Positions 1 to 64,000 of a DNA stretch of 64,000 nucleotides are shown piece after piece. The notes beneath the pieces are model-generated. The model saw nothing but the letters and a program-made list of their open reading frames with translations. It was not told where the DNA came from and did not search any database. Source of the stretch: Fidelibacterota bacterium. GTDB lineage: Bacteria > Fidelibacterota > Marinisomatia > SCGC-AAA003-L08 > GCA-2689995. The stretch's first letter is position 1, and each line of letters opens with the position of its first letter. A program made the translations under genes and the position numbers. Where the stretch lies: positions 35,767-99,766 of the forward strand of contig JACNKR010000037.1 in assembly GCA_014381925.1 (NCBI GenBank), in the 5' to 3' direction.

Positions 1-1002
1 ATTGTTGCCTGTATGAATCGAACTGACGGGCTTATTACTATGGAGGATTTAAAAAAATATTCCCCCATCGAACGAAAGCCAATTTCATTTGATTATAGAG
101 ATTATAAAATTCATTCTATGCCTCCTGCATCCTCTGGTGGAATTGCAGTTGCAGGTATTTTAAATCAACTTGAAAATGTTAAATTAAGTGAAATTAATTA
201 CCATAGTGCAGAGCACATTCATTTAGTTTCTGAAGCTGAAAGAAGAGTTTACGCTGATCGTTCACATTTTTTAGGTGATATGGATTTTATTAATGTTCCA
301 ATTGATACACTTATTTCTCAAGATTATTCAAATAGTAGATGGAGCTCAGTTGATAGCAATTTTGCATCAATAAGTAATGAAATTTCATATAGCAATATTC
401 CGTTTGATATAAATGAAAGTGAAGAAACAACTCATTATTCGGTAGTTGATAAAGATGGTAATGCCGTAAGTGTTACAACAACGGTAAATGGTTGGTTTGG
501 CAATGGAATTACAGTAGATGGTGCAGGATTTTTATTAAATAATGAAATGGATGATTTCTCAGCAAAACCAGGAGTTCCAAATGCGTATGGTTTAGTGGGA
601 GCTGAAGCAAATTCAATTCAATCTGGGAAAAGAATGTTAAGTTCAATGACTCCAACGATTGTAGAAAATCCAAATGGAGAATTATTTTTAGTTGTTGGTT
701 CACCGGGTGGTTCAACAATTATTACGACCGTTGCCCAAATCATTATGAATGTAATTGATTTTGGAATGGAAATTGAAGATGCGGTTAATTCTCCACGATT
801 TCATCATCAATGGTTACCTGATATAATTCAATTTGAGTCAAGTGGGTTTTCAATAGAAACCTTAAATGCATTGTCAATAATGGGGCATCAACATAAATTT
901 AGAAGATCTATTGGTGAGGCAAATTGTATAATGAAATTAGAAGATGGGTTAATTCAAGCTAGTTCAGATAGTCGCCGTGGTGCATCGGCAAAAGCATATT
1001 AA
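1..1002 (+). CDS. ggt: gamma-glutamyltransferase, C-terminal part (5' end lies outside the window)
   Basis: The frame is open from nt 1. It contains the small-subunit autoprocessing site and core (ETTHYSVVDKDGNAVSVTTTVNGWFG, GSPGGSTIITTV, PRFHHQWLPD). Confidence 0.85.
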   Translation: MVACMNRTDGLITMEDLKKYSPIERKPISFDYRDYKIHSMPPASSGGIAVAGILNQLENVKLSEINYHSAEHIHLVSEAERRVYADRSHFLGDMDFINVPIDTLISQDYSNSRWSSVDSNFASISNEISYSNIPFDINESEETTHYSVVDKDGNAVSVTTTVNGWFGNGITVDGAGFLLNNEMDDFSAKPGVPNAYGLVGAEANSIQSGKRMLSSMTPTIVENPNGELFLVVGSPGGSTIITTVAQIIMNVIDFGMEIEDAVNSPRFHHQWLPDIIQFESSGFSIETLNALSIMGHQHKFRRSIGEANCIMKLEDGLIQASSDSRRGASAKAY

Positions 1003-1008
1003 CATTTT

Positions 1009-2091
1009 ATGAATAAAAAATTTTTAGGAATAACAAATAAAGGTTGGTATGAATTAAGAGTATTATTAACCTTAATTATTATCGCATTTACAATTAAATC
1101 AACATTAATTGAAATATATATTGTTCCAACAGGTTCAATGGAAAATACAATTATGACAGGTGATATGTTAGTAGGGAATAAATTTGTTTATGGTATGAGA
1201 ACTCCACCTTGGATTGGATTACCATATTCTCGAATAGGTTTTGAAGTGCCATGGATTCGTTTTCCTAAATATAAAGAAGTTCAATCTGGTGATGTTACAA
1301 TATTTGAATTTCCAAGAGATCCATTTCAAAAATATGTAAAAAGGTGCATTGGTACTCCAGGAGATTTAATTGGTATTGAGAACGGTGATATCTATGTAAA
1401 TCAAGTAAATTTTCCATTCCCAGTAGAAGCAAAATATTTACATGAATTCCGACAGCAACCTACAGAAAAAGGAACAGGAGTTTTTTCTAAATTTGATGGG
1501 AATAAAGATAATATATCACCCTTCACTGTGCCTTATAAAGGAATGGAAATTGCATTTAATGATGTTGAAGATTGGAATTCGGTGATTACATTATTAGTAC
1601 AAGATGGAAATGAAGTTACGATTTCAGATAAATCTTTTACAGTGATTGATCCCCAAGAAATAGGGCGAACCCGAGGGTTTTTAAAATACATGTTAATGGG
1701 TGTGTTTATGGATAAGGCAAAAGTTCGCCGTCTTCAAAACGAAGATAGAATAAGTCATATTCAAAATTTAATATCGGTAAATCGAAAAAATGGAATTTAT
1801 AATCCTTGGGACTTTAGGGATGTTTATAAAAACCATCCTCAAGATATTTATAATAATTTAAAAGTAAATGGTGAGTTTGTTAAAGATTTAAAAGATTATG
1901 AAATTAAACATGATTATTATTTTTTCATGGGTGATAATAGGGATAATAGTTACGATTCTCGGTTTTGGGGGTTTGTTCCAGATTATCAAATTTTGGGAAC
2001 TCCTTTAGTTTCTATCATAAATGTATTTAATTTACCAGGTGTTTTTAGACTTAATTTTAACGATTTTTTGAGATTTGAATATATAAAGTAA
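1009..2091 (+). CDS. lepB: signal peptidase I
   Basis: N-terminal TM helix; catalytic Ser box (PTGSMENTI); GDNRDNSYDSRFWGFVP box. Confidence 0.9.
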   Translation: MNKKFLGITNKGWYELRVLLTLIIIAFTIKSTLIEIYIVPTGSMENTIMTGDMLVGNKFVYGMRTPPWIGLPYSRIGFEVPWIRFPKYKEVQSGDVTIFEFPRDPFQKYVKRCIGTPGDLIGIENGDIYVNQVNFPFPVEAKYLHEFRQQPTEKGTGVFSKFDGNKDNISPFTVPYKGMEIAFNDVEDWNSVITLLVQDGNEVTISDKSFTVIDPQEIGRTRGFLKYMLMGVFMDKAKVRRLQNEDRISHIQNLISVNRKNGIYNPWDFRDVYKNHPQDIYNNLKVNGEFVKDLKDYEIKHDYYFFMGDNRDNSYDSRFWGFVPDYQILGTPLVSIINVFNLPGVFRLNFNDFLRFEYIK

Positions 2092-2486
2092 TGCTAGAAT
2101 TTATTGGATTTATAATAAAATTAATTTTTGGTGGTTTGTTAGGTGGTATTTGTAATTATAATCAAAATGAAACCGACCAAAATACAACATCAATGTTTAC
2201 AGGTGCTGTAGTTGGGATTATTGGCACAATTTCAACTTCTTTTGCACTTTCTACAGGTGGAGATAATAATTCAATACTAATTGGATTTATGATAATAGCA
2301 TCTCTATTTATTACAAAATCAATTTTAAATGAAATTGATAGTAGAATTGGTACAAGAGAAATATTTGCATTAATTATTGGCTGGTTTGTAGGAGTAGGGA
2401 ATATTTTACATGGAATTGTACTTGTATTTTTTCTAATATTCTTTCTTTCTAGGTTCAATGAAAATAAAAATCAAGAAACAGAATAA
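2091..2486 (+). CDS. small integral membrane protein (weak MgtC/SapB-like N-terminus)
   Basis: Four hydrophobic segments. The start overlaps the lepB stop (TAATG). No firm family motif. Confidence 0.4.
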   Translation: MLEFIGFIIKLIFGGLLGGICNYNQNETDQNTTSMFTGAVVGIIGTISTSFALSTGGDNNSILIGFMIIASLFITKSILNEIDSRIGTREIFALIIGWFVGVGNILHGIVLVFFLIFFLSRFNENKNQETE

Positions 2487-2539
2487 CTCATTAATTTTCT
2501 CTTTGGTTTTAATGAGGAAATCAGATGAAATTTAATGCT

Positions 2540-2567
2540 CTGAATAAGAATGATTATTCAGTTTTTC
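2540..2567 (+). terminator. rho-independent terminator
   Basis: CTGAATA-N8-TATTCAG stem followed by TTTTT. Confidence 0.6.
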
Positions 2568-2601
2568 CTTAATTTTAAACTATATTAAACAGGAACGAAA
2601 A

Positions 2602-3117
2602 ATGAAAACAATTTATATTTGGATTACTATATTTTTAATAGTTACTGCAGGACTATATTATTATTTTACAATTGATTCTCAACGAGTTGTTAAAATGGAT
2701 GATCTCGGTAAAAAAGATGTAGAGTTAAAAGAAGATTATAATTCCACGGTTAGTAGATACCATGATTTTGATTTAAGACTTATTGGACATGGTAAGCATT
2801 TACAATCAATGCAAACGACCTTAGATGCTCATCGAAAAGCATATTCAGAAAAAATGGATTCTATGAACTTAGTATTTGAAGAAGTTAAATATTTAATTGA
2901 AGATTTAGAATCAAGGTTTACAAAGAAAATTAATCGTGTATCTGATGATGTTAGAAATTTATCTGATAGTTTCGATAGTTTTAAAAGATCATCTAAAAGA
3001 GATGTAAGAGAAATTCAACATGATATTAGTAGTCTTCAAGATGAAATGAAAGAAGTAACTGAATTAATGCCAATTATTAAACAAAAGCTGAAGTTAGATA
3101 AGGAAGAAAAAAAGTGA
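2602..3117 (+). CDS. membrane-anchored coiled-coil protein, unknown function
   Basis: N-terminal TM helix followed by charged heptad-like sequence. The ORF is tightly coupled to the next gene. Confidence 0.5.
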   Translation: MKTIYIWITIFLIVTAGLYYYFTIDSQRVVKMDDLGKKDVELKEDYNSTVSRYHDFDLRLIGHGKHLQSMQTTLDAHRKAYSEKMDSMNLVFEEVKYLIEDLESRFTKKINRVSDDVRNLSDSFDSFKRSSKRDVREIQHDISSLQDEMKEVTELMPIIKQKLKLDKEEKK

Positions 3118-3308
3118 ACATTGGTGTCGTAAAAGTTTGGAATCCTTCAAACGGTTGGGGATTTATTTCTGGAGATGACGGCGAAGATTATTTTTTAAAT
3201 GCAAACAATATTAGACAAGGGCAAAAGGTGAAAGTGGGTGATCGTGTTAAATTTGATGTCTTTGAAGGTCAAAAAGGACCTTCTGCTGAAAATGTATCTC
3301 ATGCTTAA
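3114..3308 (+). CDS. cold-shock domain protein
   Basis: GVVKVWNPSNGWGFI (RNP1-like) and a KGPSAENV tail. GTG start. Confidence 0.85.
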   Translation: MNIGVVKVWNPSNGWGFISGDDGEDYFLNANNIRQGQKVKVGDRVKFDVFEGQKGPSAENVSHA

Positions 3309-3330
3309 TTTTTTTAAATATATAATAAAT

Positions 3331-3360
3331 AGCCCTACAATTTGTGGGGCTTTTTTTTTA
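3331..3360 (+). terminator. rho-independent terminator
   Basis: 8-bp stem AGCCCTAC/GTGGGGCT with a 5-nt loop, followed by T9. Confidence 0.85.
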
Positions 3361-3368
3361 TTAAAAAT

Positions 3369-3974
3369 ATGAATCATACACATTCAGCTTTTTGGGAAAA
3401 TCTATACGACATAGGAGATATTGGTTGGGATTTATCTGGCCCCACAAAACCATTTGTAGAAATTTTTAATAATTTAGATTTGCTTAATAAAAAAGTGTTT
3501 GTTCCTGGTTGTGGTAACGGGCATGATGTAATTGAATTAGCAAAAAAAGGAGCAGAAGTATATGCTGTTGATTTTGTAGAAGCTCCATTATTAAATATAA
3601 AGACTAATCCAGATTTTATTGAAAATAAAATTCATTTAATTCATTCTGATATTTTTGAAGTTTCAAATAACTTCAATAATCAATTTGATTATGTTTTTGA
3701 ATATACTTGTTATTGTGCAATTGATCCAAAATATAGAGAAAAGTATAGAGATTTAGTTTATCGAATTTTAAATAAAAAGGGTAAGTTTATTTCCTTATTT
3801 TTTCCAATTTTAAAACCAGAAATTGATGATGGGCCACCATTTGGTGTAGATTTAGCTAAAACATTAGAAATGTTTAAAGATAAATTTAATATTTTAGAAA
3901 TCAATCAATCAATAAATTCAATTCCTAAAAGAGCAGGAAATGAAGTATTGGTTTTTATGAGTAAAAATGGATAA
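3369..3974 (+). CDS. SAM-dependent methyltransferase, thiopurine/thiol methyltransferase (TPMT) family
   Basis: W..Y......WD followed by VPGCGNGHDVIELAKKGAEVYAVD (motif I). I start it at ATG 3369 because the track start at 3342 lies inside the upstream terminator. Confidence 0.75.
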   Translation: MNHTHSAFWENLYDIGDIGWDLSGPTKPFVEIFNNLDLLNKKVFVPGCGNGHDVIELAKKGAEVYAVDFVEAPLLNIKTNPDFIENKIHLIHSDIFEVSNNFNNQFDYVFEYTCYCAIDPKYREKYRDLVYRILNKKGKFISLFFPILKPEIDDGPPFGVDLAKTLEMFKDKFNILEINQSINSIPKRAGNEVLVFMSKNG

Positions 3975-4326
3975 AATTCGTATAAATAATATTCAAATAT
4001 TTGCGTATCATGGGGTTGCAGATGAAGAGCAAATTTTAGGGCAAAATTTTGAAATTGATGTTGAGTTATTTTTAGATTTATCTATTGCTGGAAAATCTGA
4101 TGATTTAACTAAAACAGTTGACTATAGTTTTATTTATAAATTAATTGAAAAAGAGTTTTGTAATACAAAATATAAATTATTAGAAACAGTTGCAGAAAAA
4201 ATTTCAGAAAAAATATTAAGTAATGAATTGATTCAATCGATGATTATTAAAATTCGAAAACCAAATGCACCAATTAAAGGGACATTTGATTCTGTTGAAA
4301 TTGAAATTGAAAGAAAAAAATATTGA
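3967..4326 (+). CDS. folB: dihydroneopterin aldolase
   Basis: IFAYHGV..EE..GQNFEIDVEL, about 119 aa, directly upstream of folK. Confidence 0.85.
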   Translation: MDKIRINNIQIFAYHGVADEEQILGQNFEIDVELFLDLSIAGKSDDLTKTVDYSFIYKLIEKEFCNTKYKLLETVAEKISEKILSNELIQSMIIKIRKPNAPIKGTFDSVEIEIERKKY

Positions 4327-4823
4327 TTGCATATTTAGGATTAGGAACAAATATTGACGATAGGGATTCTTCTTTAGTAAAAGCAAAAAAAGAGTTAATC
4401 AGTTGTGATATATTTATAATTAATTCAAGTTCTATTTATGAATCAACACCAATGTATAATGAAAATCAGCCTAATTTTTATAATCAAGTTTTAAAAGTTG
4501 ATATTAAGGATAATCCATTAAATTTATTGAAGAAAATTAAAAAAATTGAAGTAAATATGGGGCGTAATTTATTTGCTCCAAAAAATTCTCAACGAATTAT
4601 AGATATTGATATTTTGGCAATTGAACATTTAGAATATGAGGATGCTCAACTTCAAATTCCACACCCATTACTTCATGAGAGAAGATTTGTATTAGAACCA
4701 TGGAATGAAATTTCACCAAATTTTATTATTCCAAAAATTGAATTAACAGTTAATACCATGTATGAAAAATTAATAGACACTGTGAAATTAAAACGAATAA
4801 ATGAATTTGAGGTAGTAAATTGA
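4323..4823 (+). CDS. folK: 6-hydroxymethyl-7,8-dihydropterin pyrophosphokinase
   Basis: IDIDIL...IPHPLLHERRFVLEPWNEI. Confidence 0.9.
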   Translation: MIAYLGLGTNIDDRDSSLVKAKKELISCDIFIINSSSIYESTPMYNENQPNFYNQVLKVDIKDNPLNLLKKIKKIEVNMGRNLFAPKNSQRIIDIDILAIEHLEYEDAQLQIPHPLLHERRFVLEPWNEISPNFIIPKIELTVNTMYEKLIDTVKLKRINEFEVVN

Positions 4824-5461
4824 GATCTTCATTTTATATTGCTATTGAAGGAACAATTGGAGTTGGAAAAACGAGTTTAGCTCGTGTATTATCAGAACGA
4901 TTAAATGCTCGGTTAGTATTAGAAGAATTTGAACAAAATCCATTCTTAGAAGATTTTTATAATGATCCTAAAAGTTTTGCCTTTCAAACACAAATATTTT
5001 TTTTACTATCTCGTTATAAACAACAAGTTGGTTTACAGCAAATTGATTTGTTCGCAAAAAATATAATTGCTGATTATATGTTTGCTAAAGATAGGTTATT
5101 CGCAACATTAAATTTAAGTGATAAAGAGCTAGATTTATATAACACTGTTGCAAATATTTTAGAAAAAAACTTATCATTTCCTGATATGGTTATTTTTTTA
5201 CAGTCAGATACAAATAGATTAATTGAAAATATCAGAAAAAGGGGTAGAGCATTTGAAGAAAAAATTGACATTGGTTATATTGATGCTTTAAATCAAATTT
5301 ATACAGAATACTTTTTTAAATATGATAAAAGCCCTCTTTTAATAATTAATACGAATGATATTGACTTTGTAAATAATCAAGATGATTTGGAAGAAATAAT
5401 TAAATTTATTAGAACTCCTGTTAAAGGAACTAAGTTTTTTAATCCTATTAAAAGCATTTAA
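4820..5461 (+). CDS. deoxynucleoside kinase
   Basis: P-loop IAIEGTIGVGKTS, dNK-type E.F..NPFL motif, about 210 aa. Confidence 0.8.
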   Translation: MRSSFYIAIEGTIGVGKTSLARVLSERLNARLVLEEFEQNPFLEDFYNDPKSFAFQTQIFFLLSRYKQQVGLQQIDLFAKNIIADYMFAKDRLFATLNLSDKELDLYNTVANILEKNLSFPDMVIFLQSDTNRLIENIRKRGRAFEEKIDIGYIDALNQIYTEYFFKYDKSPLLIINTNDIDFVNNQDDLEEIIKFIRTPVKGTKFFNPIKSI

Positions 5462-5653
5462 ATGGCATTATTTAAAACTATATTTATTATTTGGATTTTT
5501 TGGTGGATTATTAAAAAAGTGTTAACTTATTTAGGTAATCAAGCTAACCCCAATCGCCAACCTAATTTTGACAATCATAGAAAAGAAGAATTTAAACAAC
5601 GAAATATGGATGTACAAGATGCTGAATTTGAGGAAATAGATGAAAGCAGTTAG
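5462..5653 (+). CDS. small membrane protein with an acidic C-terminus, unknown function
   Basis: Single W-rich TM helix. Packed between two genes with no gaps. Confidence 0.4.
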   Translation: MALFKTIFIIWIFWWIIKKVLTYLGNQANPNRQPNFDNHRKEEFKQRNMDVQDAEFEEIDESS

Positions 5654-6659
5654 AATTCATGAATTTGGCGATTATAATGTTCTTAAAGTTGATCAAATTG
5701 ATGAACCAGTCTGTATGGCAAATCAAGTTAAAATTCAAATGAAAGCGTGTGGAATAAATCATTTAGATATTTGGGTGAGACAGGGTTTACCTTGGATTAA
5801 ATTTCCATGGGTTTTAGGTTCTGATGGTAGCGGGATTATAGTTGAAATTGGTAATGAAGTAAAAAATTGGAATATTGGAGATGAAATTGTTATCCACCCT
5901 GGTTATTCATGTGGAAAGTGTACAAAATGCCAAAATCAACAAGAAAATTTTTGTTATAAATATGGTATATTAGGTGAATCTATAAATGGAGTACAGCAAG
6001 AATTTATTTGCTTAAACCCCAGTCAAATTGTTGAAAAACCAACTCATTTAAATTTTTCAGAATCTGCTTCAATGCCATTAGTGTTTATGACATCTTGGCA
6101 AATGTTAGTCGAGAGAGCAAATTTGAAAAAAAATGAATGGGTTTTAATTTATGGAGGTACTTCTGGAGTTGGTGCTTCTGCAATTCAAATTGCAAAATAT
6201 TTAGGTGCAAATATTATTTCTACTGTGGGGAATGATAATAAAATTGATAAAGTTATTTCTTATGGTGCTGATTTTGTAATTAATCATTCAAATGATTATT
6301 GGCAAGATGAAATAAAATTAATTCAAAATAAATTTGATGTTATATTTGAACATATCGGTTCAGCAACTTGGAAAAATTCAATGAATTTATTGAATAAGGG
6401 TGGAAGAGTTGTAACATGTGGTGCAACAACGGGTTATAAGGTTGAAATTGATTTAAGGCATTTATTTTTTAAACAGCAGTCTATTTTAGGTTCAACGATG
6501 AGTAATTTTAATAATTTTTATACTGTAATGGAAAAAATTTCTTCAGGGGTCTTTAAACCGTGTATTGATTCAATTTATTCTATTGAAGATGTATGGATTG
6601 CTCATAAAAAAATAGAAGAACGATTACATATTGGTAAAGTAGTTTTAGAGTTTAATTAA
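5640..6659 (+). CDS. zinc-type alcohol dehydrogenase/quinone oxidoreductase (MDR family)
   Basis: GINHLD, GSDGSG..VE.G, CGKCTKCQ structural-zinc loop, and GGTSGVGASAIQIAK Rossmann motif. Confidence 0.8.
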   Translation: MKAVRIHEFGDYNVLKVDQIDEPVCMANQVKIQMKACGINHLDIWVRQGLPWIKFPWVLGSDGSGIIVEIGNEVKNWNIGDEIVIHPGYSCGKCTKCQNQQENFCYKYGILGESINGVQQEFICLNPSQIVEKPTHLNFSESASMPLVFMTSWQMLVERANLKKNEWVLIYGGTSGVGASAIQIAKYLGANIISTVGNDNKIDKVISYGADFVINHSNDYWQDEIKLIQNKFDVIFEHIGSATWKNSMNLLNKGGRVVTCGATTGYKVEIDLRHLFFKQQSILGSTMSNFNNFYTVMEKISSGVFKPCIDSIYSIEDVWIAHKKIEERLHIGKVVLEFN

Positions 6660-7183
6660 TGAAAAAATATTTATCATTGCTCATATTAATTAATTTTATT
6701 TTTTCGTATGAAAAATTAGCTTTTTATCATGGTGCTGGAATTGAATTAACTCAAAATGGTGCAGGAATTTATTATGAACCTGAATTAATGGGGAAAGTTG
6801 ATATTTATTCAAAATTTGGATTTCATTTCGAAAGGTCAAATACTTTGGAAGTTAATCCATATTTTAATACTCAAAATCCAGGGTTTAAGAAAACTATTGG
6901 AACAATTTCATTTGGTGCTCGAATTCCATTAATTCAAAATTATTTTTATAATAATATGAGTATTCATTTATTAGGAGAATTAGGAATTGGAAATAAATTT
7001 AGCTCATTAATTTCAGGAGAACTAAATAATGAAAATAATCGTTTATTAACAGGTTTATCTCTAGAAATCCCAAGTGGTAAGTTTATAAAAAGGTATGATA
7101 TTTGTTTTCAAACAAATAATGAAATTAGTGGTATCTTTTTAATCCGAATTCACTTTTTAAGAAAGTCTGATAATAATGACTGA
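6659..7183 (+). CDS. secreted/outer-membrane-like protein, unknown function
   Basis: Signal peptide and alternating aromatic/Gly-rich strands. No recognisable family. Confidence 0.4.
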   Translation: MKKYLSLLILINFIFSYEKLAFYHGAGIELTQNGAGIYYEPELMGKVDIYSKFGFHFERSNTLEVNPYFNTQNPGFKKTIGTISFGARIPLIQNYFYNNMSIHLLGELGIGNKFSSLISGELNNENNRLLTGLSLEIPSGKFIKRYDICFQTNNEISGIFLIRIHFLRKSDNND

Positions 7184-7520
7184 TTGTTTATTTTGTAAAA
7201 TAATTAATGGTAAAATTCCTTCTGATAAAGTTTATGAAGACAAATTTACATATGCATTTAGAGATATTAACCCTGTTGCATCAACACATATTCTTGTAAT
7301 TCCTAAAATCCATGTAAATGGATTAAATGATTTAAAAATTGAGAATATTGATATTATGTCCAAACTTACTTTGTCTGCTCAAGAAATAATTAATACAGAA
7401 GGGGTTAAAGAAAATGGGTATAGATTTGTAATTAATTCAGGAATGGATGGAGGACAAACTGTAAGCCATTTACATTTGCATATTATAGGCGGAAGAAAAT
7501 TAAAATGGCCACCAGGATAA
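7176..7520 (+). CDS. HIT-family nucleotide hydrolase
   Basis: C.FCKI start and histidine triad HLHLHIIGG. Confidence 0.9.
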   Translation: MTDCLFCKIINGKIPSDKVYEDKFTYAFRDINPVASTHILVIPKIHVNGLNDLKIENIDIMSKLTLSAQEIINTEGVKENGYRFVINSGMDGGQTVSHLHLHIIGGRKLKWPPG

Positions 7521-7527
7521 AATATTA

Positions 7528-10500
7528 ATGTATATATCAAAAGTACACTTACAAGGGTTTAAATCATTTCTAAATAAAACGGATTTACAATTTGGGCATG
7601 GAATAACATGTGTTGTTGGGCCGAATGGATGTGGAAAAACCAATATTGTAGATTCTATTCGCTGGATATTAGGTGAACAGAAATCATCTATTTTGCGATC
7701 TAATAAAATGGAAGATGTGATATTTAACGGAACCCGGAAAAGAAAACCTGTTAGTTTCTGCGAAGCATCAATAATGTTACATAATGAAGGGCGTTTGCCT
7801 GTAGAATATACAGATATTGAGATTACCCGTCGATTATTTAGAAGTGGTGAAAGTGAATATTTGATGAATAAAGTTCCATGTAGATTAAAAGATATTAATA
7901 ATTTATTTATGGATACAGGGATGGGTACAGGGGCTTACTCTGTAATTGAGTTAAAAATGATTGAGTCAATATTATCTCAAAATACCGCTGAACGAAAGCA
8001 TTTAATTGAAGAAGCTGCTGGAATAAATCAATATAAACAGCAACGCCAACAAACATTTAGAAAATTAAGTGCTACAAAATCTGATTTAGAACGCGTTAAT
8101 GATATTTTAATTGAATTAGAAAAAAATGTTAAAGGGTTAGCATTACAATTAAAGCGGTTTGAACGACATGCAAAACTAACTGAACAATTTAAAAATAAAT
8201 CCATACTTATGGCTGGATATAATTATAACTTATTAAACTCACAAATAAGCCCTGTTAGTGAAGAAATGGATTTTAAGAAAAATACATATTCAAAATTATC
8301 TAGTCAAATGAATATGGATGAAGAATTAGAAAAAAATACTCAAAAGAGATATGATGATGCTCGGTCTGAAATGGAAACTTTAGAATTAAACTTGGCTGAT
8401 ACAGTTAAAAAAATAACAGAAAAAAATAGAAATATTATTATTTGGACTGAAAATAATAAATCAAATGAAGGGAGAATACAACAAAACTTAGATGATTCTG
8501 TACAAATGGAAAACCAACAAAATATTTTAAATGAGCAAATTAAAGATTTAAATAATTCCTTAAAAGAAATAGAACCTGAAATTCTTAATCGAAAAAAATC
8601 ATATGAAAATGAAGTACAAGTATATGAAGAATTAAAAACGGAGTCTGAACAACAAATAAAAAAATATAAAATCAAGCAATCCGAGTTTGATGCACATTTA
8701 AATATGATTTTTCAAGAAGAAACAACATTTAAATTAAATGAAAATTCATTGGAATCTCATGAAGAATTAGTTAAAACACTTCAGACTAGAAGAACTGAAA
8801 TGAAATCACGAGAAATGAATAGTTTAGAAAGTATTTCAGATCTAAAGAAATTGATTAGTAAAAAAGAAGAGTCTGCAAATAATCAATTAATTGAAATTGA
8901 AAATTTAAAAAATACTCAATTAAAAATAGATTCTGATTTAATTTCTGTTATTGATTCAATTTCTGAAATTAATTTAGAAAATGAACGATTAAATTCTAAG
9001 GTTAATTTATTTGAAAGTATTTTGAAATCAAGAGGAGATAGTGCTTCGGGATTAAATTTCATTGAAAAAAATAAAGAAAAATTTAATGGATTATTAGGTG
9101 TATTGTCAGATTTAATCGAAATTCCTGAAGAATATCATAAAGCTTCAGAGGTAATATTAGGTGATTTAAAAAATGCAGTAATTGTAGAGAATTTCGAAAT
9201 TGCAAAATTAATTATTGATGAATTGAAAAAAAATGACGGTGGTGCACTCACATTAATTTCACTTGATAAAATACCAATTATTAAATCTAAAATAAAAAGT
9301 GATCTCGTAAAACAAATTAAATCACAAAAGAAATTGAATGATTTAGTAAATCACTTATTTAATGATGTTTTGATCGTTGAATCAATTTCGGAAATAAATA
9401 AAAAATCCCCATTAATTGTAACAAAAGATGGTGATTTCTTAAAAAATGGATATGAGATTAAAAGTTCTTCATTGAAAAATAAAGTCTCTGTGCTCGGTAA
9501 GAAAAAAGAGATAAGTGAAATGAAAGGGAAGATTAATCTAAATTTAAGTCATCTTAAAAGCCAAGAAAGTAAAAGACAAGATTTAGAATCTCAATTAAAT
9601 GATTTTAATATAAAAGTTTCTTCATTAGAAAAATCTTTTGAAATCATAGTTTCTGATAAACAAAAATTAGAAATTGAACTTTCAGGTAAAGTGGCGGGAC
9701 AAATTCATTTACAAGAAATTAAAAATGAAAATAAAAAAGAAATTGATAAATCAATAATTCAAATAGAAACATTAAAATTAAAGATTGAAAAATGCAAAGA
9801 TGAGGTGAAAAAATTAATTGAGGAAAAAGTACTATTAAAAGAAAAAATTGAAAAAATTACTAAACAAACAGAAAGTTATCGACAAAAAACTGTAAACCAA
9901 CAAGAATTAACACAGCAGAAACAATTATTTTTATTAGAGTCAGAGAAAGAAAAAAACACAATTGAGTTTAGATTAAATTCAATTGAGGATCGGATTGCAG
10001 AAAACCAGCGAAGGATTGACCGTATAAAAAGTATTAATATTCAATTAAGAAAAACGAATGATGATTTAGATAAAAAACTAAGTCTTGAAAATGAGTTAAA
10101 AAGAGAGTTATTAGAAGAACAAGAAAAATTAGGAGCTCAAAAAGGTAAAACCGATAAAGAATATAATGATGCTTATCAGGAATTAAAAGAACTACAACAA
10201 AATATGAGAAGCCATCATAAATTAAAAGAAGATCGAATTTTTGAAATTCAAGAAATGGAATTAAAAATTTCAAATTTAAAAAATGAACAATTAATTGTTA
10301 CGGATAAAATTTATGAAAAATTTGGAGTTACAATTGAAGAACTTGAAACAATTGATGTTTCTGAAATAAATAATGAAAATTTATTAGAAGAAATTTTATC
10401 GTTAGAAAAATCACTTGAACGAATAGGCCCAATAAATATGGCAATTCAAGATGAATATGAAAAAGAAAGTGAACGATTAACTTTTTTACAAGATCAAGTT

Positions 10501-11040
10501 ACAGATTTAGTTGAAGCTGAGAAAACATTGGTGGAAGCCATTCAGAAAATAGATAAGGAAGCGAGAGATAAGTTTTTAGATACTTTTAATGAAGTTTCTG
10601 TAAATTTCCAATCTACATTTAAACGATTTTTTGATGGTGGAGAAGCTGAAATTAAATTAGAAAAAGATGTAGATCCATTGGAAGCAGGTATTGATATTAT
10701 CGCTAAACCTCCAGGAAAAAGGACACAATCATTAAAAATGCTATCTGCGGGTGAAAAAGCGTTAACGGCAATTTCACTTTTATTTGCAATTTATTTAGTA
10801 AAGCCAAGTCCATTTTGTATTTTAGATGAAGTTGATGCGCCATTGGATGACCGAAATATAAAAAAGTATACAAAAGTATTACGAGAGTTTGCAGAAAAAA
10901 CTCAATTCATTGTTATTACTCATAATAAATTGACGATGGAATCCGCAGATTATTTATATGGAGTAACACAGGAAGAAGAAGGTGTCTCTAAAATTGTTTC
11001 TGTGAAATTTAAGGAAAATAACGATTTCCAATTTTCTTAA
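7528..11040 (+). CDS. smc: chromosome segregation protein SMC
   Basis: Walker A GPNGCGKTN, long coiled coils, hinge, signature LSAGEKALTA, Walker B FCILDEVDAPLD. Confidence 0.95.
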   Translation: MYISKVHLQGFKSFLNKTDLQFGHGITCVVGPNGCGKTNIVDSIRWILGEQKSSILRSNKMEDVIFNGTRKRKPVSFCEASIMLHNEGRLPVEYTDIEITRRLFRSGESEYLMNKVPCRLKDINNLFMDTGMGTGAYSVIELKMIESILSQNTAERKHLIEEAAGINQYKQQRQQTFRKLSATKSDLERVNDILIELEKNVKGLALQLKRFERHAKLTEQFKNKSILMAGYNYNLLNSQISPVSEEMDFKKNTYSKLSSQMNMDEELEKNTQKRYDDARSEMETLELNLADTVKKITEKNRNIIIWTENNKSNEGRIQQNLDDSVQMENQQNILNEQIKDLNNSLKEIEPEILNRKKSYENEVQVYEELKTESEQQIKKYKIKQSEFDAHLNMIFQEETTFKLNENSLESHEELVKTLQTRRTEMKSREMNSLESISDLKKLISKKEESANNQLIEIENLKNTQLKIDSDLISVIDSISEINLENERLNSKVNLFESILKSRGDSASGLNFIEKNKEKFNGLLGVLSDLIEIPEEYHKASEVILGDLKNAVIVENFEIAKLIIDELKKNDGGALTLISLDKIPIIKSKIKSDLVKQIKSQKKLNDLVNHLFNDVLIVESISEINKKSPLIVTKDGDFLKNGYEIKSSSLKNKVSVLGKKKEISEMKGKINLNLSHLKSQESKRQDLESQLNDFNIKVSSLEKSFEIIVSDKQKLEIELSGKVAGQIHLQEIKNENKKEIDKSIIQIETLKLKIEKCKDEVKKLIEEKVLLKEKIEKITKQTESYRQKTVNQQELTQQKQLFLLESEKEKNTIEFRLNSIEDRIAENQRRIDRIKSINIQLRKTNDDLDKKLSLENELKRELLEEQEKLGAQKGKTDKEYNDAYQELKELQQNMRSHHKLKEDRIFEIQEMELKISNLKNEQLIVTDKIYEKFGVTIEELETIDVSEINNENLLEEILSLEKSLERIGPINMAIQDEYEKESERLTFLQDQVTDLVEAEKTLVEAIQKIDKEARDKFLDTFNEVSVNFQSTFKRFFDGGEAEIKLEKDVDPLEAGIDIIAKPPGKRTQSLKMLSAGEKALTAISLLFAIYLVKPSPFCILDEVDAPLDDRNIKKYTKVLREFAEKTQFIVITHNKLTMESADYLYGVTQEEEGVSKIVSVKFKENNDFQFS

Positions 11041-11722
11041 TTCAGTTATTATAAATACTGGAATTAGATCTTTTTTTAATTTTGCAGATGAATTATTATT
11101 TCCCCAATTTTGCTATCAATGTCATGAAAAGTTAATTAAAACAGAATTATTAATTTGTATTGATTGTCTCAATAGTTTAAATATTATCATTGCAAATAAT
11201 AGAATAGAAAATCTTAAATCATCAACAAATTTGGATTTTGCTTATTCAGGATATTGGTTTGATGAAGAGATACAGCATTGTTTACATTTATTAAAATATC
11301 AGCGATTTACAAAAGTTATTAAGTATTTACTTTCCCCATTGAAAAACCATATCATTCAATTAATTAAGAGCAATTCAATTGATGCATTAATCCCAGTTCC
11401 ATTACATTCGGTTAAATACAGAGAAAGAGGATTTAATCAAGCAGAGATTATTGCAAAAGTAATTTCAGATATCACAAAAACCCCTATTATACAACCCATA
11501 ATTAGAAAAAACTGGACTACGACACAAACAACATTATCAATCAATCAACGCAAGCAGAATATAAAAAATGCTTTCCAATTAAATGAAATTCCAAGAGTAA
11601 CGGGGGTATTAATTATAGATGATGTACTTACTACAGGTTCAACATCAAATGAATGTGCTCGAATAATTAAAGAAAGATCTAATCCAATTATTGGTGTTTT
11701 TACATTTGGTGCTGCAAAATAA
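11024..11722 (+). CDS. comF: ComF-family protein (amidophosphoribosyltransferase-like competence protein); start codon unresolved
   Basis: PRTase motif VLIIDDVLTTGST. The N-terminal zinc finger FPQFCYQCHEKL...CIDC lies in frame upstream of the track start. The frame is open from 11006 but has no ATG/GTG/TTG before 11231. ATT at 11024 follows AAGGA. Confidence 0.7.
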   Translation: MSNFLNSVIINTGIRSFFNFADELLFPQFCYQCHEKLIKTELLICIDCLNSLNIIIANNRIENLKSSTNLDFAYSGYWFDEEIQHCLHLLKYQRFTKVIKYLLSPLKNHIIQLIKSNSIDALIPVPLHSVKYRERGFNQAEIIAKVISDITKTPIIQPIIRKNWTTTQTTLSINQRKQNIKNAFQLNEIPRVTGVLIIDDVLTTGSTSNECARIIKERSNPIIGVFTFGAAK

Positions 11723-13590
11723 TGAATAAAATATTTAAATATTCTATACTTATATTTATTATCTCAAATCTTTTTGGTAATAAAATTGAAATAAATATAC
11801 CATCCGTTTTATTAACAGGGATTAGTAATGAAATTCAAATAAATGTTAATGATTCGACAATTTTACCCTTTTTTTTACACATTGAAAATCAACAATATCA
11901 TATAAAAAAAATAAATAAGAAAATAAATCATATATTTGAAAAATCAGGAAAACATTCTATTAAATTAGAAAAAAAAGAATCAAATATGATTATAAAAAAA
12001 TTGATCGTTATTCCTGGACTAATATCAATTTTACCCCCTTTAATTGCAATATTAATGGCATTATTAACAAAACAAGTAATTCCATCATTATTTTTAGGAA
12101 TTTGGATTGGGGCTTGGTCTATTAATGGTTTTACCATAAAAAATATTTTTATTGGATTATTTAGAACTTTTGATACCTATATAATTCAATCATTAGTACC
12201 TCCTGATGGAGGAAGTGGGCATGCTTCAATTATTATGTTTTCTATGATGTTAGGGGGTATGATAGGCATAATTACTAAAAATGGCGGTGCAATGGGAATT
12301 GTTAATTTAATAACAAAATGGTCTAATAATTCAAGCCGAGGTCAGTTATCAGCCTCGATTTTTGGTACTGTTTTTTTTATTGATGATTATGCAAATACAT
12401 TAATTGTAGGAAATACCATAAAACCATTAACTGATAAATTAAGAATTTCAAGAGAAAAATTAGCTTATATTGTTGATTCTACCGCAGCACCTGTAGCCTG
12501 TATTGCACTAATCTCAACTTGGATTGGTTACGAAGTTGGATTAATTGGAGAATCTTTACCGCAGTTAAACTTAGAGAATCAATCACCTTATGGAATCTTT
12601 CTTCATTCTATAAAATATAGTTTTTATCCAATTTTAGCATTATTTTTTGTTTATTTAATTTCTATTACTCGAAAAGATTTTGGTCCAATGTGGGAATTTG
12701 AACAAAACGCACGGAAATTAGAAAAAAGTAACGATAATGAAATTGAACTTGATTCAGATGAAAAAAATATGTTACCAAAGAATAATGTAAACGCAAAAGC
12801 TTTAAATGCATTTATCCCAATTATTTTAGTTATTTTAACAACTATTTATGGCTTATTTATTACGGGTGAAGGAGAAACTTTTCAAGATATTATTGGCTCT
12901 GCTGATTCTTATTCGGCTCTATTATGGGCGTCATTAGTTGGTGTACTTTCAGCTATATTACTTTCAATTTTTCAACGAATTTTATCTCTAAATGAATCCA
13001 TGGATGCATGGTATTCAGGTGTTAGGTCTATGCTCTATACAATGATTATTTTACTATTGGCATGGGCATTGTCAAATACAACTGAAGTGTTGAGGACTGC
13101 CGATTATTTTGTTTCATTGTTAGGTGATAAAATTCATCCTGGATTTTTACCGGTAATAATTTTTATTATTTCATCTGCAACTTCATTTTCTACGGGAACA
13201 AGTTGGGGAACAATGGGTATTTTGATGCCGTTGACAATTCCACTTGTTGGGTCAATTTTATATTTAGATGGTGGAATTTCAGAGATAAATATTCATATTT
13301 TATATGCGTCTGTGTCTGCTGTTTTATGTGGTTCTGTATGGGGAGATCATTGTTCACCGATATCAGACACAACTATATTATCTTCAATTGCTTCAGGGTG
13401 TGACCATATAAATCATGTGAAATCTCAAATACCATACGCATTAGTTGTAGGTGGAGTAAGTATCATTTTTGGACTTATTCCAATCGGGTTTGGTGCACCG
13501 TGGTGGTTATGTTTGATAATATCATGTATAATTTTAACTGTCATATTAAATTTAATAGGCAAAGAAACTAAAAATTATTCAATTAATTAA
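11722..13590 (+). CDS. NhaC-family Na+/H+ antiporter-like transporter with an N-terminal extension of about 95 aa
   Basis: Polytopic protein. LPPLIAILMALLTKQVIPSLFLGIW and the C-terminal NhaC-type core. Confidence 0.8.
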   Translation: MNKIFKYSILIFIISNLFGNKIEINIPSVLLTGISNEIQINVNDSTILPFFLHIENQQYHIKKINKKINHIFEKSGKHSIKLEKKESNMIIKKLIVIPGLISILPPLIAILMALLTKQVIPSLFLGIWIGAWSINGFTIKNIFIGLFRTFDTYIIQSLVPPDGGSGHASIIMFSMMLGGMIGIITKNGGAMGIVNLITKWSNNSSRGQLSASIFGTVFFIDDYANTLIVGNTIKPLTDKLRISREKLAYIVDSTAAPVACIALISTWIGYEVGLIGESLPQLNLENQSPYGIFLHSIKYSFYPILALFFVYLISITRKDFGPMWEFEQNARKLEKSNDNEIELDSDEKNMLPKNNVNAKALNAFIPIILVILTTIYGLFITGEGETFQDIIGSADSYSALLWASLVGVLSAILLSIFQRILSLNESMDAWYSGVRSMLYTMIILLLAWALSNTTEVLRTADYFVSLLGDKIHPGFLPVIIFIISSATSFSTGTSWGTMGILMPLTIPLVGSILYLDGGISEINIHILYASVSAVLCGSVWGDHCSPISDTTILSSIASGCDHINHVKSQIPYALVVGGVSIIFGLIPIGFGAPWWLCLIISCIILTVILNLIGKETKNYSIN

Positions 13591-13603
13591 AAAAAGGAAA
13601 ACG

Positions 13604-16408
13604 ATGTTTAGAAAATTAATTATATTCATTTTATTATTTTTGTTTAGTACTTCTTGTGCGGTAATTAATAATACAAATGTTCAAAAAGATTTAAAATTAA
13701 ATCCAAAAATAAAAACAGGCAAATTAGAAAATGGATTAACATATTATGTTATGGAAAATGCTCGACCTGAAAATAGAGCTGAATTGATGCTTCTTGTAAA
13801 TGTGGGTTCAATTTTAGAAGAAGATCATCAACAGGGAATTGCTCATTTCACAGAACACATGGCATTTAATGGGACAAAACGTTTTCCTAAACAAGAATTA
13901 GTTAATTATCTTGAGTCAATTGGTTTAAAATTCGGACCTGATTTAAATGCATTTACAAGTTTTGATATGACCGTTTATATGCTTCAAGTTCCTTCAGATG
14001 AAAAAGATAAATTTGATACAGGCTTAATGATTTTAGAAGATTGGGCACATAATTTATCAATGGATAATGAAGAAATTGACAAAGAAAGAGGTGTTGTTTT
14101 AGAAGAACTTCGTATTGGTAAAGGTGCAAGAGAGCGAATGTTAAATAAAAAACTTCCTGTTTATTTGAAAGATTCTAAATATGCAAACCGTCTTCCAATT
14201 GGGAAAGAGGAGATATTAAAAACATTTGATTATTCTTCTGCCAAAGATTTTTATAAAGATTGGTATCGACCTGATTTAATGGCTATAGTTGCAATAGGTG
14301 ATTTTAAAGGAGATGAAGTTGTTAAGCAAATAAAAGCTCAATTTTCTAATATTCCAAAAGTAGAAAACCCAAAAGAAAGAAAAGAGTTCTCAGTACCACT
14401 TCATAATTATACAAGCTATTTAGTTACTGAGGATCCCGAAGCAACGAGTAGTTCTGTCGGAATATCGTACAAATCCCCAAAATCTAAGTTAGAAAACACT
14501 GAAGATGGTTTTAAAAAATCTGTATTAATTAATATGATGACTGAAATGTTTAATAATAGACTTTCTGAATTAACACAAAACCCTAAATCTTCTCTTATTT
14601 ATGGATATAATTATAGGGGAAGTTGGGTGAGAACGATTGATGGATTTAATGTTGGAGCAGGTGTAAAACCAGGAATGGTTTTAAATGGGCTGAATGAAAT
14701 ATTGACTGAATTAGAAAGAATTAAACAATTTGGATTTACAGAAACTGAATTTGAAAGACAAAAAAAATCATTTTTAAAATCAATTGATACACAGTTTAAT
14801 GAAAAAGATAAACAAGATTCAGACAGATTAAGATGGGAATTTTTAGACTTATTTTTTGAAAATAAAATTATTGTTGGGATTGAAAAGGAATATGAATTAG
14901 CTCAACAAATTATACCTAAACTAAACGTTTCTGATTTGAATAAATATATTGAACAAATTAAAGAATCAAATTGCAGAGTAATTACCGCAGATTGCCCAAA
15001 AAAAGAAGGTATTATTAATCCTACAAAAGATGAATTGAAACAAGTTGATTTGTCGGTTAAAAATAAACAAATCTATCCTTATGAAGATAAAATTATAGAT
15101 TCGCCTTTGCTTTCAGAAATACCAACTCCCAAGGAAATTATTGATTTTAAAAACCATGAAAAGATTGAAGGAATGGAATTTGTTTTAGAAAATGGTGTAC
15201 GAGTTATTTTAAAACCAACAGATTTTAAGAATGATGAAATCATTTTTAATGCATCTAGCCCTGGTGGAACAAGTTTAGTTTCTGATAAAGATTATATTTC
15301 AGCTAAATATGCTTCAAATATTATCTCTGAAAGTGGAATTGCAGAGTTTTCTAAAATTGAACTTGATAAATTTTTAAGTGATAAACAAGTTTCGGTTTCT
15401 CCATATATTAATGAATTAACAGAAGGATTTTCAGGCTCAAGCTCTGTTGCTGATGTAGAGACAATGTTTCAGTTAATATATCAATATTTTCACTCTCCTC
15501 GAAAAGATATTGATGCCTATACTGCATATATAGAAAATATGAAGGGAATGGTGCAAAATAGAAGTGCAAGGCCTGAAAATGTGTATAGAGACTCAATATC
15601 TGTAATTATGAACAGCAGGCATTTTAGAGCAAAACCAATAAATACACAATTATTAGATGATGTACACTTGGATACTGCTTATAATATATTTAAAGATAGA
15701 TTTAGCGATGCAAGTGATTTTACTTTTATTTTTGTCGGCTCTATAAATCCACAAACATTTATTCCATTAGCACAAACATATTTAGGAAATTTACCATCAA
15801 TAAATAGAAATGAAAATTGGAAAGATGTTGGTATTCGGTATCCAAGTGGGAATATTGAAAAAATTGTAAATAGAGGAATTGAAGAAAAAAGTTCTGTTCA
15901 AATTAGGTTTACAGGAGATTTTGATTGGAAAAGAGAAAATAGATATATTTATAAAACATTAACTTCTTCTTTTATGATTAAATTAAGAGAGATTTTAAGA
16001 GAAGATATGGGGGGGACTTATGGAGTTTGGGTCGGAGGATATCCTGAGTTTGAGCCTATTGAAGCATTCCAATCTATAATTGCTTTTGGATGTGGTCCTG
16101 AAAATGTAAATCCTATGGTAAATGAAGTTTTTAATCAACTTGAAATTCTTAAAAAAGAAGGAATAGATCAAACTTATTTAGATAAAGTTCTTGAAGCTGA
16201 TAAAGTAGAATATGAAAAAAATCTTCAAGAAAATTCTTATTGGTTAAGTGCAATTTCATCTTTTGATGATTTTGGAGAACCACTTTCTCAAATATTAGAA
16301 AGAGAAGAATTATATAAATTAGTTACAAATGAAAATATAATTAATGGAGCAAATATTTATTTTAATTCTAATAATGTATTAAAGGCTTATTTATTTCCTG
16401 AAAAATAA
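13604..16408 (+). CDS. M16 (pitrilysin/insulinase) family zinc peptidase, double-length
   Basis: Signal/lipobox-like N-terminus; inverted zinc motif HFTEHMAFNGT; 934 aa covering two M16 halves. Confidence 0.9.
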   Translation: MFRKLIIFILLFLFSTSCAVINNTNVQKDLKLNPKIKTGKLENGLTYYVMENARPENRAELMLLVNVGSILEEDHQQGIAHFTEHMAFNGTKRFPKQELVNYLESIGLKFGPDLNAFTSFDMTVYMLQVPSDEKDKFDTGLMILEDWAHNLSMDNEEIDKERGVVLEELRIGKGARERMLNKKLPVYLKDSKYANRLPIGKEEILKTFDYSSAKDFYKDWYRPDLMAIVAIGDFKGDEVVKQIKAQFSNIPKVENPKERKEFSVPLHNYTSYLVTEDPEATSSSVGISYKSPKSKLENTEDGFKKSVLINMMTEMFNNRLSELTQNPKSSLIYGYNYRGSWVRTIDGFNVGAGVKPGMVLNGLNEILTELERIKQFGFTETEFERQKKSFLKSIDTQFNEKDKQDSDRLRWEFLDLFFENKIIVGIEKEYELAQQIIPKLNVSDLNKYIEQIKESNCRVITADCPKKEGIINPTKDELKQVDLSVKNKQIYPYEDKIIDSPLLSEIPTPKEIIDFKNHEKIEGMEFVLENGVRVILKPTDFKNDEIIFNASSPGGTSLVSDKDYISAKYASNIISESGIAEFSKIELDKFLSDKQVSVSPYINELTEGFSGSSSVADVETMFQLIYQYFHSPRKDIDAYTAYIENMKGMVQNRSARPENVYRDSISVIMNSRHFRAKPINTQLLDDVHLDTAYNIFKDRFSDASDFTFIFVGSINPQTFIPLAQTYLGNLPSINRNENWKDVGIRYPSGNIEKIVNRGIEEKSSVQIRFTGDFDWKRENRYIYKTLTSSFMIKLREILREDMGGTYGVWVGGYPEFEPIEAFQSIIAFGCGPENVNPMVNEVFNQLEILKKEGIDQTYLDKVLEADKVEYEKNLQENSYWLSAISSFDDFGEPLSQILEREELYKLVTNENIINGANIYFNSNNVLKAYLFPEK

Positions 16409-16413
16409 TGAAA

Positions 16414-17409
16414 TTAATTTAATTCTTCTTGTGCAAAAGCATTAAAATCATTCATAATTAAATCAATTTCATTATGCGTTTGAGCTCGTAAAAATTTAGT
16501 TCGCCAGCTAACAGCATGATTAAAGCCCTTTAAATACCAACTAAAGTGTTTTTTTGTTAAATTAAGAGCTAAATTTACATTTTTATTTTTCCGTAATAAT
16601 TCTAAATGATATTTACACATTTCTATTCGGTCTTTTACGGTAACTATATTTTCTTGAATACCATTTAATCTGTTTTGTAACGCTTTAAAAATCCACGGAT
16701 TTCCTAAACAACCACGGGCAATCATTACCGCATCACAACCTGTTTCATCAAACATTCTCATTGCATCATCGGTATTGGTAATATCGCCATTTCCAATAAT
16801 TGGAATATTTACTGCTTCCTTCATTTCTTTAATATAAGTCCAATCTGCTTTCCCTGTAAATGCTTGTTTGGTTGTTCTTGGATGAAGTGTAATCGCTTTT
16901 ACTCCAATTTTTTCTAATCGGGTAGATGCCTCTGTTGAGACTAAGTGTTTAGAATCAAATCCAATTCTCATTTTTACAGTCACAGGAATATTAGATGGTG
17001 TATTTTCGATAACAGCAGAGGTAATTTCATCCATTAGACATAAATCTTTTAATGCACCGGAACCAGCCCCTTTTTTTACAACTTTAGGAACGGGACATCC
17101 ATAATTTAAATCTAAAATATCTGGCTGAAATCTTTCACATACGATTTTTGCAGATTTACCGACAATCTCTGGTGAATTTCCAAATATCTGCACACCAATT
17201 GGTCGTTCAAATTCTTGGAATTTTATCATATTTAAAGTTTTAATTGATTCTCTAATAATTCCATCAGCGCTTACAAATTCAGTATAAACTACTCCTGCAC
17301 CCATTTTCCTACAAATTACCCGAAAAGGATGGTCTGTAACTCCAGCCATTGGAGCTAAAAATATTGGATTATCTAATTCAATATTTCCAATTTTTAATTT
17401 ATTTTTCAT
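16414..17409 (-). CDS. dusB: tRNA-dihydrouridine synthase
   Basis: LAPMAGVTD..FR, DLNYGCP, and NGDI motifs. Confidence 0.9.
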   Translation of the reverse strand: MKNKLKIGNIELDNPIFLAPMAGVTDHPFRVICRKMGAGVVYTEFVSADGIIRESIKTLNMIKFQEFERPIGVQIFGNSPEIVGKSAKIVCERFQPDILDLNYGCPVPKVVKKGAGSGALKDLCLMDEITSAVIENTPSNIPVTVKMRIGFDSKHLVSTEASTRLEKIGVKAITLHPRTTKQAFTGKADWTYIKEMKEAVNIPIIGNGDITNTDDAMRMFDETGCDAVMIARGCLGNPWIFKALQNRLNGIQENIVTVKDRIEMCKYHLELLRKNKNVNLALNLTKKHFSWYLKGFNHAVSWRTKFLRAQTHNEIDLIMNDFNAFAQEELN

Positions 17410-17515
17410 TTTCTCTTCATAGCAGATTGTTAAAATTACATACTTACATAAATAAAATCACTAAGTGGATTTAATCTATTATCATTAATTTTACCTCATA
17501 AATTTTAGGATTATT

Positions 17516-18247
17516 TTGACAGAACATACAACAATAGAAATTTTTGGGAAATATTGGTGGATGGGTAACCTTTCTACAATATTTGTAATTATAGCAATTA
17601 TCTTTTTAGGTAAAAAATCTAATAATGTAATTAAGGAACGAATTTTATAAATTATTGGTGGAATTTCACTTTTTAGATGGGTTTTTATTCAATATTATGC
17701 ATACGATATTGGAATTTGGTCTGTCCAGTCAAGTTTACCTTTACAGATGTGTTCATTTTCATCACTTTTTTGTGGCATTGTCGTATTTTACCGAAAGCAA
17801 TATTTATATGAATTTGTGTATTATATGGGAATTTCAAGTGCAATTCATGCTTTGTTAACTCCTGAATTTACAATGGGGAACGAAGGATATTTATTTTTTG
17901 AATATTATTTAAACCATGGCTTAATTGCATTAATTCCGTTATATCTTACACTTGTGCTAAATTATAAACCAAAAAAATATTCATGGTTAACAACTATACT
18001 ATATGCACAGATATTAATCATTATTGCGGGAACAGCAAATTGGTTATTTGGAGCAAATTATATGTATTTAGCAGAAAAACCAATTGTTAATAATCCATTT
18101 GTAATTGGTGAATGGCCTTGGTATATATTCGGATTGCAATTTGCAGGTCTACTTCATTTTATTATTTTATATATTCCTTTTTCATTTAAAAATAAATTTA
18201 GTGAAGTCGAAATAAAAAATAATGAACTTGAAATTGATGGATTCTAA
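17516..18247 (+). pseudogene. YwaF/TIGR02206-like integral membrane protein interrupted by an in-frame TAA (17648-17650)
   Basis: A single frame from TTG 17516 reads TEHTTIEIFGKYWW...KERIL*IIGGISLF...SLPLQMCS...ALLTPEF...GANYMYLAEKP. The family-typical order is preserved on both sides of the stop. Confidence 0.6.
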
Positions 18248-18474
18248 ATTGAAAAGTTAAAAGTAGAACAATGGCGAGAAAGCACACAGTTGAGAGCCCA
18301 AGTGAAAATGTCAATTTATGACAAATTACTTAATTTACCACAAGAGCCTTACTCCGATGAAGAAGTTCACACCAAGACAGATGTGGTTTATCAGCATATT
18401 TTCACCAATTATTATGGTGGTGGTCAGAGTACATATAATATTCAATATACTTAAAAAGATATGAAAATAATAAA

Positions 18475-20454
18475 ATGGAAATGAAATTTGACTTAAAATT
18501 ATTGAAATATGTATTTTTTGTTTTATTGGGAATTGGAAACGCATTTGATTTTGAATTAATAAATAATTCGGTAATCATTAGTGGAGAAAATTTTTATTCA
18601 GAAAACCCCTTTTTTGGTGGAATGAATAAACCTAAAGTTCAATGGGTGGACTGGAATAGCGATGGTTTGATTGATTTATTTCTATTAGATGAAGATAAAA
18701 AACTGAAATATTTTCAAAATATTGGAACAGAAAACAATGCTCAGTTTGAATTAAATCAAACATCTTTTCAACATATAAATTGTGAGAACTGGTTTTACTT
18801 TGCAGATTTTGATAATGATTCTGAATTCGAATTAATGGCTCAATCAACACAAAACTCAATGCAAATATCTTATTATGAAAATAATAATGGAGAATTAGAA
18901 GTTTTAACATTAGGCATTTTAGATGGAAATGGAGCATTGGTATTAGGAGAGTCCGTTGTAACCCCAACTTTTACCGATATTGATAACGATGGTGATTTAG
19001 ATTTTTTTACGGGTAGTGTATTGGGTACTGTAAGTTACTATGAAAATATTGGATTCAATAATAATATTCCACTTTTTGAATTTCAAACAAATGATTGGCA
19101 AGATATATTAATAATCGGGCAATCTCAAACTGAAAATCGTCATGGTGCAAATGCAATTAATTTTATAGATTTAGATGGAGATATGGATTTAGATTTGGCC
19201 TGGGGCGATTCATATAATCAAAGTTTATATATTGTTTGGAATATTGGTACTGTTGAAAATCCAATAATGGATAATATTAATATTACAAATCAATTTCCAC
19301 CTCAACCCTATTCTATTGAAACTTCAGGACAAAATATGGCTTCTTTTGTAGATATTGATACTGATGGTGATATAGATTTATTTATAAGCGTGTTAGGTGG
19401 AAGTTTTGGAATTCAGAATAAAAATAATTTTTATCATTTTGAAAATGTCGGAAATAATAATAACCCATTATTTGTTGAAATAGGACGAAATTATTTAAAT
19501 ATGCTCGATTTCGAAGATAAAACTTCGCCTGAATTTGCAGATTTAGATGGAGATGGAGATGATGATTTAATTATTGGAAACTCGTTTGAAACAATTTCAT
19601 TTCCATGGAATGCACGATTGAAATATTTAGAAAATATTGGAAGTCAAGAGAACCCTGAATATGAAATTATTGACAGTGCATTTTTAGGGAGTTTAATAGG
19701 AAAGGAATTAACTCCTGTTTTTATTGACATTGATAATGATGGAGATTTAGACTTTTTTTCAGGTGAAACTTACGGTGGGATATTATTTTCTGAAAATATA
19801 GGGAATCAATATAATTTTGAATTTTCCAATATAATTGCATTTGATGGAATTGATGTTGGGTATAATTCTGTACCTGAGTTTGTAGATATTGATAATGACA
19901 ATGATTTTGATTTAATAATAGGAAATTCAGAAGGGAATTTATTTTTTTATGAAAATATTGGAAGTTCATTTAATTCTGAATATATCTTAGTCTCAGAAAA
20001 TTATTTAGATATTAATGTTTTAAATTATTCATCACCTGATTTTTTTGATATTGACAATGATGGCGATTTTGATTTAATGATTGGTTCGGGTGATTTAGGA
20101 TTAAATTATTATGAAAATATTGGCTCTATAAATATCCCATTATTTGTAGAAATTGAAAATACTCTCGATTTGGGTACTAATTTAAAACCAGCACTAAAAC
20201 AGTCGTCTTATGGAATAATTGATGCTTATGTTGGAAATACTTTAGGTGGAATTTATCATTTACAGTTTTCATCCTGTGGTGGTGGAGATTTAAATAATGA
20301 TTTATTAATTGATATTAATGATATTATTTTAGTTGTTAATATTATTCTTGGGAATGAAACCAGTGAAGATCTTATATGTAATGCCGATGTGAATTCTGAT
20401 GAATTAGTGAATATAATTGATATTCTTAAAATTTTATCTTCAATATTATTTTAA
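18475..20454 (+). CDS. secreted FG-GAP/VCBS-repeat protein with a C-terminal dockerin-like module
   Basis: Signal peptide; at least 8 repeats of F.DIDNDGDLDFF.G type; last 60 aa are GDLNNDLLIDINDIILVVNIIL...ADVNSDELVNIIDILKIL. Confidence 0.8.
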   Translation: MEMKFDLKLLKYVFFVLLGIGNAFDFELINNSVIISGENFYSENPFFGGMNKPKVQWVDWNSDGLIDLFLLDEDKKLKYFQNIGTENNAQFELNQTSFQHINCENWFYFADFDNDSEFELMAQSTQNSMQISYYENNNGELEVLTLGILDGNGALVLGESVVTPTFTDIDNDGDLDFFTGSVLGTVSYYENIGFNNNIPLFEFQTNDWQDILIIGQSQTENRHGANAINFIDLDGDMDLDLAWGDSYNQSLYIVWNIGTVENPIMDNINITNQFPPQPYSIETSGQNMASFVDIDTDGDIDLFISVLGGSFGIQNKNNFYHFENVGNNNNPLFVEIGRNYLNMLDFEDKTSPEFADLDGDGDDDLIIGNSFETISFPWNARLKYLENIGSQENPEYEIIDSAFLGSLIGKELTPVFIDIDNDGDLDFFSGETYGGILFSENIGNQYNFEFSNIIAFDGIDVGYNSVPEFVDIDNDNDFDLIIGNSEGNLFFYENIGSSFNSEYILVSENYLDINVLNYSSPDFFDIDNDGDFDLMIGSGDLGLNYYENIGSINIPLFVEIENTLDLGTNLKPALKQSSYGIIDAYVGNTLGGIYHLQFSSCGGGDLNNDLLIDINDIILVVNIILGNETSEDLICNADVNSDELVNIIDILKILSSILF

Positions 20455-20567
20455 GATACTAATTCAATATTCATTTTTAAATAATTTTTAACTCGATTTT
20501 TGTATTCCAATTGATTAGGTTTTTAAAATAAATTTCAGGTCTATATTTAGCATGAATTTACGATATT

Positions 20568-20655
20568 GGAGAGGTGTCAGAGTGGTCGAATGTACTCGCC
20601 TGGAACGCGGGTGTAGAGCAATCTACCGGGAGTTCGAATCTCCCCCTCTCCGCCA
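20568..20655 (+). tRNA. tRNA-Ser (anticodon GGA), CCA encoded
   Basis: Acceptor GGAGAGG/CCTCTCC; anticodon arm CTCGC-CTGGAAC-GCGGG; long variable arm; T-arm GGGAGTTCGAATCTCCC; 3' GCCA. Confidence 0.95.
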
Positions 20656-20677
20656 TAAATTTTAACGGAGGATATAC

Positions 20678-21229
20678 TTGGCAGTAAAAAGTAAAAATGT
20701 GAAAGCAAAAATTTCAAAAAAATCTAAGAAAAACACGGTTTCTGATAAATTAAAAAAACAGGTCGAAGAGTTAAATTTGAAAAATGAAAATCTTTCAATT
20801 GAGGTTGAAAAATTTAAAGATAAAAATATTCGTTTATTAGCTGAGTTTGAGAATTATAAAAAAAGATTAATTAATGAAAGAAAGAATTTAACAAAATACG
20901 CTGGTGAATCTATTATTAAAGATTTAATTACTGTATTGGATGATTTTTCCAGAACGATTGAGTCAACAATTGATGATAGTCCATTATTAGATGGTGTGAA
21001 ATTAGTTGAAAGTAAAATTAATAAAATATTTGAAGAGCATGGTGTGCTTTCCTTTGATTCAATTGGGGAATTATTTAATCCAGAACTACACGAAGCATTA
21101 ATGAATCAAGAAACTGAAGATGAAGAAGATGGTGTGATATTGAGTGAATTTACAAAAGGCTATAAATATCATGATAAAATACTGAGACATGCAAAGGTTG
21201 TTGTGAGTAAAGCAAAACAGGAAGCATAA
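20678..21229 (+). CDS. grpE: nucleotide exchange factor GrpE
   Basis: Coiled N-terminus, RL.AEFENYKKR, C-terminal beta domain. TTG start 9 nt after ACGGAGGA. Confidence 0.9.
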   Translation: MAVKSKNVKAKISKKSKKNTVSDKLKKQVEELNLKNENLSIEVEKFKDKNIRLLAEFENYKKRLINERKNLTKYAGESIIKDLITVLDDFSRTIESTIDDSPLLDGVKLVESKINKIFEEHGVLSFDSIGELFNPELHEALMNQETEDEEDGVILSEFTKGYKYHDKILRHAKVVVSKAKQEA

Positions 21230-21230
21230 T

Positions 21231-22331
21231 TTGAACGATTATTATGATATTTTAGGAGTTGATAAAGGCTCATCTAAAGATGAAATAAAAAAAGCATACC
21301 GCAAAGTTGCAATGAAATTTCATCCAGATAGAAACCCTGATAATAAAGATGCTGAAACTAAATTTAAGGAAGCTGCAGAAGCTTATTCGGTTTTAAGCGA
21401 TGATCAGAAAAAAGCTCAATATGATCAATTTGGCCATGCAGGTATGAATGGTAACGGATTTAATTCTTCTGGTTTTACAGATATGAATGATATTTTTAGT
21501 AATTTTTCAGACATTTTTGAAGCCTCAGGATTTGGTGATATTTTTGGTGGAGGTGGAGGTCGCACTCGAAGACAGCGAAAAGGGACAGATTTAAAATTAA
21601 GTATTCCTGTTACTTTAGAAGATGTGTATTCTGGAGCTGAAAAATCAATTAAAATTAAACGCTTAGAAAATTGTAAAAGTTGCACAGGAAGTGGTGCTGA
21701 AAAAGGAGCTAAACCAATTACATGTACTGGTTGTAATGGAAGTGGTGAAATTCGAAGAATGCAACGCTCACTGTTTGGCCAAGTGATGAATGTCCAGCCG
21801 TGTCAAAATTGTAAAGGTACTGGGAAAGTAATATCAAATCCTTGTAAATCATGCAGAGGAGATGGAGTTACACGAATATCTGCATCAGTTTCATTTGAAA
21901 TTCCTCCAGGTATTTCAGGTGGAAATTATATGACTCAACGAGGTGAAGGAAATAAAGGACCAAATGGTGTTCCTGCAGGCGATTTAATGATTTATTTTGA
22001 AGAAATAGAACATTCGTTATTCACAAGAGACAATAATGATATTTATATTGATGCTTATGTTTCTTATCCAATAGCTGTTTTTGGTGGACAAATAGAAGTA
22101 CCTACTTTAGCGGGGAAAGTCAGATTAAAAATACCTTCTGGAATTAGACCGGGACAAATGTTAAGATTAAGAAATAAAGGGTTACCGGGATTAAATAGTC
22201 ATAGACATGGTGATTTGATTGTTAGAATAAATGTTCATGTACCTAAGCATGTTTCTAAAAATGCTAAAAAAATAATTAATGATTTAGGCGATGAGCTTAA
22301 AGAAAATTCAGAATTTAAAAAATTTAATTAA
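21231..22331 (+). CDS. dnaJ: molecular chaperone DnaJ
   Basis: J domain (YYDILGV...HPDRN), G/F region, four CxxCxGxG zinc repeats. Confidence 0.95.
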   Translation: MNDYYDILGVDKGSSKDEIKKAYRKVAMKFHPDRNPDNKDAETKFKEAAEAYSVLSDDQKKAQYDQFGHAGMNGNGFNSSGFTDMNDIFSNFSDIFEASGFGDIFGGGGGRTRRQRKGTDLKLSIPVTLEDVYSGAEKSIKIKRLENCKSCTGSGAEKGAKPITCTGCNGSGEIRRMQRSLFGQVMNVQPCQNCKGTGKVISNPCKSCRGDGVTRISASVSFEIPPGISGGNYMTQRGEGNKGPNGVPAGDLMIYFEEIEHSLFTRDNNDIYIDAYVSYPIAVFGGQIEVPTLAGKVRLKIPSGIRPGQMLRLRNKGLPGLNSHRHGDLIVRINVHVPKHVSKNAKKIINDLGDELKENSEFKKFN

Positions 22332-22738
22332 TGAAGCTATTCACAAAACAAGAAAAGTCATTCGTATTAATTCTCGCTTTTGGTTTATTAAGTGGGATTG
22401 GTGTTAAATATTATAAAGGCGGATTCGATACAAATAGTTCGAAACTTGAATTTGTTGAGTTAGATGAAGAGATAAATGAATTTTATATTAACTTAAATGA
22501 TTCAACACATGAAATAAATAAAAAAAATAATGAAGAATTTATAGTAAATATCAATTCAGCAAATAAAAAAGAATTAGTAAAACTATCAGGAATAGGACCT
22601 TCATTAGCAGAACGGATATTAAAAAAAAGACTGGAACTCGGCAGATTTAATTCAATTGATGAATTAAAATCAGTTAAAGGGATTGGTGATAAAATAATAG
22701 AAAGAAATTTAAATAATATTTCAATAGAGGATAATTAA
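22331..22738 (+). CDS. comEA: ComEA-type helix-hairpin-helix DNA-binding protein
   Basis: N-terminal TM helix; INSANKKELVKLSGIGPSLAERIL...ELKSVKGIGDK (tandem HhH). Confidence 0.8.
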   Translation: MKLFTKQEKSFVLILAFGLLSGIGVKYYKGGFDTNSSKLEFVELDEEINEFYINLNDSTHEINKKNNEEFIVNINSANKKELVKLSGIGPSLAERILKKRLELGRFNSIDELKSVKGIGDKIIERNLNNISIEDN

Positions 22739-23508
22739 TGAGTAATAAGAGAGAACGCAAAATTGGTTTATTAGACTGGGGTTTAACCGTTTCATTTATC
22801 ATTTTAGGATTAGTAATTTATTTACCAAAATCAATTGACAAGGAAGAAACTTTTTTTAAAAATGAGAGCCGACATCGTATGGAAGTTATATACTCTGCAG
22901 AAGAGCTATTTTTAGAACTTACGGGTAAATATACATTAGATGGTGAGGAATTATTTAAAGTTGTTCAACAGGCACGAGACTCCTTAATGGGTGATAGTTT
23001 ATTCTATGGAGATAAAGAAATATATATAGATGGAGTTGCTCGAACTATAAATGTTCCTCGAGATTTACAGACTATAGTAGATACTACTTTTAGTGATGAA
23101 CTTATATTGAAAAAAGAAGTAACGAATATTGTTTATTCTGTTGGAATAATAAATCCAGAATCGGGTGTAATTGATACTATTTTTGTGAATAAAAATAATA
23201 TTGATGAAATAAGAGCAAATGAACATTTTGTTGGTGAGTATCATATTGATACAACAAGCCACTCTGAAGTTTATTCAGATTTTAAGCGAAAAGGATTTCG
23301 GTTAGATTTTAGTTTATTGAAATGCCCATTATCAAAAAAATTGTATAAAATTGAAATTGATGAAACCGATATTGAAGATCCAACGCTTACTGTTTCAAGC
23401 CCCGTTCCTGCAAATTATACTGAACCTCGATTTTTACATTTATATAAATTTAAAGCAGGTGATCATGGAATGATTACTGCTGGCATGAAAAGTTGGAAAT
23501 CAAGCTAA
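22738..23508 (+). CDS. membrane-anchored protein, unknown function (N-terminus vaguely pilin-like)
   Basis: RKIG-LLDWGLTVSFIILGLVIYLP hydrophobic N-terminus. No canonical G/FTLIE prepilin motif. Confidence 0.4.
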   Translation: MSNKRERKIGLLDWGLTVSFIILGLVIYLPKSIDKEETFFKNESRHRMEVIYSAEELFLELTGKYTLDGEELFKVVQQARDSLMGDSLFYGDKEIYIDGVARTINVPRDLQTIVDTTFSDELILKKEVTNIVYSVGIINPESGVIDTIFVNKNNIDEIRANEHFVGEYHIDTTSHSEVYSDFKRKGFRLDFSLLKCPLSKKLYKIEIDETDIEDPTLTVSSPVPANYTEPRFLHLYKFKAGDHGMITAGMKSWKSS

Positions 23509-23517
23509 GATTATATT

Positions 23518-24408
23518 TTGCTCGCAATAGCTCAATCTGGGAATAAATTTCATTATATAAACTGGATACCAACGATCAATGGCCCTGTTATTGATGGGTT
23601 TGGTGTCAAGACTTATGAGCAGACAAATTTATCATCAACACAATTTTTCAAATCACTGTTTTCCGAATTAGTTGAGCAATATAAAATAGAAATTCCAATA
23701 ATTAATTTTTCGTTGGATATGGATTCAGTACATCTTTCTGAATGCTTTTTACCAGAGAATACACATATAGAGAATTATAATTTATGGCTGAATTCTCTTA
23801 CTTATGATTCTGAATTTTCAAATCGGTTTGACTCATTTAATTACCCTTTTGCTGTAAATCAATCTAAATGTTTAAATATACATTTACCAACTCAAATTAA
23901 ACAGTCGATTATAAATGCTGTTAAACAATCTCATTATGAAATTAGGTTTTTATCTTTAGGGATTTTTTCTGCGGAAAGTTCAGCGAAAATTTTATATAAA
24001 TCAAATAATTATAAGTCATTTTTAATATGGCGGATTGGAAAGTTTAACTTTAATGAAATACTTTATATTAAAGATGGTAACTTAATATGTTATTTAAGGT
24101 TTAAGAGAATTAAAGGTATTTGTAAACTACATAATTATTATGGAGATACAAAGGCAACTGATAAAATATTAAAACAATTGGAAAAGTGTTCAGAATCTAA
24201 TTTAGAAAAGTTAAAAATATCAGATAAAATATTTATTTATTCAATTGTTGAAAATTCATCAGAAATTAAAAATATTATTTCTGAAAATAATGCTGATATA
24301 GAACATTTAAATATCGCTAATAAGATTAAAATAGATAATCATTCATCATCAAAAAAACCCTTTATTTTTGCAGAAACAGGGTTAGGATTTAAAGGCTTTG
24401 ATGTTTGA
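23518..24408 (+). CDS. hypothetical protein; possible PilM-like assembly protein (weak)
   Basis: The call rests only on size and on its position immediately upstream of a PilN-like gene. Confidence 0.3.
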   Translation: MLAIAQSGNKFHYINWIPTINGPVIDGFGVKTYEQTNLSSTQFFKSLFSELVEQYKIEIPIINFSLDMDSVHLSECFLPENTHIENYNLWLNSLTYDSEFSNRFDSFNYPFAVNQSKCLNIHLPTQIKQSIINAVKQSHYEIRFLSLGIFSAESSAKILYKSNNYKSFLIWRIGKFNFNEILYIKDGNLICYLRFKRIKGICKLHNYYGDTKATDKILKQLEKCSESNLEKLKISDKIFIYSIVENSSEIKNIISENNADIEHLNIANKIKIDNHSSSKKPFIFAETGLGFKGFDV

Positions 24409-25135
24409 TGTAAATTTATTGGGAAAACCAGGGATACAGCCTAAAGTTGTAAATACATCCCATTCTTTTTTAGATGAAATGCAAAAAGAAAAAGTTGATA
24501 CTAAATATAAACCAGTAGAAAAAAAATCACCTGCAAAATCTAGGATTAAAAGTTTAATAATAATTGGATTAATAGTTACAGGATTAACAGCGATTTGTTT
24601 AATGTATTTACTTCCACTTATTAATCCTATTAAATCGATTGAAAAACCAAATTATAATTTAGAAATTTCTCAAAATGAAATTGTATCAGGATTAATCGAT
24701 TTATTATTGAATAATAAATTAAATCAAAAAATAGATTTAATCGAATTTAATATTGATGAAATAAATATTATTTACAATAAATCAATTAATCAAAAAATTA
24801 AAGAATTAGGATTAAATGATTTTTATGGTATAAATATAAGAGCAAAAATATATCAAGATAAAAAATTGAATTACATTTATCGTATCCCTTGGTTTGGGAG
24901 ATCTAATCCTATCAATCAAGAATTTTCTAATATTAAAAAAATAATAGGAGAGCGATTTATTTTAAGTAATTCATATGATTTTAAAACAGATACATTTTCT
25001 TTAATTGTGAATGAGTATAAAAATATTGTTTCAATTTTATTAAGGTTACATGATGCGGATATTCTAACAAACTTTAATATTAAAATTCAATCTGGGCCTG
25101 ATGAATTTTCAACAATTTCTTTGAAACCATTTTAA
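24398..25135 (+). CDS. hypothetical bitopic protein; possible PilN-like (weak)
   Basis: N-terminal FDVNLLGKPG resembles the PilN INLLP motif. It is followed by a single TM helix and a periplasmic domain. Confidence 0.35.
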   Translation: MMFDVNLLGKPGIQPKVVNTSHSFLDEMQKEKVDTKYKPVEKKSPAKSRIKSLIIIGLIVTGLTAICLMYLLPLINPIKSIEKPNYNLEISQNEIVSGLIDLLLNNKLNQKIDLIEFNIDEINIIYNKSINQKIKELGLNDFYGINIRAKIYQDKKLNYIYRIPWFGRSNPINQEFSNIKKIIGERFILSNSYDFKTDTFSLIVNEYKNIVSILLRLHDADILTNFNIKIQSGPDEFSTISLKPF

Positions 25136-25138
25136 TAA

Positions 25139-25663
25139 ATGGCTTCTGTACTTGTTGGGAAATATAAAGGTCGTAAATTTTTTACAGGCAAAGATCCTAA
25201 AATTAGACCAACGCAAGGTAGAGTTAAAAAATCAGCAATGCAAATATTAGAGCCATTTGATGAATTGGATGTTCTTGATTTATATGGGGGGTTGGGGACA
25301 TTAGGAATTGAAGCATTAAGTAGAGGAGCAAAATCTGTTACATTTGTTGAGAAATATTATTCAAGTTTAAAGTATCTTAAAAAAAATATTGAATTTATTT
25401 GCCCATTAGAAAATATAAATATAGTTCAAGATGATGTGTTTTCATATTTACAAACATGTAATAAAACTTTTGATGTTATTTTAGCTGACCCTCCATATTA
25501 TGGAATAGATATTCTTAAATTACATGCTCTGGTAAAGGGTGTATTAAACAAAAATGGTAAGTACTTTTTAGAGATGAAACGAACTAAAATTGAGGATGCT
25601 GACATTCGTATTGTAAATTATGGAAATAGTCAGGCGGTATTTGGATGGAACGGAAAAAAATAA
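25139..25663 (+). CDS. rsmD: 16S rRNA (guanine966-N2)-methyltransferase
   Basis: RPT.GRVK...DLYGG.G.LGIEALSRGA...ADPPY. Confidence 0.85.
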   Translation: MASVLVGKYKGRKFFTGKDPKIRPTQGRVKKSAMQILEPFDELDVLDLYGGLGTLGIEALSRGAKSVTFVEKYYSSLKYLKKNIEFICPLENINIVQDDVFSYLQTCNKTFDVILADPPYYGIDILKLHALVKGVLNKNGKYFLEMKRTKIEDADIRIVNYGNSQAVFGWNGKK

Positions 25664-26136
25664 TAGCAATTTATCCAGGTTCATTTGATCCTATAACCTT
25701 AGGACATTTGGATATTATAACTCGAGCTTCAACTTTATTTGAAAAAGTAATAATTGCAATTGCAGTAAATTCTGAAAAGAACCCAATGTTTTCAAAAGAT
25801 ACGCGTCTTAAAATGATTAAAGAAGTGACAAAAAATATTGAAAATATTGAAATTGATAAATTTTCAGGATTATTGGTTGATTATGCCAAAAATAAAAATG
25901 CGAAAGTAATTGTACGAGGAATCAGAGCATTATCGGATTATGAATATGAATTTAATATGGCATTAATGAATAGAAGTTTGGACGAATCAATTACAACAAC
26001 ATTTTTAGTTGCTCATCAAAAGTATACACATTTAAGTTCATCCTTAGTTCGTGAAGTCGCAAGTTTAGGAGGAAATGTATCAAATCTTGTACCTCCGTTT
26101 GTAATAGAAGAATTAAAACGAAAAATTAATGAATAA
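25645..26136 (+). CDS. coaD: phosphopantetheine adenylyltransferase
   Basis: IAIYPGSFDPITLGHLDII and ISSSLVRE-type C-terminus. Confidence 0.95.
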   Translation: MERKKIIAIYPGSFDPITLGHLDIITRASTLFEKVIIAIAVNSEKNPMFSKDTRLKMIKEVTKNIENIEIDKFSGLLVDYAKNKNAKVIVRGIRALSDYEYEFNMALMNRSLDESITTTFLVAHQKYTHLSSSLVREVASLGGNVSNLVPPFVIEELKRKINE

Positions 26137-27055
26137 TATTAGGGGAAATATTTTAAGTAGAGCTTTACAAAAAAAAGCAAAAATAATACTCCCTGAAATA
26201 GAAGATTGCCGTATTCAAGAAGCTATTATTGAATTAAAGCAATTAGGAATTGAGATATTAAATCCATCTGAATTTAAAAATTATACTGAAGAATGTATTC
26301 AATTTATTAATGATATGAAGTTTACAAAGAATTGGAGTTATGAAATGTTGACTGGATTTCTTGATAATAATCTTCATTTAAGTGCTGTTCTGCTTGCAAT
26401 GGGAAAGATTGACGGAGTCGTTGCAGGAGCAGTAAATTCTTCTGCTGATGTTCTTAGAACCGCAATTAGGGTAATTGGTGTTTTACCAAAATCTAAATGG
26501 ATATCTAGTATTTTTTTAATGGTACATCCTAATAATGAAATAGCGTATACATTTTCAGATTGTGCTGTAATACCTGAGCCAACAGCAGAACAATTAGTAT
26601 CTATTGCAAAAAATGCATCTGAGTTTCATTTCTTATTAACTGAAGAAATACCTAAAGTTGCATTTTTATCTTTTTCTACAAATGGTAGTAGCGAACATTA
26701 TAGAGTTAAGAAAGTGAAAGATGCTACAACTCAATTTACAAAAAAATACAATGATATTTTACATGAAGGTGAAATTCAATTTGATGCTGCCATTAATTTG
26801 CAAGTAGCAGAAAGAAAAATATCTCACTCGAAATTAAAAGGAAATGCAAATGTATTTGTTTTTCCTAATTTAGATGCAGGTAATATCTCATATAAAATTA
26901 CTGAAAGGCTTGCTGGGTATTCTGCATTGGGTCCATTATTGCAGGGACTAAAAAAACCGATTCACGATTTATCAAGAGGATGCTCGGTTCAAGATATAAT
27001 AGATGTTACCAGTATTACTGCTCTTCAAAAGGATATGAATTATGCCAACATATAA
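26129..27055 (+). CDS. pta: phosphate acetyltransferase (short form)
   Basis: ANVFVFPNLDAGNISYKI..RL.....GPLLQGLKKPIHDLSRGCS..DI. Confidence 0.85.
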   Translation: MNNIRGNILSRALQKKAKIILPEIEDCRIQEAIIELKQLGIEILNPSEFKNYTEECIQFINDMKFTKNWSYEMLTGFLDNNLHLSAVLLAMGKIDGVVAGAVNSSADVLRTAIRVIGVLPKSKWISSIFLMVHPNNEIAYTFSDCAVIPEPTAEQLVSIAKNASEFHFLLTEEIPKVAFLSFSTNGSSEHYRVKKVKDATTQFTKKYNDILHEGEIQFDAAINLQVAERKISHSKLKGNANVFVFPNLDAGNISYKITERLAGYSALGPLLQGLKKPIHDLSRGCSVQDIIDVTSITALQKDMNYANI

Positions 27056-27299
27056 TTATAAATGTAAAAACTGTGAAGAAAGAACAGTAGTATTACAAAA
27101 AATTTCAGCTACACCTCTCATTCAATGTGAAAAATGTAATGGAGAATTAAAACGAATAATAAGTGGTGGAACAGGGCTAATATTTAAAGGCGATGGTTTT
27201 TATTTAACTGATTATGCTCGAAAAGACAAAAAATATGAATTTAATAAAGAAAAATTGAAAACTGACGAAAAACCAAAAAGTAAAGGAAAAGATGAATAA
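27042..27299 (+). CDS. FmdB-family zinc-ribbon protein
   Basis: [12 protein letters not shown]...CEKCNG.LKRIIS. Confidence 0.8.
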
Positions 27300-28593
27300 G
27301 ACAATTAAACCAAAGAATGGTTCAAAAATTACAATGGTAAATAAGAAGCTTAATGTACCTGATAATCCAATTATACCTTTTATTGAAGGAGATGGAATTG
27401 GTGCTGATATTTGGAGTGCATCTAAAAAAGTTTTAGATACTGCTGTAAATAAAGCGTATAATGGAAAACGAAAAATTGAATGGATGGAAGTATTTGCAGG
27501 TGAAAAAGCAAATGATATCTATGGACCAAATACATGGCTACCCGAAGAAACTTTAGATCGAATTAATGAATATCTTGTTTCAATAAAAGGCCCACTTACA
27601 ACACCTGTAGGAGGAGGAATTCGTTCTATAAATGTTGCATTAAGACAAAAATTGGATCTATATGTTTGTTTAAGACCTGTGAGATGGTTTGAGAATGTTC
27701 CTTCTCCTGTAAAGGATCCATCAAAAATTAATATGGTTATTTTTAGGGAAAATACTGAAGACATCTATTCTGGAATTGAATTTGAACAAGGTACAGAAAT
27801 AAATAGAAGTTTTATGAATTTCATGAAAACTGAAATGCCTGAATTATTCAAAAAAATTAGATTCCCTAATACTGCAGGTATTGGAATTAAACCTATTTCT
27901 GGGCAAGGCACAGAACGATTAGTTCGCTCTGCTATTAATTATGCATTAGAAAATAATCGAAAAAGTTTAACTTTAGTTCATAAAGGAAATATTATGAAAT
28001 TTACTGAAGGTGCTTTTAAAAATTGGGGATATGCATTAGCTGAAAGAGAATTTGGTGATAAGGTTTTTACCTGGAAGCAATGGGATGAAATTAAATTAAA
28101 TCACGGTGAAGACTCTGCAAACCATGCAATGGATAAAGCTGAAAAAGCAGGAAAATTAATTATTAAAGATGCAATTGCAGATAATTTTTTACAGCAAATT
28201 TTAACACGACCTAATGAGTATGATGTAATTGCAACGATGAATTTAAATGGTGATTATATTTCTGATGCACTTGCTGCACAGGTGGGGGGTATTGGAATTG
28301 CACCAGGTGCAAATATTAATTATAAAACAGGGAAAGCAATTTTTGAAGCTACTCATGGAACTGCTCCTAAGTATGCAGGACAAGATAAGGTAAATCCAGG
28401 CTCAGTAATTTTATCAGGTGAAATGATGTTGCGTTATATTGGCTGGACTGAAGCTGCAGATTTAATAATTAATAGTTTAGATTCAACTATCAATCAAAAG
28501 CGAGTGACTTATGATTTTCATAGACAAATGGATGATGCGACTTTATTGAAATGTTCAGAATTTGGCGATGCTATGATTGAGAATATGGGTTAA
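27292..28593 (+). CDS. icd: NADP-dependent isocitrate dehydrogenase
   Basis: [40 protein letters not shown], prokaryotic length of about 430 aa. Confidence 0.95.
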
Positions 28594-28596
28594 TAT

Positions 28597-29649
28597 TTGA
28601 AGTTTATTGATCATGTTGAAATTAAGGTAAAAGCGGGTGATGGAGGGCATGGTTGTATTGCCTTCCATCGAGAAAAATTTGTACCGAAAGGTGGGCCTTC
28701 TGGAGGTGATGGTGGAAATGGTGGTAATATTATTCTCAAAGCTAACCAGCAGTTAACCACCTTACAAGATGCATCTTTTAAGCGAGTTTATAAAGCCGAA
28801 AAAGGTCAACATGGTCAAGGAAAAAAAATGCATGGTCGAAAAGGGAAAGATATAACAATTTTAGTACCACCTGGAACCATGGCAATTAATTCTGAGACAG
28901 ATGAAATTATATGTGATTTAACAGAAGATAGCCAAATCGAAATTCTTGCAAATGGTGGTAATGGTGGTTTTGGGAATGCACGGTTTAAAACTCAGAAAAA
29001 TACAGCACCGCGAAACGCAAATGATGGACAGCTTGGTGATGAATTATTAATTGAATTAGAATTAAAAATAATGGCAGATGTTGGTCTTGTTGGGTTTCCG
29101 AATGCAGGAAAATCGACATTATTATCTAAAGTTTCATCTGCTAGACCTAAAATTGCAGATTATCCATTTACAACCCTAGTTCCTAATTTAGGAATAGTGA
29201 AGCATGGTACATTTAAATCATTTGTAATGGCTGATATTCCAGGGTTAATTAAAGGCGCAAGTGATGGTAAAGGATTAGGTGCACAATTTTTAAGACATAT
29301 TGAAAGAACAAAAATTTTAGTTTTTTTAATTGACGGATTATCTGAAAATTTATTTCAAGATTATGAAACACTTGAAGAAGAATTATTAAATCATGATGTT
29401 GATATGTCAAGTAAACCCCGATTAATTTTTATATCAAAAAGTGATTCGATATTTGAAAATGAAGAAGTTGGAAAATTTAATAAAAAATATAATTCAATTT
29501 CATTTTCATCAATTACTGGAGATAATGTAGATTTATTAGTTCAGAAAATAGCAAAAGAAATAGAAAAAACAAATGATTCCCAAAAACGAAATATTCGCCC
29601 TGAGCCAAATAAAGGGGGTTGGTCCTTCCCGGATTCATCAGATATGTAG
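28597..29649 (+). CDS. obg: GTPase Obg/CgtA
   Basis: FIDHVEI.VKAGDGG.G, Gly-rich Obg fold, G1 GFPNAGKST, G3 DIPGLI. TTG start. Confidence 0.9.
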   Translation: MKFIDHVEIKVKAGDGGHGCIAFHREKFVPKGGPSGGDGGNGGNIILKANQQLTTLQDASFKRVYKAEKGQHGQGKKMHGRKGKDITILVPPGTMAINSETDEIICDLTEDSQIEILANGGNGGFGNARFKTQKNTAPRNANDGQLGDELLIELELKIMADVGLVGFPNAGKSTLLSKVSSARPKIADYPFTTLVPNLGIVKHGTFKSFVMADIPGLIKGASDGKGLGAQFLRHIERTKILVFLIDGLSENLFQDYETLEEELLNHDVDMSSKPRLIFISKSDSIFENEEVGKFNKKYNSISFSSITGDNVDLLVQKIAKEIEKTNDSQKRNIRPEPNKGGWSFPDSSDM

Positions 29650-30649
29650 ACTTAGTAAAAATGTAAAATCAATTTTTGATATTTCTAAGAATGATTTATA
29701 TAATATTGGAAATTTATCAAAAACAACTATCGATAAATTATCTTCTTTAGATATTCATAAAGCGGATGAAATTCTTAAAAAAAACCAAGAATTTGGTTGT
29801 GATTTTTTTACATTTCAAGAATCTAACTATCCTAAATTATTAAATTCAATTTATAATCCTCCCGTTGGTATTTTTGTGAGAGGAAATTTAAATTATGAAA
29901 AACCTATTGCAATTGTTGGTACGCGAAATATCACGCCTTATGGTAAAAAAATTGCAATTCAAATTACAACAGAATTAGTTAATAATGGTTTTACAATTGT
30001 CTCAGGGTTTGCAAGAGGAATTGATTCAATTTGTCATAATACAACAGTGAATTTAAATGGGAAAACGATTGCTGTTCTTGCAAGTGGATTAAATTTTTGT
30101 TACCCTAAAGAGAATAAGAAATTATATAATAAAATGTGGCAAAATAATATTTTTTTATCTGAATACCCAATTGGTCACAAGCCTGAAGCAATGTATTTCC
30201 CAAAAAGAAATAGAATAATTAGTGGGTTATCTCTAGGTACAATTGTAATTGAGGCAGGTGAAAAAAGTGGTGCAGTAATTACTGCATATAATGCACTTGA
30301 ACAAAATAGGGATGTTTTTGCTGTTCCAGGTCGTATTGATTCTAAAGCTTCTATTGGATGTAATAAATTAATTAAAAATGGTGCAAAACCCGTTTTGTCT
30401 GTAAATGATATATTAGAATCTTATCAATACAACTCTGTTAATCAGATTAAAGAACAGTTAAAATTAATTCCTGAATTAACAAAAGATGAAAAGTCTGTAT
30501 ATGATTTTTTATCTCACGACCCAATACATATTGACGAACTTTCTAAGAAAATTGGAATTAATGGCCAATTAATTTTATCAACATTATTGACATTAGAATT
30601 GAATGGAATTGTAGTTCAATTACCAGGTAAAATGTTTGTTAAAAATTAA
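29573..30649 (+). CDS. dprA: DNA-processing protein DprA
   Basis: N-terminal LSQIKGVGP, Rossmann core VGTR..T.YG....SG.ARGID, C-terminal wHTH. It overlaps obg by 77 nt. Confidence 0.9.
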   Translation: MIPKNEIFALSQIKGVGPSRIHQICRLSKNVKSIFDISKNDLYNIGNLSKTTIDKLSSLDIHKADEILKKNQEFGCDFFTFQESNYPKLLNSIYNPPVGIFVRGNLNYEKPIAIVGTRNITPYGKKIAIQITTELVNNGFTIVSGFARGIDSICHNTTVNLNGKTIAVLASGLNFCYPKENKKLYNKMWQNNIFLSEYPIGHKPEAMYFPKRNRIISGLSLGTIVIEAGEKSGAVITAYNALEQNRDVFAVPGRIDSKASIGCNKLIKNGAKPVLSVNDILESYQYNSVNQIKEQLKLIPELTKDEKSVYDFLSHDPIHIDELSKKIGINGQLILSTLLTLELNGIVVQLPGKMFVKN

Positions 30650-30758
30650 AGATTATTTTACATACTTTTAGGTATAAAAGAGTAAAAAGTATTAAGATAT
30701 CAGCTTAGATTCACACCTGAATCAACAACTTTCAACTATTATTTTCTGCGGAGTAATC

Positions 30759-32294
30759 CTGAGTAACCACATTACAATTATTGATTTTGGTTCACAATAT
30801 ACACAACTTATTGCACGGCGGATTCGCGAGCTTAATGTTTATTCAATAATAGTTCCGTATACTGAAAGTCCTAATAAAATACTTGATAAAAATCCCTGCG
30901 GGATAATTCTTTCTGGTGGTCCTTCTAGCATTTATGAAAAAAATGCTCCTCAAATTTCTAAAGAAATATTAAAAAGTAATATACCTATCCTTGGTATTTG
31001 TTATGGTATGCAATTATTAATTGATTTTTATGACGGTGAAATTGGAAAATCAAATAATAGAGAATATGGTATTTCTGAAATTAGTCAAAACAAAAAATCA
31101 AGTCTTTTTAAAAATGTGAGTAATAAAACACAGGTCTGGATGAGCCATGGTGATCATTTAAATAAAGCTCCGAATGGATTTGAAATTATTGCACATTCTA
31201 TAGATAAAATACCTGCCGCAATATCATCTAATGATAAATTAAAATATGGAATTCAATTTCACCCTGAAGTTTCACATACTTCAGAAGGAAAATCGATTCT
31301 TAGTAATTTTATTTTCGAGATTTGTAAATCCAAAAGTGATTGGACTTCTGAAGAGTTTATAGAATCTCAAATTAATTCGATAAAGAAAATAGTAGGTGAT
31401 GATAAAGTCATTTGTGGGGTTAGCGGTGGAGTAGATTCTACTGTTACGTATAAATTATTATATGAAGCGATTGGTGAAAATGTAATCCCAGTATTTATTG
31501 ATAATGGATTATTACGAAAAAATGAGTTTGAATTTGTTAATTCAATGTTTAAAAATAGAATGAATATCCCCTTAAATTCATTTAATTGTAAAAAACTTTT
31601 TTTGGATAATTTAAAAGGTGTATCAAACCCTGAGCGAAAAAGAAAAATAATTGGTCGAGAATTTATTAGAGTATTTGAAAAAATATCTAAAAATTATAAA
31701 AATTTAAAATATTTAGCTCAAGGAACATTATACCCAGATATCATTGAAAGTGTTTCTGTGAATGGTCCTTCAGTAACTATTAAATCTCACCATAATGTGG
31801 GTGGGTTACCTAAAAAATTAAATTTAACATTAATTGAACCAATGAAAGAACTTTTTAAAGATGAAGTTCGTGAAATTGGCCGATCATTAAATGTACCTGA
31901 AGATATCTTAATGCGTCATCCTTTCCCTGGTCCTGGGTTAGCTGTGCGAATTTTAGGTGATATTACACCTAAAAAAATAAAATTATTGCAAAATGCAGAT
32001 GCAATATTTATCGATGAATTACAATCTCAAGGATTATATAATTCGACATGGCAAGCATTTGCTGTACTATTACCTGTTAAATCAGTTGGTGTAATGGGTG
32101 ATAAAAGAACTTATCAGCGAGCAATTGCTTTACGAGCAGTTTCATCAAGAGATGGAATGACAGCTGAGTGGACTGAGTTTCCACATGATTTTTTAAGACG
32201 AGTTTCAACTCGAATAGTAAATGAAGTCCCTGGTATAAATAGAGTGGTATATGATATTAGTAATAAACCACCTGGAACAATTGAATGGGAGTAA
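30759..32294 (+). CDS. guaA: GMP synthase (glutamine-hydrolysing); start codon unresolved
   Basis: The GATase domain (IIDFGSQYTQLIARRIRE...GICYGMQ) is in frame upstream of the track start at 31008, followed by the ATP-PPase SGGVDS motif and a C-terminal EWE. The frame is open from 30696 with no ATG/GTG/TTG. CTG at 30759 lies 5 nt after GGAG. Confidence 0.9.
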   Translation: MSNHITIIDFGSQYTQLIARRIRELNVYSIIVPYTESPNKILDKNPCGIILSGGPSSIYEKNAPQISKEILKSNIPILGICYGMQLLIDFYDGEIGKSNNREYGISEISQNKKSSLFKNVSNKTQVWMSHGDHLNKAPNGFEIIAHSIDKIPAAISSNDKLKYGIQFHPEVSHTSEGKSILSNFIFEICKSKSDWTSEEFIESQINSIKKIVGDDKVICGVSGGVDSTVTYKLLYEAIGENVIPVFIDNGLLRKNEFEFVNSMFKNRMNIPLNSFNCKKLFLDNLKGVSNPERKRKIIGREFIRVFEKISKNYKNLKYLAQGTLYPDIIESVSVNGPSVTIKSHHNVGGLPKKLNLTLIEPMKELFKDEVREIGRSLNVPEDILMRHPFPGPGLAVRILGDITPKKIKLLQNADAIFIDELQSQGLYNSTWQAFAVLLPVKSVGVMGDKRTYQRAIALRAVSSRDGMTAEWTEFPHDFLRRVSTRIVNEVPGINRVVYDISNKPPGTIEWE

Positions 32295-33760
32295 TAATGA
32301 TGAATGAAAATAAAATTTTAAAAGAAGCATTAACATTTGATGATGTTTTATTAGTACCTCAAAAAAGCCAGCTACTACCCAAAGATGCTATATTAACAAC
32401 TCGATTAACTAAGAATTTAAATCTTAATATTCCGTTAATTTCAGCAGCTATGGATACTGTGACAGAAACTAAGATGGCCATAGCAATGGCTCGAGAAGGT
32501 GGCTTAGGTGTAATTCATAAAAATCAAACCATTGATGAACAGGCTGATATGGTTGATCAAGTTAAAAGGTCTGAAAGTGGTATGATTTTAGATCCAATTA
32601 CAATGAATTCTGATAAATGTATTGAAGATGCACTAAAGTTGATGGCAAAATTTAGAGTAAGTGGAATTCCAATTGTTGACAAAGGAAAACTAAATGGTAT
32701 TTTGACGAATAGAGATTTACGATTTTTAACTGATTTTTCCAAACCAATCAGTGATTATATGACTCCTAAAGAAAAATTAGTTACCGTTCCAAAAGGTACA
32801 ACTTTAGAAGAAGCTGAAATAATTCTTCAACATAATCGTATTGAAAAATTATTAGTTGTTGAAAAAAATGGTGATTTAGCGGGATTAATTACAGTTAAAG
32901 ATATTTTGAAGAAAAAACAATATCCAAATGCCATAAAAGATAAACATGGTAGATTGCTTGTAGGAAGTGCTGTTGGGACCGGATCAGATACATTAGATAG
33001 AGCAAATGCTTTGATAAATGCAGGGGTAGATGTATTAATTGTAGATACTGCTCATGGGCATTCACAGGGTGTCTTAGATATGGTTGAAAAGATTAGATCT
33101 AAGCATGATATTGAAATAATTGCTGGAAATATTGTAACTCCTCAAGCCGTAAAAGATTTAATAGACAGAGGTGTTTCTGCGGTAAAAGTTGGTATTGGTG
33201 CTGGTGCAAGTTGTACAACTCGTATTGTTGCAGGAGTTGGTGTTCCACAATTATCTGCTATAATGGATTGTGTTAAGATGGGTGAAAAATATAATATTCC
33301 GATTATAGCAGATGGGGGTATTCGGTTTTCAGGTGATATTTCTAAATCGATTGCTGCAGGGGCACATACCGTAATGATTGGTTCATTATTTGCGGGAATG
33401 GATGAATCACCAGGTGAAACCGTATTGTACGAGGGTAGGAGTTTTAAGACTTATAGAGGAATGGGTAGCTTATCTGCAATGCAAGAGGGTAGTGGTGATC
33501 GATATTTTCAAGAAGGTCAAAAACAAAATAAACTTGTGCCTGAAGGAATTGAAGGAATGGTTCCATTTAGAGGGAAAGTTTACCAAACAATTTATCAATT
33601 AATTGGTGGTTTAAAATCAGCAATGGGTTATACAGGAAATAAAACAATTGACGAGATGAGATATAAATCTAAATTTATTCAAATAACATCTTCAGGTATG
33701 AAAGAGAGTCATCCTCACGATATGAAAATTACAAAAGAAGCACCTAATTACAACCTATAA
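32285..33760 (+). CDS. guaB: IMP dehydrogenase
   Basis: LTFDDVLLVP, tandem CBS domains, catalytic loop GIGAGASCTTR. An alternative start is at 32297. Confidence 0.95.
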   Translation: MGVIMMNENKILKEALTFDDVLLVPQKSQLLPKDAILTTRLTKNLNLNIPLISAAMDTVTETKMAIAMAREGGLGVIHKNQTIDEQADMVDQVKRSESGMILDPITMNSDKCIEDALKLMAKFRVSGIPIVDKGKLNGILTNRDLRFLTDFSKPISDYMTPKEKLVTVPKGTTLEEAEIILQHNRIEKLLVVEKNGDLAGLITVKDILKKKQYPNAIKDKHGRLLVGSAVGTGSDTLDRANALINAGVDVLIVDTAHGHSQGVLDMVEKIRSKHDIEIIAGNIVTPQAVKDLIDRGVSAVKVGIGAGASCTTRIVAGVGVPQLSAIMDCVKMGEKYNIPIIADGGIRFSGDISKSIAAGAHTVMIGSLFAGMDESPGETVLYEGRSFKTYRGMGSLSAMQEGSGDRYFQEGQKQNKLVPEGIEGMVPFRGKVYQTIYQLIGGLKSAMGYTGNKTIDEMRYKSKFIQITSSGMKESHPHDMKITKEAPNYNL

Positions 33761-33762
33761 TT

Positions 33763-35406
33763 ATGGTAAATAAAAAAGAAGTTAAATATATTTTTATATT
33801 TGGAGGTGTTTTATCGGGTTTAGGGAAAGGAATTGTTTCTGCATCTTTAGGATATTTATTAAAATCTCGTGGATTTAATGTTACGATTCAAAAATTAGAT
33901 CCATATTTAAATATAGATCCTGGGACTATGAATCCATATCAACATGGTGAAGTGTTTGTACTTGATGATGGTTCTGAAACCGATTTGGATTTAGGGCATT
34001 ACGAGCGATTTATTGATACGAATTTATCCAAAAGTAATACTACTTCAGCAGGTAGAGTGTATTGGGATGTTCTAAAAAGAGAGCGAAAAGGTGATTACCT
34101 TGGAGAGACAATTCAAGTTATTCCTCATATAACGGATGAAATTAAAAATAGAATTTTAGAAGTGAATAAAAATGCTGAATTTGATGTTATAATTACAGAA
34201 GTAGGTGGAACTGTTGGTGATATTGAGGGTCAACCATTTTATGAAGCAATTAGACAATTACGATTGAAAATAGGTCGCAAAAATACAATGGTAATTCATC
34301 TTACATTATTACCATATTTAAGTGCTTCTGGAGAAATTAAAACAAAACCAACTCAACATAGTGTAATGAGATTGAGAGAAATTGGTCTTGACCCTGAAAT
34401 GATAATTTGTAGAACTGAGAATAATCATCATTTAACACAGGAAATGAAAAATAAAATCAGTTTATTTTGTAATGTTAATCCTGATTATGTATTTGAATCT
34501 CCTGATGTTGAGAGTATTTATGAAATCCCACTTGTATTAAACAAACAAGGATTTGATGATGCTGTTGTATCCGAATTAGAAATGAGAAAAACCTCAAATC
34601 ATACAGGTGTTCAATATTTAGAACAATTTATGAGTGATTTTCAGAATCCAAAAAATAATATTACAATAGCAATTTGTGGTAAGTATAATGATTTACATGA
34701 CGCTTATAAAAGTATTTTAGAAGCATTCATCCATTCTGGTGTTGAAAATAAAGCTCGAATAAATGTTAAATGGGTCGATACTGAAAAGTTGGAAGTAAAT
34801 GGAAATGTGGAGAATTCATTTTCAAATATAGATGGAATCTTAATACCGGGTGGATTTGGTGATAGAGGAATTGAAGGTAAAATTCTTTCTGTAAAATATG
34901 CACGAGAACACCATATTCCATTTTTTGGAATTTGTTTAGGTTTACAGTGTGCAATAATTGAATTTGCACGAAATATATGTAATTTACAAAATGCAAATAG
35001 CACTGAATTTGATGTAAATACACCATTTCCTGTGATTGATATTATGGAAACGCAAAAAGGAATAAAGCATAAAGGTGCATCTATGCGATTAGGATCGTAT
35101 GCTTGTGAATTAAAACAAAAAACGAATGCTACAAATGCGTATGAATTAAAATCAATTAATGAACGACATAGGCATCGGTTTGAGTTAAATAATAAATTTA
35201 GAGACCAATTAGAAGAAGCTGGAATAATATTTAGTGGAATTAATAAAAAATTAGATCTTGTTGAAATAATTGAAATTAAAGACCATCCATGGTTTGTTGG
35301 AGTTCAATTTCATCCTGAATTAAAAAGTAGAGTTGTAAAAGCTCATCCTTTATTTAGAGATTTTATTTCAGCGTCAGTAAAATATTCAAACGGAAAAAGT
35401 AAATAA
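33763..35406 (+). CDS. pyrG: CTP synthase
   Basis: KYIFIFGGV.S.LGKG, and a GATase domain with GICLGLQ. Confidence 0.95.
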   Translation: MVNKKEVKYIFIFGGVLSGLGKGIVSASLGYLLKSRGFNVTIQKLDPYLNIDPGTMNPYQHGEVFVLDDGSETDLDLGHYERFIDTNLSKSNTTSAGRVYWDVLKRERKGDYLGETIQVIPHITDEIKNRILEVNKNAEFDVIITEVGGTVGDIEGQPFYEAIRQLRLKIGRKNTMVIHLTLLPYLSASGEIKTKPTQHSVMRLREIGLDPEMIICRTENNHHLTQEMKNKISLFCNVNPDYVFESPDVESIYEIPLVLNKQGFDDAVVSELEMRKTSNHTGVQYLEQFMSDFQNPKNNITIAICGKYNDLHDAYKSILEAFIHSGVENKARINVKWVDTEKLEVNGNVENSFSNIDGILIPGGFGDRGIEGKILSVKYAREHHIPFFGICLGLQCAIIEFARNICNLQNANSTEFDVNTPFPVIDIMETQKGIKHKGASMRLGSYACELKQKTNATNAYELKSINERHRHRFELNNKFRDQLEEAGIIFSGINKKLDLVEIIEIKDHPWFVGVQFHPELKSRVVKAHPLFRDFISASVKYSNGKSK

Positions 35407-35417
35407 TAAAGGATAAC

Positions 35418-37244
35418 TTGAGAAAAGAAAATTTTAGAAATATAGCAATAATTGCCCATGTTGACCATGGTAAAACAACTTTAGTTGATGGTATGTTAAA
35501 GTATAGTGGCCAATTTAGAGAAAATCAAGAAGTTGTTGACAGGGTAATGGACTCAATGGATTTGGAAAGAGAAAGAGGAATCACTATAACGGCAAAAAAT
35601 ACAGCTGTTCAATATAAAGGAATAAAAATAAATATTGTTGATACTCCAGGTCACGCAGATTTTGGGGGTGAAGTTGAGAGAAGTCTAAATTTAGTCGATG
35701 GTGTATTATTATTAGTTGATTCAAGTGAGGGCCCACTACCGCAGACTCGATTTGTTGTTAAAAAAGCATTAGATAGACAACTCCCTGTTATTTTAGTTAT
35801 TAATAAAATTGATCGAAAAGATGCCCGAATTGAAGAGGTGATTAATGAAGTTTATGATTTATTTATTGATTTAGATGCAACAGATGAACAAATTGATTTT
35901 CCTATTTTATATACAAATGCTAAAGAAGGAATTGCACATAAAGATTTAACAGATGGTTCAACCGATTTAGATCCCCTTTTTCAGGTTATTTTAAATAAAA
36001 TTAATGGGCCTATTGGTGATGATAATGCTGAACCTCAATTATTAGTTACTAATTTAGATTATGATTCTTATGTTGGACAAATTGCTGTTGGAAGATTAAA
36101 TAATGGTAAATTAGAAATGAACAAAAATTATAGTCTTTGTCATGAAACTGGTATTAAAACAGGAATTAAATTTTCAGCCATTTATACTTATGATGGATTA
36201 AATAAAATAAAAGTAAAGTCCTTAGAGGCAGGGGATATTATTGCAGTTGCTGGCGTACCAAATGTCAAAATAGGTGATACAATCTCATCAGAAGAAAATC
36301 CTGATATATTACCACGAATAAAAGTAGATGAACCTACTGTATCAATGCAGTTTTGTGTAAACAATGGACCATTTTCAGGGAAAGAAGGAGATTATTTAAC
36401 TTCAAGACATTTAAAAGATCGATTAGAAAAAGAAACAATGATTAATGTATCTTTAAAAGTAAAATCGACAGAAAACGCAGATACATTTGAAGTATGTGGT
36501 AGAGGTGAACTTCAATTAGCTATTTTAATTGAAACGATGCGAAGAGAAGGCTTTGAATTGATGGCGTCTAAACCTCAAGTAATTACAAAAGAAGTCGACG
36601 GTAAAATCCATGAACCGATGGAGCAAGTATTTATTGATCTGCCTGAAGATTTTGTTGGAGTAATAACTGAAAAATTATCTAAGAGAAAAGGACGAATGTC
36701 CAATATGCAAAATCATGGACATGGGAGAGTAAATCTTGAATTTATTATTCCTTCAAGAGGATTAATTGGATTTAGAAGTCAATTTCTAACCGACACAAAA
36801 GGTGCTGGAATTATGAACAGTTTATTTCATGGATTTGCACCATGGTTTGGTGAAATTCCACATCGTGCAAGTGGTGCTATTATTTCTGATAGAGATGGAA
36901 AAGTAACACGATATGCTATTCTTGGAATGGTTGATAGAGGTGAATTATTTATTGAAGCTGGAACTGCAGTTTATAAGGGAATGATTATTGGAGAGCGAAA
37001 TAGAGATGGTGATTTAGAAGTCAATATTACTAGAGAGAAAAAGTTGACAAATATGCGTAGCTCTACTTCTGAAGCTACTGTTACCGTAAGACCACCTAAA
37101 CGATTATCATTGGACCAATCTATTGAATTTATTTCAAGCGATGAGTATATTGAGGTTACACCTAAAAATATTAGGCTAAGAAAAATGGAATTAGATACGA
37201 ATAAAAGAGCATCTCGTAAAAAGAAAGAAAAACTTAAAGTATAA
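35418..37244 (+). CDS. typA: translational GTPase TypA/BipA
   Basis: RNIAIIAHVDHGKTTL, DTPGHADFGGEVER, NKID; 608 aa. TTG start. Confidence 0.95.
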   Translation: MRKENFRNIAIIAHVDHGKTTLVDGMLKYSGQFRENQEVVDRVMDSMDLERERGITITAKNTAVQYKGIKINIVDTPGHADFGGEVERSLNLVDGVLLLVDSSEGPLPQTRFVVKKALDRQLPVILVINKIDRKDARIEEVINEVYDLFIDLDATDEQIDFPILYTNAKEGIAHKDLTDGSTDLDPLFQVILNKINGPIGDDNAEPQLLVTNLDYDSYVGQIAVGRLNNGKLEMNKNYSLCHETGIKTGIKFSAIYTYDGLNKIKVKSLEAGDIIAVAGVPNVKIGDTISSEENPDILPRIKVDEPTVSMQFCVNNGPFSGKEGDYLTSRHLKDRLEKETMINVSLKVKSTENADTFEVCGRGELQLAILIETMRREGFELMASKPQVITKEVDGKIHEPMEQVFIDLPEDFVGVITEKLSKRKGRMSNMQNHGHGRVNLEFIIPSRGLIGFRSQFLTDTKGAGIMNSLFHGFAPWFGEIPHRASGAIISDRDGKVTRYAILGMVDRGELFIEAGTAVYKGMIIGERNRDGDLEVNITREKKLTNMRSSTSEATVTVRPPKRLSLDQSIEFISSDEYIEVTPKNIRLRKMELDTNKRASRKKKEKLKV

Positions 37245-37268
37245 TATTTTTATTGAGAAAATAAATTA

Positions 37269-38678
37269 ATGAAAAGAACAAAAATAATTGCCACTTTAGG
37301 ACCTGCATCAAATAATCCTGAAATAATAAAAGAATTGATTAAAGCTGGAATTGATGTTGCGAGAATTAATATGTCACATTCACAGGATGAAAATGCAGTT
37401 AAATTATTAGTTGATATAATTCGACATGAGGCAAAACAATTAGACCGTTCTGTATCAATTATTTTTGATTTATCAGGACCAAAGTTAAGAGTTAAGCGAT
37501 TTTCAGAAAATAAATCTATTTCTATTGAAAAAGATAAATTCTACACAATTGGCTATACTAATTCAGATATTCCTATTGATGTAAATCTTATATTTAAGCA
37601 TGTTGAAGAAGGTGCATTGGTTAAAATTAATGATGGAAATTTATCATTTAAAGTCATTAATCATAAAAATTCTCAATTAGAAATTTGTGCAGAAAATTCT
37701 GGAGAAATAACTTCAGGTAAAGGTGTTAATTTCCCTGGTATTACTTTAAATATACCTGCTGTTACCGAGAAAGATATAAATGATTTAAAACTTGCTATAT
37801 CTTTAGATATTGATTGGGTCGCAATTTCATTTATTCGGAATGTTGAAGATTGTAAACCAATTCAAAAAGTATTTGATGAATATTCCAAATCAATTCCAAT
37901 GATTGCAAAAATTGAAAAACCTGAAGCACTTGAAAATTTATCAGAATTGATTAATCTATTCGATGGAATATTAGTTGCACGAGGTGATTTAGGAGTTGAA
38001 ATGCCATTAAATGAATTACCTATTTTAAGTAAAAAAATTGTAAATGAATGTTTAAAAAAGCATAAGCCGGTAATAATTGCGACTCAAATGTTAGAAACAA
38101 TGATTGAAAATCCATCACCTACGCGTGCAGAAGTAAATGATGTTGCGAATGCGATTTACGATGGAGCAGATGCGGTTATGTTATCTGGTGAAACAGCAAT
38201 GGGAAATTATCCCGTTGAAACTGTAAAAATGATGTCTTCAATTACTAAATCTGTTGAAAAGGATTATGACCAATCTAATTTTAATCGAAATATTCAATTT
38301 AAAAATGATGTTAAAATTGATAATCGCTTGCCTATTGCACATGCAGTATTTACATTAGTTAAAGATATGAAAGTAAAGCATATAGTCATTATGACTGAAA
38401 GTGGTAAAACGGCGAAGCAAATGGCTGTTTTTAGGCCAGATGCAACTATTTATGCACTTTGCCCTCATTGGGATATTTGTAGGGAATTGAATCTAATTTG
38501 GGGAATAATCCCTGTACATGTAAATGAGTTTAATTCAACAGATGATATGTTAGTTCAATCTTCTGCAATATTAAAACAAAAGGGATTTTTAAAAGAAGGT
38601 GAAACCTTTATATTGACCGCTGGAGTACCTGTTGGGATTTCAGGATCTACCAATATGTTGAAAATTCATACAGCTTAA
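37269..38678 (+). CDS. pyk: pyruvate kinase
   Basis: RTKIIATLGPA, ARINMSH, VARGDLGVE, MLSGETA.G.YP. Confidence 0.95.
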   Translation: MKRTKIIATLGPASNNPEIIKELIKAGIDVARINMSHSQDENAVKLLVDIIRHEAKQLDRSVSIIFDLSGPKLRVKRFSENKSISIEKDKFYTIGYTNSDIPIDVNLIFKHVEEGALVKINDGNLSFKVINHKNSQLEICAENSGEITSGKGVNFPGITLNIPAVTEKDINDLKLAISLDIDWVAISFIRNVEDCKPIQKVFDEYSKSIPMIAKIEKPEALENLSELINLFDGILVARGDLGVEMPLNELPILSKKIVNECLKKHKPVIIATQMLETMIENPSPTRAEVNDVANAIYDGADAVMLSGETAMGNYPVETVKMMSSITKSVEKDYDQSNFNRNIQFKNDVKIDNRLPIAHAVFTLVKDMKVKHIVIMTESGKTAKQMAVFRPDATIYALCPHWDICRELNLIWGIIPVHVNEFNSTDDMLVQSSAILKQKGFLKEGETFILTAGVPVGISGSTNMLKIHTA

Positions 38679-38797
38679 TATTTGCTACATATTATTTCTT
38701 TTAATAATCTTCTACTTTAAAAGTTCTTTATCCCCAATTAATTTTTTTCTGTAATATTATATTTAACCGTGTAATTTACTTTTGTTAAATTATAGTT

Positions 38798-41700
38798 ATG
38801 AATTATCCAAATATCCGTCGAGAATCCGTATTAAATCCGCTTTTAGAATTAGTAAAGGATTGTATAAAATCAAACCATACTGGAATAATTGAAATATATG
38901 GAAATGCGGGTTGTGGAAAAACAACAATTCTTAATCAAATTGAAGAATATTTTTCTTATTATGCTATTTTCCCACACATTAATCAAACAATTGGATATGA
39001 GCAATTTTCATTAATTTCATATTTATCTTCTTTAAATAATAATCATTTCAAACCTAAATTAGATGAAAATGAAATAATTTCACATCTTAGTGAACTTTTA
39101 CTTCAATCACGAAATTTTCAAAAAGATATTCAAATATTTATAATAGATGATTCTCATCTATTGTCTAAGGAGGTTATAAACCAATTAAAACTTATATTTA
39201 ATAAGTATAGTGGATTTTCAAATTACTTTTTAATTTTATCTGGTAGAGAGAAAAAACTAAATAATAATAGTATTGAGATTGGTCGTTTTTCAAAAAATGA
39301 GATTGATCATATTTTCCAATTATTTCTTAATAAAAAATGGGTAGAATTAAATACAGATATTTATGATTGGATTATAAAATTAACGGATGCTTGGCCTTTT
39401 TATTTAATTCTATTTTTAGAATGGGGGCTGAAGATTGGCACTCTCTCTAAAAAAACACAAAAACCTTTAGACCAAATTATATCAAGGCAATTGCCCGAGA
39501 ATTTACTTCAATCTGTAAATCAAAGATATAATCTTTCACTATTATCTGTCAAACAAAAAGAGATTATTGAATATATTTCATTCTCAACAAAACAGTTATC
39601 ATTTTTAGAATTAGCATCGTTAATTTCAATTCCAATAGGTGAGATTAATAATAATTGTAATTATCTTGAAAATGAGGGATGGATTAATGAAAATAATCAA
39701 TTATACCACCCCTTAATTGGAGAAATGGTAATTGGAAATTGTGAAAATATTCAAAATATAAATGAAAATTTTATTTTAAAGTTAGAATTACCTTTACACG
39801 AACAAGCATCGCACATTTTGAAATTAAATAAATTATCAAAAAACCATAAGTTGATTCTTGAAGAATATGGCGATGAAATTGAGTCAGAAGGACTTTTTTA
39901 TTCTGCGATAAAAACATTTGAAAAGATAGATCCAAAAAAACAATTAAATCATATTCAGTTTAAAATTGCAATAAATTTATATCGAATTGGAAAAAATAAT
40001 CAAAGTAAGGAAATACTTGAAAATTTAATTACGGATAATCGTTTTAATAATAGTTATAAGGTTTATTATTATTTAGGTCGAATATATTTTCTTCAAAATA
40101 AGCTTGATGATGTATTTAAAATTATAAATTTAGGATTAAAAAATGTCTTAGATGATTTTTCAGTTTATAAATTAAAATCTTTGATGATTGAATTATTGGT
40201 CATTAATGGTTCAAAAGATGAAGTCATCAAATTATTAAATGAAATACAGCCAACAGAAAAATCGACAATTGACGAAAAGCTAGAATATTATAATCTTATT
40301 GCACATATTCATCAGCATGCAATTGTAGAAATTGATGTGGTTTATATAATGGAAACAGGTATTGAGCTTGCTGAGAAACACAATAAAAATAGTAATTTAG
40401 TTAATTTAAATTTAGGTTTAATGAGGCATTATGCATTGACTGATGATGTGGAAAATGCATTGTTTTATGCAGAAAAAGCATATTCTCTAGCGAAAGCATG
40501 TTTTGAATTAAGATTAGTTGCGAGTATTTTATTAGAACGAGGTCAAATTTATGCTCGAAATGGCAAAGCTGGTATTGGAATAAAAGATTTAGAAACTGCA
40601 ATTGAGATGAATAAAAGTTTTGAAAATATAATAAATACATTAAATCCAATATCTCAAATGGCTGGGGTGTATGAAATGTTAAATCATATACCAAAATCTG
40701 ACAAAACTCATTCAAATTTATCTGTTCTATTAAAGGAAAATGATAACTTTGATTCTTTACTTGGTTTAGGGATTTATTATCAACTCAGACAAAATTATAG
40801 TAAATCAATACATATTTATAATGCACTTATAATTAAAATTGACAAAATTAATAATGAAAATATTAAAGCTTTTTTATTGGGAGTATTTTATCCAACTATT
40901 TTTAGTAAAGATGAAAAACAAGCAGATAAGAACTTTAATCAAGCTGTAAATGATTTAATTCGTTTAAAAACAATTTATTATCTTCATGCACCCTTTCATG
41001 CAAAGGGTTGGGTATTAATAAATAGTTCGCAAGAAAATAATCTCTCATCACATTTGCAAAAATGGGTTGAAATTATAAAAGATGAAAATGAAATCCCATT
41101 AGATTTTTATCAACCATTAATGATTATTAATGAAATAACCCAAGGTGAAAAACAAAATGCACTTCATCGCTTACGACGATTTGAATCTCGATTTGAAGGT
41201 GCAAATATTCTTCAATATAAAAATCTTTATGATTGGTTAATTAAAGAAAATACATATCCAAAATTTACGAACAGATATAAAGTTATTTCAGAGCTTATAA
41301 ATTCAATAACACATGTTGATAAAAAATTAAATAAAATATCAGTTAATAAATCAGATGAATTTTTAGACTTTTTAATAGAATGGCAGAGATGTATTCATGT
41401 AGAGAAAGATTTTGAAAAATCAATTTTAAATCGATTTGTTCAGAATGAAAGTCAAAAAGATTGTTTATTGGATACTTTAATTGTGTGGGATATATCATTG
41501 TCCAAATTTGAAGATGATATAGCATCTCATTCAAAATTAATTTCAATCCAATTATTAGGAAAGCCAAATGTGAGTATAGAAAAAGTATTAATAAATAAAG
41601 ACCTCAGAGGCGTAAATAAACCAATTGAATTGTTTATTTATCTCATATTAAAAGGATGGAGATTTAATAATCAATTATCAAAAGAACGAATTGCTTCTCA

Positions 41701-42151
41701 ATTATGGGACGATGATATAGAAGATATTGATAGTAAAGTCAAAAAATTAAATATTACACTTTCACGATTAAGGAAATCTTTAAATAATAAAGATAATAGC
41801 TATATATTAAATAAACTTAACTCTATTGGGTTTAATTGGGACTATTCTAATTATCGGTTAGATATAGATGACTTTTATCAATCATATAATCTTGGTAAAG
41901 ATGCATTAAATAATAAAGAATTGGATAAAGGAATTTCATATTTAAAACATGCAATAAATGTATATGGTGGATATTTGTGCAATAAATTAAAATCTGAATG
42001 GATTGATGAAATAAGAGCAACATTTCATAATTATTACTTAGATTGTTTAATAATATTATCTGAAAATTTATCAGATAAAGAAAAACAAAAATTATTATAT
42101 TCTGAACAATTAAAATTCCCTGACGAAGAAATAGAAGAGTATTTTGATTAA
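38798..42151 (+). CDS. STAND-type ATPase with TPR-like middle region and C-terminal SARP-like wHTH + BTAD transcriptional activator domain
   Basis: Walker A GNAGCGKTT (about nt 38900) and Walker B IFIIDDSHLL. Long helical-repeat region. From nt 41540: ISIQLLGKP...ERIASQLWDDD...LNITLSRLRKSL (OmpR/SARP wHTH), then YRLDIDDF...AINVYGGYL......W..EIR (BTAD). Confidence 0.75.
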   Translation: MNYPNIRRESVLNPLLELVKDCIKSNHTGIIEIYGNAGCGKTTILNQIEEYFSYYAIFPHINQTIGYEQFSLISYLSSLNNNHFKPKLDENEIISHLSELLLQSRNFQKDIQIFIIDDSHLLSKEVINQLKLIFNKYSGFSNYFLILSGREKKLNNNSIEIGRFSKNEIDHIFQLFLNKKWVELNTDIYDWIIKLTDAWPFYLILFLEWGLKIGTLSKKTQKPLDQIISRQLPENLLQSVNQRYNLSLLSVKQKEIIEYISFSTKQLSFLELASLISIPIGEINNNCNYLENEGWINENNQLYHPLIGEMVIGNCENIQNINENFILKLELPLHEQASHILKLNKLSKNHKLILEEYGDEIESEGLFYSAIKTFEKIDPKKQLNHIQFKIAINLYRIGKNNQSKEILENLITDNRFNNSYKVYYYLGRIYFLQNKLDDVFKIINLGLKNVLDDFSVYKLKSLMIELLVINGSKDEVIKLLNEIQPTEKSTIDEKLEYYNLIAHIHQHAIVEIDVVYIMETGIELAEKHNKNSNLVNLNLGLMRHYALTDDVENALFYAEKAYSLAKACFELRLVASILLERGQIYARNGKAGIGIKDLETAIEMNKSFENIINTLNPISQMAGVYEMLNHIPKSDKTHSNLSVLLKENDNFDSLLGLGIYYQLRQNYSKSIHIYNALIIKIDKINNENIKAFLLGVFYPTIFSKDEKQADKNFNQAVNDLIRLKTIYYLHAPFHAKGWVLINSSQENNLSSHLQKWVEIIKDENEIPLDFYQPLMIINEITQGEKQNALHRLRRFESRFEGANILQYKNLYDWLIKENTYPKFTNRYKVISELINSITHVDKKLNKISVNKSDEFLDFLIEWQRCIHVEKDFEKSILNRFVQNESQKDCLLDTLIVWDISLSKFEDDIASHSKLISIQLLGKPNVSIEKVLINKDLRGVNKPIELFIYLILKGWRFNNQLSKERIASQLWDDDIEDIDSKVKKLNITLSRLRKSLNNKDNSYILNKLNSIGFNWDYSNYRLDIDDFYQSYNLGKDALNNKELDKGISYLKHAINVYGGYLCNKLKSEWIDEIRATFHNYYLDCLIILSENLSDKEKQKLLYSEQLKFPDEEIEEYFD

Positions 42152-42170
42152 AATAATTAGATCAATTTGT

Positions 42171-42250
42171 GCGGACTTTTAGGTCACTCCTATGGAGTTC
42201 ATGTTTATTTTTAGGTTAATGTGTTATTAATAGTGCACCTCTCCGAGGTT
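42171..42250. repeat. 80-nt element A, copy 1 of 3
   Basis: GCGGACTTTTAGGTCACTCCTATGGAGTTCATGTTTATTTTTAGGTTAATGTGTTATTAATAG..CACCTCTCCGAGGTT. It differs from copies 2 and 3 at 3 positions each, all in the last 20 nt. Confidence 0.95.
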
Positions 42251-42312
42251 AAAATCAAATTTAAAATTATATTACGTTGTTTGTAATAATAGAATATTGA
42301 GTATATGATTTA

Positions 42313-42361
42313 ATTCACAATTCATATTTTATAATTCAAAATTCATATTTCATAATTGTAA
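42313..42361. repeat. 7-bp-period heptad array (7 units, ATTCAnA type)
   Basis: ATTCACA ATTCATA TTTTATA ATTCAAA ATTCATA TTTCATA ATTGTAA. Confidence 0.85.
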
Positions 42362-42495
42362 GTTTTTATACTCCTTTGATATTAAGAAAAATATAGATGA
42401 GAAAAAAATTAATGCTGTTATTAAATATTAGTAGAAGTGACGCATGCGTCGCCACTACAAAATAAATTAATCGCTCATAAACCTCCTGTTTTTTT

Positions 42496-42523
42496 ATTCA
42501 AAATTCATATTTCATAATTATAA
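42496..42523. repeat. heptad array (4 units); identical copy at 42800-42827
   Basis: ATTCAAA ATTCATA TTTCATA ATTATAA. Confidence 0.85.
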
Positions 42524-42591
42524 GTTTTTATACTCCAGAGGAGTAATCTATTTGTAATAATAAATCAAGATAAATAATTAGCTCTATGGGA

Positions 42592-42671
42592 GCGGACTTT
42601 TAGGTCACTCCTATGGAGTTCATGTTTATTTTTAGGTTAATGTGTTATTAATAGGTCACCTCTCCGAAGTT
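42592..42671. repeat. 80-nt element A, copy 2 of 3
   Basis: Direct comparison with 42171-42250 and 42896-42975. Confidence 0.95.
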
Positions 42672-42895
42672 TGATGAAAACCACAAATAAATGAAGTAAT
42701 CGCTTGTTCAATAATATTAAAAATTATATAAAATGTAATAACGACGCATGCGTCGCCACTACAAAATAAATTAATCGCTCATAAACCTCCTGTTTTTTTA
42801 TTCAAAATTCATATTTCATAATTATAAGTTTTTATACTCCAGAGGAGTAATCTATTTGTAATAATAAATCAAGATAAATAATTAGCTCTATGGGA

Positions 42896-42975
42896 GCGGA
42901 CTTTTAGGTCACTCCTATGGAGTTCATGTTTATTTTTAGGTTAATGTGTTATTAATAGGTTACCTCTCCGAGGTT
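42896..42975. repeat. 80-nt element A, copy 3 of 3
   Basis: Direct comparison. Together with the following 76 nt (to 43051) it repeats 42171-42326 with about 5 mismatches. Confidence 0.95.
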
Positions 42976-43037
42976 AAAATCAAATTTAAAATTATATTAC
43001 TTTGTCTGTAATAATAGAATATTGAGTATATGATTTA

Positions 43038-43072
43038 ATTCACAATTCATAATTCAAAATTCACAATTCATA
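43038..43072. repeat. heptad array (5 perfect-period units)
   Basis: ATTCACA ATTCATA ATTCAAA ATTCACA ATTCATA. Confidence 0.9.
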
Positions 43073-43308
43073 ATTACTATTTTGTTCTACGGTTTTCAGC
43101 ATCCAAAATTACAATTATTCCCTTATTTTACCCCGATTAACAAAAAAAATAAAAAAATTTTACTTTTTTGTAATTAATTTTAAAATCGATGTTTTAATAT
43201 AGTGTACCATCATCTTTTATTAAAAATAATTTTATAAAAACACTAAATATCACCCATTTTCACCCCGAATTCATTTATGTTGAAAGGTTTTTTTTGTATA
43301 TTATAACT

Positions 43309-43530
43309 ATGAATTTTACGACTCTTGATAATGACATTTTTTTCGTTTGCAGAAATTGTGAATATTTTCGGTTTATCACAACCGAAAACAAGGCACATAT
43401 TTATTGCTCGCGATGTGGAAATGATATGGAGAACAAGTGTCGTAAATGTGGTTTAGAATATAATAATCCATTCTCGAAATTTTGTGAGAGGTGTGGAGAG
43501 AATATAACAAAAGTTAGAATTACAGATTAA
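43309..43530 (+). CDS. double zinc-ribbon protein, unknown function
   Basis: Four CxxC pairs (CRNC, CSRC, CRKC, CERC) in 73 aa. ATG at 43309 is preferred over the TTG at 43294. Confidence 0.6.
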   Translation: MNFTTLDNDIFFVCRNCEYFRFITTENKAHIYCSRCGNDMENKCRKCGLEYNNPFSKFCERCGENITKVRITD

Positions 43531-43618
43531 TTTTTAACTCTACCTCATGGGGAAAAATTATTTTCGGTTTAAAATTAATAACCTGTAATGATGACACAAA
43601 CAATAAAGGGAAAAAATA

Positions 43619-44203
43619 ATGAAATCAATAAATAATATAATAACATTAATATTTTTATTACTATTTATCAATTGTGCTGGGAAAATTGGGTTAAGCAGAT
43701 CAAATATTTCTGATATGCCAGAGTGGTATAAAAATTATAGAGAATATAAATATTATGACCCAGATAGTCGAATATATGGAAAAGGATTTGCTGAAGAATT
43801 ATTTCTAAATCAGGCTATGGATAATGCATCAAGTAAAGCAATATCAAATTTAGCTCAGCAAATAGGCACTTACTGTAAGAGAACAGATATTTTAGAAAGT
43901 GTTTCTAATAATTCTAAAAGAGTCAATAGTGGTGAAAGAAAAAAGAGGAATAATAAAAATACTTCTTCTCGTGAAGCTTCAAATTATTCTAATCAATTAA
44001 TTGAAAATATTGCTCAGGAAGTTTTGAGAAGACCTATTGAAGAAATAACCGATACTTGGGAAAAAGAGAAAGATGGTGTAACAATTTATAGATCTTGGAC
44101 TATTTGGTCGGTTTCTGTTAATTCAGTAGAACAATCATTATTAGAAAGAATGAATGAAGACCCTGAGTTTTATGATGCAATTGAAAAATTATATTTAAAA
44201 TAA
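43619..44203 (+). CDS. lipoprotein, LPP20/FlgP-like (weak)
   Basis: Lipobox LLFINC; the PEW motif shortly after the Cys; then A...A...A..LA..I pattern typical of LPP20-type lipoproteins. Confidence 0.45.
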   Translation: MKSINNIITLIFLLLFINCAGKIGLSRSNISDMPEWYKNYREYKYYDPDSRIYGKGFAEELFLNQAMDNASSKAISNLAQQIGTYCKRTDILESVSNNSKRVNSGERKKRNNKNTSSREASNYSNQLIENIAQEVLRRPIEEITDTWEKEKDGVTIYRSWTIWSVSVNSVEQSLLERMNEDPEFYDAIEKLYLK

Positions 44204-45673
44204 ATGAAAAATATTAATTTTATATACTTTTTTTCAATAGGAATTTTGTTTGGACAATCTTGGATTACTATTGGTAATTATGAGACAATTTATGCGCATT
44301 ATTATTTAGGTATAAGTGAACCGAATCTTCCTCAAGCTGAGTCAATAAATAATGCTTTTTCTAATGCTTTAGAAAAAGCAGGTATTGAACAAAGCATGGT
44401 AAATATTGAATCTATTCGGAAAATTAATACAACCACTGGAATAAATAGAAGAATAGATAAGAGAGGAATAACTAATTCGGGACAATTAAAATCAACTACG
44501 GAGAGCGGTATTAATCGTCAATTTTCTTCATCAATTGATAACATAACATTAATGGAAGAATTATATGATGGTGATATAGGGTACACATTAATTAGAATAC
44601 CCAAAGAAGGATATAATGATTTTGACTTTTTTTCGATGAATAGGGAATTTAATATAAGTAAGAAAATAAACGGAATTAAAAAATCCGCAATGGTACCAGG
44701 GTTAGGGTCATATTATCAGGAAAAACCAGCTAGAGGTACTCTTTTTTTATTAGGTTCAATTGCTTCTGCAGGGATGATTTTATCATCTTATTCTAAATAT
44801 AATAAAGCCATAGATCAAATGAATACATCAATTCTTAGTGATGATTTATTACGGTTTTATGATGAATCCATTATTCAATCAAATCGATTTAGTATTAGCT
44901 TATTATCTTTTAGTACAATATATATAATGAATTTATTAGATCCATTTCTTTTCCCTGGTGAGTTTAAGGACTATTATTATCGAAAAAAGCAAAAACCTAG
45001 AAATGATTTAAAAATTATAAAAAAATCTAATTGGAATTATAATGATTTGGGAGGTTTTGGTTTTGTTGCTCCTAATCGTATTCCAATAGAAGCAAGTTCA
45101 AATTCAAAGTTTGAAAATAGTGATGAAGCATTAAAGCTATCAGGGGGTAATATTTATTTTTCTGTATTTTTTGAAAATATAAAAGGTATGATTTATTATG
45201 CAGAACACATAACAGGTAATGATCATCTTTTATTTAAAGAAGGTGGTATAGGATATTATAAGAATTATATTAATTCCATTTTTGGATTATACCCATTGAT
45301 AGGTGCAAGCTTAGGTTATTGTTCAGTTTCACAAGATTGGGACGATAAGGATGAATTTTTAACTGAAAACTATGATAAGGGGTTTGGTTTTAAAAGTAAA
45401 AATATAAGTAGCTATTATTTACAAGCAAAAATTGAGGCTGGGTTGCAAAAATGGTTTAATCAATATAATATCTTTTTAAATTTTGGTTATCATTTACCCG
45501 CTAGAATGAATAATTTTAATATAAAAGTATATGATGGAACAGAAATTGAAGGAATGAAAAATGCGGTAACAAAAAGAATAACACCATCTGAACTTCCATA
45601 TTCAAATATTAAAATTGGGGGGAAATATATATCATTAGGCATTTCGTATAATTTTAAAAGTGAAGCAAAATAA
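44204..45673 (+). CDS. envelope protein: LPP20-like N-domain, two TM helices after an S..VPGLGSYY motif, beta-rich C-terminal domain
   Basis: Signal peptide; SAMVPGLGSYYQEKPARGTLFLLGS motif plus hydrophobic helices; C-terminal alternating pattern ending GISYNF. The start abuts the previous stop. Confidence 0.45.
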   Translation: MKNINFIYFFSIGILFGQSWITIGNYETIYAHYYLGISEPNLPQAESINNAFSNALEKAGIEQSMVNIESIRKINTTTGINRRIDKRGITNSGQLKSTTESGINRQFSSSIDNITLMEELYDGDIGYTLIRIPKEGYNDFDFFSMNREFNISKKINGIKKSAMVPGLGSYYQEKPARGTLFLLGSIASAGMILSSYSKYNKAIDQMNTSILSDDLLRFYDESIIQSNRFSISLLSFSTIYIMNLLDPFLFPGEFKDYYYRKKQKPRNDLKIIKKSNWNYNDLGGFGFVAPNRIPIEASSNSKFENSDEALKLSGGNIYFSVFFENIKGMIYYAEHITGNDHLLFKEGGIGYYKNYINSIFGLYPLIGASLGYCSVSQDWDDKDEFLTENYDKGFGFKSKNISSYYLQAKIEAGLQKWFNQYNIFLNFGYHLPARMNNFNIKVYDGTEIEGMKNAVTKRITPSELPYSNIKIGGKYISLGISYNFKSEAK

Positions 45674-45693
45674 TTAGAGAAAAGGAATAGTAA

Positions 45694-48060
45694 ATGAATA
45701 ACAGTAAAAGGTTTAAAACAGTATTATTATTAATTGTATCAATTTTTATAATTTCATGTTTAAGTGAGCCAACTCCACCAGAAACGGTTGGTATTATTTC
45801 AGGTACAATTTATAATAGTGAAACAATGGAAGTTATACAGGGTGTTACCATTATAACTGAACCAGCTGTTTCTTCAATTATAACTGGTGCAGATGGAAAG
45901 TTTGAAATAATAGATGTCCCTGAAGATATTTATGAACTTTCAGCAAGTCATCCAATATATGAAACTAAATCAACTACGGTTCAGGTGTTAGCCGGAAGAA
46001 GTGTTTTTGTTGATCTGCAATTAAATCCGTTAAGTACAGAAATGAGTATTTCTGAAGAGGCGCTAAATTTTGGTACATCAACAGATAATTTGACTTTCTA
46101 TATTCAAAATATAGGCATTGGTACAATGAATTGGTCATTATCCAAAAACCAATCTTGGTTGACTGTTTCCCCTACAAGCGGGACTACAATTACTGAGACG
46201 GATATTGTCAATGTAAGTGTAAATCGCTCTGATTATAGTCCAGGAAATTATACAGATGTAATTTCTCTTACTTCTAATTCTAATGCAATGAGTGTAAGTG
46301 TAATAATGACTGTTGCTGATACAACAGGTCCACAACTTTCAGTATCTCCTTCAAGTTTTGATTTTGGTACAGAAATTACACAAAAGAGCTTTGAAATATC
46401 AAATACGGGTGTTGGTTCTTTAACATGGAATGCATCTACTTCTGAAAACTGGATTGATATTGAAACAAATTCAGGTACAATATTGAGTGGTAATAGTAAC
46501 ATAAATATTTCTATAATTAGAACAAATCTTGCCGTGGGTACATATAGTGGGAATATATTATTTACTTCAAATGGTGGCAATCAGACCGTAAATGTAAATG
46601 TTACCATACCAAATGAACCTATTATTTCAGTTTCTTCATCCAATTTAGATTTTGGAAGTACAACAAATACAATGACTTTTGATGTAAGTAATTCAGGGGT
46701 AAATGATTTAAATTGGACAATTTCAGATAATCAGGATTGGATTACCACAACTCCCAATTCGGGTACTAATTTAGGTACGGTAAATGTAACCATTTCTAGA
46801 GATGGATTTTCTCCCGGTGATTATAGCGGAACCGTGACTGTAAGCTCTAATAATGGTTCTCAATCTGTAAGTATTAATATGAATGTTCCTGCAGAACAAC
46901 CACCTACTGCTGTTGTACTTACTGACCCAAGCAATATTACAACAAACTCTATGACCCTTGCTTGGTCTCGAAATTATGACTCTGATTTTGCTGCATACCG
47001 TTTATATTATAGTACATCGCCTGCTGTAACTGAAAATTCATCATTAGCGACAACCATTACTGATAATAATACAAATTCTTATACTGTTACTGGCTTAAGC
47101 AACAGTACCACATATTATTTTAAGGTGTATGTTATGGATACGGCGCAAATGACTACAGGTTCAAATGTGGTTTCTGCTTCAACATCTGCAATATTAGGTA
47201 ATTGGGTATTAACAGAAAATATCCCAAATGTTACTTTTAGTGCTGTTTGGTTTAACTCTGAAAATGATGGATACGCTGTTGGAGAAAGTAGTGTCATTTA
47301 TGATGCTAAAATTTATCATTGGGGTGGCTCAAATTGGGTAGAAGAAGTTGTTCATGATGATGCCCTAGATTTATATGATGTTCGCTTTATTGATGCAAAT
47401 AATGGTTATGCTGTGGGTAACAGTGGCACGTTTCTTTATTATAATGGTGTATCCTGGTCGGAATTCAATTCACCTACATATTCTTCTATCGAAGCCGTAT
47501 TTCCATTGTCTAACGATAATATCTGGACTTATGCAAGTGATGATATTTACCATTGGGATGGCAGTGAATGGACTTCAACTCATTTGGATATATCTTATAT
47601 TCGAGATATTTATTTTATTAACGAAAATGACGGGTGGGTTGTTGATCAGTATGGTAAAATGTTTCACTACAATGGCATTGGCTGGGCATTCCATAGTAAC
47701 GTAGAAAATTATTACGTCAGCAATGGTGAATTATACTTTTTGAATTCTTCCGAAGGATGGTATATAAATAATTACAATAACACTGGTAATGCTTACAATT
47801 TCGTTTATCATTATGATGGCAGTAGTTGGACCCGGTATGAGGATAATGATTACCCAATTTATAGGGTAACTAGAATTCAAGAAATATCTGCATCCAATAT
47901 ATGGGCAGTAGGATATGGTGGTTTAATTTTTAATTTTGATGGCGAACGGTGGAATTCTGTTACAAGTCCTACATCAAACGATTTAATTGGTATTTTTATG
48001 CTTAATGCGTCTGATGGCTGGGCGGTAGGTGAAAATGGTGTAATATTGAGGTATCATTGA
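45694..48060 (+). CDS. large surface lipoprotein: CarboxypepD_reg-like domain, 3 BACON/Ig-like repeats, FN3, C-terminal beta-propeller
   Basis: Lipobox IISC. GTIYNSET...GKFEIIDVPEDIYEL. Three repeats of about 95 aa (FG...F.I.N.G...L.W.......W...P.SGT). FN3 with YYFKVYV. Six or more blades of the GWAVG..G.I..Y.G..W type. Confidence 0.7.
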   Translation: MNNSKRFKTVLLLIVSIFIISCLSEPTPPETVGIISGTIYNSETMEVIQGVTIITEPAVSSIITGADGKFEIIDVPEDIYELSASHPIYETKSTTVQVLAGRSVFVDLQLNPLSTEMSISEEALNFGTSTDNLTFYIQNIGIGTMNWSLSKNQSWLTVSPTSGTTITETDIVNVSVNRSDYSPGNYTDVISLTSNSNAMSVSVIMTVADTTGPQLSVSPSSFDFGTEITQKSFEISNTGVGSLTWNASTSENWIDIETNSGTILSGNSNINISIIRTNLAVGTYSGNILFTSNGGNQTVNVNVTIPNEPIISVSSSNLDFGSTTNTMTFDVSNSGVNDLNWTISDNQDWITTTPNSGTNLGTVNVTISRDGFSPGDYSGTVTVSSNNGSQSVSINMNVPAEQPPTAVVLTDPSNITTNSMTLAWSRNYDSDFAAYRLYYSTSPAVTENSSLATTITDNNTNSYTVTGLSNSTTYYFKVYVMDTAQMTTGSNVVSASTSAILGNWVLTENIPNVTFSAVWFNSENDGYAVGESSVIYDAKIYHWGGSNWVEEVVHDDALDLYDVRFIDANNGYAVGNSGTFLYYNGVSWSEFNSPTYSSIEAVFPLSNDNIWTYASDDIYHWDGSEWTSTHLDISYIRDIYFINENDGWVVDQYGKMFHYNGIGWAFHSNVENYYVSNGELYFLNSSEGWYINNYNNTGNAYNFVYHYDGSSWTRYEDNDYPIYRVTRIQEISASNIWAVGYGGLIFNFDGERWNSVTSPTSNDLIGIFMLNASDGWAVGENGVILRYH

Positions 48061-48085
48061 TAAAAATAATGGAGAACATTTTACT

Positions 48086-48379
48086 ATGGTAAATAAAAAG
48101 AAGAGTCAGGATGAAAAATTTAAAGAAGACTTTTTAAATACTGGTATCAACGCTATCAAACAATACAAAATGGGTGATTTTGTTAAATTAAACCCACAGG
48201 CAAATTTTAAAGAAAAAGACGGATACCACGGTGACCCTACTTTTTCTAATGGAGAAATAATAAAAGTTAAACCTGATGATAAATACGATATTAATCCTGT
48301 CGATCCAAAAGGAGAAATACTTAAAGATTATGATGGGAAGTTTTTAATTCTTATTGAAAGTATGGGAGATAATTCCTAG
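48086..48379 (+). CDS. hypothetical small soluble protein
   Basis: ORF with an upstream GGAGAA. No recognisable motif. Confidence 0.4.
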   Translation: MVNKKKSQDEKFKEDFLNTGINAIKQYKMGDFVKLNPQANFKEKDGYHGDPTFSNGEIIKVKPDDKYDINPVDPKGEILKDYDGKFLILIESMGDNS

Positions 48380-48399
48380 TAGAGTAAGGCTTGGTAAAA

Positions 48400-48558
48400 A
48401 TGGTAAGTAATGGAATAACATCTAGTATCTTATTTGGATTAGAAATAATTGGTTCAGCGATAACAAAACTTATTGAGGAGGTCATTATGGATATTTCAAA
48501 TATTTTCATTTTATGTGTTTGGTATGGTGCGATGTATCTGCGAGAACTTGGTGGTTAG
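48400..48558 (+). CDS. possible 52-aa hydrophobic small protein (or a 23-aa peptide starting at 48487)
   Basis: MVSNGITSSILFGLEIIGSAITKLIEEVIMDISNIFILCVWYGAMYLRELGG. The internal ATG at 48487 has a strong GAGGAGG 5 nt upstream. It falls below the ORF-track length cutoff. Confidence 0.3.
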   Translation: MVSNGITSSILFGLEIIGSAITKLIEEVIMDISNIFILCVWYGAMYLRELGG

Positions 48559-48648
48559 CATCTAATCCAAATAAGAGATAAACGGTATTATAAAATAATT
48601 TGCTTGCCAAGAGATACAAAGCGGGATTCAATTCCCCGCTCTCGCACC
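48539..48648 (+). other. tRNA-like structured element (acceptor-like helix + T-arm-like hairpin + ACC), not a canonical tRNA
   Basis: TGCGAGA (48539-45) pairs perfectly with TCTCGCA (48640-46). CGGGA-TTCAATT-CCCCG forms a T-arm-like hairpin. An inner CTTGG/CCAAG helix is present. No D or anticodon arm can be drawn, and the length is about 110 nt. Confidence 0.3.
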
Positions 48649-48705
48649 TAAATTTAAAATGGCACGCTATTATTCATAATTAAAAAAAGAAAGAGGTAGA
48701 GTTAA

Positions 48706-49179
48706 ATGAAAAAATTTAGAGTTTTTAAAAATCCTATTGGTGAAGTTAAAGTTGTGAAAGTTGGTTGGTCCTGGCCTGCAGCTTTATTTGTCCCATTTTG
48801 GTTATTTTTTCATGGGTTTTATTTGTATGGAATAATAATGTTTTTTATAGATTTTATTTCTGTTGGTATATCTCATGTTTTTATAGGAATCTTTTTTCTA
48901 GGAAAAGATGGAAATAAAATTTTAGCAGACAATTTAATATCTAAAGGTTTTGAATGTGTAATGGAAGTTACTGCGAACAATATTGAAATGGCATTATCAA
49001 TTTATTATAAAAATAAAGAGTCAAATAATAATGTAAATGAAAATCATAAATTTGAATTGAAAAAAGAAATTAATATTAATGAAGAAGAAAATAGCACAGA
49101 AAAAGTTTGCACTATGTGTGCAGAAACTATAAAACAGGCTGCAAAAATATGTAGATATTGTTCTCATCAATTTGAGTAA
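48706..49179 (+). CDS. membrane protein (DUF2628-like N-terminus) with a C-terminal zinc ribbon
   Basis: GWSWPAALFVPFWLFFHGFY and two TM helices. C-terminal CTMCAETIKQAAKICRYCSHQF. Confidence 0.55.
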   Translation: MKKFRVFKNPIGEVKVVKVGWSWPAALFVPFWLFFHGFYLYGIIMFFIDFISVGISHVFIGIFFLGKDGNKILADNLISKGFECVMEVTANNIEMALSIYYKNKESNNNVNENHKFELKKEININEEENSTEKVCTMCAETIKQAAKICRYCSHQFE

Positions 49180-49185
49180 TATTAA

Positions 49186-49479
49186 TTGAGACACATTATC
49201 CCAATCATATTACAATTAATTACATCCTATTATTCTGATCCTATAGAAGAAGAAAAAGAGATATCTTATAATGATCAGGTGATGGTGTTAGAATATCCTA
49301 ATTTCAATTCAAATATTGAATATTGTACAATTAAAAATGGCAAATTTTATACTGACTTTAATCCATTGGTTTATTTAAATAAAAAATCAAAATGGGAAAA
49401 TAGAGAAGATTCAATTAATGTTTTTAACCCCAATATCGATATATTCAGTTTAATCAAAAGGAAAGAATTTGGTAAATAA
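49186..49479 (+). CDS. hypothetical protein
   Basis: ORF with a TTG start, bracketed by the 10-nt direct repeat GAGACACATT. Confidence 0.3.
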   Translation: MRHIIPIILQLITSYYSDPIEEEKEISYNDQVMVLEYPNFNSNIEYCTIKNGKFYTDFNPLVYLNKKSKWENREDSINVFNPNIDIFSLIKRKEFGK

Positions 49480-49497
49480 ATTATATCTCAATTATAG

Positions 49498-49517
49498 AGA
49501 CACATTTTAATGTGTCT
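49498..49517. terminator. hairpin between convergent genes (possible terminator)
   Basis: AGACACA-TTTTAA-TGTGTCT. The T-tract is poor. Confidence 0.35.
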
Positions 49518-49597
49518 TAAATAGATAGTGATAGTATGTATTATTGAAACATGAAACACAATTTTAATACATTAAATTATGTGTTATTAAAATGTAT

Positions 49598-50347
49598 TTA
49601 CATCAAAACCTTTCCCTGTGAGAATAAATTTATAAAACCCAATTCATTTACTAATTTTAATAAATCGTCGTCTTCAATTCTTGGACTAAAATGGGTTAAA
49701 TAAATATGTTTTGCGTTTGCTTTTTTACCCAGTTTAATTGCTTGAGATAAAGTGGTATGTTTTGTTTCCAATGCAAGTTCAGTATGATTATCTGTAAATG
49801 TTGCTTCATGGATAAAATGGTCAGTATTTTTTGAAAACTTAATAATTTCATCTAATGGTAATGTATCGGTAATAAAAACAATTGATTGATTTTCATCTTG
49901 AATGCGATAACCCCAACATGGTACTTTATGTTCTAATTGAATTGATTTAATTTCAATATCATTTTCGAGTAAAAAATTATCCGTATCTTCAATCGATAAT
50001 ATTTCTAATTCAAATTTTAAATTAACTCCTTGATGTTTCAAACTTGTTAATAAGAATTCTTTTAAATTTGAAGGACCATAAATAATTAATTTATGTTCAA
50101 TCCTTAAAATATTTCGGTAAAATATAAGTGGTATTAAACCAGCGGTATGGTCAGGGTGCATGTGAGTAATAAAAATATATTTTAATCGTTTCCATTTATA
50201 GCCGTGTGAATTCCAATTTAAATAGGTACCTTCTCCACAATCGAACATAATATCATATCGTTCTTCAGAAATAATAAGAGAAGTTGTACCTCTATTTTGA
50301 GTTGGAATTCCCGCCGAACATCCTAGTTTTTGAAATGATTTTAACAT
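49598..50347 (-). CDS. MBL-fold metallo-hydrolase, RNase Z-like
   Basis: FDCGEGT and HMHPDHTAG (HxHxDH) motifs; C-terminal LTHFS. Confidence 0.65.
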   Translation of the reverse strand: MLKSFQKLGCSAGIPTQNRGTTSLIISEERYDIMFDCGEGTYLNWNSHGYKWKRLKYIFITHMHPDHTAGLIPLIFYRNILRIEHKLIIYGPSNLKEFLLTSLKHQGVNLKFELEILSIEDTDNFLLENDIEIKSIQLEHKVPCWGYRIQDENQSIVFITDTLPLDEIIKFSKNTDHFIHEATFTDNHTELALETKHTTLSQAIKLGKKANAKHIYLTHFSPRIEDDDLLKLVNELGFINLFSQGKVLM

Positions 50348-50439
50348 ATTTTTCTCACTAATTGTTACATCACATAAATAGATTTTATTTATATCTGTAT
50401 CGTAAATTTATGAATATTTATTGAAGAGAGTTTATAAAA

Positions 50440-52428
50440 ATGAAACAGTTAATCATATTTATTATTATATCACAAAGTTTAATTTTTGCATCGTCAGAAC
50501 GATTTCTTGTAGAAATTAATATAAACCAAATTGAAGAACTTAATTTATTAAACCATTTAGATATTCATTATGATCATAAAAGGAGTGCTAAGCAGGTTCA
50601 CGCTTTTGTAAATGAAGAAATTTTTAATGATATTAAATTAATTGGGATTGAAATAAATAAAATTGAAAATAAAGCTCTCACTTATTTTAATGAATTAAAT
50701 AATGAAACCCGAAATTCAGATAATCCATTAAGGTCATATAATAATTATACTGAAATGACTGCAATTTTACAAAATATCGCAATTGAATATCCTGAAATAA
50801 CACAACTCATTTCAATTGGGCAAAGTGTTCAAGGTCGAGAACTTTGGGTAATGAATATTTCGGATAATCCTGGCATTAATGAAATTGAACCTGAATTTAA
50901 ATATGTTGCAAATATGCATGGTGATGAGGTTGTGGGGAGAGAATTAAGTTTAAATTTAATTGAATGGTTATGTGAAAATTATTCTACTGATCCCAGAGCG
51001 ACTCATTTAGTAAATAATGTTGATATTTTTATTATGCCTTCAATGAATCCAGATGGCTTTGAAATGGGTAGTCGATACAATGCAAATGGAGTAGATTTGA
51101 ATCGAGATTTTCCAGATCAGTTTGATGATCCCAATAATTCCACTTTAGGACGGCAACCAGAAACAATTGCATTGATGGAATGGACATGGGAGCATAATTT
51201 TATTTTATCTGCAAATATGCATGGTGGGGCATTAGTTGCAAATTATCCATTTGATGGTCCATATTCAGGCAATTATTCCGCTTCACCTGACGATGAATTA
51301 TTTATCGAATTAGCAACGACTTATTCTAATAATCACTCTGAAATGTATCAAAGTAATTCATTCTCAAATGGAATAACAAATGGGTCACAATGGTATGCTA
51401 TTTTTGGTGGTATGCAAGATTGGAATTATATATGGGAAAAAGATTTTGATATTACTTTAGAACAAAGCGAAGATAAATGGCCTAATTCATCAGAATTACC
51501 TCAATTTTGGGAAGATAATAAAGAGTCGTTATTAACATATATTGAGCAAATTTTTAAAGGAGTTTATGGTGTTGTTTCTGATGAAAATGGAAATCCACTA
51601 CATGCAGAAATAATAATTAATGGAATTGATCATAATATTTTTACCGATACCGAAAATGGTGATTATTATCGGTTATTAACAGCAGGCAATTATGATATTA
51701 CAATTCAAAGTTTTGGATTTGAAACTCAAACATTTAATCTTGATATTCAAAATTCAGGAACAGAATTAAATGTACAATTAGTACAAGATCAATCATTAGT
51801 AAATGCCGAAATTGAAGATTTTGAATCAGGAGGATTTAATAGTTATAATTGGATATTTTCTGGTAATTCAAATTGGGAGATCGATGAATCTATAGTTTTT
51901 GAAGGAGGATTTAGTGCGAAATCTGGGAATATTGGACATAATCAACACACAACGCTTTCAATTGAATATGAAGTTATTGAAGATAGTGAAATTCGTTTTT
52001 ATCGAAAAGTGTCTTGTGAAAATGTAGGTGCTTCCACGGGTAATTATTATGATTATTTAAAATTTGAAATTAATGGAATTGAACAAAATAAATGGGCTGG
52101 CGAACATGATTGGGGTTTAATAAACTTCCCAGTAATGACTGGGATGAATAATTTTTCATGGACATATATAAAAGATAGTGGTGTTGTTGGTGGAGAAGAT
52201 AGAGCTTGGATTGATTTTGTTATATTTCCTATTCATGAAAATCTTTTAATAGGCGATTTAAATTCTGATGGTGAATTAAATATTGTAGATATTGTATTAT
52301 TAGTGAATTATACTTTAAGTAATCCAATTCCCTCTGAAGAATTAGTTCAAATAGGTGATATTAATGATGATAATGTGTTAAATATTTTGGATATCGTATT
52401 ATTGGTAAATACTATTTTAGATGTATAA
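50440..52428 (+). CDS. secreted M14 zinc carboxypeptidase with CarboxypepD_reg domain and C-terminal dockerin-like module
   Basis: Signal peptide; ANMHGDEVVGRE, NPDGFE, VDLNRDFP; GVYGVVSDENGNPL...; C-terminal GDLNSDGELNIVDIVLLVN...GDINDDNVLNILDIVLLVN. Confidence 0.85.
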   Translation: MKQLIIFIIISQSLIFASSERFLVEININQIEELNLLNHLDIHYDHKRSAKQVHAFVNEEIFNDIKLIGIEINKIENKALTYFNELNNETRNSDNPLRSYNNYTEMTAILQNIAIEYPEITQLISIGQSVQGRELWVMNISDNPGINEIEPEFKYVANMHGDEVVGRELSLNLIEWLCENYSTDPRATHLVNNVDIFIMPSMNPDGFEMGSRYNANGVDLNRDFPDQFDDPNNSTLGRQPETIALMEWTWEHNFILSANMHGGALVANYPFDGPYSGNYSASPDDELFIELATTYSNNHSEMYQSNSFSNGITNGSQWYAIFGGMQDWNYIWEKDFDITLEQSEDKWPNSSELPQFWEDNKESLLTYIEQIFKGVYGVVSDENGNPLHAEIIINGIDHNIFTDTENGDYYRLLTAGNYDITIQSFGFETQTFNLDIQNSGTELNVQLVQDQSLVNAEIEDFESGGFNSYNWIFSGNSNWEIDESIVFEGGFSAKSGNIGHNQHTTLSIEYEVIEDSEIRFYRKVSCENVGASTGNYYDYLKFEINGIEQNKWAGEHDWGLINFPVMTGMNNFSWTYIKDSGVVGGEDRAWIDFVIFPIHENLLIGDLNSDGELNIVDIVLLVNYTLSNPIPSEELVQIGDINDDNVLNILDIVLLVNTILDV

Positions 52429-52430
52429 AT

Positions 52431-54284
52431 TTATTTTAATAAGATAATTTTTTGAATTTCATGATTTGATTGATTTTTTATTTTATAATCTAATCGAATA
52501 AAATAAGTACCTGAAGGTAATCCCTTTGCATCCCATTCAATTGTATGAATCCCTGCTTCAATTTGACTATCTATTAAGGATTTAGTTAAACGACCATTGA
52601 TGTCATATATTTGTAGAGACATTGCGTGCAATGTTTCAGGCACAGCAAAACGAATTGTCGTTACAGGATTAAATGGATTTGGGTATGCAGGGTATAATTC
52701 AAATTGAGATTGATAGGTAGTTTCATTTTGTTTTTCAAAATTAATTTCAACTATCTGTAAATTATCAAATGGTTTTAATCTAATATTTAAATCAATAATA
52801 TTTCCATTTGAATGGTCAAAATATTTTAGGGTTGGCCTATCATTTGTTTCACAATATCCAATAGTCTGTGATGAAATATCCCTACCCATTACCGGCAAGA
52901 CAGAAATATCATTATTATAAATTACTGATCCAACTAAAATATTATTATTGTAAGTGAGTAAATAATCACCATTTTCTATTTCATTATTAATAGTATTAAT
53001 ATTTTTTAGTAGATAAAACGCTTGTTCCGTAGATTGTGAAAATTGAAACTCATTTGGAATATTCACTAAACTATTCGATTTATTTAAACTTTGTAACTCT
53101 GGTGGAGTATCACAATTATCAACACCCCATTTAAATTCAAGTGATGAATTTTGAATATTTACCCAATATCCTTTTCCTTCCTCTAAGAAATTTAAATTTC
53201 CTGCCCATCCATCAATTGTATTAAATAAACCTACACCTTGTCCCAAAATAAAATTGAAATTTTCAGTTGCAAATGCTTCACCCCCAAGTGCATCCATTGT
53301 GAGTGCATTTCCTGAACCCCATTTAAAAGCGAGGAGATTATTTCCATAAGAAGTTTCATAAATATTACAATTATCGATTGTTCCAAGTTCAAAATAAATA
53401 TCCCAATCTAAACTTTGGTTTACATTTAACCAATACCCTGAAAAAGGATCGACTATATTTAAATTTCCTGACCAACCATCAATTGTGTTAAATAGACCAA
53501 CACCCTGCCCTAATATAAAATTTACATTCGTCCCCATTGAAATTAAACTATCCATAATATTTATGGTATTAGAATTTTCATAATAACCAGGAAGTCCAAT
53601 TAAATTATTTCCAAATGATAAGTTATGTGTAAAATGAAATCCATATTCGCATGTATTATCATTTACAATTGCACTTGATGTATAATTCATTGCTTCAGGA
53701 TCTATGCATGCACAATTGGAGTAGGATTCATAGCATAGTGAACAGTCGCCATAGTTTGAAAATGGATTAAAATATAAATCATTGTAAAATGGACATCCAC
53801 CATCACCCGTAAAATAGTCTCCATCTCCAATCACATTTATACTATCAATTAAAACTTGGCTTAATGGAAAAATTGCTGTTTCATCAACTCCATAATACAT
53901 TATTCCTTCAGAAGTATCAAAAATATTAATTGATACAGAATCACCCGAATTTGGATAATGTGAAATATCCGCTGTAACTTGATCATTAAAGTTTACAGTA
54001 ATAAATAATTGATCGTTAGAAGTGCTACCATAACTCCAACCAATACAGGAATCGCCATACATTACGGCGATAATATCACAATCGAGCGATGGGCAAATAC
54101 CAAATGCTGTATTATTATTAATTCCATTTACAATTGGTTCATCCCAAATAGAAATATCATCAATTACAATAAATCCCTGTGATGTTGAAGTAATTACATT
54201 GTAATCTGTTGGTCCATAATCTGGAGCCAATCCCATCCCACTTAAAAAATAAAATACAGCAAAAATTAATGAAATCTTCTTCAA
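52431..54284 (-). CDS. secreted protein with an internal duplication of about 95 aa and a T9SS-type C-terminal sorting domain
   Basis: The C-terminus NPFNPVTTIRF...LQIYDINGRL...GTYFIRL is of the Por_Secre_tail/FlgD-Ig-like type. The NFILGQGVGLFNTIDGW.GNLN module occurs twice. The likely start is TTG 54284, downstream of GGAGGAGGA (the track start is 54299). Confidence 0.75.
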   Translation of the reverse strand: MKKISLIFAVFYFLSGMGLAPDYGPTDYNVITSTSQGFIVIDDISIWDEPIVNGINNNTAFGICPSLDCDIIAVMYGDSCIGWSYGSTSNDQLFITVNFNDQVTADISHYPNSGDSVSINIFDTSEGIMYYGVDETAIFPLSQVLIDSINVIGDGDYFTGDGGCPFYNDLYFNPFSNYGDCSLCYESYSNCACIDPEAMNYTSSAIVNDNTCEYGFHFTHNLSFGNNLIGLPGYYENSNTINIMDSLISMGTNVNFILGQGVGLFNTIDGWSGNLNIVDPFSGYWLNVNQSLDWDIYFELGTIDNCNIYETSYGNNLLAFKWGSGNALTMDALGGEAFATENFNFILGQGVGLFNTIDGWAGNLNFLEEGKGYWVNIQNSSLEFKWGVDNCDTPPELQSLNKSNSLVNIPNEFQFSQSTEQAFYLLKNINTINNEIENGDYLLTYNNNILVGSVIYNNDISVLPVMGRDISSQTIGYCETNDRPTLKYFDHSNGNIIDLNIRLKPFDNLQIVEINFEKQNETTYQSQFELYPAYPNPFNPVTTIRFAVPETLHAMSLQIYDINGRLTKSLIDSQIEAGIHTIEWDAKGLPSGTYFIRLDYKIKNQSNHEIQKIILLK

Positions 54285-54465
54285 TTTTCCTCCTCCCAAG
54301 AAGAATATTGTTTAATTATTGCCCCATAATATATAAATAGTTAAATGCTAGAAGTAAGATGAATTATTAAGATAAAATAATTTATGATTAACATCAACAT
54401 AATTACAGATATTAGTTAATTTTATTGCTTGTTATTATAAAATATTAAATATTATAAAAAATTAT

Positions 54466-54492
54466 TAAAGGTTATTAAATTTTATCCGATAA
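54466..54492 (+). promoter_or_regulatory. sigma-28 (FliA)-type promoter
   Basis: TAAAGGTT-N11-TCCGATAA compared with the enterobacterial consensus TAAAGTTT-N11-GCCGATAA. It lies about 108 nt upstream of the flagellin ATG. Confidence 0.7.
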
Positions 54493-54560
54493 TGTCATCA
54501 GTTGCTAAAAGAATTAATTAGAAATATTAATTATATTTAGCAAATATTTTTTTTAAACAA

Positions 54561-54590
54561 GGACAAGGATGTCCATAAATAACACGGAGG
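54561..54590 (+). promoter_or_regulatory. candidate CsrA-binding sites in the flagellin leader
   Basis: Hairpin GGACA-AGGA-TGTCC presents GGA in its loop (54561-54574). A second GGA lies within the SD ACGGAGG (54584-54590), 9 nt before the ATG. Confidence 0.5.
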
Positions 54591-54599
54591 TACATCAAT

Positions 54600-55490
54600 A
54601 TGTTTGGTGACATAACAAGAGTAGGTGCGAATTTCAATGCAATGGAATCGCTGTTTAATTTAAAAAGAGTAAATGGTGAGATTGGTCAAGTACAATCTCG
54701 ATTATCATCAGGTAAGCGGATTAATTCAGCTGAGGATGATACATCAGGATATGCTTTATCAAAACATCTTCAAAGTAGAGTGAATGGTTTAACTCAGGCA
54801 TTAGATAATGTTTCAACTGCAAAAAATGTTTTAAATATTGCAGAGGGTGGATATCAATCTCAAATGAGTATTCTTCAACAAATAAAAGAAAGTTTAACAC
54901 AGGCGGCCGATGGTGCTTTAAGTACTGAGCAAAGAGGTGCAATTGGTGACCGTATTCATTCATTATTGACAGAAATTGATGATATTAAAAGTCAAACTAA
55001 ATATAATGGATATACTTTGTTTACGGATAGTGGTTCAGATAGAACAATGACTTTCCAAGTTGGTGAAGAAAATACAGACACATTTGCGGTTACATTTAAT
55101 TCATCTGGTAGAAATGATATAGGTGAAACGGGTGGTATTGATATTGATAGTATAGTTGGTTCAAATACTGGAAGTGCAGCTTCTGGTGATTGGGCAGCAT
55201 TAGATCAAACAGAAGCTACTGCTGGAATTTTAACTTTAGATAGTGCTATTAAATCAATGGCTAAAACTATCCAGCAAATGGGTGATGATCAAGCACGATT
55301 AACATCTAAAGAAGAATCCTTATCATTAGGTATTTCAAATACAGAAGCGACAAGAAGTCGAATTGAAGATGCTGATTTTGCTAAAGAGCAAATGACGATG
55401 ATGAAGTTGCAAATTTTACAACAGACATCAATATCAGCATTTACGCAATCGAATTCTGCACCGCAAGTTGTATTATCATTATTTAGATAA
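54600..55490 (+). CDS. fliC: flagellin (short, D0/D1-only type)
   Basis: N-terminal SRLSSGKRINSAEDDTSGYALS...L.QA..N...A.N.L..AEG and C-terminal IEDADFAKE...K.QILQQ...A...QSN..PQ.VLSL.R. Confidence 0.9.
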   Translation: MFGDITRVGANFNAMESLFNLKRVNGEIGQVQSRLSSGKRINSAEDDTSGYALSKHLQSRVNGLTQALDNVSTAKNVLNIAEGGYQSQMSILQQIKESLTQAADGALSTEQRGAIGDRIHSLLTEIDDIKSQTKYNGYTLFTDSGSDRTMTFQVGEENTDTFAVTFNSSGRNDIGETGGIDIDSIVGSNTGSAASGDWAALDQTEATAGILTLDSAIKSMAKTIQQMGDDQARLTSKEESLSLGISNTEATRSRIEDADFAKEQMTMMKLQILQQTSISAFTQSNSAPQVVLSLFR

Positions 55491-55505
55491 TTAAACTTAT
55501 TTATG

Positions 55506-55532
55506 ATAGACGGGAGATTTACTCCCGTCTAT
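55506..55532 (+). terminator. hairpin terminator after flagellin
   Basis: ATAGACGGGAG-ATTTA-CTCCCGTCTAT (11-bp stem). The T-tract is weak. Confidence 0.6.
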
Positions 55533-55565
55533 ATTTGAAATTAACTTAATTGAAAGGATTTAAAT

Positions 55566-55760
55566 ATGGGCGAAGGCATACTTGGAATCAAACAGGTTGC
55601 TGACTATCTTAACATAAAAGAGCAGACAGTATATCGGTTGGTCCAGACAGGAAAAATTCCTGCTGTTAAATTTGGTGGATCCTGGAAGGTAAAACAAGAT
55701 CATTTAGAGAAAATGTTTGACCAAATCCTTGAAGAAAAAATGAAACAGTTTGGTAATTAA
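55566..55760 (+). CDS. excisionase-family (MerR-like) helix-turn-helix DNA-binding protein
   Basis: IKQVADYLNIKEQTVYRLVQTGKIPAVKFGGSWKV. Confidence 0.75.
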   Translation: MGEGILGIKQVADYLNIKEQTVYRLVQTGKIPAVKFGGSWKVKQDHLEKMFDQILEEKMKQFGN

Positions 55761-55780
55761 AGTTGATAACCTTATTAATA

Positions 55781-55813
55781 AAAAGCCTCAATTTATTGGG
55801 GCTTTTTTATTTT
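55781..55813 (+). terminator. rho-independent terminator
   Basis: AGCCTCAA-TTTA-TTGGGGCT followed by TTTTTTATTTT. Confidence 0.85.
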
Positions 55814-55924
55814 ATTGAATTCGTTAAATAATGTTACTATTAAAAAGATATAAATTGATTGAATTCAATATAAATTATATAATATATTTTTAAGTTATTT
55901 ATATTTAAATAAAGGTTAATTTTA

Positions 55925-58900
55925 GTGTTCAATAAAAATTATATAATTATTCTTCTATTTTCAATTGCGGTTTCAATTCCTGCATTTCCAGGTAAAATTA
56001 AATTTACTCAATCCACAGGTGACATTTTTTTTGGGTATGTAAAAGGTGATGAGTGGCAAAATTGGCATGAAACTGAAAATGGTTTTACAATTTCAAAAGA
56101 TAATAAAAATAATTGGTATTTTGTCAAATCATATAATGGGGAATCTCCAATATTAACAAACTATCCAGCACATTTGCCATCACCTATAGATATTCAAAAA
56201 CATATAAAACCAGTTCGAAATTTTTCTGTTGATTATCATTTAAATAAAGTAAATATTGAAAATACAAATCGAGAAACATGGTTATTTCCACTATTATTAA
56301 TTGATTTCCCGGATTTACCAGCATCATATTCGGTGGAAACATTTGATGATTTAATGAATGAAAATGGGTATTCAGGGGTTCAGGGACAAACAGGTAGTTT
56401 TAGAGATTATTATTTAGAAATTTCGTATGGACAATTTGATATAGATACAGAAGTTATTGGTTGGTTTACTTCTGCAGAAGAGCATATAAATTATGGTGAT
56501 GATACCCAGGGTAGTTATAATAGTGTGCGAGAAATGATAGGGGATGCTATTGATGAAGCTGAAGAACAAGGTATTGATTGGAGCCAATTTGATAATGATG
56601 GTGATGGTTATGTAGATGGTATAAATATTGTGCATGCAGGGCAAGGAGCAGAAGAAGGAAATGGCTCAAATATTTGGTCGCATAAGTGGAGTTTAGGAAG
56701 TTATACTAGATTTTATGATGGTGTTTGGATTGATGCATATTCAATTAATCCTGAAAAGCAAAATGCAGGGTATTCTGGAATCCCAGGTTTAACACATATT
56801 GGTGTGATTAGCCATGAATTTGGACATGCTCTTGGATTGCCAGATTTATATGATACAGATTATTCCTCTTCTGGAATTGGAACTTGGGGGCTTATGTCAG
56901 GTGGCTCATGGGGAGGAAATGGTTCTTCACCATGGTATCCTTCACATATGTGTGCATGGGCAAAAATTGAATTAGGTTGGATTGAACCAATTGTTTTAGA
57001 TAATGAAATAAGTATAACGATGGATTTAGAAAATGTTGAAGAAAACCCAACCGTAATTAAATTAAATGGTTCGGTGTTAAATAGCCAGTATTTTTTAATT
57101 GAGAATCGTCAACAAATTGGTTCGGATCAAACATTAAAAAACTCAGGATTATTAATTTGGCATATTAATGATTCACAATATGGTAATTCAAATGATGATA
57201 ATAGATTAGTTGATTTAGAACAGGCTGATGGATTATTCCAATTAAACAATGGCTATAATGATGGTGATTTAAGTGATCCATACCCTGGAACAATGAATAT
57301 TACTCGGTTTGCAAATGAAACTATACCTTCATCTCAATATAATAATGGTTCAACTTCTAATATTATTGTAACAGATATAATTGAATCTGATGAAATTATT
57401 ACAGCTACTTTTCAAAATATGCCCAGCTTAGATATTGTAAATATAAATTCAATTGAATTAGATGGTGACGGTGATGGTATTGTTAATCCGAATGAATCGT
57501 TTGCGGTTAGCTTTCAATTTGAAAACCCATCAAATATTTCAATAGAAAATTTAAATATAACTTTATCTTCTATCTCACCTTATATTGTTTTATTTGAAGA
57601 ATTGATTGAAGTTGGATCTATTAATGGAAATTCAAATTCAAATTCAGTAAATATAAATGGATTTATCAATTTGAATTCACCTCCAATAAATATACCAATT
57701 TTAATTGAGTTAACAGGAGACATTGAAGGCGGTACTTTAAGTCAATTTTTAGTGTTTGAAATTGAAGTTTCTTTAAATCAATCAGGTTTTCCATTCCAAG
57801 AAAGTGGTGCTGTAAAATCATCTCCAATTATTATTGATATAGATGGGGATGGAGAAAATGAAATTATTTTTGGTACAATGAGTGGTGATTTGGTGGTATT
57901 AAATTCTGATGGATCTTTTCAAAATGGAAATTGGCCGTACCATGTTGGAGGTCAATTTTGGGCATCTCCCGCTGTTGCAGATATTGATAATGATGGAACA
58001 CTTGAAATTATAATATCTAATCATAATAAAAATATTTATGTTTTTGACCCATTCGGAAATATTGAAATGGAATTTTATACAGACCAGTTTTTAGTGGGAT
58101 CACCCTCAATTGGAAATTTAGATAATGATAATGATTTAGAAATTGTATTTGCCGGTATAGGTCAAACTACAAAACTATATGTAATTAATTCAGATACGAC
58201 TTATGTGAATGGATTCCCAATTGACCTTAATGAAAATGTATTTACAAGCGTAAGTTTATTTGATTTTAATGAAAATAATAAAGATGATATTGTAATTGGT
58301 ACAGATAATGGAAACTTATATTTAATTTATGATAACGGTGAAATTGCAGATTCTTTTCCAATTGAAACGGGAAATGGGATAAAATCAGACCCAATTATTG
58401 CTAATATTGAAGGTGATAATAATCCTGAGATTTTATTTGGAAATGAAGATGGTAATTTTTATTGTTTAAAATCAGATGGAAGTATTCTTTTTCAGATTGA
58501 TGTGGAAAGCCCAATTAGAACTTCCCCTGGAATAATTGAAGATGAATATGGAATAAAAATATTTTTTGGAGATGTAAGTGGATATTTGCATGGAATAACA
58601 CCCGTTGGAAATCCGTTAATTGGGTGGCCTAAATTTTATGATCAAGATATATTGGTTTCCCCAATATTTTCAGATTTAAATAATGATGGAAGTCCAGAAG
58701 TAATAACCTCCAATAAAATAGGTGATTATATCATTTGTGATTTACTAGGAAATCAATTGTTTGCAGAGCAAATTTCAACAGGGATTATTACTGAATCTCA
58801 ACCTACAATTGCAGATATTGATTTAGATGGTGATTTAGAAATATTTATTGGAAATCAAAATGGATTAACAGCATTAGATATTAAATTTTCTGGAGAAATT

Positions 58901-59155
58901 ACGTCGTGGAATATGTTTAAAGGGAATTCTAAACGGAATGGATTTATAAATATAGAAAATCTATATCAAATAATGGGTGATATAAACTTTGATGGTTTTG
59001 TAAATATATTGGATGTATTAATAATAGTTAATTTTGTCGTTAATGATTTAGATATATCTGATTCTGAATTTTATATATCAGATTTAAATGCAGATAATAT
59101 TATAAATATTAATGATATTGTCTTAATTGTTCAAATTATATTAAATGATTTTTAA
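55925..59155 (+). CDS. secreted M6 (immune inhibitor A-like) metalloprotease with FG-GAP repeats and a C-terminal dockerin-like module
   Basis: HEFGHALGLPDLYD zinc site. M6-type context (WSHKW, IENRQ..G.D..L...GLLIWH). FG-GAP/VCBS repeats. C-terminal GDINFDGFVNILDVLIIVN...SDLNADNIININDIVLIVQ. GTG start. Confidence 0.85.
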   Translation: MFNKNYIIILLFSIAVSIPAFPGKIKFTQSTGDIFFGYVKGDEWQNWHETENGFTISKDNKNNWYFVKSYNGESPILTNYPAHLPSPIDIQKHIKPVRNFSVDYHLNKVNIENTNRETWLFPLLLIDFPDLPASYSVETFDDLMNENGYSGVQGQTGSFRDYYLEISYGQFDIDTEVIGWFTSAEEHINYGDDTQGSYNSVREMIGDAIDEAEEQGIDWSQFDNDGDGYVDGINIVHAGQGAEEGNGSNIWSHKWSLGSYTRFYDGVWIDAYSINPEKQNAGYSGIPGLTHIGVISHEFGHALGLPDLYDTDYSSSGIGTWGLMSGGSWGGNGSSPWYPSHMCAWAKIELGWIEPIVLDNEISITMDLENVEENPTVIKLNGSVLNSQYFLIENRQQIGSDQTLKNSGLLIWHINDSQYGNSNDDNRLVDLEQADGLFQLNNGYNDGDLSDPYPGTMNITRFANETIPSSQYNNGSTSNIIVTDIIESDEIITATFQNMPSLDIVNINSIELDGDGDGIVNPNESFAVSFQFENPSNISIENLNITLSSISPYIVLFEELIEVGSINGNSNSNSVNINGFINLNSPPINIPILIELTGDIEGGTLSQFLVFEIEVSLNQSGFPFQESGAVKSSPIIIDIDGDGENEIIFGTMSGDLVVLNSDGSFQNGNWPYHVGGQFWASPAVADIDNDGTLEIIISNHNKNIYVFDPFGNIEMEFYTDQFLVGSPSIGNLDNDNDLEIVFAGIGQTTKLYVINSDTTYVNGFPIDLNENVFTSVSLFDFNENNKDDIVIGTDNGNLYLIYDNGEIADSFPIETGNGIKSDPIIANIEGDNNPEILFGNEDGNFYCLKSDGSILFQIDVESPIRTSPGIIEDEYGIKIFFGDVSGYLHGITPVGNPLIGWPKFYDQDILVSPIFSDLNNDGSPEVITSNKIGDYIICDLLGNQLFAEQISTGIITESQPTIADIDLDGDLEIFIGNQNGLTALDIKFSGEITSWNMFKGNSKRNGFINIENLYQIMGDINFDGFVNILDVLIIVNFVVNDLDISDSEFYISDLNADNIININDIVLIVQIILNDF

Positions 59156-59170
59156 TTAGAAAAAGTAAAA

Positions 59171-61366
59171 ATGAAAAGAACTTTTCCACTCAAAGGAATA
59201 CATTGTGCTAGCTGTATTTCAAATGTTGAAAACCTATTAAAAAAAATTCCTGAAATTAATAATTCAAATGTTAACTTAGCATTAAAAACATTAACAATTG
59301 ATTACCCATCAAAAGAATTATTAGATGAAATTAAAATATTACTTTCAAAAAATGGTTATGAATTAATTACAAACCCAAAAATTTCAAGCCATCAAATCCA
59401 AATAGAAGAAATTAATAAATGGAAAAGTAAATTAATCTTTTCAGCAATTTTTGGTATTCCTTTATTCTTTATTGCTATGGGTGAAATGTTGTCAATATCA
59501 TTCAATTTTTCATTAAATGTATCAAATTATTTGCAACTAACTTTGGCAACATTTATTATTGCAATTGGTTTTGATTTTTTTAAAATTGGTTTTTTGAGAT
59601 TATTTAAATTAAACCCTGATATGAATTCACTTATTGCCTTAGGTACAAGTGCTGCATATGGTTTTTCAATTTTCACAATTTTAAATCAAAGTTTTAATCT
59701 TGGGTGGTCAGGGTTTAATCATGTTTATTTTGAATCTGCGGGTATAATTTTATTATTTATTACTACAGGTCGCTTTTTAGAAGCAAAGGCAAAGGGGCAA
59801 GCAATACAGGCATTAAGTAAATTATTGAGCCATGCTCCTAAAATAGCATTGATTCAGAAAAATAATGAGTGGATAAAAATACCAATTGAAGAAATTGTAA
59901 TTGGTGATATTGTTAGAATAAAACCTGGAGATAAAGTTCCTGTAGATGGAATAGTGATTGAAGGTGTATCTCATGTGGATGAGTCTGTTATTACTGGAGA
60001 GTCATTACCGGTTAAAAAAGATGTAGGGAAACATGTAATTGCTCCAGCAATTAATACATCTGGCACTATTGATATTAAGGCTGATAAAGTTGGTGCTGAT
60101 ACTGTATTCGCTCAAATAATTAGAATGGTAGAAGAAGCTCAATCGTCAAAAGCACCAATTCAATCAATGGCTGACAAAATTGCATCTATTTTTGTACCTG
60201 TTGTCTTAATTTTAGCAATAGGTAGTTTTTCATTTTGGTATTTATCTGGCGAGTCATTGGAATTTTCAATTAAAATATTAGTTTCAGTTCTAATAATAGC
60301 GTGTCCTTGTGCATTGGGGTTAGCAACTCCAACCGCATTAGTTGTTGGATTGGGAATTGGTGCTCGAAAAGGCGTACACTTTAGAAACGCAACTTCTATC
60401 CAAAATTTAAGTAATGTGACTTCTCTTGTATTTGATAAGACAGGAACAATTACTTCAGGGGAAATTTCTGTTACGGATATAATTACTGAACAAAGTGATG
60501 AATTATTTAAATCCTATTTTGCATCTATAGAATATTTATCCGAACATTTATTGGCAAAATCAATTGTAAATTCCTTTAATAATTCAAAAATATTAAAAGT
60601 TGATGAATTTGAAATTGTTGAAGGATATGGTGTAAAGGGTATGCTAAATAATCGATCAATACTCGCTGGTAGTATGCGTTATATGGATAATCAAAATATA
60701 AAAATAAGTAAAAAATATTCAGAATTGGATTTGAAATTACAATCCCAAGGAAAAACAGTTATTCATTTAGCTTATGATCGGTTATGGCTTGGATTAATTG
60801 CAATGGCTGACACAATTAGAGATGAATCTGATTTTTTAATTTATAAATTAAAAAAGATGAAAGTTAATTTATCCATATTATCTGGTGATAATCCATACAC
60901 AACAAAATTTGTAGCAGATCAAGTTGGAATTAAAAATTATTCTTCTGAAATGCTTCCTAAAGATAAAAATGATAAAATTAAAGAGTATAAATCTTCAGGA
61001 GAAGTTGTTGCAATGGTTGGTGATGGAATAAATGACGCACCGTCATTAGTAGAGGCTGATGTTGGAATTACACTTAGTTCAGGCACTGAAATTGCGACAG
61101 AAAGTTCAGATGTTGTGTTGATGAATCCTGACCTTAGAGGATTATTAACAGCATTTTCATTGAGTAAATTAACAATGAGAAAAATTAAACAAAATTTATT
61201 TTGGGCGTTTGCATACAATGTTTTTGCAATCCCTATAGCTATGGGTTTATTTCACCCATTATTATTAAACCCAATGGTTGCTGGTGGGGCAATGGCACTA
61301 TCATCTGTTACAGTCGTTATAAATTCAGTTAGTTTGAAATTTATGAAAATTGATGGGCATCAATAA
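59171..61366 (+). CDS. copA: copper-translocating P1B-type ATPase
   Basis: HMA domain GIHCASC, TGE, CPC motif ([11 protein letters not shown]), [13 protein letters not shown]. Confidence 0.95.
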
Positions 61367-61784
61367 TAGCATTATTTGCTAATTCATCGCATCTTTCATT
61401 TTCAGGATGTCCTGAATGTCCTTTTACCCATTCCCAAATAATTTTATGATTTTGACTAAGACAATCTAATTCTATCCATAAATCTTTATTTTTTACAGAT
61501 TTTTTATTTGCAGTTTTCCAACCATTTTTTTTCCAATTAAATATCCATGATGAGATACCATTTTTTACATAGGTCGAATCAGTTGTTAACACAATTTCAC
61601 ATGGTTCTTTCAAACATTTCAATGCTTCAACTGCTGCTGTTAATTCCATAATATTATTCGTTGCATTAGGTTGAAATCCTGAAATTTCTTTTACCGTATT
61701 TCCATATTGAAGTACTGCACCCCAGCCACCATTTCCAGGATTCCCTTTGCAAGCACCATCTGTAAAAATTTTAACATTTTTCAT
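61341..61784 (-). CDS. rnhA: ribonuclease HI
   Basis: IFTDGAC.GNPG.GGWG, ELTA, TDS.Y, W.WVKGH.G...NE..D.LA. Confidence 0.95.
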
Positions 61785-64000
61785 TTATATTCCTGTTGAT
61801 TCTTCTTCATCCATTTCTTCAATTTTTGGTGATATTGGTTTGAATATTCTTCCATCCCCTGAAGTACCATCCATAAATACAGTTAAAGATTGATTGAAAG
61901 AAATACATTTTAAGTTTGTCGTTTCATTTACTATATTTTGTTTGTCAAGCCATTCCCAATCTAAAAAATCATCTTTCTTTTTCCCTGAAACAGTAAAATA
62001 TCCAATTCTTAAGCTTGTAACATTTTGGAAAAAATGACTCCCAAATGAAGGGTCTATATCAAGTCCTTCCATACATACTTCAACAATTACTTTTGCATTT
62101 GATATTTGGTTCCAATGAACAGGTATTCCGAGCCATGGGTCAGCAGACCCCCAGCGCCCAGGACCAATTAATATATATGGCTTTCCATTTAACTCTGAAT
62201 TCATTTTTTCAATTTCTAGTGCAATTTGTTTTGTGTTTGAGAGATTGAATTCGTTCGGTTTAATATAGATTATATGTAATAAATTTTCAATTATTCCATC
62301 ACCTAAGGTTATAGAACTTGAACAAAATACATCTTCAAATTCATTTAAATGGAATTTTTGACGCCGATCTAATTGTTTTATGACCATTGGTTTAATTTGT
62401 AAAAGACAAAACTCTGGAATTCGACCATCATTATAAATATTTATTGCATACTCAATTTCAACAGGGCATCCCAAAGAAAGCCCACCCAATTTTAATAATT
62501 CCTTTAATATTTCTGATAACGGAATCTTATTAAATTTTAAAATTGAAGAAAAAGTAAGAACACGAATTCCTTTATAATTTAAAGAGTCTCTTATTAGACC
62601 ATCTTCGCTACTTACTACGCTTGCTGCAAATTTAATAGAACCATCTTTTTCGGCGGTTTCAAGAGAATATCTTTTTAAATTATTTAATTCTCCCTTTGAT
62701 AAAATATTCTTTTGATCAATCATTTCAAGAGCAAAAAATGATCTTTGGCTATTATTAATTGTTGATTTTACAGAATAAAACTGTGGTAGGATTGCAGGGT
62801 ATTCAGGAGAAAATCGTAGTACTTTTTCACCTTCAACAACAATTTTTCCAAATCCTAATGCCAAAAATCCGACCCCTTCTTCTCGCTTCATATAAGAAAC
62901 TGGGTAATAATTATAACTTTGTGCTACACCAGATAAAGTGGGATAAAAACGATTTCCATAATGTTGGCCTATTAATTCTTGAATTATAACAGCCATTTTT
63001 TCTTCATCATGTCTATGAGTCGAAATATCCATTATTGATTTTGGTTCTTGAAAAAATAAAGAAGCATATACTCGTTTTACAGCTTCACATAATTGAGAAA
63101 GTCTATCTTTTTCTATGTTTGATGAGTTAGGAAGCATATAAGTTTCATATAATCCTGCAAGAGGTTGGTATTGAGAATCTTCCAATAAACTTGATGATCT
63201 AACTGCCAAAGGATAATGCACTTCTAATAAAAATATTTTTAAAGATTGGACTAATTTTCGTGTTAATCTTGATTTTAAAAATAATTTAACAATATCATTA
63301 TTTGAATTTGTTTTTAATGATTTTTCCCATAAATCATTATTTTTCATGAAAATATCAAATTCTTCTGTACCAATTACAATTAGTTTAGGTACTCTAATCA
63401 AAATATTAGGATAATTATTTTTAATCGTTGATTTTTCAATCATACTTCTTGCAAAAGCAAGGCCTCGTGCTTTTCCGCCAAGAGATCCACCCGATATTTT
63501 TGTAAAATTTGCTGTTGGATCAAATCGTTCTGGCGTGAATTCCACGACCATATCACGATGTCTTCTATCTCTTATTTTTTTAATTATATCAATTAATAAT
63601 TCTCTTAAATCAAAAATTGATTCAAAATTGTCAATATTAAATTCGCGTAAAAATGATGCAATTTTAAATTCTCCTCTTGCGGCAAGCCAATTTGAGAAAT
63701 GGTTTTTTGAAGCATGAAATAATAATGATTCATTAGGTATATCAATCAATTGGTCAATTAAATCTCTCAGGTTTTTCGCTTTGGAAATTTCATTTCCATT
63801 TTTCATTTTGAATATAAAATCACCAAATCCAAAATTATGAGTGATATAATTAGAAATATCTTTGAGCAAGGTGGGGGATTGTTTATCAAAAAACTCCACC
63901 ATATTTTTACGCGCTTCACTTTCCATCCTAGAATCAGTAGATTGTAATATTATTGGTATTGCTTTATCAATTTTACGAATCCATTGAGTTAGTTCCAGCC
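61785..64000 (-). CDS. PEP/pyruvate-binding (PPDK N-terminal-like) domain protein, probably with an N-terminal receiver domain; the 5' end lies outside the window
   Basis: GGSLGGKARGLAF nucleotide-binding-loop-like motif. The frame stays open upstream of the track ATG to nt 64000 (LELTQWIRKIDKAIPIILQSTDS, which looks like the end of a REC domain). Confidence 0.6.
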   Translation of the reverse strand, partial: LELTQWIRKIDKAIPIILQSTDSRMESEARKNMVEFFDKQSPTLLKDISNYITHNFGFGDFIFKMKNGNEISKAKNLRDLIDQLIDIPNESLLFHASKNHFSNWLAARGEFKIASFLREFNIDNFESIFDLRELLIDIIKKIRDRRHRDMVVEFTPERFDPTANFTKISGGSLGGKARGLAFARSMIEKSTIKNNYPNILIRVPKLIVIGTEEFDIFMKNNDLWEKSLKTNSNNDIVKLFLKSRLTRKLVQSLKIFLLEVHYPLAVRSSSLLEDSQYQPLAGLYETYMLPNSSNIEKDRLSQLCEAVKRVYASLFFQEPKSIMDISTHRHDEEKMAVIIQELIGQHYGNRFYPTLSGVAQSYNYYPVSYMKREEGVGFLALGFGKIVVEGEKVLRFSPEYPAILPQFYSVKSTINNSQRSFFALEMIDQKNILSKGELNNLKRYSLETAEKDGSIKFAASVVSSEDGLIRDSLNYKGIRVLTFSSILKFNKIPLSEILKELLKLGGLSLGCPVEIEYAINIYNDGRIPEFCLLQIKPMVIKQLDRRQKFHLNEFEDVFCSSSITLGDGIIENLLHIIYIKPNEFNLSNTKQIALEIEKMNSELNGKPYILIGPGRWGSADPWLGIPVHWNQISNAKVIVEVCMEGLDIDPSFGSHFFQNVTSLRIGYFTVSGKKKDDFLDWEWLDKQNIVNETTNLKCISFNQSLTVFMDGTSGDGRIFKPISPKIEEMDEEESTGI

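Follow-up and report, generated by a model that had tools for sequence, protein, structure and literature searches.

Between a gene encoding a 1117-residue regulator and a small gene encoding a double-zinc-ribbon protein lies a gene-free block of about 1.1 kb (positions 42152-43293 of the window, by which we mean the whole 64-kb stretch of DNA analysed). The block is 1142 nt long and exceeds every other spacer in the window (the second longest measures 645 nt, the median spacer 12 nt), and it is the window's sole long non-coding repeat. A preliminary description had put spacers as mostly shorter than 120 nt, which holds for a majority only, with 15 of the 46 exceeding that length. The extent of the block and the four classes of repeat listed in that description were all confirmed. 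In particular, element A (80 nt) occurs at 42171, 42592 and 42896 with 2-3 mismatches between copies, and its 33-nt core is found exactly three times in the 64 kb, where shuffled sequences lead one to expect none. A 233-nt segment (42439-42671) is repeated at 42743-42975 with a period of 304 nt and 2 mismatches, and a 156-nt segment (42171-42326) is repeated at 42896-43051 with 5 mismatches, a match that can be extended to 207 nt (42151-42357 versus 42876-43082) at 91%. Finally, a 41-nt segment is present at 42334, 42496 and 42800 with 0-1 mismatches. The block had been placed exactly between the regulator and an envelope gene cluster; the regulator does adjoin it, whereas the zinc-ribbon gene intervenes before the envelope genes (Table 1).

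Table 1. Features of the regulator/zinc-ribbon locus, in window coordinates.
Feature	Positions	Strand	Description
Regulator gene, 1117 aa	38798..42151	+	P-loop NTPase (AAA_22 / NB-ARC-like) N-terminal, TPR central, SARP-type module C-terminal; Pfam
Element A copy 1	42171..42250	+	19 nt past regulator stop codon; small hairpin ACTCC-TAT-GGAGT, then T-rich run
Linker B copy 1	42251..42310	+	AT-rich; has sigma-70-like TTGTAA-17-TATGAT
Heptamer array 1	42311..42357	+	6.7 copies of AATTCAN, alternatively two 21-nt units; TRF periods 7 and 21, pattern search
Internally deleted unit remnant	42358..42438	+	TATACTCC fused to tail of truncated A copy
Module D copy 1	42439..42495	.	Palindrome GACGCATGCGTC within hairpin, then ...CTCATAAACCTCCTG + T7
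Heptamer array 2	42495..42536	+	~3 units plus TAAGTTTTTATACTCC; TATACT -10-like (array proper 42495-42522)
Unit 2 long imperfect hairpin	42530..42675	+	5' arm + element A copy 2 (42592-42671); -45.6 kcal/mol, z -5.25
Module D copy 2	42743..42799	.	Minus strand: 13-bp hairpin then T-rich run, terminator-like
Heptamer array 3	42799..42840	+	Array plus TATACTCC (array proper 42799-42826)
Unit 3 long imperfect hairpin	42834..42979	+	5' arm + element A copy 3 (42896-42975); -50.9 kcal/mol, z -6.69
Linker B copy 2	42976..43036	+	Repeat comparison
Heptamer array 4	43037..43075	+	5.6 copies of AATTCAN; final array before the zinc-ribbon gene's unique leader
Unique upstream region of zinc-ribbon gene	43083..43308	+	Non-repeated; TTTTACCCCGA (43126), TTTTCACCCCGA (43258); 93% identical in L018
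Small double-zinc-ribbon gene, 73 aa	43309..43530	+	ATG at 43309; Pfam DZR; between block and envelope gene cluster

The claim that no open reading frame is conserved between the repeat copies was borne out. Reading frames that lie wholly within the block encode only 21-31 residues, and the sole frame common to copies (21 residues; 42221-42286 in copy 1 and 42946-43011 in copy 3) was rejected as a gene, as three of its four differences are non-synonymous and it is not preceded by a ribosome-binding site. Remnants of tRNA or tmRNA were not found in the block. Reading of the sequence also led us to reject a CRISPR array, the repeats being 80-233 nt long and their layout not that of repeats and spacers, and a replication origin was rejected because the cumulative GC skew has no turn at the block.

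In the basic unit of the block, element A (a hairpin, then a T-rich run) is joined by an AT-rich linker to an array of AATTCAN heptamers, after which comes TATACT; units measure ~258-304 nt. The sequences between the conserved parts, previously described as unrelated to each other, proved to be pieces of these larger units when the arrangements in other strains were compared. A contig (L013) from the same metagenome as L018, a contig of a sister strain, retains the undeleted form of 42358-42438, in which a truncated A (GGACTATTAGATTACTCC) is followed by the same TTTGATATTAAG... sequence. Module D is present in the window and in L013 and is missing from the sister-strain contig L018; its minus strand carries a mini-ORF, AGGAGG-N4-ATG AGC GAT TAA.

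These contigs indicate that the block differs in its construction from strain to strain. In L018 a 258-nt unit is repeated cleanly in tandem (2.7 copies at 92% matches), L013 contains a third arrangement, and all three multi-copy haplotypes carry at least three copies of element A in an internal arrangement that is different in each strain. Samples carrying the locus include SRR29139951, ERR13319378 and JGI 3300024344. However, in four contigs assembled from short reads (Logan) the regulator gene is identical, exactly one copy is present and the sequence is 725 nt shorter, as would be expected if the multi-copy structure were a misassembled single-copy region. We consider such an artefact highly improbable. 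Among the single-copy contigs, the SNPs that tell copy 1 from copy 3 are combined in differing mosaics, as is expected from graph shortcuts through the repeat. In addition, other contigs break within element A or at its edge (L005 runs only 49 nt past the stop codon, and the first base of L021 is that of the third copy), and the two JGI contigs L013 and L018, which are independent, also have three copies, each in an arrangement of its own. The block accounts for short-read assemblies of the organism breaking or collapsing at this position.

A search for the copy number and genomic context of the repeats, as recommended in the preliminary description, was run with a 20-base pattern from the core of element A against 185,579 species-representative genomes (596 Gb) and 241 million metagenome records, including the metagenome of the sister strains. 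Apart from chance matches, the scan returned L018, that is, the same locus. No A core was found away from the locus in these genomes and metagenomes, among which there is no complete genome of the species, and the other matches cover 23-28 nt of the core and are ascribed to chance. In these data the A core was confined to this locus and to strains with a regulator protein of at least 97% identity, so that the dispersed copies named beforehand as grounds for abandoning the finding did not appear. No further copy of element A occurs in the 64-kb window. Phage collections held no similar sequence, and what matched in plasmids was AT-rich noise, 40-60 nt long and limited to a single heptamer array. 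Absence of the block from close relatives had likewise been named as a reason for doubt. Downstream of regulator orthologues that are 89% and 74% identical the DNA is indeed unrelated, but the contigs in question end only 42-270 nt past the gene. In the 74% relative the orthologous stop codon is followed, after 115 nt, by the start of a gene for an IS3-type transposase, and the contig ends inside that gene.

The instability of the site in relatives, as seen from this transposase gene, would favour one of the explanations put forward earlier, the local amplification of a MITE-like element; the 146-nt imperfect palindrome would then be a non-autonomous transposon inserted at this site and multiplied there. 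Like ERIC, Correia and RUP-type elements, the palindrome is ~130-150 nt in size and imperfectly self-complementary over its whole length; when transcribed, such elements may function as terminators or as sites of RNA processing. A genome that has them carries tens to hundreds of dispersed copies, whereas the element described here occupies one locus in everything searched, and its repeat unit is longer than the palindrome and takes in the stop-codon region of the regulator gene. Moreover, the first copy lacks one arm, and no target-site duplication was seen when the junctions were read. Local amplification is thus real, but the amplified unit is without the marks of mobility; we regard the transposon explanation as largely refuted, with only a very small probability of being correct.

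The origin of the block as a local tandem array of ~258-304-nt units is, by contrast with the transposon explanation, well supported. The unit boundary repeats the last bases of the regulator gene (ATTAAAATAATTAGATCAATTTG recurs within the array of L013), and since the boundary includes the stop-codon region, the sequence was duplicated in place and not inserted. In its head-to-tail units, in an arrangement that varies among close strains and in the breakage or collapse of short-read assemblies, the array resembles bacterial intergenic minisatellites (VNTRs). As in those, copies are more similar within a strain than between strains, which points to exchange between copies. What sets the array apart from minisatellites is that its unit is composite (a hairpin, a linker and a heptamer microsatellite) and lies inside a conserved two-gene module, beside a DNA-binding regulator.

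The regulator itself has a P-loop NTPase at its N terminus and a predicted SARP-type module at approximately residues 915-1117, with a winged helix-turn-helix (wHTH) at ~957-1004 followed by a BTAD domain. In a search with the C-terminal fragment, Trans_reg_C (E 7e-4) preceded BTAD (E 0.03), which is the order seen in SARPs, both matches falling under the Pfam cut-offs. A profile of the C-terminal domain, however, matched AfsR (8hvr, 8k60, 8jke) and EmbR (2fez) over the wHTH plus BTAD with E ~1e-11. The C-terminal fragment has 95 distant homologues. A sample of ten of these included short proteins, which have the canonical Trans_reg_C plus BTAD make-up, and three proteins of ~1100 residues, two of which have a C-terminal BTAD above the Pfam cut-off. 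By these matches the regulator has the OmpR-type winged helix followed by BTAD that marks the SARP family, although its module is C-terminal and not, as in the family definition, N-terminal. Indeed, the large AfsR-type regulators contain the same three kinds of domain (a P-loop STAND-like NTPase, TPRs and wHTH plus BTAD), in the order SARP, NTPase, TPR as opposed to NTPase, TPR, SARP here; the present regulator also differs from them in being paired with a small double-zinc-ribbon gene. PADLOC and NCBIfam returned nothing meaningful as to a defence system for the regulator or its neighbours.

SARPs recognise direct repeats of heptamers, separated by spacers of 4-15 nt, that generally overlap the -35 element, and the number of repeats differs between sites (PMC10972967). 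The block contains four AATTCAN arrays of 3-6.7 copies each, spread over 0.9 kb, with a 7-nt period and a 21-nt super-period (TRF), and the 41-nt segment starts with such an array. Of 14 near-matches to AATTCANAATTCAT in the 64-kb window, 11 fall within the block, and 2.25 would be expected for the whole window. Every third heptamer is 21 nt from the next, which amounts to a 14-nt spacer, inside the published range; the classical 11-nt unit is absent. Because SARP modules bind repeats of this kind, we infer that the heptamer arrays are probably the operators of the adjacent regulator. A multi-operator control region, one of three candidate explanations in the preliminary description, is accordingly the best supported of the three, on the strength of the four arrays and the adjoining SARP-type regulator.

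Compared with the operators of the Streptomyces SARPs AfsR, ActII-ORF4, DnrI and PimR, the arrays are alike in consisting of 7-nt direct repeats upstream of a putative target and in adjoining a gene for a wHTH plus BTAD regulator. They differ in that the heptamers are contiguous (7-nt period, 21-nt super-period) and not arranged in 11-nt units, so that only the super-period fits two helical turns, unlike the classical 11-nt spacing. The motif here is AT-rich (AATTCAN, as opposed to TCGAGNN), four arrays are packed into 0.9 kb, and the host is an uncultured bacterium of 28% GC with type IX secretion substrates and not an actinomycete. Furthermore, the SARP module is C-terminal here, and the operator role of the arrays is a prediction from sequence. 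With respect to promoters, the last clear heptamer of the internal units is followed 13 nt further on by TATACT. Promoter-like hexamers as a class are not enriched in the AT-rich block (19 found versus 15.7 expected from shuffles); the Bacteroidetes-type -7 box (TANNTTTG) is not enriched in the window and within the block occurs on the minus strand only. (Note that the last heptamer array is 233 nt upstream of the zinc-ribbon ATG, and that another promoter may lie nearer to that ATG.)

Element A and the sequence upstream of it form a 146-nt imperfect hairpin in the internal units, with z scores of -5.25, -6.69, -2.96 and -4.28 relative to shuffled sequences in four copies. Element A copy 1 is without the 5' arm of this hairpin and folds no better than shuffled sequence (z -0.5). 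A scan for terminator consensus features flagged ACTCC-TAT-GGAGT plus TCATGTTTAT in all three A copies; with 5 bp in copy 1 the stem is weak for a terminator, it measures 13 + 4 bp in the internal units, and the U-run is broken up. Element A probably terminates the regulator gene. A promoter-like TATACT ahead of a hairpin and T-rich run is compatible with a small transcript, and a family of tandem sRNA genes had been suggested for the block; a heptamer/TATACT promoter would drive a ~90-150-nt RNA with an AU-rich 5' part, a strong hairpin (13 + 4 bp apical stem) and a U-rich tail, yielding two or three near-identical sRNAs under the control of the regulator. Indeed, every internal unit has a TATACT shortly before its hairpin, the hairpin plus T-run is terminator-like by the scan, and in unit 2 the plus strand folds better than the minus strand (-45.6 versus -32.9 kcal/mol), because of G-U pairs. 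However, stable folding is expected of any inverted repeat, transcribed or not, and copy 1 lacks the promoter module as well as the 5' arm. Searching Rfam 15 gave no match in the block, either with the whole window at gathering thresholds or with the block at E up to 10; the best scores of the block were ~21 bits, against thresholds of 50-60, and came from eukaryotic snoRNA and miRNA models, and the sole match in the window was a tRNA-Ser at 20568. In a covariation analysis of four sequences, and hence of low power, not one of the 54 pairs in the long hairpin showed a change in both partners, and 8 of them are disrupted in copies from sister strains. Nor was a homologue of element A found beside distant homologues of the regulator. 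We therefore consider tandem sRNA genes unlikely. A fuller version, in which hairpin sRNA genes (~90-150 nt) with regulator-dependent heptamer promoters form a circuit with the regulator and the zinc-ribbon gene, and in which unequal recombination makes sRNA dosage variable between strains, strikes us as somewhat more unlikely still.

The broken pairs bear equally on whether the repeats are maintained. The preliminary description took their pattern to argue for selection or gene conversion. Divergence between strains is 4-7% in the block and 7.3% at four-fold sites of a neighbouring gene; given this neutral-rate divergence and the substitutions that break the long hairpin, we see no sign of selection keeping the extra copies, and that part of the claim is unsupported. 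Recent duplication and deletion, together with exchange between copies, would account for the pattern. These observations raise the possibility that the array is a neutral minisatellite, in which slippage or unequal recombination in an AT-rich spacer has generated extra copies that do nothing, and in which at most an ancestral single copy (A, B and heptamers) matters. Consistent with such neutrality are the different arrangement in every strain, the absence of compensatory changes, the lack of the block downstream of the 89% and 74% orthologues, the existence of single-copy short-read contigs and the near-identity of the window's two internal units (2 differences in 233 positions), from which it follows that their duplication is very recent. 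Against it, all three multi-copy haplotypes carry at least three A copies despite their differing arrangements, and the duplicated content is just what one would expect of a control region, namely a hairpin and its T-rich run together with heptamer arrays beside a SARP-type regulator. Neutrality, moreover, concerns the extra copies only and entails the same origin of the block as the explanation that we prefer. We regard it as possible though doubtful.

The explanation that we prefer, to which we give roughly even credence, is that the block is an in-place, strain-variable tandem duplication of the control region between the regulator and zinc-ribbon genes, with the heptamers as operators, so that a terminator-plus-operator/promoter cassette has been multiplied. 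According to this explanation, unequal recombination or replication slippage would have repeatedly duplicated, deleted and exchanged copies of what was a short control region. Element A, past the regulator stop codon, would end the regulator transcript, and the regulator would bind the heptamer arrays. With the control region multiplied three to four times, putative terminator/insulator hairpins would alternate with regulator-dependent promoters, the final promoter would feed the zinc-ribbon operon, and the possession of several copies might be of benefit. If so, the locus would be a natural case of regulatory dosage that differs among strains with the number of terminator/promoter cassettes. 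Should the heptamer arrays be the operators of this permuted SARP-type regulator, they would also provide a binding-site hypothesis for an uncharacterised family of regulators outside the actinomycetes.

Zinc-ribbon homologues lie downstream of distant homologues of the regulator at three loci (L024, L030 and L031), and the regulator and zinc-ribbon genes thus constitute a conserved gene pair. The gap between the two genes is 110-183 nt at distant loci without an insertion and 1157 nt here; given the gap found where nothing has been inserted, the gap here is an expansion. No repeat array precedes the zinc-ribbon gene in L030 or L031, and the arrays are therefore not conserved across the regulator family. 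A comparison of the regions upstream of the zinc-ribbon genes in four lineages gave only weak candidates for a common motif (ATTCA[CT]AA-like and TTTACCCC), four sequences being too few for validation. The pairing of the regulator with the double-zinc-ribbon protein is probably the more useful lead. At the position equivalent to element A, L030 has a canonical terminator hairpin, and in L024 the zinc-ribbon gene is preceded by short tandem arrays and by three clustered ATTCA.

Direct reading of positions 41900–43600, a repeat finder and a base-by-base count reproduced all of the repeats that the preliminary description had listed for the block at 42152–43293, the spacer between the gene for a regulator (38798–42151) and a gene for a small zinc-ribbon protein. 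By the base-by-base count, the two copies of the 233-nt segment have a 304-nt period and differ at 2 positions, those of the 156-nt segment differ at 5 (when extended, they match over 207 nt at 91%), and the three copies of the 41-nt segment carry 0–1 mismatches. The 33-nt core of the 80-nt element A occurs exactly three times in the 64 kb, versus none in shuffled sequences. As had been stated, the block is free of genes; the ORFs entirely within it span 21–31 amino acids. It is the longest spacer of the window (1142 nt; the next is 645 nt) and its only long non-coding repeat, the remaining repeats all lying within genes. The claim that spacers here are mostly under 120 nt agrees with their median of 12 nt, but 15 of the 46 are longer than that. 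The window's only other repeat families are coding repeats (...DIDNDGDLD...) at 18964–20080 and 57968–58847, in two large secreted proteins.

A sensitive self-comparison resolved the block into approximately three head-to-tail units plus insertions and deletions. Its heptamer arrays, long hairpins and module D had not figured in the preliminary description. An array of AATTCAN heptamers opens the 41-nt segment, TAAGTTTTTATACTCC follows each internal heptamer array, and 11 of the window's 14 near-matches to AATTCANAATTCAT fall in the block (whole-window expectation 2.25). In both internal units (units 2 and 3), element A supplies the 3' half of an imperfect hairpin of 146 nt, in which G-U pairs give the plus strand a more stable fold than the minus strand. 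Copy 1 of element A, which starts 19 nt past the regulator stop codon, has no 5' arm, and its fold is no better than that of shuffled sequence (z -0.5). The apical part of A consists of a small palindrome, ACTCC-TAT-GGAGT, followed by TCATGTTTATTTTT, and a consensus scan marked this combination as terminator-like in all three copies. On the minus strand, module D resembles a terminator, with a 13-bp hairpin and then a T-rich tail. That strand (42460–42495 and 42764–42799) also reads AGGAGG, 4 nt, ATG AGC GAT TAA and then the terminator-like hairpin; the AGGAGG is a perfect Shine-Dalgarno sequence, of a kind that few genes of the window have, and the mini-ORF is retained in both copies of L013, the same locus in a sister strain.

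Coordinates of features in the block and of the two-gene module (window positions unless a locus is named)
Feature	Position	Properties
Element A	42171, 42592, 42896	80 nt; copies 2-3 bases apart (base-by-base count)
Heptamer array	42311-42357	TRF periods 7 and 21 nt
Heptamer array	43037-43075	TRF period 7 nt
Long hairpin	42530-42675	-45.6 kcal/mol; z -5.25
Long hairpin	42834-42979	-50.9 kcal/mol; z -6.69
Module D	42439-42495 and 42743-42799	palindrome GACGCATGCGTC
Zinc-ribbon gene	43309-43530	homologue of those in L024, L030 and L031
Module locus L024	247-3633 + 5039-5248	
Module locus L030	253-3561 + 3744-3941	
Module locus L031	131-3655 + 3765-3959	
C-rich motif	43126-43141, 43250-43272; L024 about 5026-5035; L030 about 3712-3722; L031 about 3663-3672	

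The preliminary description had proposed that the block might be a local amplification of a MITE-like element. A 20-base pattern from the core of element A, searched for across 185,579 species-representative genomes and 241 million metagenome records, had one true match, L018, the same locus in another sister strain; four other matches (in Steroidobacteraceae, Fodinibius, Pseudonocardiales and an unrelated metagenome contig) were limited to the 23–28-nt core. As far as available data show, this argues that element A is not a dispersed REP or MITE. A phage collection held nothing resembling the block, and plasmids gave just AT-rich noise across one heptamer array.

Comparison of strains points instead to an origin in place. 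Among 5.8 billion clusters, only three close relatives of the upstream protein were found, at 97%, 89% and 74% identity. In L013 (97%) the array is present in a different arrangement, and in L018, from the same metagenome, it is a clean 258-nt tandem repeat (2.7 copies, 92% matches) without the D module. The apparently unique spacer at 42375–42438 is preceded in L013 by a truncated copy of A, so that the window form reflects a deletion between two ACTCC motifs. Moreover, ATTAAAATAATTAGATCAATTTG, from the 3' end of the regulator gene itself, is repeated inside the L013 array at the unit boundary, as expected of duplication in place and not of a foreign insertion. That the block is a strain-variable tandem duplication made in place and confined to this locus is thus well supported. 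Some short-read contigs with an identical regulator gene have one copy and are exactly 725 nt shorter, being sample-specific mosaics of copy-1 and copy-3 SNPs, and others break within or at the edge of A; we take this pattern to mean that assemblies collapse or break at a genuine repeat, although true single-copy recombinants would look alike. The 89% and 74% orthologues are followed by unrelated sequence up to where their contigs end. In the 74% relative (L006 13470–13622; also L007, L010 and L011) an IS3-type transposase ORF (HTH_Tnp_1, E 3.5e-11) starts 115 nt past the regulator stop codon and is where every contig breaks off. Several lineages show instability at the site downstream of this gene.

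The regulator comprises 1117 amino acids, with an N-terminal P-loop NTPase (AAA_22, weak NB-ARC), central TPR repeats and a last 200 residues that match Trans_reg_C and then BTAD, both under Pfam cut-offs. When the last 253 residues served as query in an exhaustive search, 95 distant homologues were recovered. Among ten sampled, the short ones were canonical Trans_reg_C plus BTAD proteins, and two of the three of the same architecture (~1100 amino acids) had a C-terminal BTAD over the cut-off. A profile of the C-terminal domain matched AfsR and EmbR over the wHTH plus BTAD (E about 1e-11). Taken together, these matches identify the protein as a domain-permuted relative of the large SARP regulators, its wHTH plus BTAD module being C-terminal rather than N-terminal. 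L027, a relative 52% identical over the C-terminal part, has its regulator divided between two overlapping ORFs (597 and 525 amino acids; 4218–7578), which may reflect a frameshift or a pseudogene.

Three loci of distant regulator homologues (L024, L030 and L031; 25–32% identity in the C-terminal domain) likewise have a regulator gene followed by a homologous gene for a 64–69-amino-acid double-zinc-ribbon protein, which the gene caller had missed in L030 and L031. Four lineages therefore share a module of a ~1100-amino-acid NTPase-TPR-SARP protein and then a 64–73-amino-acid double-zinc-ribbon protein with eight conserved Cys (YCSRCG...DP..FC.RCGE). The two genes are separated by 110 nt in L031, by 183 nt in L030, where the gap opens with a canonical terminator hairpin, and by 1157 nt in the window, only 226 nt of which (43083–43308) are unique; the block is thus the expanded internal spacer of a conserved two-gene module. 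The permuted regulator and its zinc-ribbon partner are a more promising lead than the block. A C-rich motif (TTTTACCCCGA, TTTTCACCCCGA, TCACCC) precedes the zinc-ribbon gene in all four lineages, the window having two TCACCC 10 nt apart, about 40–55 nt upstream of the ATG; on these four sequences, it could be the true conserved cis-element. At two distant loci an AAA_14/DUF4143 ATPase gene adjoins the regulator homologue, in L024 (3608–4756, between regulator and zinc-ribbon genes) and in L028 (814–2139, upstream of the regulator).

SARP domains bind heptameric direct repeats with 4–15-nt spacers, usually overlapping the -35 region (PMC10972967). Lying beside a SARP-type gene and upstream of its partner, the 7-nt arrays are most simply read as candidate operators of the regulator, and element A, where the regulator gene ends, as its candidate terminator. 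Duplication of A, the AT-rich linker, the heptamers and TATACT would then yield alternating terminators and regulator-dependent promoters. Of the three ideas put forward earlier, a multi-operator control region is the best supported, and a MITE-like element is not supported. Several points weigh against the operator reading: the period of 7 and 21 nt departs from the classical 11; ahead of the zinc-ribbon gene, short tandem arrays and an ATTCA cluster occur in L024 but in neither L030 nor L031; promoter-like hexamers are at background frequency; and there is no sign that extra copies were selected. Indeed, the block diverges by ~4–7%, versus 7.3% at four-fold sites of the regulator gene between the window and L013, so that there is no sign of constraint. 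The same anatomy fits equally a neutral minisatellite whose extra copies are inert. The suggested tandem sRNA genes are a further candidate, since small hairpin RNAs made from every internal unit would fit this anatomy too; the block matched no Rfam family, whether at gathering thresholds or with E relaxed to 10, and contained no tRNA or tmRNA, and in four complete hairpins none of 54 pairs showed a compensatory change, with 8 broken in the L018 copies. Whatever its function, the block combines a tandem intergenic duplication with SARP-style heptamer repeats, each known in kind.

Genes beyond the zinc-ribbon gene differ even between sister strains, similarity between the window and L018 stopping at 43507. 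The window continues with a lipoprotein-like gene, a 489-aa gene and a BACON/fn3 gene (43619–48060). Where the window has the lipoprotein-like gene, L018 encodes a 1422-amino-acid secreted protein (1181–5449) with a C-terminus that resembles a type IX secretion sorting signal. A metallo-beta-lactamase-fold gene on the minus strand (49598–50347) is labelled Anti-Pycsar Apyc1 in the precomputed contig annotation; a Pfam scan matched it to generic Lactamase_B families only.

Follow-up and report, generated by a model that had tools for sequence, protein, structure and literature searches.

The locus and its repeats

The window, by which we mean the whole 64,000-nt stretch of DNA that was analysed, contains a gene for a large regulator followed, after a long AT-rich intergenic region, by an operon encoding strain-variable secreted and T9SS surface proteins. 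Three near-identical copies of an 80-nt element, starting at 42171, 42592 and 42896, lie in the region between them. The features with which the account begins are as follows.

38798–42151, + strand: regulator of 1117 aa, a STAND ATPase (AAA_22/NB-ARC-like) with TPR repeats and a weak C-terminal wHTH/SARP-like region
42171–42250, + strand: element copy 1, 5'-truncated, starting 20 nt past the regulator stop codon
42592–42671, + strand: element copy 2, the apex and 3' arm of long-hairpin unit 2 (see below)
42896–42975, + strand: element copy 3, the apex and 3' arm of long-hairpin unit 3
42192–42230 (also 42613–42651 and 42917–42955), + strand: mini-ORF MEFMFIFRLMCY, judged non-coding
42618–42656 (also 42922–42962), + strand: 19-nt internal tandem duplication (Tandem Repeats Finder, 2.1 copies, 80% matches)
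43309–43530, + strand: double zinc-ribbon protein, the first gene downstream of the array

The C-terminal region of the regulator matches Trans_reg_C (E 0.0066) and NF041231 (AfsR/SARP; E 0.028), both at sub-threshold level. Sequence and profile searches of the PDB with this region gave nothing meaningful, and an AlphaFold2 model of the C-terminal 224 aa has a pLDDT of 47.9, too low for use. A word-seeded search of 5.8 billion protein clusters yielded three homologues of the regulator. On the other side of the array, the zinc-ribbon gene is followed by a strain-variable cargo island (43507–49186).

The preliminary description of this DNA reported three 80-nt copies, each with the MEFMFIFRLMCY frame and TAGGTYA-like repeats, and this is borne out. 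The window has just three occurrences of a 31-nt core of the element, all on the + strand (42173, 42594 and 42898), the chance expectation being zero. The copies belong to larger duplicated blocks, one of 233 nt (42439–42671 and 42743–42975, 99% identity) and another of 207 nt (42151–42357 and 42876–43082, 91% identity). Since these blocks are much larger than 80 nt, recent duplication accounts for the similarity of the window copies, and the three copies therefore constitute no independent evidence of constraint.

The 12-codon frame

The frame ATG GAG TTC ATG TTT ATT TTT AGG TTA ATG TGT TAT TAA TAG starts at 42192, 42613 and 42917. As the preliminary description stated, every difference between the window copies (TGC/GTC/GTT and GAGG/GAAG) falls 3' of the double stop, and the ATG is indeed placed in the loop and 3' arm of the hairpin ACTCC-TAT-GGAGT. 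Comparison was made with six full copies from three related metagenome contigs: L012:4602, L012:5142, L014:70, L014:329, L014:587 and the reverse-complemented copy in L016.

A translated, hydrophobic peptide of 12 aa, serving as a leader or as a regulatory small ORF, would fit the intact frame and double stop not only of the three window copies but also of L012:5142 and L016. The frame is open too in L014:70, where it has acquired two non-synonymous changes and one synonymous change. However, a 1-nt deletion (T4 in place of T5) in three of the six relatives' copies converts the frame to MEFMFILG*, of only eight codons, and in one of these, L014:329, the ATG has in addition become ATC. The start codon is paired both in the short hairpin, S3 below, and in a 57-bp stem in whose 3' arm the mini-ORF is located, and the sameness of the window copies is accounted for by the recent duplication. 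The observation that no good Shine-Dalgarno sequence precedes the frame is correct, yet only 16 of 50 genes here carry one, the other 34 being likewise without. The preliminary description itself proposed alignment with relatives' copies as the means of judging the coding reading, and the frameshifts and start loss seen there refute it. We consider the peptide highly improbable: the 12-codon mini-ORF is almost certainly not a gene, and its sequence is a by-product of the stem and of the 19-nt internal duplication.

Other small ORFs of the array, ending in DACVATTK (42397–42465 and 42704–42769), were considered as RiPP-like precursors and rejected, as the first of them is also frameshifted in both L012 and L016.

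The TAGGTYA repeats

The claim of three TAGGTYA direct repeats per element holds for the first two, TTAGGTCA and TTAGGTTA, which are present in all three window copies. Taking window and relatives together, TTAGGTCA is invariant in nine of nine full copies and TTAGGTTA is found in eight of the nine. The third does not hold up: it reads TAGTGCA in copy 1, as had been noted, and TAGGTCA and TAGGTTA in the other two window copies, and is TAGTGCA or TAGTGTA in most copies overall. Outside the element copies TTAGGTYA is not enriched in the window (7 found, 5.5 expected), and shuffling the element yields a 7-mer in triplicate, with no more than one mismatch, in 23% of cases. Longer repeats within the element do exceed chance, with nine 8-mer pairs against 1.1 expected. 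The second and third TAGGTYA occurrences ('TAG|GTY') result from the junctions of the 19-nt tandem-duplication units; like the mini-ORF, the TAGGTYA repeats arose incidentally from the stem sequence and this duplication.

These repeats had been proposed as operator DNA, to which the wHTH at the C-terminus of the neighbouring regulator would bind. The arrangement is reminiscent of SARP/AfsR operators in that direct repeats of 7–8 nt lie beside a large regulator of ATPase type whose DNA-binding region is weakly SARP-like, and the constancy of the first two repeats would be in keeping with such a role. SARP operators consist of heptamers with 4-bp spacers, repeating every 11 bp (sometimes 10 bp) close to the -35 region (PMC5930380). 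The TAGGTYA repeats are, in contrast, spaced by 31–32 and 19 nt centre-to-centre, with a shift introduced by the T-run indel; the third is not conserved; and the two origins given above account for all of them. The DNA preceding the regulator gene contains no motifs of this kind, and in the regulator the domains run ATPase-TPR-wHTH, opposite to their order in AfsR. A better candidate is the heptamer tract (TTCAnAA)n, kept immediately upstream of the operon in every arrangement (window, L014 and L016) and represented by ten matches in the window, all of them in the repeat array, where two would be expected.

43037–43075, + strand: heptamer tract (TTCAnAA)x5; a longer copy lies at 42311–42357 and 3-unit copies at 42497–42517 and 42801–42821

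The anatomy of the repeats, together with the sub-threshold wHTH/SARP matches, thus leaves the operator reading unsupported, and on sequence grounds we regard it as very doubtful.

A long hairpin on one strand

The preliminary description also rated a structural RNA role as at least as likely as translation. The direction of this suggestion stands but not the structure named: the 80-nt element is the apex and 3' arm of an imperfect palindrome of ~145 nt, which takes in ~65 nt more on the 5' side, and is no self-contained unit. Folded alone, on either strand, 80–96 nt of the element do no better than shuffles (z -0.4 to -1.7), which applies equally to its 5-bp hairpin. Two full units are present.

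42531–42671, + strand: long-hairpin unit 2, with 5' arm (S2+R) at 42531–42591 and apex and 3' arm at 42592–42671
42835–42975, + strand: long-hairpin unit 3, with 5' arm at 42835–42895 and apex and 3' arm at 42896–42975

On the + strand each forms a single, G·U-rich hairpin of ~57 bp, as stable as which none of 200 shuffles folds. Unit 2, with 45 Watson-Crick and 12 G·U pairs, has an RNA minimum free energy of -46.5 kcal/mol (z -6.0), compared with -32.9 kcal/mol (z -4.0) on the - strand. For unit 3 the corresponding values are -52.8 kcal/mol (z -7.4; 46 Watson-Crick pairs, 11 G·U and 1 A·C) and -31.1 kcal/mol (z -3.9). A generic mark of structured RNA, that one strand folds significantly better than shuffles, is therefore seen for the + strand. 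Copy 1, which keeps only ~22 nt of the 5' arm (42152–42172), does not fold into a long hairpin (160 nt, -27.2 kcal/mol).

The hairpin was flagged independently by reverse-strand self-matches in nhmmer, by weak Rfam matches on both strands to MIR398, a microRNA-precursor family, and by the RNAalifold consensus as well. Over six copies 97.5% of paired cells can pair, compared with 32–51% when the partners are slid. In six of six full copies, the inverted L016 copy included, the strand in element sense folds more stably, and positions opposed in the stem are G·U rather than A·C by 12:4 in unit 2 and 11:1 in unit 3. With DNA parameters the long hairpin is not the minimum-energy fold, making it weak as single-stranded DNA. 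In Rfam 15 the only match in the whole window at gathering score is a tRNA, with none in the repeat region; relaxing the cut-off to E 10 produces only chance-level matches there, the MIR398 ones and some to snoRNAs (E at least 0.12).

The asymmetry bears on whether the hairpin is more than neutral debris, an accident without function left behind where an extended, AT-rich intergenic stretch has recently undergone segmental and inverted duplication. Such an origin would be in keeping with copies that are 91–99% identical and confined to a very narrow lineage (regulator identity at least 97%), with copies whose changes disrupt S3 and the base of the hairpin, and with element conservation no higher than that of the surrounding non-coding DNA (92–96%). 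Nor is there covariation across the six copies: 39 of 47 pairs are invariant, 116 of 500 shuffles reach the observed score, the sole pair changed on both sides is located at a non-homologous junction, and RNAalifold gives a positive covariation term for either strand. Three single-sided polymorphisms in the short hairpins produce C·A in the + strand fold and G·U in that of the - strand. A change in hairpin H2, GCTC..GAGC to ACTC..GAGT, was rejected as a compensatory pair, since the long-hairpin model equally reads it as G·U to A-U plus an unpaired change. What speaks against neutrality is the excess of G·U over A·C, the constant direction of the strand difference and the retention of the array, variously arranged, in four of four haplotypes that share one regulator allele group. 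Strand-biased C-to-T mutation may account for part of the G·U excess; the GC skew of the window is ~+0.2, and under a mutational bias of 1.5–2:1 the 11:1 ratio has, by binomial estimate, p ~0.02–0.06. We consider neutral debris unlikely, although it is the rival to which we give most weight.

Short palindromes and rearrangement between strains

Three short palindromes and one half-site recur at positions where the array differs between relatives.

42607–42619 (also 42186–42198 and 42911–42923): palindrome S3, ACTCC-TAT-GGAGT, the truncation point in L012
42531–42545 (also 42835–42849): palindrome S2, TACTCC-AGA-GGAGTA, the hairpin base
42962–42974 (also 42237–42249 and, degenerate, 42658–42670): palindrome S4, ACCTC-TCC-GAGGT, the element 3' boundary
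42370–42385: half-site junction S1, ACTCC|TTTGATATTAAG, with one right flank and varying left partners

The sequence ACTCCNNNGGAGT has five exact sites in the window, all in the repeat region, where 0.38 would be expected. At L012:4921 the junction reads ...TTAGATTACTCC|TTTGATATTAAG, a copy cut at S3. The right flank TTTGATATTAAG... is joined on its left to a different partner in each of the window, L012 and L016, and at S4 the downstream partner switches between TTAAAATC... and TTTGATGAAAACC.... S2 is the left breakpoint of a segment inverted in L016, where positions 1–176 are the reverse complement of window 42840–43015 (93.8%) and meet, at ACTCC, sequence corresponding to window 42369–42468 in forward orientation (96%). 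L014 has three copies with a different spacer set. Among the relatives there are thus changes of copy number, one truncation (L012) and one inversion with respect to the operon (L016), and each mapped breakpoint at or inside the hairpin unit lies on a palindrome of 13–15 bp. Logan contigs L018 and L005 start or end inside the repeat, and L001–L004 are mosaics of copy-1 and copy-3 variants. The multi-copy state is real, and the short palindromes at the base of the unit, near its apex and at its end are sites of recombination among closely related strains.

This pattern invites comparison with invertons and shufflons, in which case the palindromes would be sites for a recombinase encoded elsewhere and flipping or reshuffling of cassettes would alter how many promoters face the surface-protein operon, or which way they point, producing phase variation of the operon. 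As in those systems, a segment bounded by short inverted repeats, and found in both orientations, lies upstream of strain-variable secreted-protein genes; in L016 both unit and spacer are inverted, and a spacer contains a sigma-70-like site, TTGTAA-17-TATGAT (42281–42309). To our knowledge, however, the very short inverted repeats with a 3-nt centre are unlike known tyrosine or serine recombinase sites. The genes downstream encode strain-variable secreted or T9SS proteins, a class that invertons typically target (PMC11892184). Unlike those systems, the locus has no nearby recombinase, none of the ~50 window proteins scanned having an integrase or resolvase domain, and its repeats are of 6–15 bp. 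The two orientations come from different samples and lineages (L016 as against the window, L012 and L014), in which the zinc-ribbon protein is only 71% identical, and the predicted reciprocal junction, TATACTCC-N3-GGAGTATA, is absent from all related loci compared. Palindromes are also hot spots for rearrangement without any recombinase. We think a dedicated switch rather improbable.

Distribution

The element is absent downstream of regulator orthologues at 89% (L011) and 74% (L006–L010) identity, and any function must therefore be young and dispensable. An IS3 transposase follows the regulator in L006–L010; contig breaks at the 89% and 74% orthologue loci were considered as an effect of the repeat, a possibility rejected because this transposase explains them. 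There are no copies elsewhere in the 64-kb window or in ~150 kb of related loci, and a search with the element pattern gave no matches in species-representative genomes and none in viral contigs. Among metagenome contigs, in an index that missed the L012 contig, it found one true locus, L014; a second match, L013, is a chance one in a high-GC acyl-CoA synthetase-like gene. Searches of the whole intergenic region with blastn gave no phage matches; the plasmid matches were all of low complexity and confined to the heptamer tract. Queries with the downstream proteins produced no new arrangements.

These results weigh on the suggestion that the unit is a mobile miniature inverted-repeat element of MITE or REPIN type, inserted repeatedly at the locus in either orientation. 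An AT-rich, non-coding imperfect palindrome of ~145 bp falls within the 100–400 bp usual for MITE, ERIC and Correia elements. It is polymorphic for presence and orientation among close relatives, and the junction P-ACTCC|TTTGAT-Q at window 42370 resembles an empty site. ERIC/IRU, Correia (NEMIS) and RUP/BOX elements, which are small, MITE-like and non-autonomous, are, similarly, AT-rich non-coding palindromes of 100–150 bp lying by gene ends in transcribed-looking intergenic space, folding to one long hairpin and present, absent or flipped among relatives. Those families, however, have tens to hundreds of dispersed copies per genome, often with target-site duplications. Here all copies share one intergenic region and the only true metagenome match is the same locus; no target-site duplication is visible, the flanks of full units sharing no direct repeat; and the window has no gene for a transposase or RAYT (REP-associated tyrosine transposase). 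Mobility of this kind accordingly seems most unlikely. The modular mosaic of palindromic units and linkers downstream of a gene also recalls REP/BIME of enterobacteria and REPIN clusters of Pseudomonas. REP/BIME hairpins can protect mRNA 3' ends and are also recombination hot spots. REPs are, though, of 20–40 nt, GC-rich, genome-wide and RAYT-associated, none of which is seen here.

Transcription signals and interpretation

No promoter or terminator can be confidently assigned within the array. A consensus promoter scan did not rise above background (18 sites, 13.6 expected). Taking as an intrinsic terminator a GC-rich stem of at least ~6 bp with a U-run directly after it, S3 is a weak candidate, flagged by a simple scan and comprising 5 bp (3 G-C) followed by TCATGTTTATTTTT. 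Two terminator-like hairpins lie on the other strand.

42734–42763, - strand: terminator-like hairpin, palindrome GACGCATGCGTC, 13 pairs followed by a T-rich tail
42428–42459, - strand: weaker copy of the same hairpin

The ~145-nt palindrome belongs, as a single module, to a mosaic array of repeats that is lineage-specific and extends from the regulator gene to the surface-protein operon. Our preferred explanation, which we hold tentatively and rate at a little short of an even chance, is that the unit is a cis element acting as a long stem-loop in + strand transcripts, with recombining palindromes at its base, near its apex and at its end and with the mini-ORF as a by-product. Such transcripts would originate either as read-through of the regulator gene or at promoter-like, heptamer-bearing spacers ahead of each full copy. 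The stem-loop may then behave as a cis element of the REP/ERIC/Correia type, by protecting transcript ends, through double-stranded RNA processing or by insulating regulator and operon from one another.

A more elaborate version, which we consider distinctly improbable, would make the unit and its heptamer spacer a self-contained regulatory cassette of a new kind for a promoter-driven long-hairpin RNA, which the STAND/SARP-like activator would co-regulate with the operon. An unlinked recombinase would reshuffle the number and orientation of the cassette at the 13-bp palindromes, rendering control of the swappable T9SS surface-protein island phase-variable. The bacterium that this concerns is an uncultured marine member of the Fibrobacterota-Chlorobiota-Bacteroidota (FCB) group.

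As it stands, the element is a lineage-specific, recombination-prone structured repeat of unproven function, a modest and well-delimited curiosity that brings no major surprise. In practical terms a false small-gene call is removed, and short-read assemblies collapse or break at the repeat locus, affecting MAG annotation there. Should the hairpin have a function, it would represent a structured cis-RNA that is specific to this lineage and carries its own recombination hot spot, placed between an uncommon kind of STAND regulator and a surface-protein island open to exchange, and would offer a compact example of how surface-protein expression may vary in uncultured marine bacteria.

The repeat array and its copies

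The 80-nt element is one half of a lineage-specific long-hairpin repeat of ~145 nt, set in a recombination-prone mosaic. The array occupies a 1.1-kb gap between a regulator gene upstream and a double zinc-ribbon gene downstream, in a genome of ~28% GC:

38798-42151: regulator, 1117 aa, with an AAA_22/NB-ARC-like ATPase, TPR repeats and a weak C-terminal Trans_reg_C region
43309-43530: double zinc-ribbon gene, heading a secreted-protein gene set with BACON, fn3 and CarboxypepD_reg domains

The preliminary description is borne out on its three copies: the whole window has exactly three + strand matches to a 31-nt core (42173, 42594 and 42898), where chance would give none. Also as described are the TTAGGTCA/TTAGGTTA repeats, the 12-codon frame closed by two stops, and the ATG covered by an ACTCC-TAT-GGAGT hairpin. 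That all differences between copies lie outside this mini-ORF carries little weight as evidence, however, because the sameness of the copies stems from recent duplication of blocks far larger than the element. One block (42439-42671) matches 42743-42975 over 233 nt at 99% identity, and another (42151-42357) resembles 42876-43082 over 207 nt at 91%. Logan contigs with an identical regulator either have a single copy, mosaic for variants of copies 1 and 3, or have one of their ends within the repeat. Collapsed repeats leave such traces, so the array probably does contain several copies.

Coding potential of the mini-ORF

Comparison of nine full copies, including those in the related metagenome contigs L012 and L014, shows that the mini-ORF frame is not kept. 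Four Ts replace five at L012:4602, L014:329 and L014:587, giving MEFMFILG*; L014:329 additionally has ATC for ATG, and L014:70 carries two non-synonymous substitutions and a synonymous one. Frameshifts of this kind are what the preliminary description had named as grounds for rejecting a coding role. The start codon is paired in every predicted structure. The missing Shine-Dalgarno sequence is not decisive alone, since only 16 of 50 genes here carry one. The element is almost certainly not a mini-gene, and a translated peptide, for which the intact frames in the window would speak, is scarcely credible.

Two other + strand small ORFs (42397-42465 and 42704-42769) both end in DACVATTK because they read into a common GACGCATGCGTC palindrome. 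They were rejected as genes; the former is frameshifted in L012 and in L016, a third related contig.

A long predicted hairpin on the + strand

Structural RNA had been considered at least as likely as translation. This holds for the ~145-nt hairpin but not for the 80-nt unit alone, which folds no better than shuffles. Together with ~65 nt of 5' extension, the unit makes one long imperfect hairpin, in which the element forms the apex and 3' arm, and TACTCCAGAGGAGTA with the next 46 nt the 5' arm.

Predicted RNA folding of the two full units
42528-42675, + strand: minimum free energy -46.5 kcal/mol, z -6.0
42528-42675, - strand: minimum free energy -32.9 kcal/mol, z -4.0
42832-42979, + strand: minimum free energy -52.8 kcal/mol, z -7.4
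42832-42979, - strand: minimum free energy -31.1 kcal/mol, z -3.9

No + strand shuffle of either unit reached the native fold energy. Of the 5' arm, copy 1 (20 nt past the regulator stop codon) retains only ~22 nt; it forms no long hairpin.

Watson-Crick pairs number 45-46 per stem and G·U pairs 11-12, against only 1-4 A·C oppositions. In all six full copies, including an inverted one in L016, the element-sense strand folds more stably than its complement. In these folding models both asymmetries favour a structure read as RNA from the + strand, although G>C skew is strong in the window and mutation alone could account for part of the G·U excess. Folding with DNA parameters gives a minimum-energy structure other than the long hairpin. 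Covariation in the stem gave no signal because 39 of its 47 pairs never vary, and Rfam yielded no family match to the element.

We tentatively prefer to read the unit as a structured cis-RNA on the + strand, akin to REP/ERIC/Correia elements, and at the same time as a hot spot for DNA rearrangement. Neutral duplication debris would suit the large duplicated blocks, with the two strand asymmetries on the other side, and is possible if rather unlikely. In form the element is like known palindromic intergenic repeats, but it differs from them in that neither dispersed copies, in the sequences scanned, nor a target-site duplication were found; a mobile MITE-like element, which would share that form, is very unlikely.

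On the minus strand, perfect TATAAT sequences (42826-42821 and 42522-42517) stand ~60 nt ahead of a 13-bp hairpin (42763-42734), which includes three G·U pairs and runs into a U-rich tail. Together they suggest a candidate transcript of ~90 nt carrying AGGAGG-N3-AUGAGCGAUUAA:

42826-42725, - strand: TATAAT to hairpin
42522-42428, - strand: TATAAT to hairpin

Distribution among relatives

A word-seeded search of 5.8 billion protein clusters, in which the 8000 candidates with most words in common with the query were scored, gave three regulator homologues, at 97%, 89% and 74% identity. Only very close relatives yielded the element: L012, whose regulator is 97% identical; L014, from the same JGI metagenome and identical to the window at the regulator 3' end; and L016, an ENA contig reached via the zinc-ribbon protein. 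It is not present after the regulator stop codon in the 89%- and 74%-identity relatives, the latter having an IS3-type transposase there in its place. The transposase orfA begins ~115 nt past the stop codon (L006:13470-13624, also in L007 and L010), which is why these contigs end there.

Neither species-representative genomes nor viral contigs gave a match when scanned, and a metagenome contig scan gave, besides the true locus, only one hit, by chance, within a high-GC gene. This last scan missed L012 (Ga0209992_10011870), which has the query pattern twice, so it is weak evidence against other copies.

Rearrangement between haplotypes

Whole modules distinguish the four haplotypes (window, L012, L014 and L016). 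The three copies in L014 are set apart by a single type of spacer (period ~258 nt); the window and L012 have extra modules carrying the GACGCATGCGTC hairpin. In L012 one copy is cut at the ACTCC of its internal palindrome and fused to TTTGATATTAAG. L016:1-176 matches window 42840-43015 in reverse complement (93.8%) and joins, again at ACTCC, a forward copy of 42369-42468 (96%), followed by the conserved operon-proximal region. One and the same right flank thus occurs with three different left partners; the junction TAGATTACTCCTTTGATA is common to L012 and L016. ACCTC-TCC-GAGGT, at the 3' end of the element, is likewise a switch point with two alternative downstream partners, and ACTCCNNNGGAGT has five exact sites in the window, all in this region (0.38 expected).

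A recombinational switch would account for such junctions; the window encodes no recombinase, and the reciprocal junction expected of a simple flip was not found. Either site-specific inversion or palindrome-stimulated rearrangement may therefore underlie these differences between haplotypes; a switch seems to us unlikely.

Outside the element, the spacer hairpin ATTAC-N7-GTAAT becomes ATCAC-N7-GTGAT in L012 and L014, an apparent compensatory change; one L014 copy has the intermediate ATCAC..GTAAT.

42270-42295 and 42995-43020: spacer hairpin, window
L012:5243-5265: spacer hairpin
L014:169-192, 427-450 and 686-708: spacer hairpins

Candidate operators

The TAGGTYA repeats had been proposed as an OmpR/SARP-type operator. 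Repeats 1 and 2 are conserved; in place of the third, five of nine copies have TAGTGCA or TAGTGTA. A 19-nt tandem duplication makes up the middle of the element, and the second and third TAG|GTY arise where its units meet. The rest of the window shows no enrichment of TAGGTYA. SARP operators have 11-bp units (PMC5930380), whereas the spacings here are 31-32 nt, varying with a T-run indel, and 19 nt. The SARP-like assignment of the regulator itself is from sub-threshold matches. These points count against the proposal: the element is probably not the regulator's operator, and operator DNA is a highly improbable reading of it.

Unusually, the domains of the regulator run from an N-terminal STAND ATPase through TPR repeats to a weak C-terminal wHTH/SARP-like region, the reverse of the order in AfsR. 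Its structure prediction had a pLDDT of 47.9, and PDB searches gave no match.

More plausible as an operator, and a candidate for the adjoining regulator, is a tandem heptamer tract, (TTCAnAA)3-6, confined within the window to this intergenic region; it is alternatively a candidate slippage-prone tract. It is conserved just ahead of the zinc-ribbon operon in the window, L014 and L016, irrespective of the sequence farther upstream.

43037-43075, 42311-42357, 42497-42517 and 42801-42821: heptamer tracts

A strain-variable surface-protein locus

In the window, a flagellin gene and several T9SS-type secreted proteins (Por_Secre_tail, BACON, CarboxypepD_reg) are found together (54600-55490, 52431-54299 and 45694-48060). 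In a genome of such low GC, this pairing suggests an uncultured bacterium of the Fibrobacterota-Chlorobiota-Bacteroidota (FCB) group outside the Bacteroidia. Downstream of the zinc-ribbon gene, the window has a 5.7-kb cargo island (43507-49186) encoding proteins of 194, 489 and 788 aa (BACON/fn3) and small ORFs, where L014 has a 1413-aa LamG/T9SS protein (L014:1197-5497); the flanks are 97-98% identical. By these comparisons, the locus as a whole is a swappable surface-protein island that varies between strains.

Follow-up and report, generated by a model that had tools for sequence, protein, structure and literature searches.

Organization of the locus

A noncoding intergenic stretch of 1.16 kb (positions 42152 to 43308 of the 64,000-nucleotide DNA analyzed here, referred to as the window) lies between a large gene predicted to encode a regulator, directly upstream, and a small ORF predicted to encode a double-zinc-ribbon protein (Table 1). 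The zinc-ribbon ORF is followed by ORFs predicted to encode a lipoprotein-like protein, a 489-amino-acid protein, and a BACON/fn3 protein. A flagellin gene and an ORF encoding a type IX secretion system (T9SS) sorting-domain protein are also present in the window; the latter suggests a member of the FCB group. Defense-system and NCBIfam scans of the neighboring proteins returned nothing significant, and neither an integrase, resolvase, or transposase domain nor csrA was found among the approximately 40 window ORFs scanned.

The short palindromes (dyads) considered here are, within the 64 kb, confined to this stretch. The stretch is built from modules in the order a1, b (P1), c, d (P2), e, a2, f, d (P3), e, a3, b' (P4), and the zinc-ribbon operon comes next. 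The modules holding the dyads are present two to three times within the 1.16 kb, and no other copy of any module was found in the remaining 63 kb. The parts of the array are heptad-repeat promoter-like modules (P) with a terminal TATACT, an inverted repeat of ~140 nt (e-a) that holds all four mini-dyads, and a GC-rich hairpin containing the 12-mer GACGCATGCGTC, followed by CCTCCTG-T7. The three copies of module a are 95 to 98% identical. In a1, the GCTC..GAGC hairpin that would lie upstream is degenerate. The stretch formed by the tail of module d and P2 is conserved in the four module d copies of the window and of a related metagenome contig (L008), whereas the truncated d' of another (L012) diverges past the hairpin. 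Module b' belongs to the same repeat family (D2) as module b and is 91% identical to positions 42151 to 42357; downstream of its P4 comes the zinc-ribbon gene with a 226-nt leader.

Table 1. Features of the intergenic array and its flanking genes, with positions counted from the first nucleotide of the window
Feature	Position	Strand	Description
Regulator gene	38798..42151	+	1,117-amino-acid STAND-type ATPase with TPR repeats and a predicted C-terminal SARP-type module (wHTH + BTAD)
Module a, copy 1 (a1)	42172..42250	+	Right behind the regulator stop codon
a1 dyads	42186-42198; 42237-42249	+	ACTCC-TAT-GGAGT; ACCTC-TCC-GAGGT
Module b / P1	42251..42374	+	Spacer, heptad array, TAAGTTTT-TATACT; TRF, repeat family D2, heptad motif search
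P1 heptad array	42311-42357		~6.7 copies of TAATTCA; period 21 too
P1 end	42367-42372; 42370-42374		TATACT; ACTCC
Module c	42375..42438	+	Short-unit spacer; starts TTTGAT; diverged homologue of module f
GC-rich hairpin, c-version	42428..42461		Surrounds GACGCATGCGTC (42439-42450)
Module d tail + P2	42462..42536	+	TTAATCGCTCATAAACCTCCTG, T7 run (42489-42495), three heptads (42497-42520); family D1
P2 end	42529-42534; 42532-42536		TATACT, overlapping ACTCC
e-a unit 1	42532..42671	+	Imperfect inverted repeat, ~140 nt
e-a unit 1 dyads	42532-42544; 42581-42593; 42607-42619; 42658-42670		ACTCC-AGA-GGAGT; GCTC-TATGG-GAGC; ACTCC-TAT-GGAGT; ACCTC-TCC-GAAGT
Module f	42672..42742	+	Long-unit spacer; starts TTTGAT; AT-rich
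GC-rich hairpin, f-version	42734..42765	-	Surrounds GACGCATGCGTC (42743-42754)
Module d tail + P3	42766..42840	+	Second copy of 42462-42536; TATACT at 42833-42838
e-a unit 2	42836..42975	+	Best-paired copy; dyads at 42836-42848, 42885-42897, 42911-42923, and 42962-42974
Module b' / P4	42976..43082	+	Spacer, heptad array (43037-43075, ~5.6 copies of AATTCAC), then ACTATTTTGTTCTACGG
Zinc-ribbon ORF	43309..43530	+	Small double-zinc-ribbon protein; first gene 3' of the array; frame checked

An earlier note on this DNA had drawn attention to the palindromes, and most of what it described was recovered. ACTCC-N3-GGAGT occurs five times (starting at 42186, 42532, 42607, 42836, and 42911) and nowhere else in the 64 kb, with none expected from shuffled sequences; GACGCATGCGTC occurs only at 42439 and 42743, and GCTC-N5-GAGC only at 42581 and 42885. 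The 304-bp tandem unit (42439 to 42671 versus 42743 to 42975, about 99 to 99.6% identical) and the 75-bp center-to-center spacing of the two ACTCC dyads within it were both correct, and the longer imperfect hairpin proposed around the first 12-mer exists (inverted pair I5; -12.2 kcal/mol on the plus strand and -11.1 on the minus strand). ACCTC-TCC-GAGGT is exact at 42237 and 42962, but the copy between them, at 42658, deviates (GAAGT). The implied independence of these occurrences was not borne out. The three ACTCC-TAT-GGAGT copies are one sequence, carried by module a, and the two ACTCC-AGA-GGAGT dyads, like the two 12-mers, belong one to each copy of the tandem unit. Because the dyads lie in modules copied two to three times, the seven occurrences reduce to ~3 original sequences, and the shuffle statistics reflect duplication rather than recurrent selection of a motif. 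About four mini-dyads are independent (ACTCC-AGA-GGAGT, GCTC(T/C)..GGAGC, ACTCC-TAT-GGAGT, and ACCTC-TCC-GAGGT), which have a CTCC/GGAG-type core in common; the GC-rich palindrome is a fifth independent dyad. The palindromes are thus copies of three or four hairpin-forming sequences in a recently duplicated, reshuffled noncoding stretch.

Several other candidate functions were rejected. No ORF of at least 40 amino acids was found in the intergenic region; a 22-codon ORF in module c was dismissed as a gene because it is frameshifted in L008 and L012, and a 3-codon minus-strand ORF with AGGAGG because its spacer is only 3 nt. A replication origin was also rejected, since the cumulative GC skew climbs monotonically across the region and a dnaA context is absent.

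Upstream regulator and heptad modules

The regulator matched Pfam families AAA_22 and TPR. Its C-terminal 217 amino acids, compared directly with Pfam, gave a weak match to Trans_reg_C (7.6e-4) followed by BTAD (0.036). The segment has 103 homologues; BTAD was detected in 25 of 30 sampled (best, 2.6e-25) and Trans_reg_C in 19 of the 30, and it is by this transitive homology via Pfam that the C terminus is identified as a SARP-type wHTH + BTAD module. A single-sequence AlphaFold model of the domain had a pLDDT of 44, too low for a fold search.

SARP proteins bind heptameric direct repeats near the -35 position, with heptamers separated by 4- to 15-nt spacers and an 11-bp spacing (PMC10972967). 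Heptamer direct repeats are found here directly upstream of the -10-like TATACT in P1 to P3 and, in P4, ahead of the operon leader, and the heptad motif is, within the window, confined to the array region; unlike the spaced SARP sites, these heptads abut one another, with a period of 7 and also of 21. In P1 to P3 the units come immediately after TATACT. All P copies of the window and of L008 have this box, and in a third version of the locus (L011) it is present in one of two P copies, the other reading TATACTTC. The promoter-like module is the best-conserved part of the array and precedes the units in every case. A sigma-70 scan yielded 18 sites versus 13.6 in shuffled sequences, which is not an enrichment, and the Bacteroidetes-type -7 motif (TAnnTTTG) was not enriched in the intergenic DNA of the window.

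Folding and covariation of the repeats

Both the dyads and e-a can form hairpins. Unit 2 of e-a had a minimum free energy (MFE) of -50.9 kcal/mol (z = -7.1) on the plus strand and -31.1 kcal/mol (z = -4.0) on the minus strand, and unit 1 folded into a single long hairpin (-45.6 versus -32.9 kcal/mol). The plus strand was the more stable in six of six copies; a1 alone did not fold significantly (z about 0). The MFE structure of unit 2 contained 54 pairs, 11 of them G.U, and one A/C mismatch, and alignment of the e-a arms gave a 9:3 ratio of G.U to A/C. This excess of G.U on the plus strand could be a product of the strong positive GC skew (+0.2) rather than of selection. The strand implied by wobble-compatible changes differed between hairpins, and assignment of a strand from wobble pairs was rejected, as the hairpins contradict each other and GC skew confounds the comparison.

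The mini-hairpins are weak, with stems of 5 to 6 bp and energies of -4.1 to -5.4 kcal/mol. Of the functions proposed in the earlier note, RNA stem-loops are the part that survives: when six copies representing four locus versions were compared, mini-hairpin pairing was retained in about 94% (94.2%) of cells, and the GCTC..GAGC helix showed two double-sided, pair-preserving changes (GCUCC-AUC-GGAGC versus ACUCU-AUC-AGAGU). The covariation score of the mini-hairpins was 0.108 versus 0.059 in shuffles, a value reached by 21 of 500 shuffles, and is a weak statistic, as it derives from six closely related copies with a mean column identity of 94%. A compensatory TG..CA / CG..CG exchange distinguishes the c- and f-versions of the GC-rich palindrome. 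The long e-a hairpin showed no compensatory changes; variation breaks its pairs, with a 3x3 loop in most copies (columns 15 to 17/125 to 127). Variable columns in the six copies numbered 10 of 42 in dyads and 12 of 99 elsewhere, so that the dyads are no better conserved than their flanks.

A terminator consensus scan found seven sites versus 0.4 expected. The ACTCC dyads have short, weak stems, and the f-version GACGCATGCGTC hairpin on the minus strand qualifies (-16.2 kcal/mol, versus -7.8 on the plus strand), with a 13-bp stem followed by UUUUAUAUAAUUUUU in a terminator-like arrangement. Energies of the GC-rich hairpin were as low as -16.8 kcal/mol with a U-rich tail. Comparison with Rfam gave no match at the gathering threshold and, at E <= 10, just chance matches of the snoRNA/miRNA type.

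Variation among related loci

Three metagenome versions of the locus (L008, L011, and L012) contained the same modules in different orders, and on the evidence of these contigs the array has been rearranged from strain to strain. L008 and L011 are two arrangements within one metagenome sample; because they also differ by point substitutions, they come from separate strains rather than being alternative states of a single genome. In L012, an 860-bp contig from a short-read assembly and the sole inverted case, block e.a.b(P) has the reverse orientation with respect to c, and its junction (CAAATAGATTACTCC joined to TTTGATATT) is the product expected from exchange between the inverted 7-mers AGGAGTA and TACTCCT, which are found in the window at 42369 (plus) and at 42539 and 42843 (minus). 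Rearrangement junctions coincide with ACTCC, after which there are three alternative continuations and before which there are several. Contigs of relatives break at the array region. A 432-nt "minimal" version (a.b' only) in Logan contigs was dropped as an ancestral form; at its variable positions it mixes bases of the a1 and a3 types and of the b1 and b' types, and it is most likely a collapse of repeats in k = 31 assemblies.

Conservation in homologous loci, on which the earlier note had made the significance of the dyads depend, was partial. The dyads are kept where the regulator is at least 97% identical but are absent downstream of orthologues with 89% and 74% identity, and from this absence at the same position it follows that the element is not an old conserved RNA. 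An IS3-family transposase occupies the position of the array in the 74% relative. A search of metagenome contigs for CGCTCATAAACCTCCTGTTT returned no matches in a collection that is incomplete, as L008 carries CGCTCATAAACCTCCTGTTT yet was missed. The a-core pattern had one chance match among genome contigs, in a high-GC Pseudonocardiales coding region, and among metagenome contigs it matched L011 and the same type of high-GC coding DNA by chance. Three viral scans returned nothing, and BLAST against annotated phages gave no match and against plasmids only low-complexity heptad matches.

Interpretation of the array

The dyads most likely belong to small promoter-plus-structured-RNA units and do not constitute a set of protein-binding or CsrA-binding sites. 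Our leading reading, to which we assign a probability of roughly 0.4, is that the array comprises tandem, strain-variable noncoding transcription units under SARP-type promoters; for these units we infer promoter activity, regulation by the neighboring protein, transcription, and RNA function. The SARP-type activator whose gene lies immediately upstream would be likely to target the P modules, which consist of contiguous AATTCAN heptads and a -10-like TATACT, and transcription from them, as judged by consensus, would start at ACTCC or just past it. A first product would be a noncoding e-a RNA of ~140 nt, in which the dyads, as short 5- to 6-bp stems in modules duplicated and rearranged within one intergenic region, may form four small local hairpins or pair mutually into one long hairpin. 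A second would be the c/f-d segment, with the GC-rich hairpin, probably a better terminator on the minus strand, and an exposed, anti-Shine-Dalgarno-like CCUCC tract. Some window genes use the Shine-Dalgarno sequence GGAGG, so this tract could be meaningful. Evolutionarily, the array is young and unstable, with a unit number and order that vary among close strains and recombination breakpoints that coincide with ACTCC dyads.

The modules may instead be neutral debris, with e-a a palindromic insertion in decay (MITE-like or arising by inverted duplication) and the remainder a recent segmental duplication in tolerant AT-rich intergenic DNA; the sole effect of the dyads would then be to make the DNA prone to rearrangement. 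The ends of e-a resemble terminal inverted repeats (GGAGTAATCTATT versus the reverse complement of AATAGGTCACCTC, with arms ~75% complementary), P.c versus P.(e-a).f resembles an empty versus a filled site, with c and f sharing their first six bases, and the long hairpin is lost where copies vary. The restriction of the element to very close relatives, the IS3-family transposase at this position in the 74% relative, a sign that the site tolerates insertions, and the unexceptional conservation of dyad columns fit as well. Debris of this kind is nevertheless somewhat unlikely, given that no further module copy exists in the other 63 kb, that the a-core scans match this locus only (in a metagenome collection incomplete enough to have missed L008), that there is no clear target-site duplication but just the similar CTCCAGAGG and CTCCGAGG at the two ends of e-a, that one mini-hairpin, like the GC palindrome, has double changes that preserve pairs, and that the best-conserved module is the promoter-like one preceding each unit. 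Alternatively, the ACTCC dyads may be crossover sites of a site-specific system with a recombinase encoded elsewhere, which would invert and shuffle promoter-bearing segments; the units and the surface-protein operon downstream would then be under a phase-variation switch or shufflon. Invertible promoters of the fimS and Bacteroides types are known, and the inverted block of L012 carries a P module and has the junction predicted for 7-mer exchange; the alternative continuations around ACTCC, the two arrangements in one sample, and the broken contigs of relatives are also consistent with such a system. We consider it unlikely, because the one inverted contig may be an artifact or a single fixed event, the scanned window ORFs include no recombinase or transposase, arms of 5 to 7 bp with a 3-bp spacer are far shorter than known recombinase core sites, and L008 and L011 are different strains. 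Microhomology-mediated or palindrome-stimulated illegitimate recombination would give the same junctions without a dedicated system. The more particular proposal of a system for promoter shuffling and inversion that crosses over at the 13-nt ACTCC-N3-GGAGT dyads, whether through a recombinase elsewhere or through adaptively used palindrome-directed recombination, is quite unlikely; if true, shuffling would rewire which units or operon follow the SARP-activated heptad promoters and would make expression heritable at the strain level and possibly phase variable.

The earlier note had also suggested operators for a dimeric DNA-binding protein. In such an arrangement, ACTCC-AGA-GGAGT would lie over the -10/+1 region of P and ACTCC-TAT-GGAGT 75 bp downstream, allowing looping: the two have identical half-sites (ACTCC/GGAGT) and different centers, a third dyad has CTCC-N3-GGAG, the promoter-proximal one overlaps the TATACT box, and the spacing is ~7 helical turns. 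The identical half-sites are, however, explained by paralogy, as TAG-RTY-ACTCC-TNT-GGAGT is found in both dyads, and each mini-hairpin is also part of a larger inverted repeat. The proposal gained nothing from comparison of copies, in which the flanks vary no more than the dyad columns, the half-sites are replaced symmetrically in L011 (GCTCC..GGAGC to ACTCT..AGAGT), and single half-site changes elsewhere show no sign of constraint. The a1 dyads follow a stop codon without a promoter, no candidate dimeric repressor gene is adjacent, and the neighboring winged-helix SARP class binds direct repeats and not palindromes; operators are accordingly very doubtful. The note's speculative comparison with CsrA/Rsm-titrating small RNAs carrying repeated GGA motifs was unsupported and is highly improbable. 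There are ~4 GGA per e-a unit in DNA of 28% GC, a minus-strand reading places GGA in one loop (ACCUC-GGA-GAGGU), and the window contains a flagellin gene, CsrA often being tied to flagellar regulation. On the better-folding plus strand, however, all GGA are in stems (the loops are UAU, AGA, AUG/AUC, and UCC), the motif count is far under that of known sponge RNAs, models of the CsrB/RsmX/Y/Z type were among those with no Rfam match even at E <= 10, and csrA was absent from the ORFs scanned.

Relation to known systems and significance

OmrA/OmrB, which are activated by the winged-helix protein OmpR, and PrrF1/PrrF2 are tandem duplicated small RNA genes with a shared promoter architecture. The array is like them in having adjacent paralogous noncoding units, a near-identical promoter-like module before each, and an implicated, here predicted, activator of the winged-helix type. 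The array, whose transcription is predicted, has no sequence or Rfam relationship to them and consists of long near-perfect hairpins instead of seed-plus-terminator RNAs, in units whose number and order vary among close strains, with one block inverted.

The fimS element of Escherichia coli and the invertons of Bacteroides and Mycoplasma are invertible promoter switches. The array shares with them a block of ~260 to 300 bp with a promoter-like module inside and short inverted repeats (7 to 10 bp) on either side, which lies in the opposite orientation in one relative (L012). It differs in that no recombinase gene is nearby, there is one known inverted instance, the inverted repeats are arms of 13-nt dyads, and the block is also present in tandem copies. 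ERIC, Correia, and REP/BIME elements are palindromic intergenic repeats or MITEs, and the REP consensus is framed by GTAG...CTAC. Like these, e-a is an intergenic, potentially cotranscribed, imperfect palindrome of ~140 nt, and the GC-rich hairpin is framed by GTAG...CTAC as in REP. Its copies, unlike theirs, are not dispersed but lie in one intergenic region (in the window and in scans of an incomplete collection), with no evident target-site duplication and no RAYT or transposase in the window.

As at the SARP promoters of Streptomyces (PMC10972967), a wHTH + BTAD regulator gene adjoins promoter-like modules behind heptamer direct repeats. The differences from those promoters (PMC10972967) are the contiguous heptads of period 7/21 in place of an 11-bp spacing, the position of the SARP module at the C terminus of a STAND ATPase-TPR protein, apparent targets that are noncoding units and a small surface-protein operon, and the host, which is not an actinomycete but a marine bacterium of AT-rich DNA that has T9SS and flagellin genes.

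The copy number and order of the units shift between co-occurring strains. If the array is not transcribed, it would represent ordinary palindrome-driven instability in a tolerant intergenic region, an instability that accounts for the breaking or collapsing of metagenome assemblies of this organism at the array. If it is transcribed, the units would constitute a family of highly structured small RNAs particular to this lineage, controlled in an uncultured marine bacterium of AT-rich DNA by a SARP-type activator that is not from an actinomycete, and would provide a concrete case of regulatory RNA genes being born and multiplied through local duplication and inversion.

Organization of the array

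All dyads described in the earlier note fell within a single intergenic region, between a SARP-type regulator gene and a zinc-ribbon ORF. Each reported copy of ACTCC-N3-GGAGT, of GCTC-N5-GAGC, and of the 12-mer GACGCATGCGTC was recovered in place, with zero further matches in the 64-kb window (chance expectation, ~0). The 304-bp tandem unit (copies 99% identical), the 75-bp dyad spacing, and ACCTC-TCC-GAGGT were likewise confirmed; the middle ACCTC-TCC copy is imperfect and ends in GAAGT. These occurrences are not independent events. The array consists of a handful of modules in two or three copies each, parsed here as a1-b(P1)-c-d(P2)-e-a2-f-d(P3)-e-a3-b'(P4), in which modules c and f are diverged homologues. 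Each copy of module a supplies one of the three ACTCC-TAT-GGAGT dyads, and each of the two tandem-unit copies supplies one ACTCC-AGA-GGAGT dyad and one 12-mer. Because the occurrences are copies of few modules, dyad enrichment statistics reflect duplication; with duplication discounted, the set reduces to some four different mini-dyads plus a GC-rich palindrome.

Heptad arrays, which were not part of the earlier finding, lie upstream of every unit. These promoter-like parts (P1 to P4) contain contiguous heptads (TAATTCA/AATTCAC), also with a 21-bp period, and 10 of the 11 heptad motif matches in the window are inside the array region. Within P1 to P3, the heptads are followed by TAAGTTTT-TATACT. 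TATACT, which makes a good -10 hexamer, shares bases with the first dyad's ACTCC, so a transcript would start in or just after that dyad. Enrichment in a promoter scan was not significant.

Features of the array, its surroundings, and a related contig (window coordinates unless a contig is named)
Feature	Position	Remarks
Regulator gene	38798-42151	Upstream of array; 1117-aa protein: STAND/AAA ATPase, TPR repeats, C-terminal segment
Array	42152-43308	1,157 nt
ACTCC-N3-GGAGT	42186, 42532, 42607, 42836, 42911	
ACCTC-TCC-GAGGT	42237, 42962	
12-mer	42439, 42743	
GCTC-N5-GAGC	42581, 42885	
Heptad array 1 (P1)	42311-42357	~6.7 copies
Heptad array 2 (P2)	42497-42520	~3 copies
Heptad array 3 (P3)	42801-42824	~3 copies
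Heptad array 4 (P4)	43037-43075	~5.6 copies; upstream of zinc-ribbon operon leader
AGGAGTA/TACTCCT	42369(+), 42539(-), 42843(-)	
Module d tail	42467-42488, 42771-42792	Minus strand
e-a unit	42532-42671, 42836-42975	~140-nt imperfect inverted repeat
Minus-strand ORF	43243-43398	51 aa
Stem in zinc-ribbon ORF	43365-43388	Perfect, 9 bp
Hydrophobic ORF	48487-48558	23 codons
tRNA-like sequence	48619-48650	
Sigma-28-like promoter sequence	~54460-54490	Upstream of flagellin gene
Flagellin gene	54600-55490	
IS3-family transposase gene	L001 13355-13624	L002, L005, and L006 likewise; all contigs end within gene

Predicted structures

On the plus strand, the e-a unit folded as a single long hairpin (54 pairs, -50.9 kcal/mol, z = -7.1), compared with only -31.1 kcal/mol on the minus strand, and the plus-strand fold was stabler in all six copies examined. 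In this fold, the GCTC..GAGC dyad pairs with ACTCC-TAT-GGAGT, and ACTCC-AGA-GGAGT pairs with the ACCTCTCCGAGG end; thus, the four mini-dyads are one larger palindrome in its alternative, locally paired state. Across the six e-a copies (mean column identity, 94%), the four local mini-hairpins, each weak (-4.1 to -5.4 kcal/mol), were paired in 94.2% of cells. Double-sided changes were found at two pairs, both within the GCTC..GAGC helix (GCUCU-AUG-GGAGC, GCUCC-AUC-GGAGC, ACUCU-AUC-AGAGU, and ACUCC-AUC-AGAGU), and the covariation score was 0.108 versus 0.059 in shuffles (reached in 21 of 500). The long hairpin was paired in 90.5% of cells, with pairs lost where copies differ and no compensatory change across the six copies. 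A plus-strand excess of G.U pairs (11:1 in the minimum free energy fold; 9:3 in the arm alignment) is suggestive, although strong positive GC skew could yield it.

The c/f-d unit comprises a spacer starting with TTTGAT, a GC-rich hairpin, and then TTAATCGCTCATAAACCTCCTG with a T7 run. In four of five copies, the minus-strand form of the GC-rich hairpin was the stabler (f version, -16.8 versus -7.8 kcal/mol), and the f version, a 13-bp stem followed by UUUUAUAUAAUUUUU, is a credible candidate for a minus-strand terminator. The minus-strand tail of module d reads CAGGAGGTTT-ATG-AGC-GAT-TAA, a Shine-Dalgarno-like AGGAGG and 3-codon ORF with the terminator-like hairpin after it. This layout was kept in both window copies and two copies on contig L008 and was missing from the truncated d' of contig L012; translation is doubtful because the spacer is 3 nt. 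Since GGAGG precedes some window genes, the CCUCC tract ahead of the T7 run could conceivably be an anti-Shine-Dalgarno seed, which is speculative.

Neighboring genes

The window is a bacterial chromosome segment (~28% GC) with housekeeping genes, a flagellin gene preceded by a sigma-28-like promoter sequence (TAAA...CCGATAAT), and a gene whose product has a T9SS sorting domain; the closest relatives of the window are, without exception, contigs from marine metagenomes. The C-terminal segment of the regulator weakly matched Trans_reg_C (wHTH) and then BTAD, in the correct order. A search of this 217-aa segment against 1.84 billion representative proteins yielded 103 homologues, with BTAD matched in 25 of 30 sampled (best, 2.6e-25) and Trans_reg_C in 19 of 30, which identifies the segment as a genuine SARP-type DNA-binding/activator module. 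It is C-terminal here, whereas the usual SARP arrangement is N-terminal, and about one-quarter of the 103 homologues listed are similar in architecture (~1,000 to 1,200 aa, C-terminal module). The host is a nonactinomycete, AT-rich marine bacterium.

Downstream of the array are the small zinc-ribbon ORF and genes for lipoprotein-like and BACON/fn3 proteins. The zinc-ribbon ORF contains a stem (TTTTCGGTT-TATCAC-AACCGAAAA); gene callers in public assemblies called an overlapping minus-strand ORF instead. Elsewhere, a 326-nt gap between annotated-size ORFs holds a hydrophobic ORF (MDISNIFILCVWYGAMYLRELGG) with a strong Shine-Dalgarno sequence (TTGAGGAGGTCATT-ATG). A further sequence, GCGGGATTCAATTCCCCGCTCTCGCACC, resembles a tRNA T-arm and 3' acceptor strand; no tRNA was called there by ARAGORN or Rfam, and it may be an integration-site remnant.

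Variation among relatives

Orthologous regulator genes in relatives were 97%, 89%, and 74% identical, on contigs that nearly all stop less than a few hundred bases past the gene. Array modules were missing downstream of the regulator gene in the 89% and 74% relatives, and the array is therefore young. In the 74% relative, an IS3-family transposase gene (MGPRKRRQFTKDFKIESV...) occupies the place of the array, starting ~115 nt past the regulator stop codon; insertions at this site are thus tolerated in at least two lineages.

Two arrangements occurred in one metagenome sample (JGI 3300024344): a-f-d-e-a*-c-d-e-a-b (L008) and a-b-e-a-b-e-a-b' (L011), the latter without c, d, and f and so without the 12-mer palindrome. 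In contig L012, block e-a-b has the opposite orientation and abuts c at ..CAAATAGATTACTCC/TTTGATATT.., the outcome expected of exchange between inverted 7-mers AGGAGTA and TACTCCT, which flank the corresponding segment of the window. ACTCC has several sequences as left-hand neighbors and three as right-hand ones, recombined in various ways, which places rearrangement junctions at the dyads. Most assemblies of this organism break or collapse inside the array (L013 to L017 and L020). Logan contigs with a-b' only, 725 bp shorter and with mosaic variant bases, are probably collapsed assemblies.

Interpretation

The best-supported reading (probability, roughly 0.4) is that the array is a strain-variable series of small noncoding transcription units. 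In each, a heptad-repeat promoter module would precede a hairpin-forming segment, and the series would sit between a SARP-type activator gene and an operon probably also controlled by that activator through P4. The binding sites of SARP proteins are heptameric direct repeats located near -35 (PMC10972967); those heptamers are spaced at 11 bp and the array heptads are contiguous, so the parallel with SARP-controlled promoters is incomplete. The logic also resembles that of tandem sRNA paralogues. OmrA/B and PrrF1/2 are such paralogues with shared promoters.

Neutral palindromic or MITE-like debris together with duplication is a less likely alternative, for which MITE- or REP-type dispersal was not found within the data at hand. 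That the dyads are sites of a true recombination switch is unlikely: the inverted block recalls invertible promoters, but it is a single instance, and a scan of ~40 window ORFs revealed neither a recombinase nor a transposase. The earlier note had proposed RNA stem-loops or operators. Hairpin formation received modest support, without a secure strand assignment; sequence-specific operator constraint received none. Dyad columns were no better conserved than other columns across the six e-a copies. Dimeric-protein operators are improbable, and a CsrA sponge is very improbable.

No Rfam family matched the array, and phage and plasmid collections held no similar DNA except low-complexity heptad matches. 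It is best described as a lineage-specific set of duplicated intergenic hairpin or noncoding RNA modules, a kind already known. Its significance is modest; a substantial increase would require that programmed shuffling at the dyads be demonstrated.
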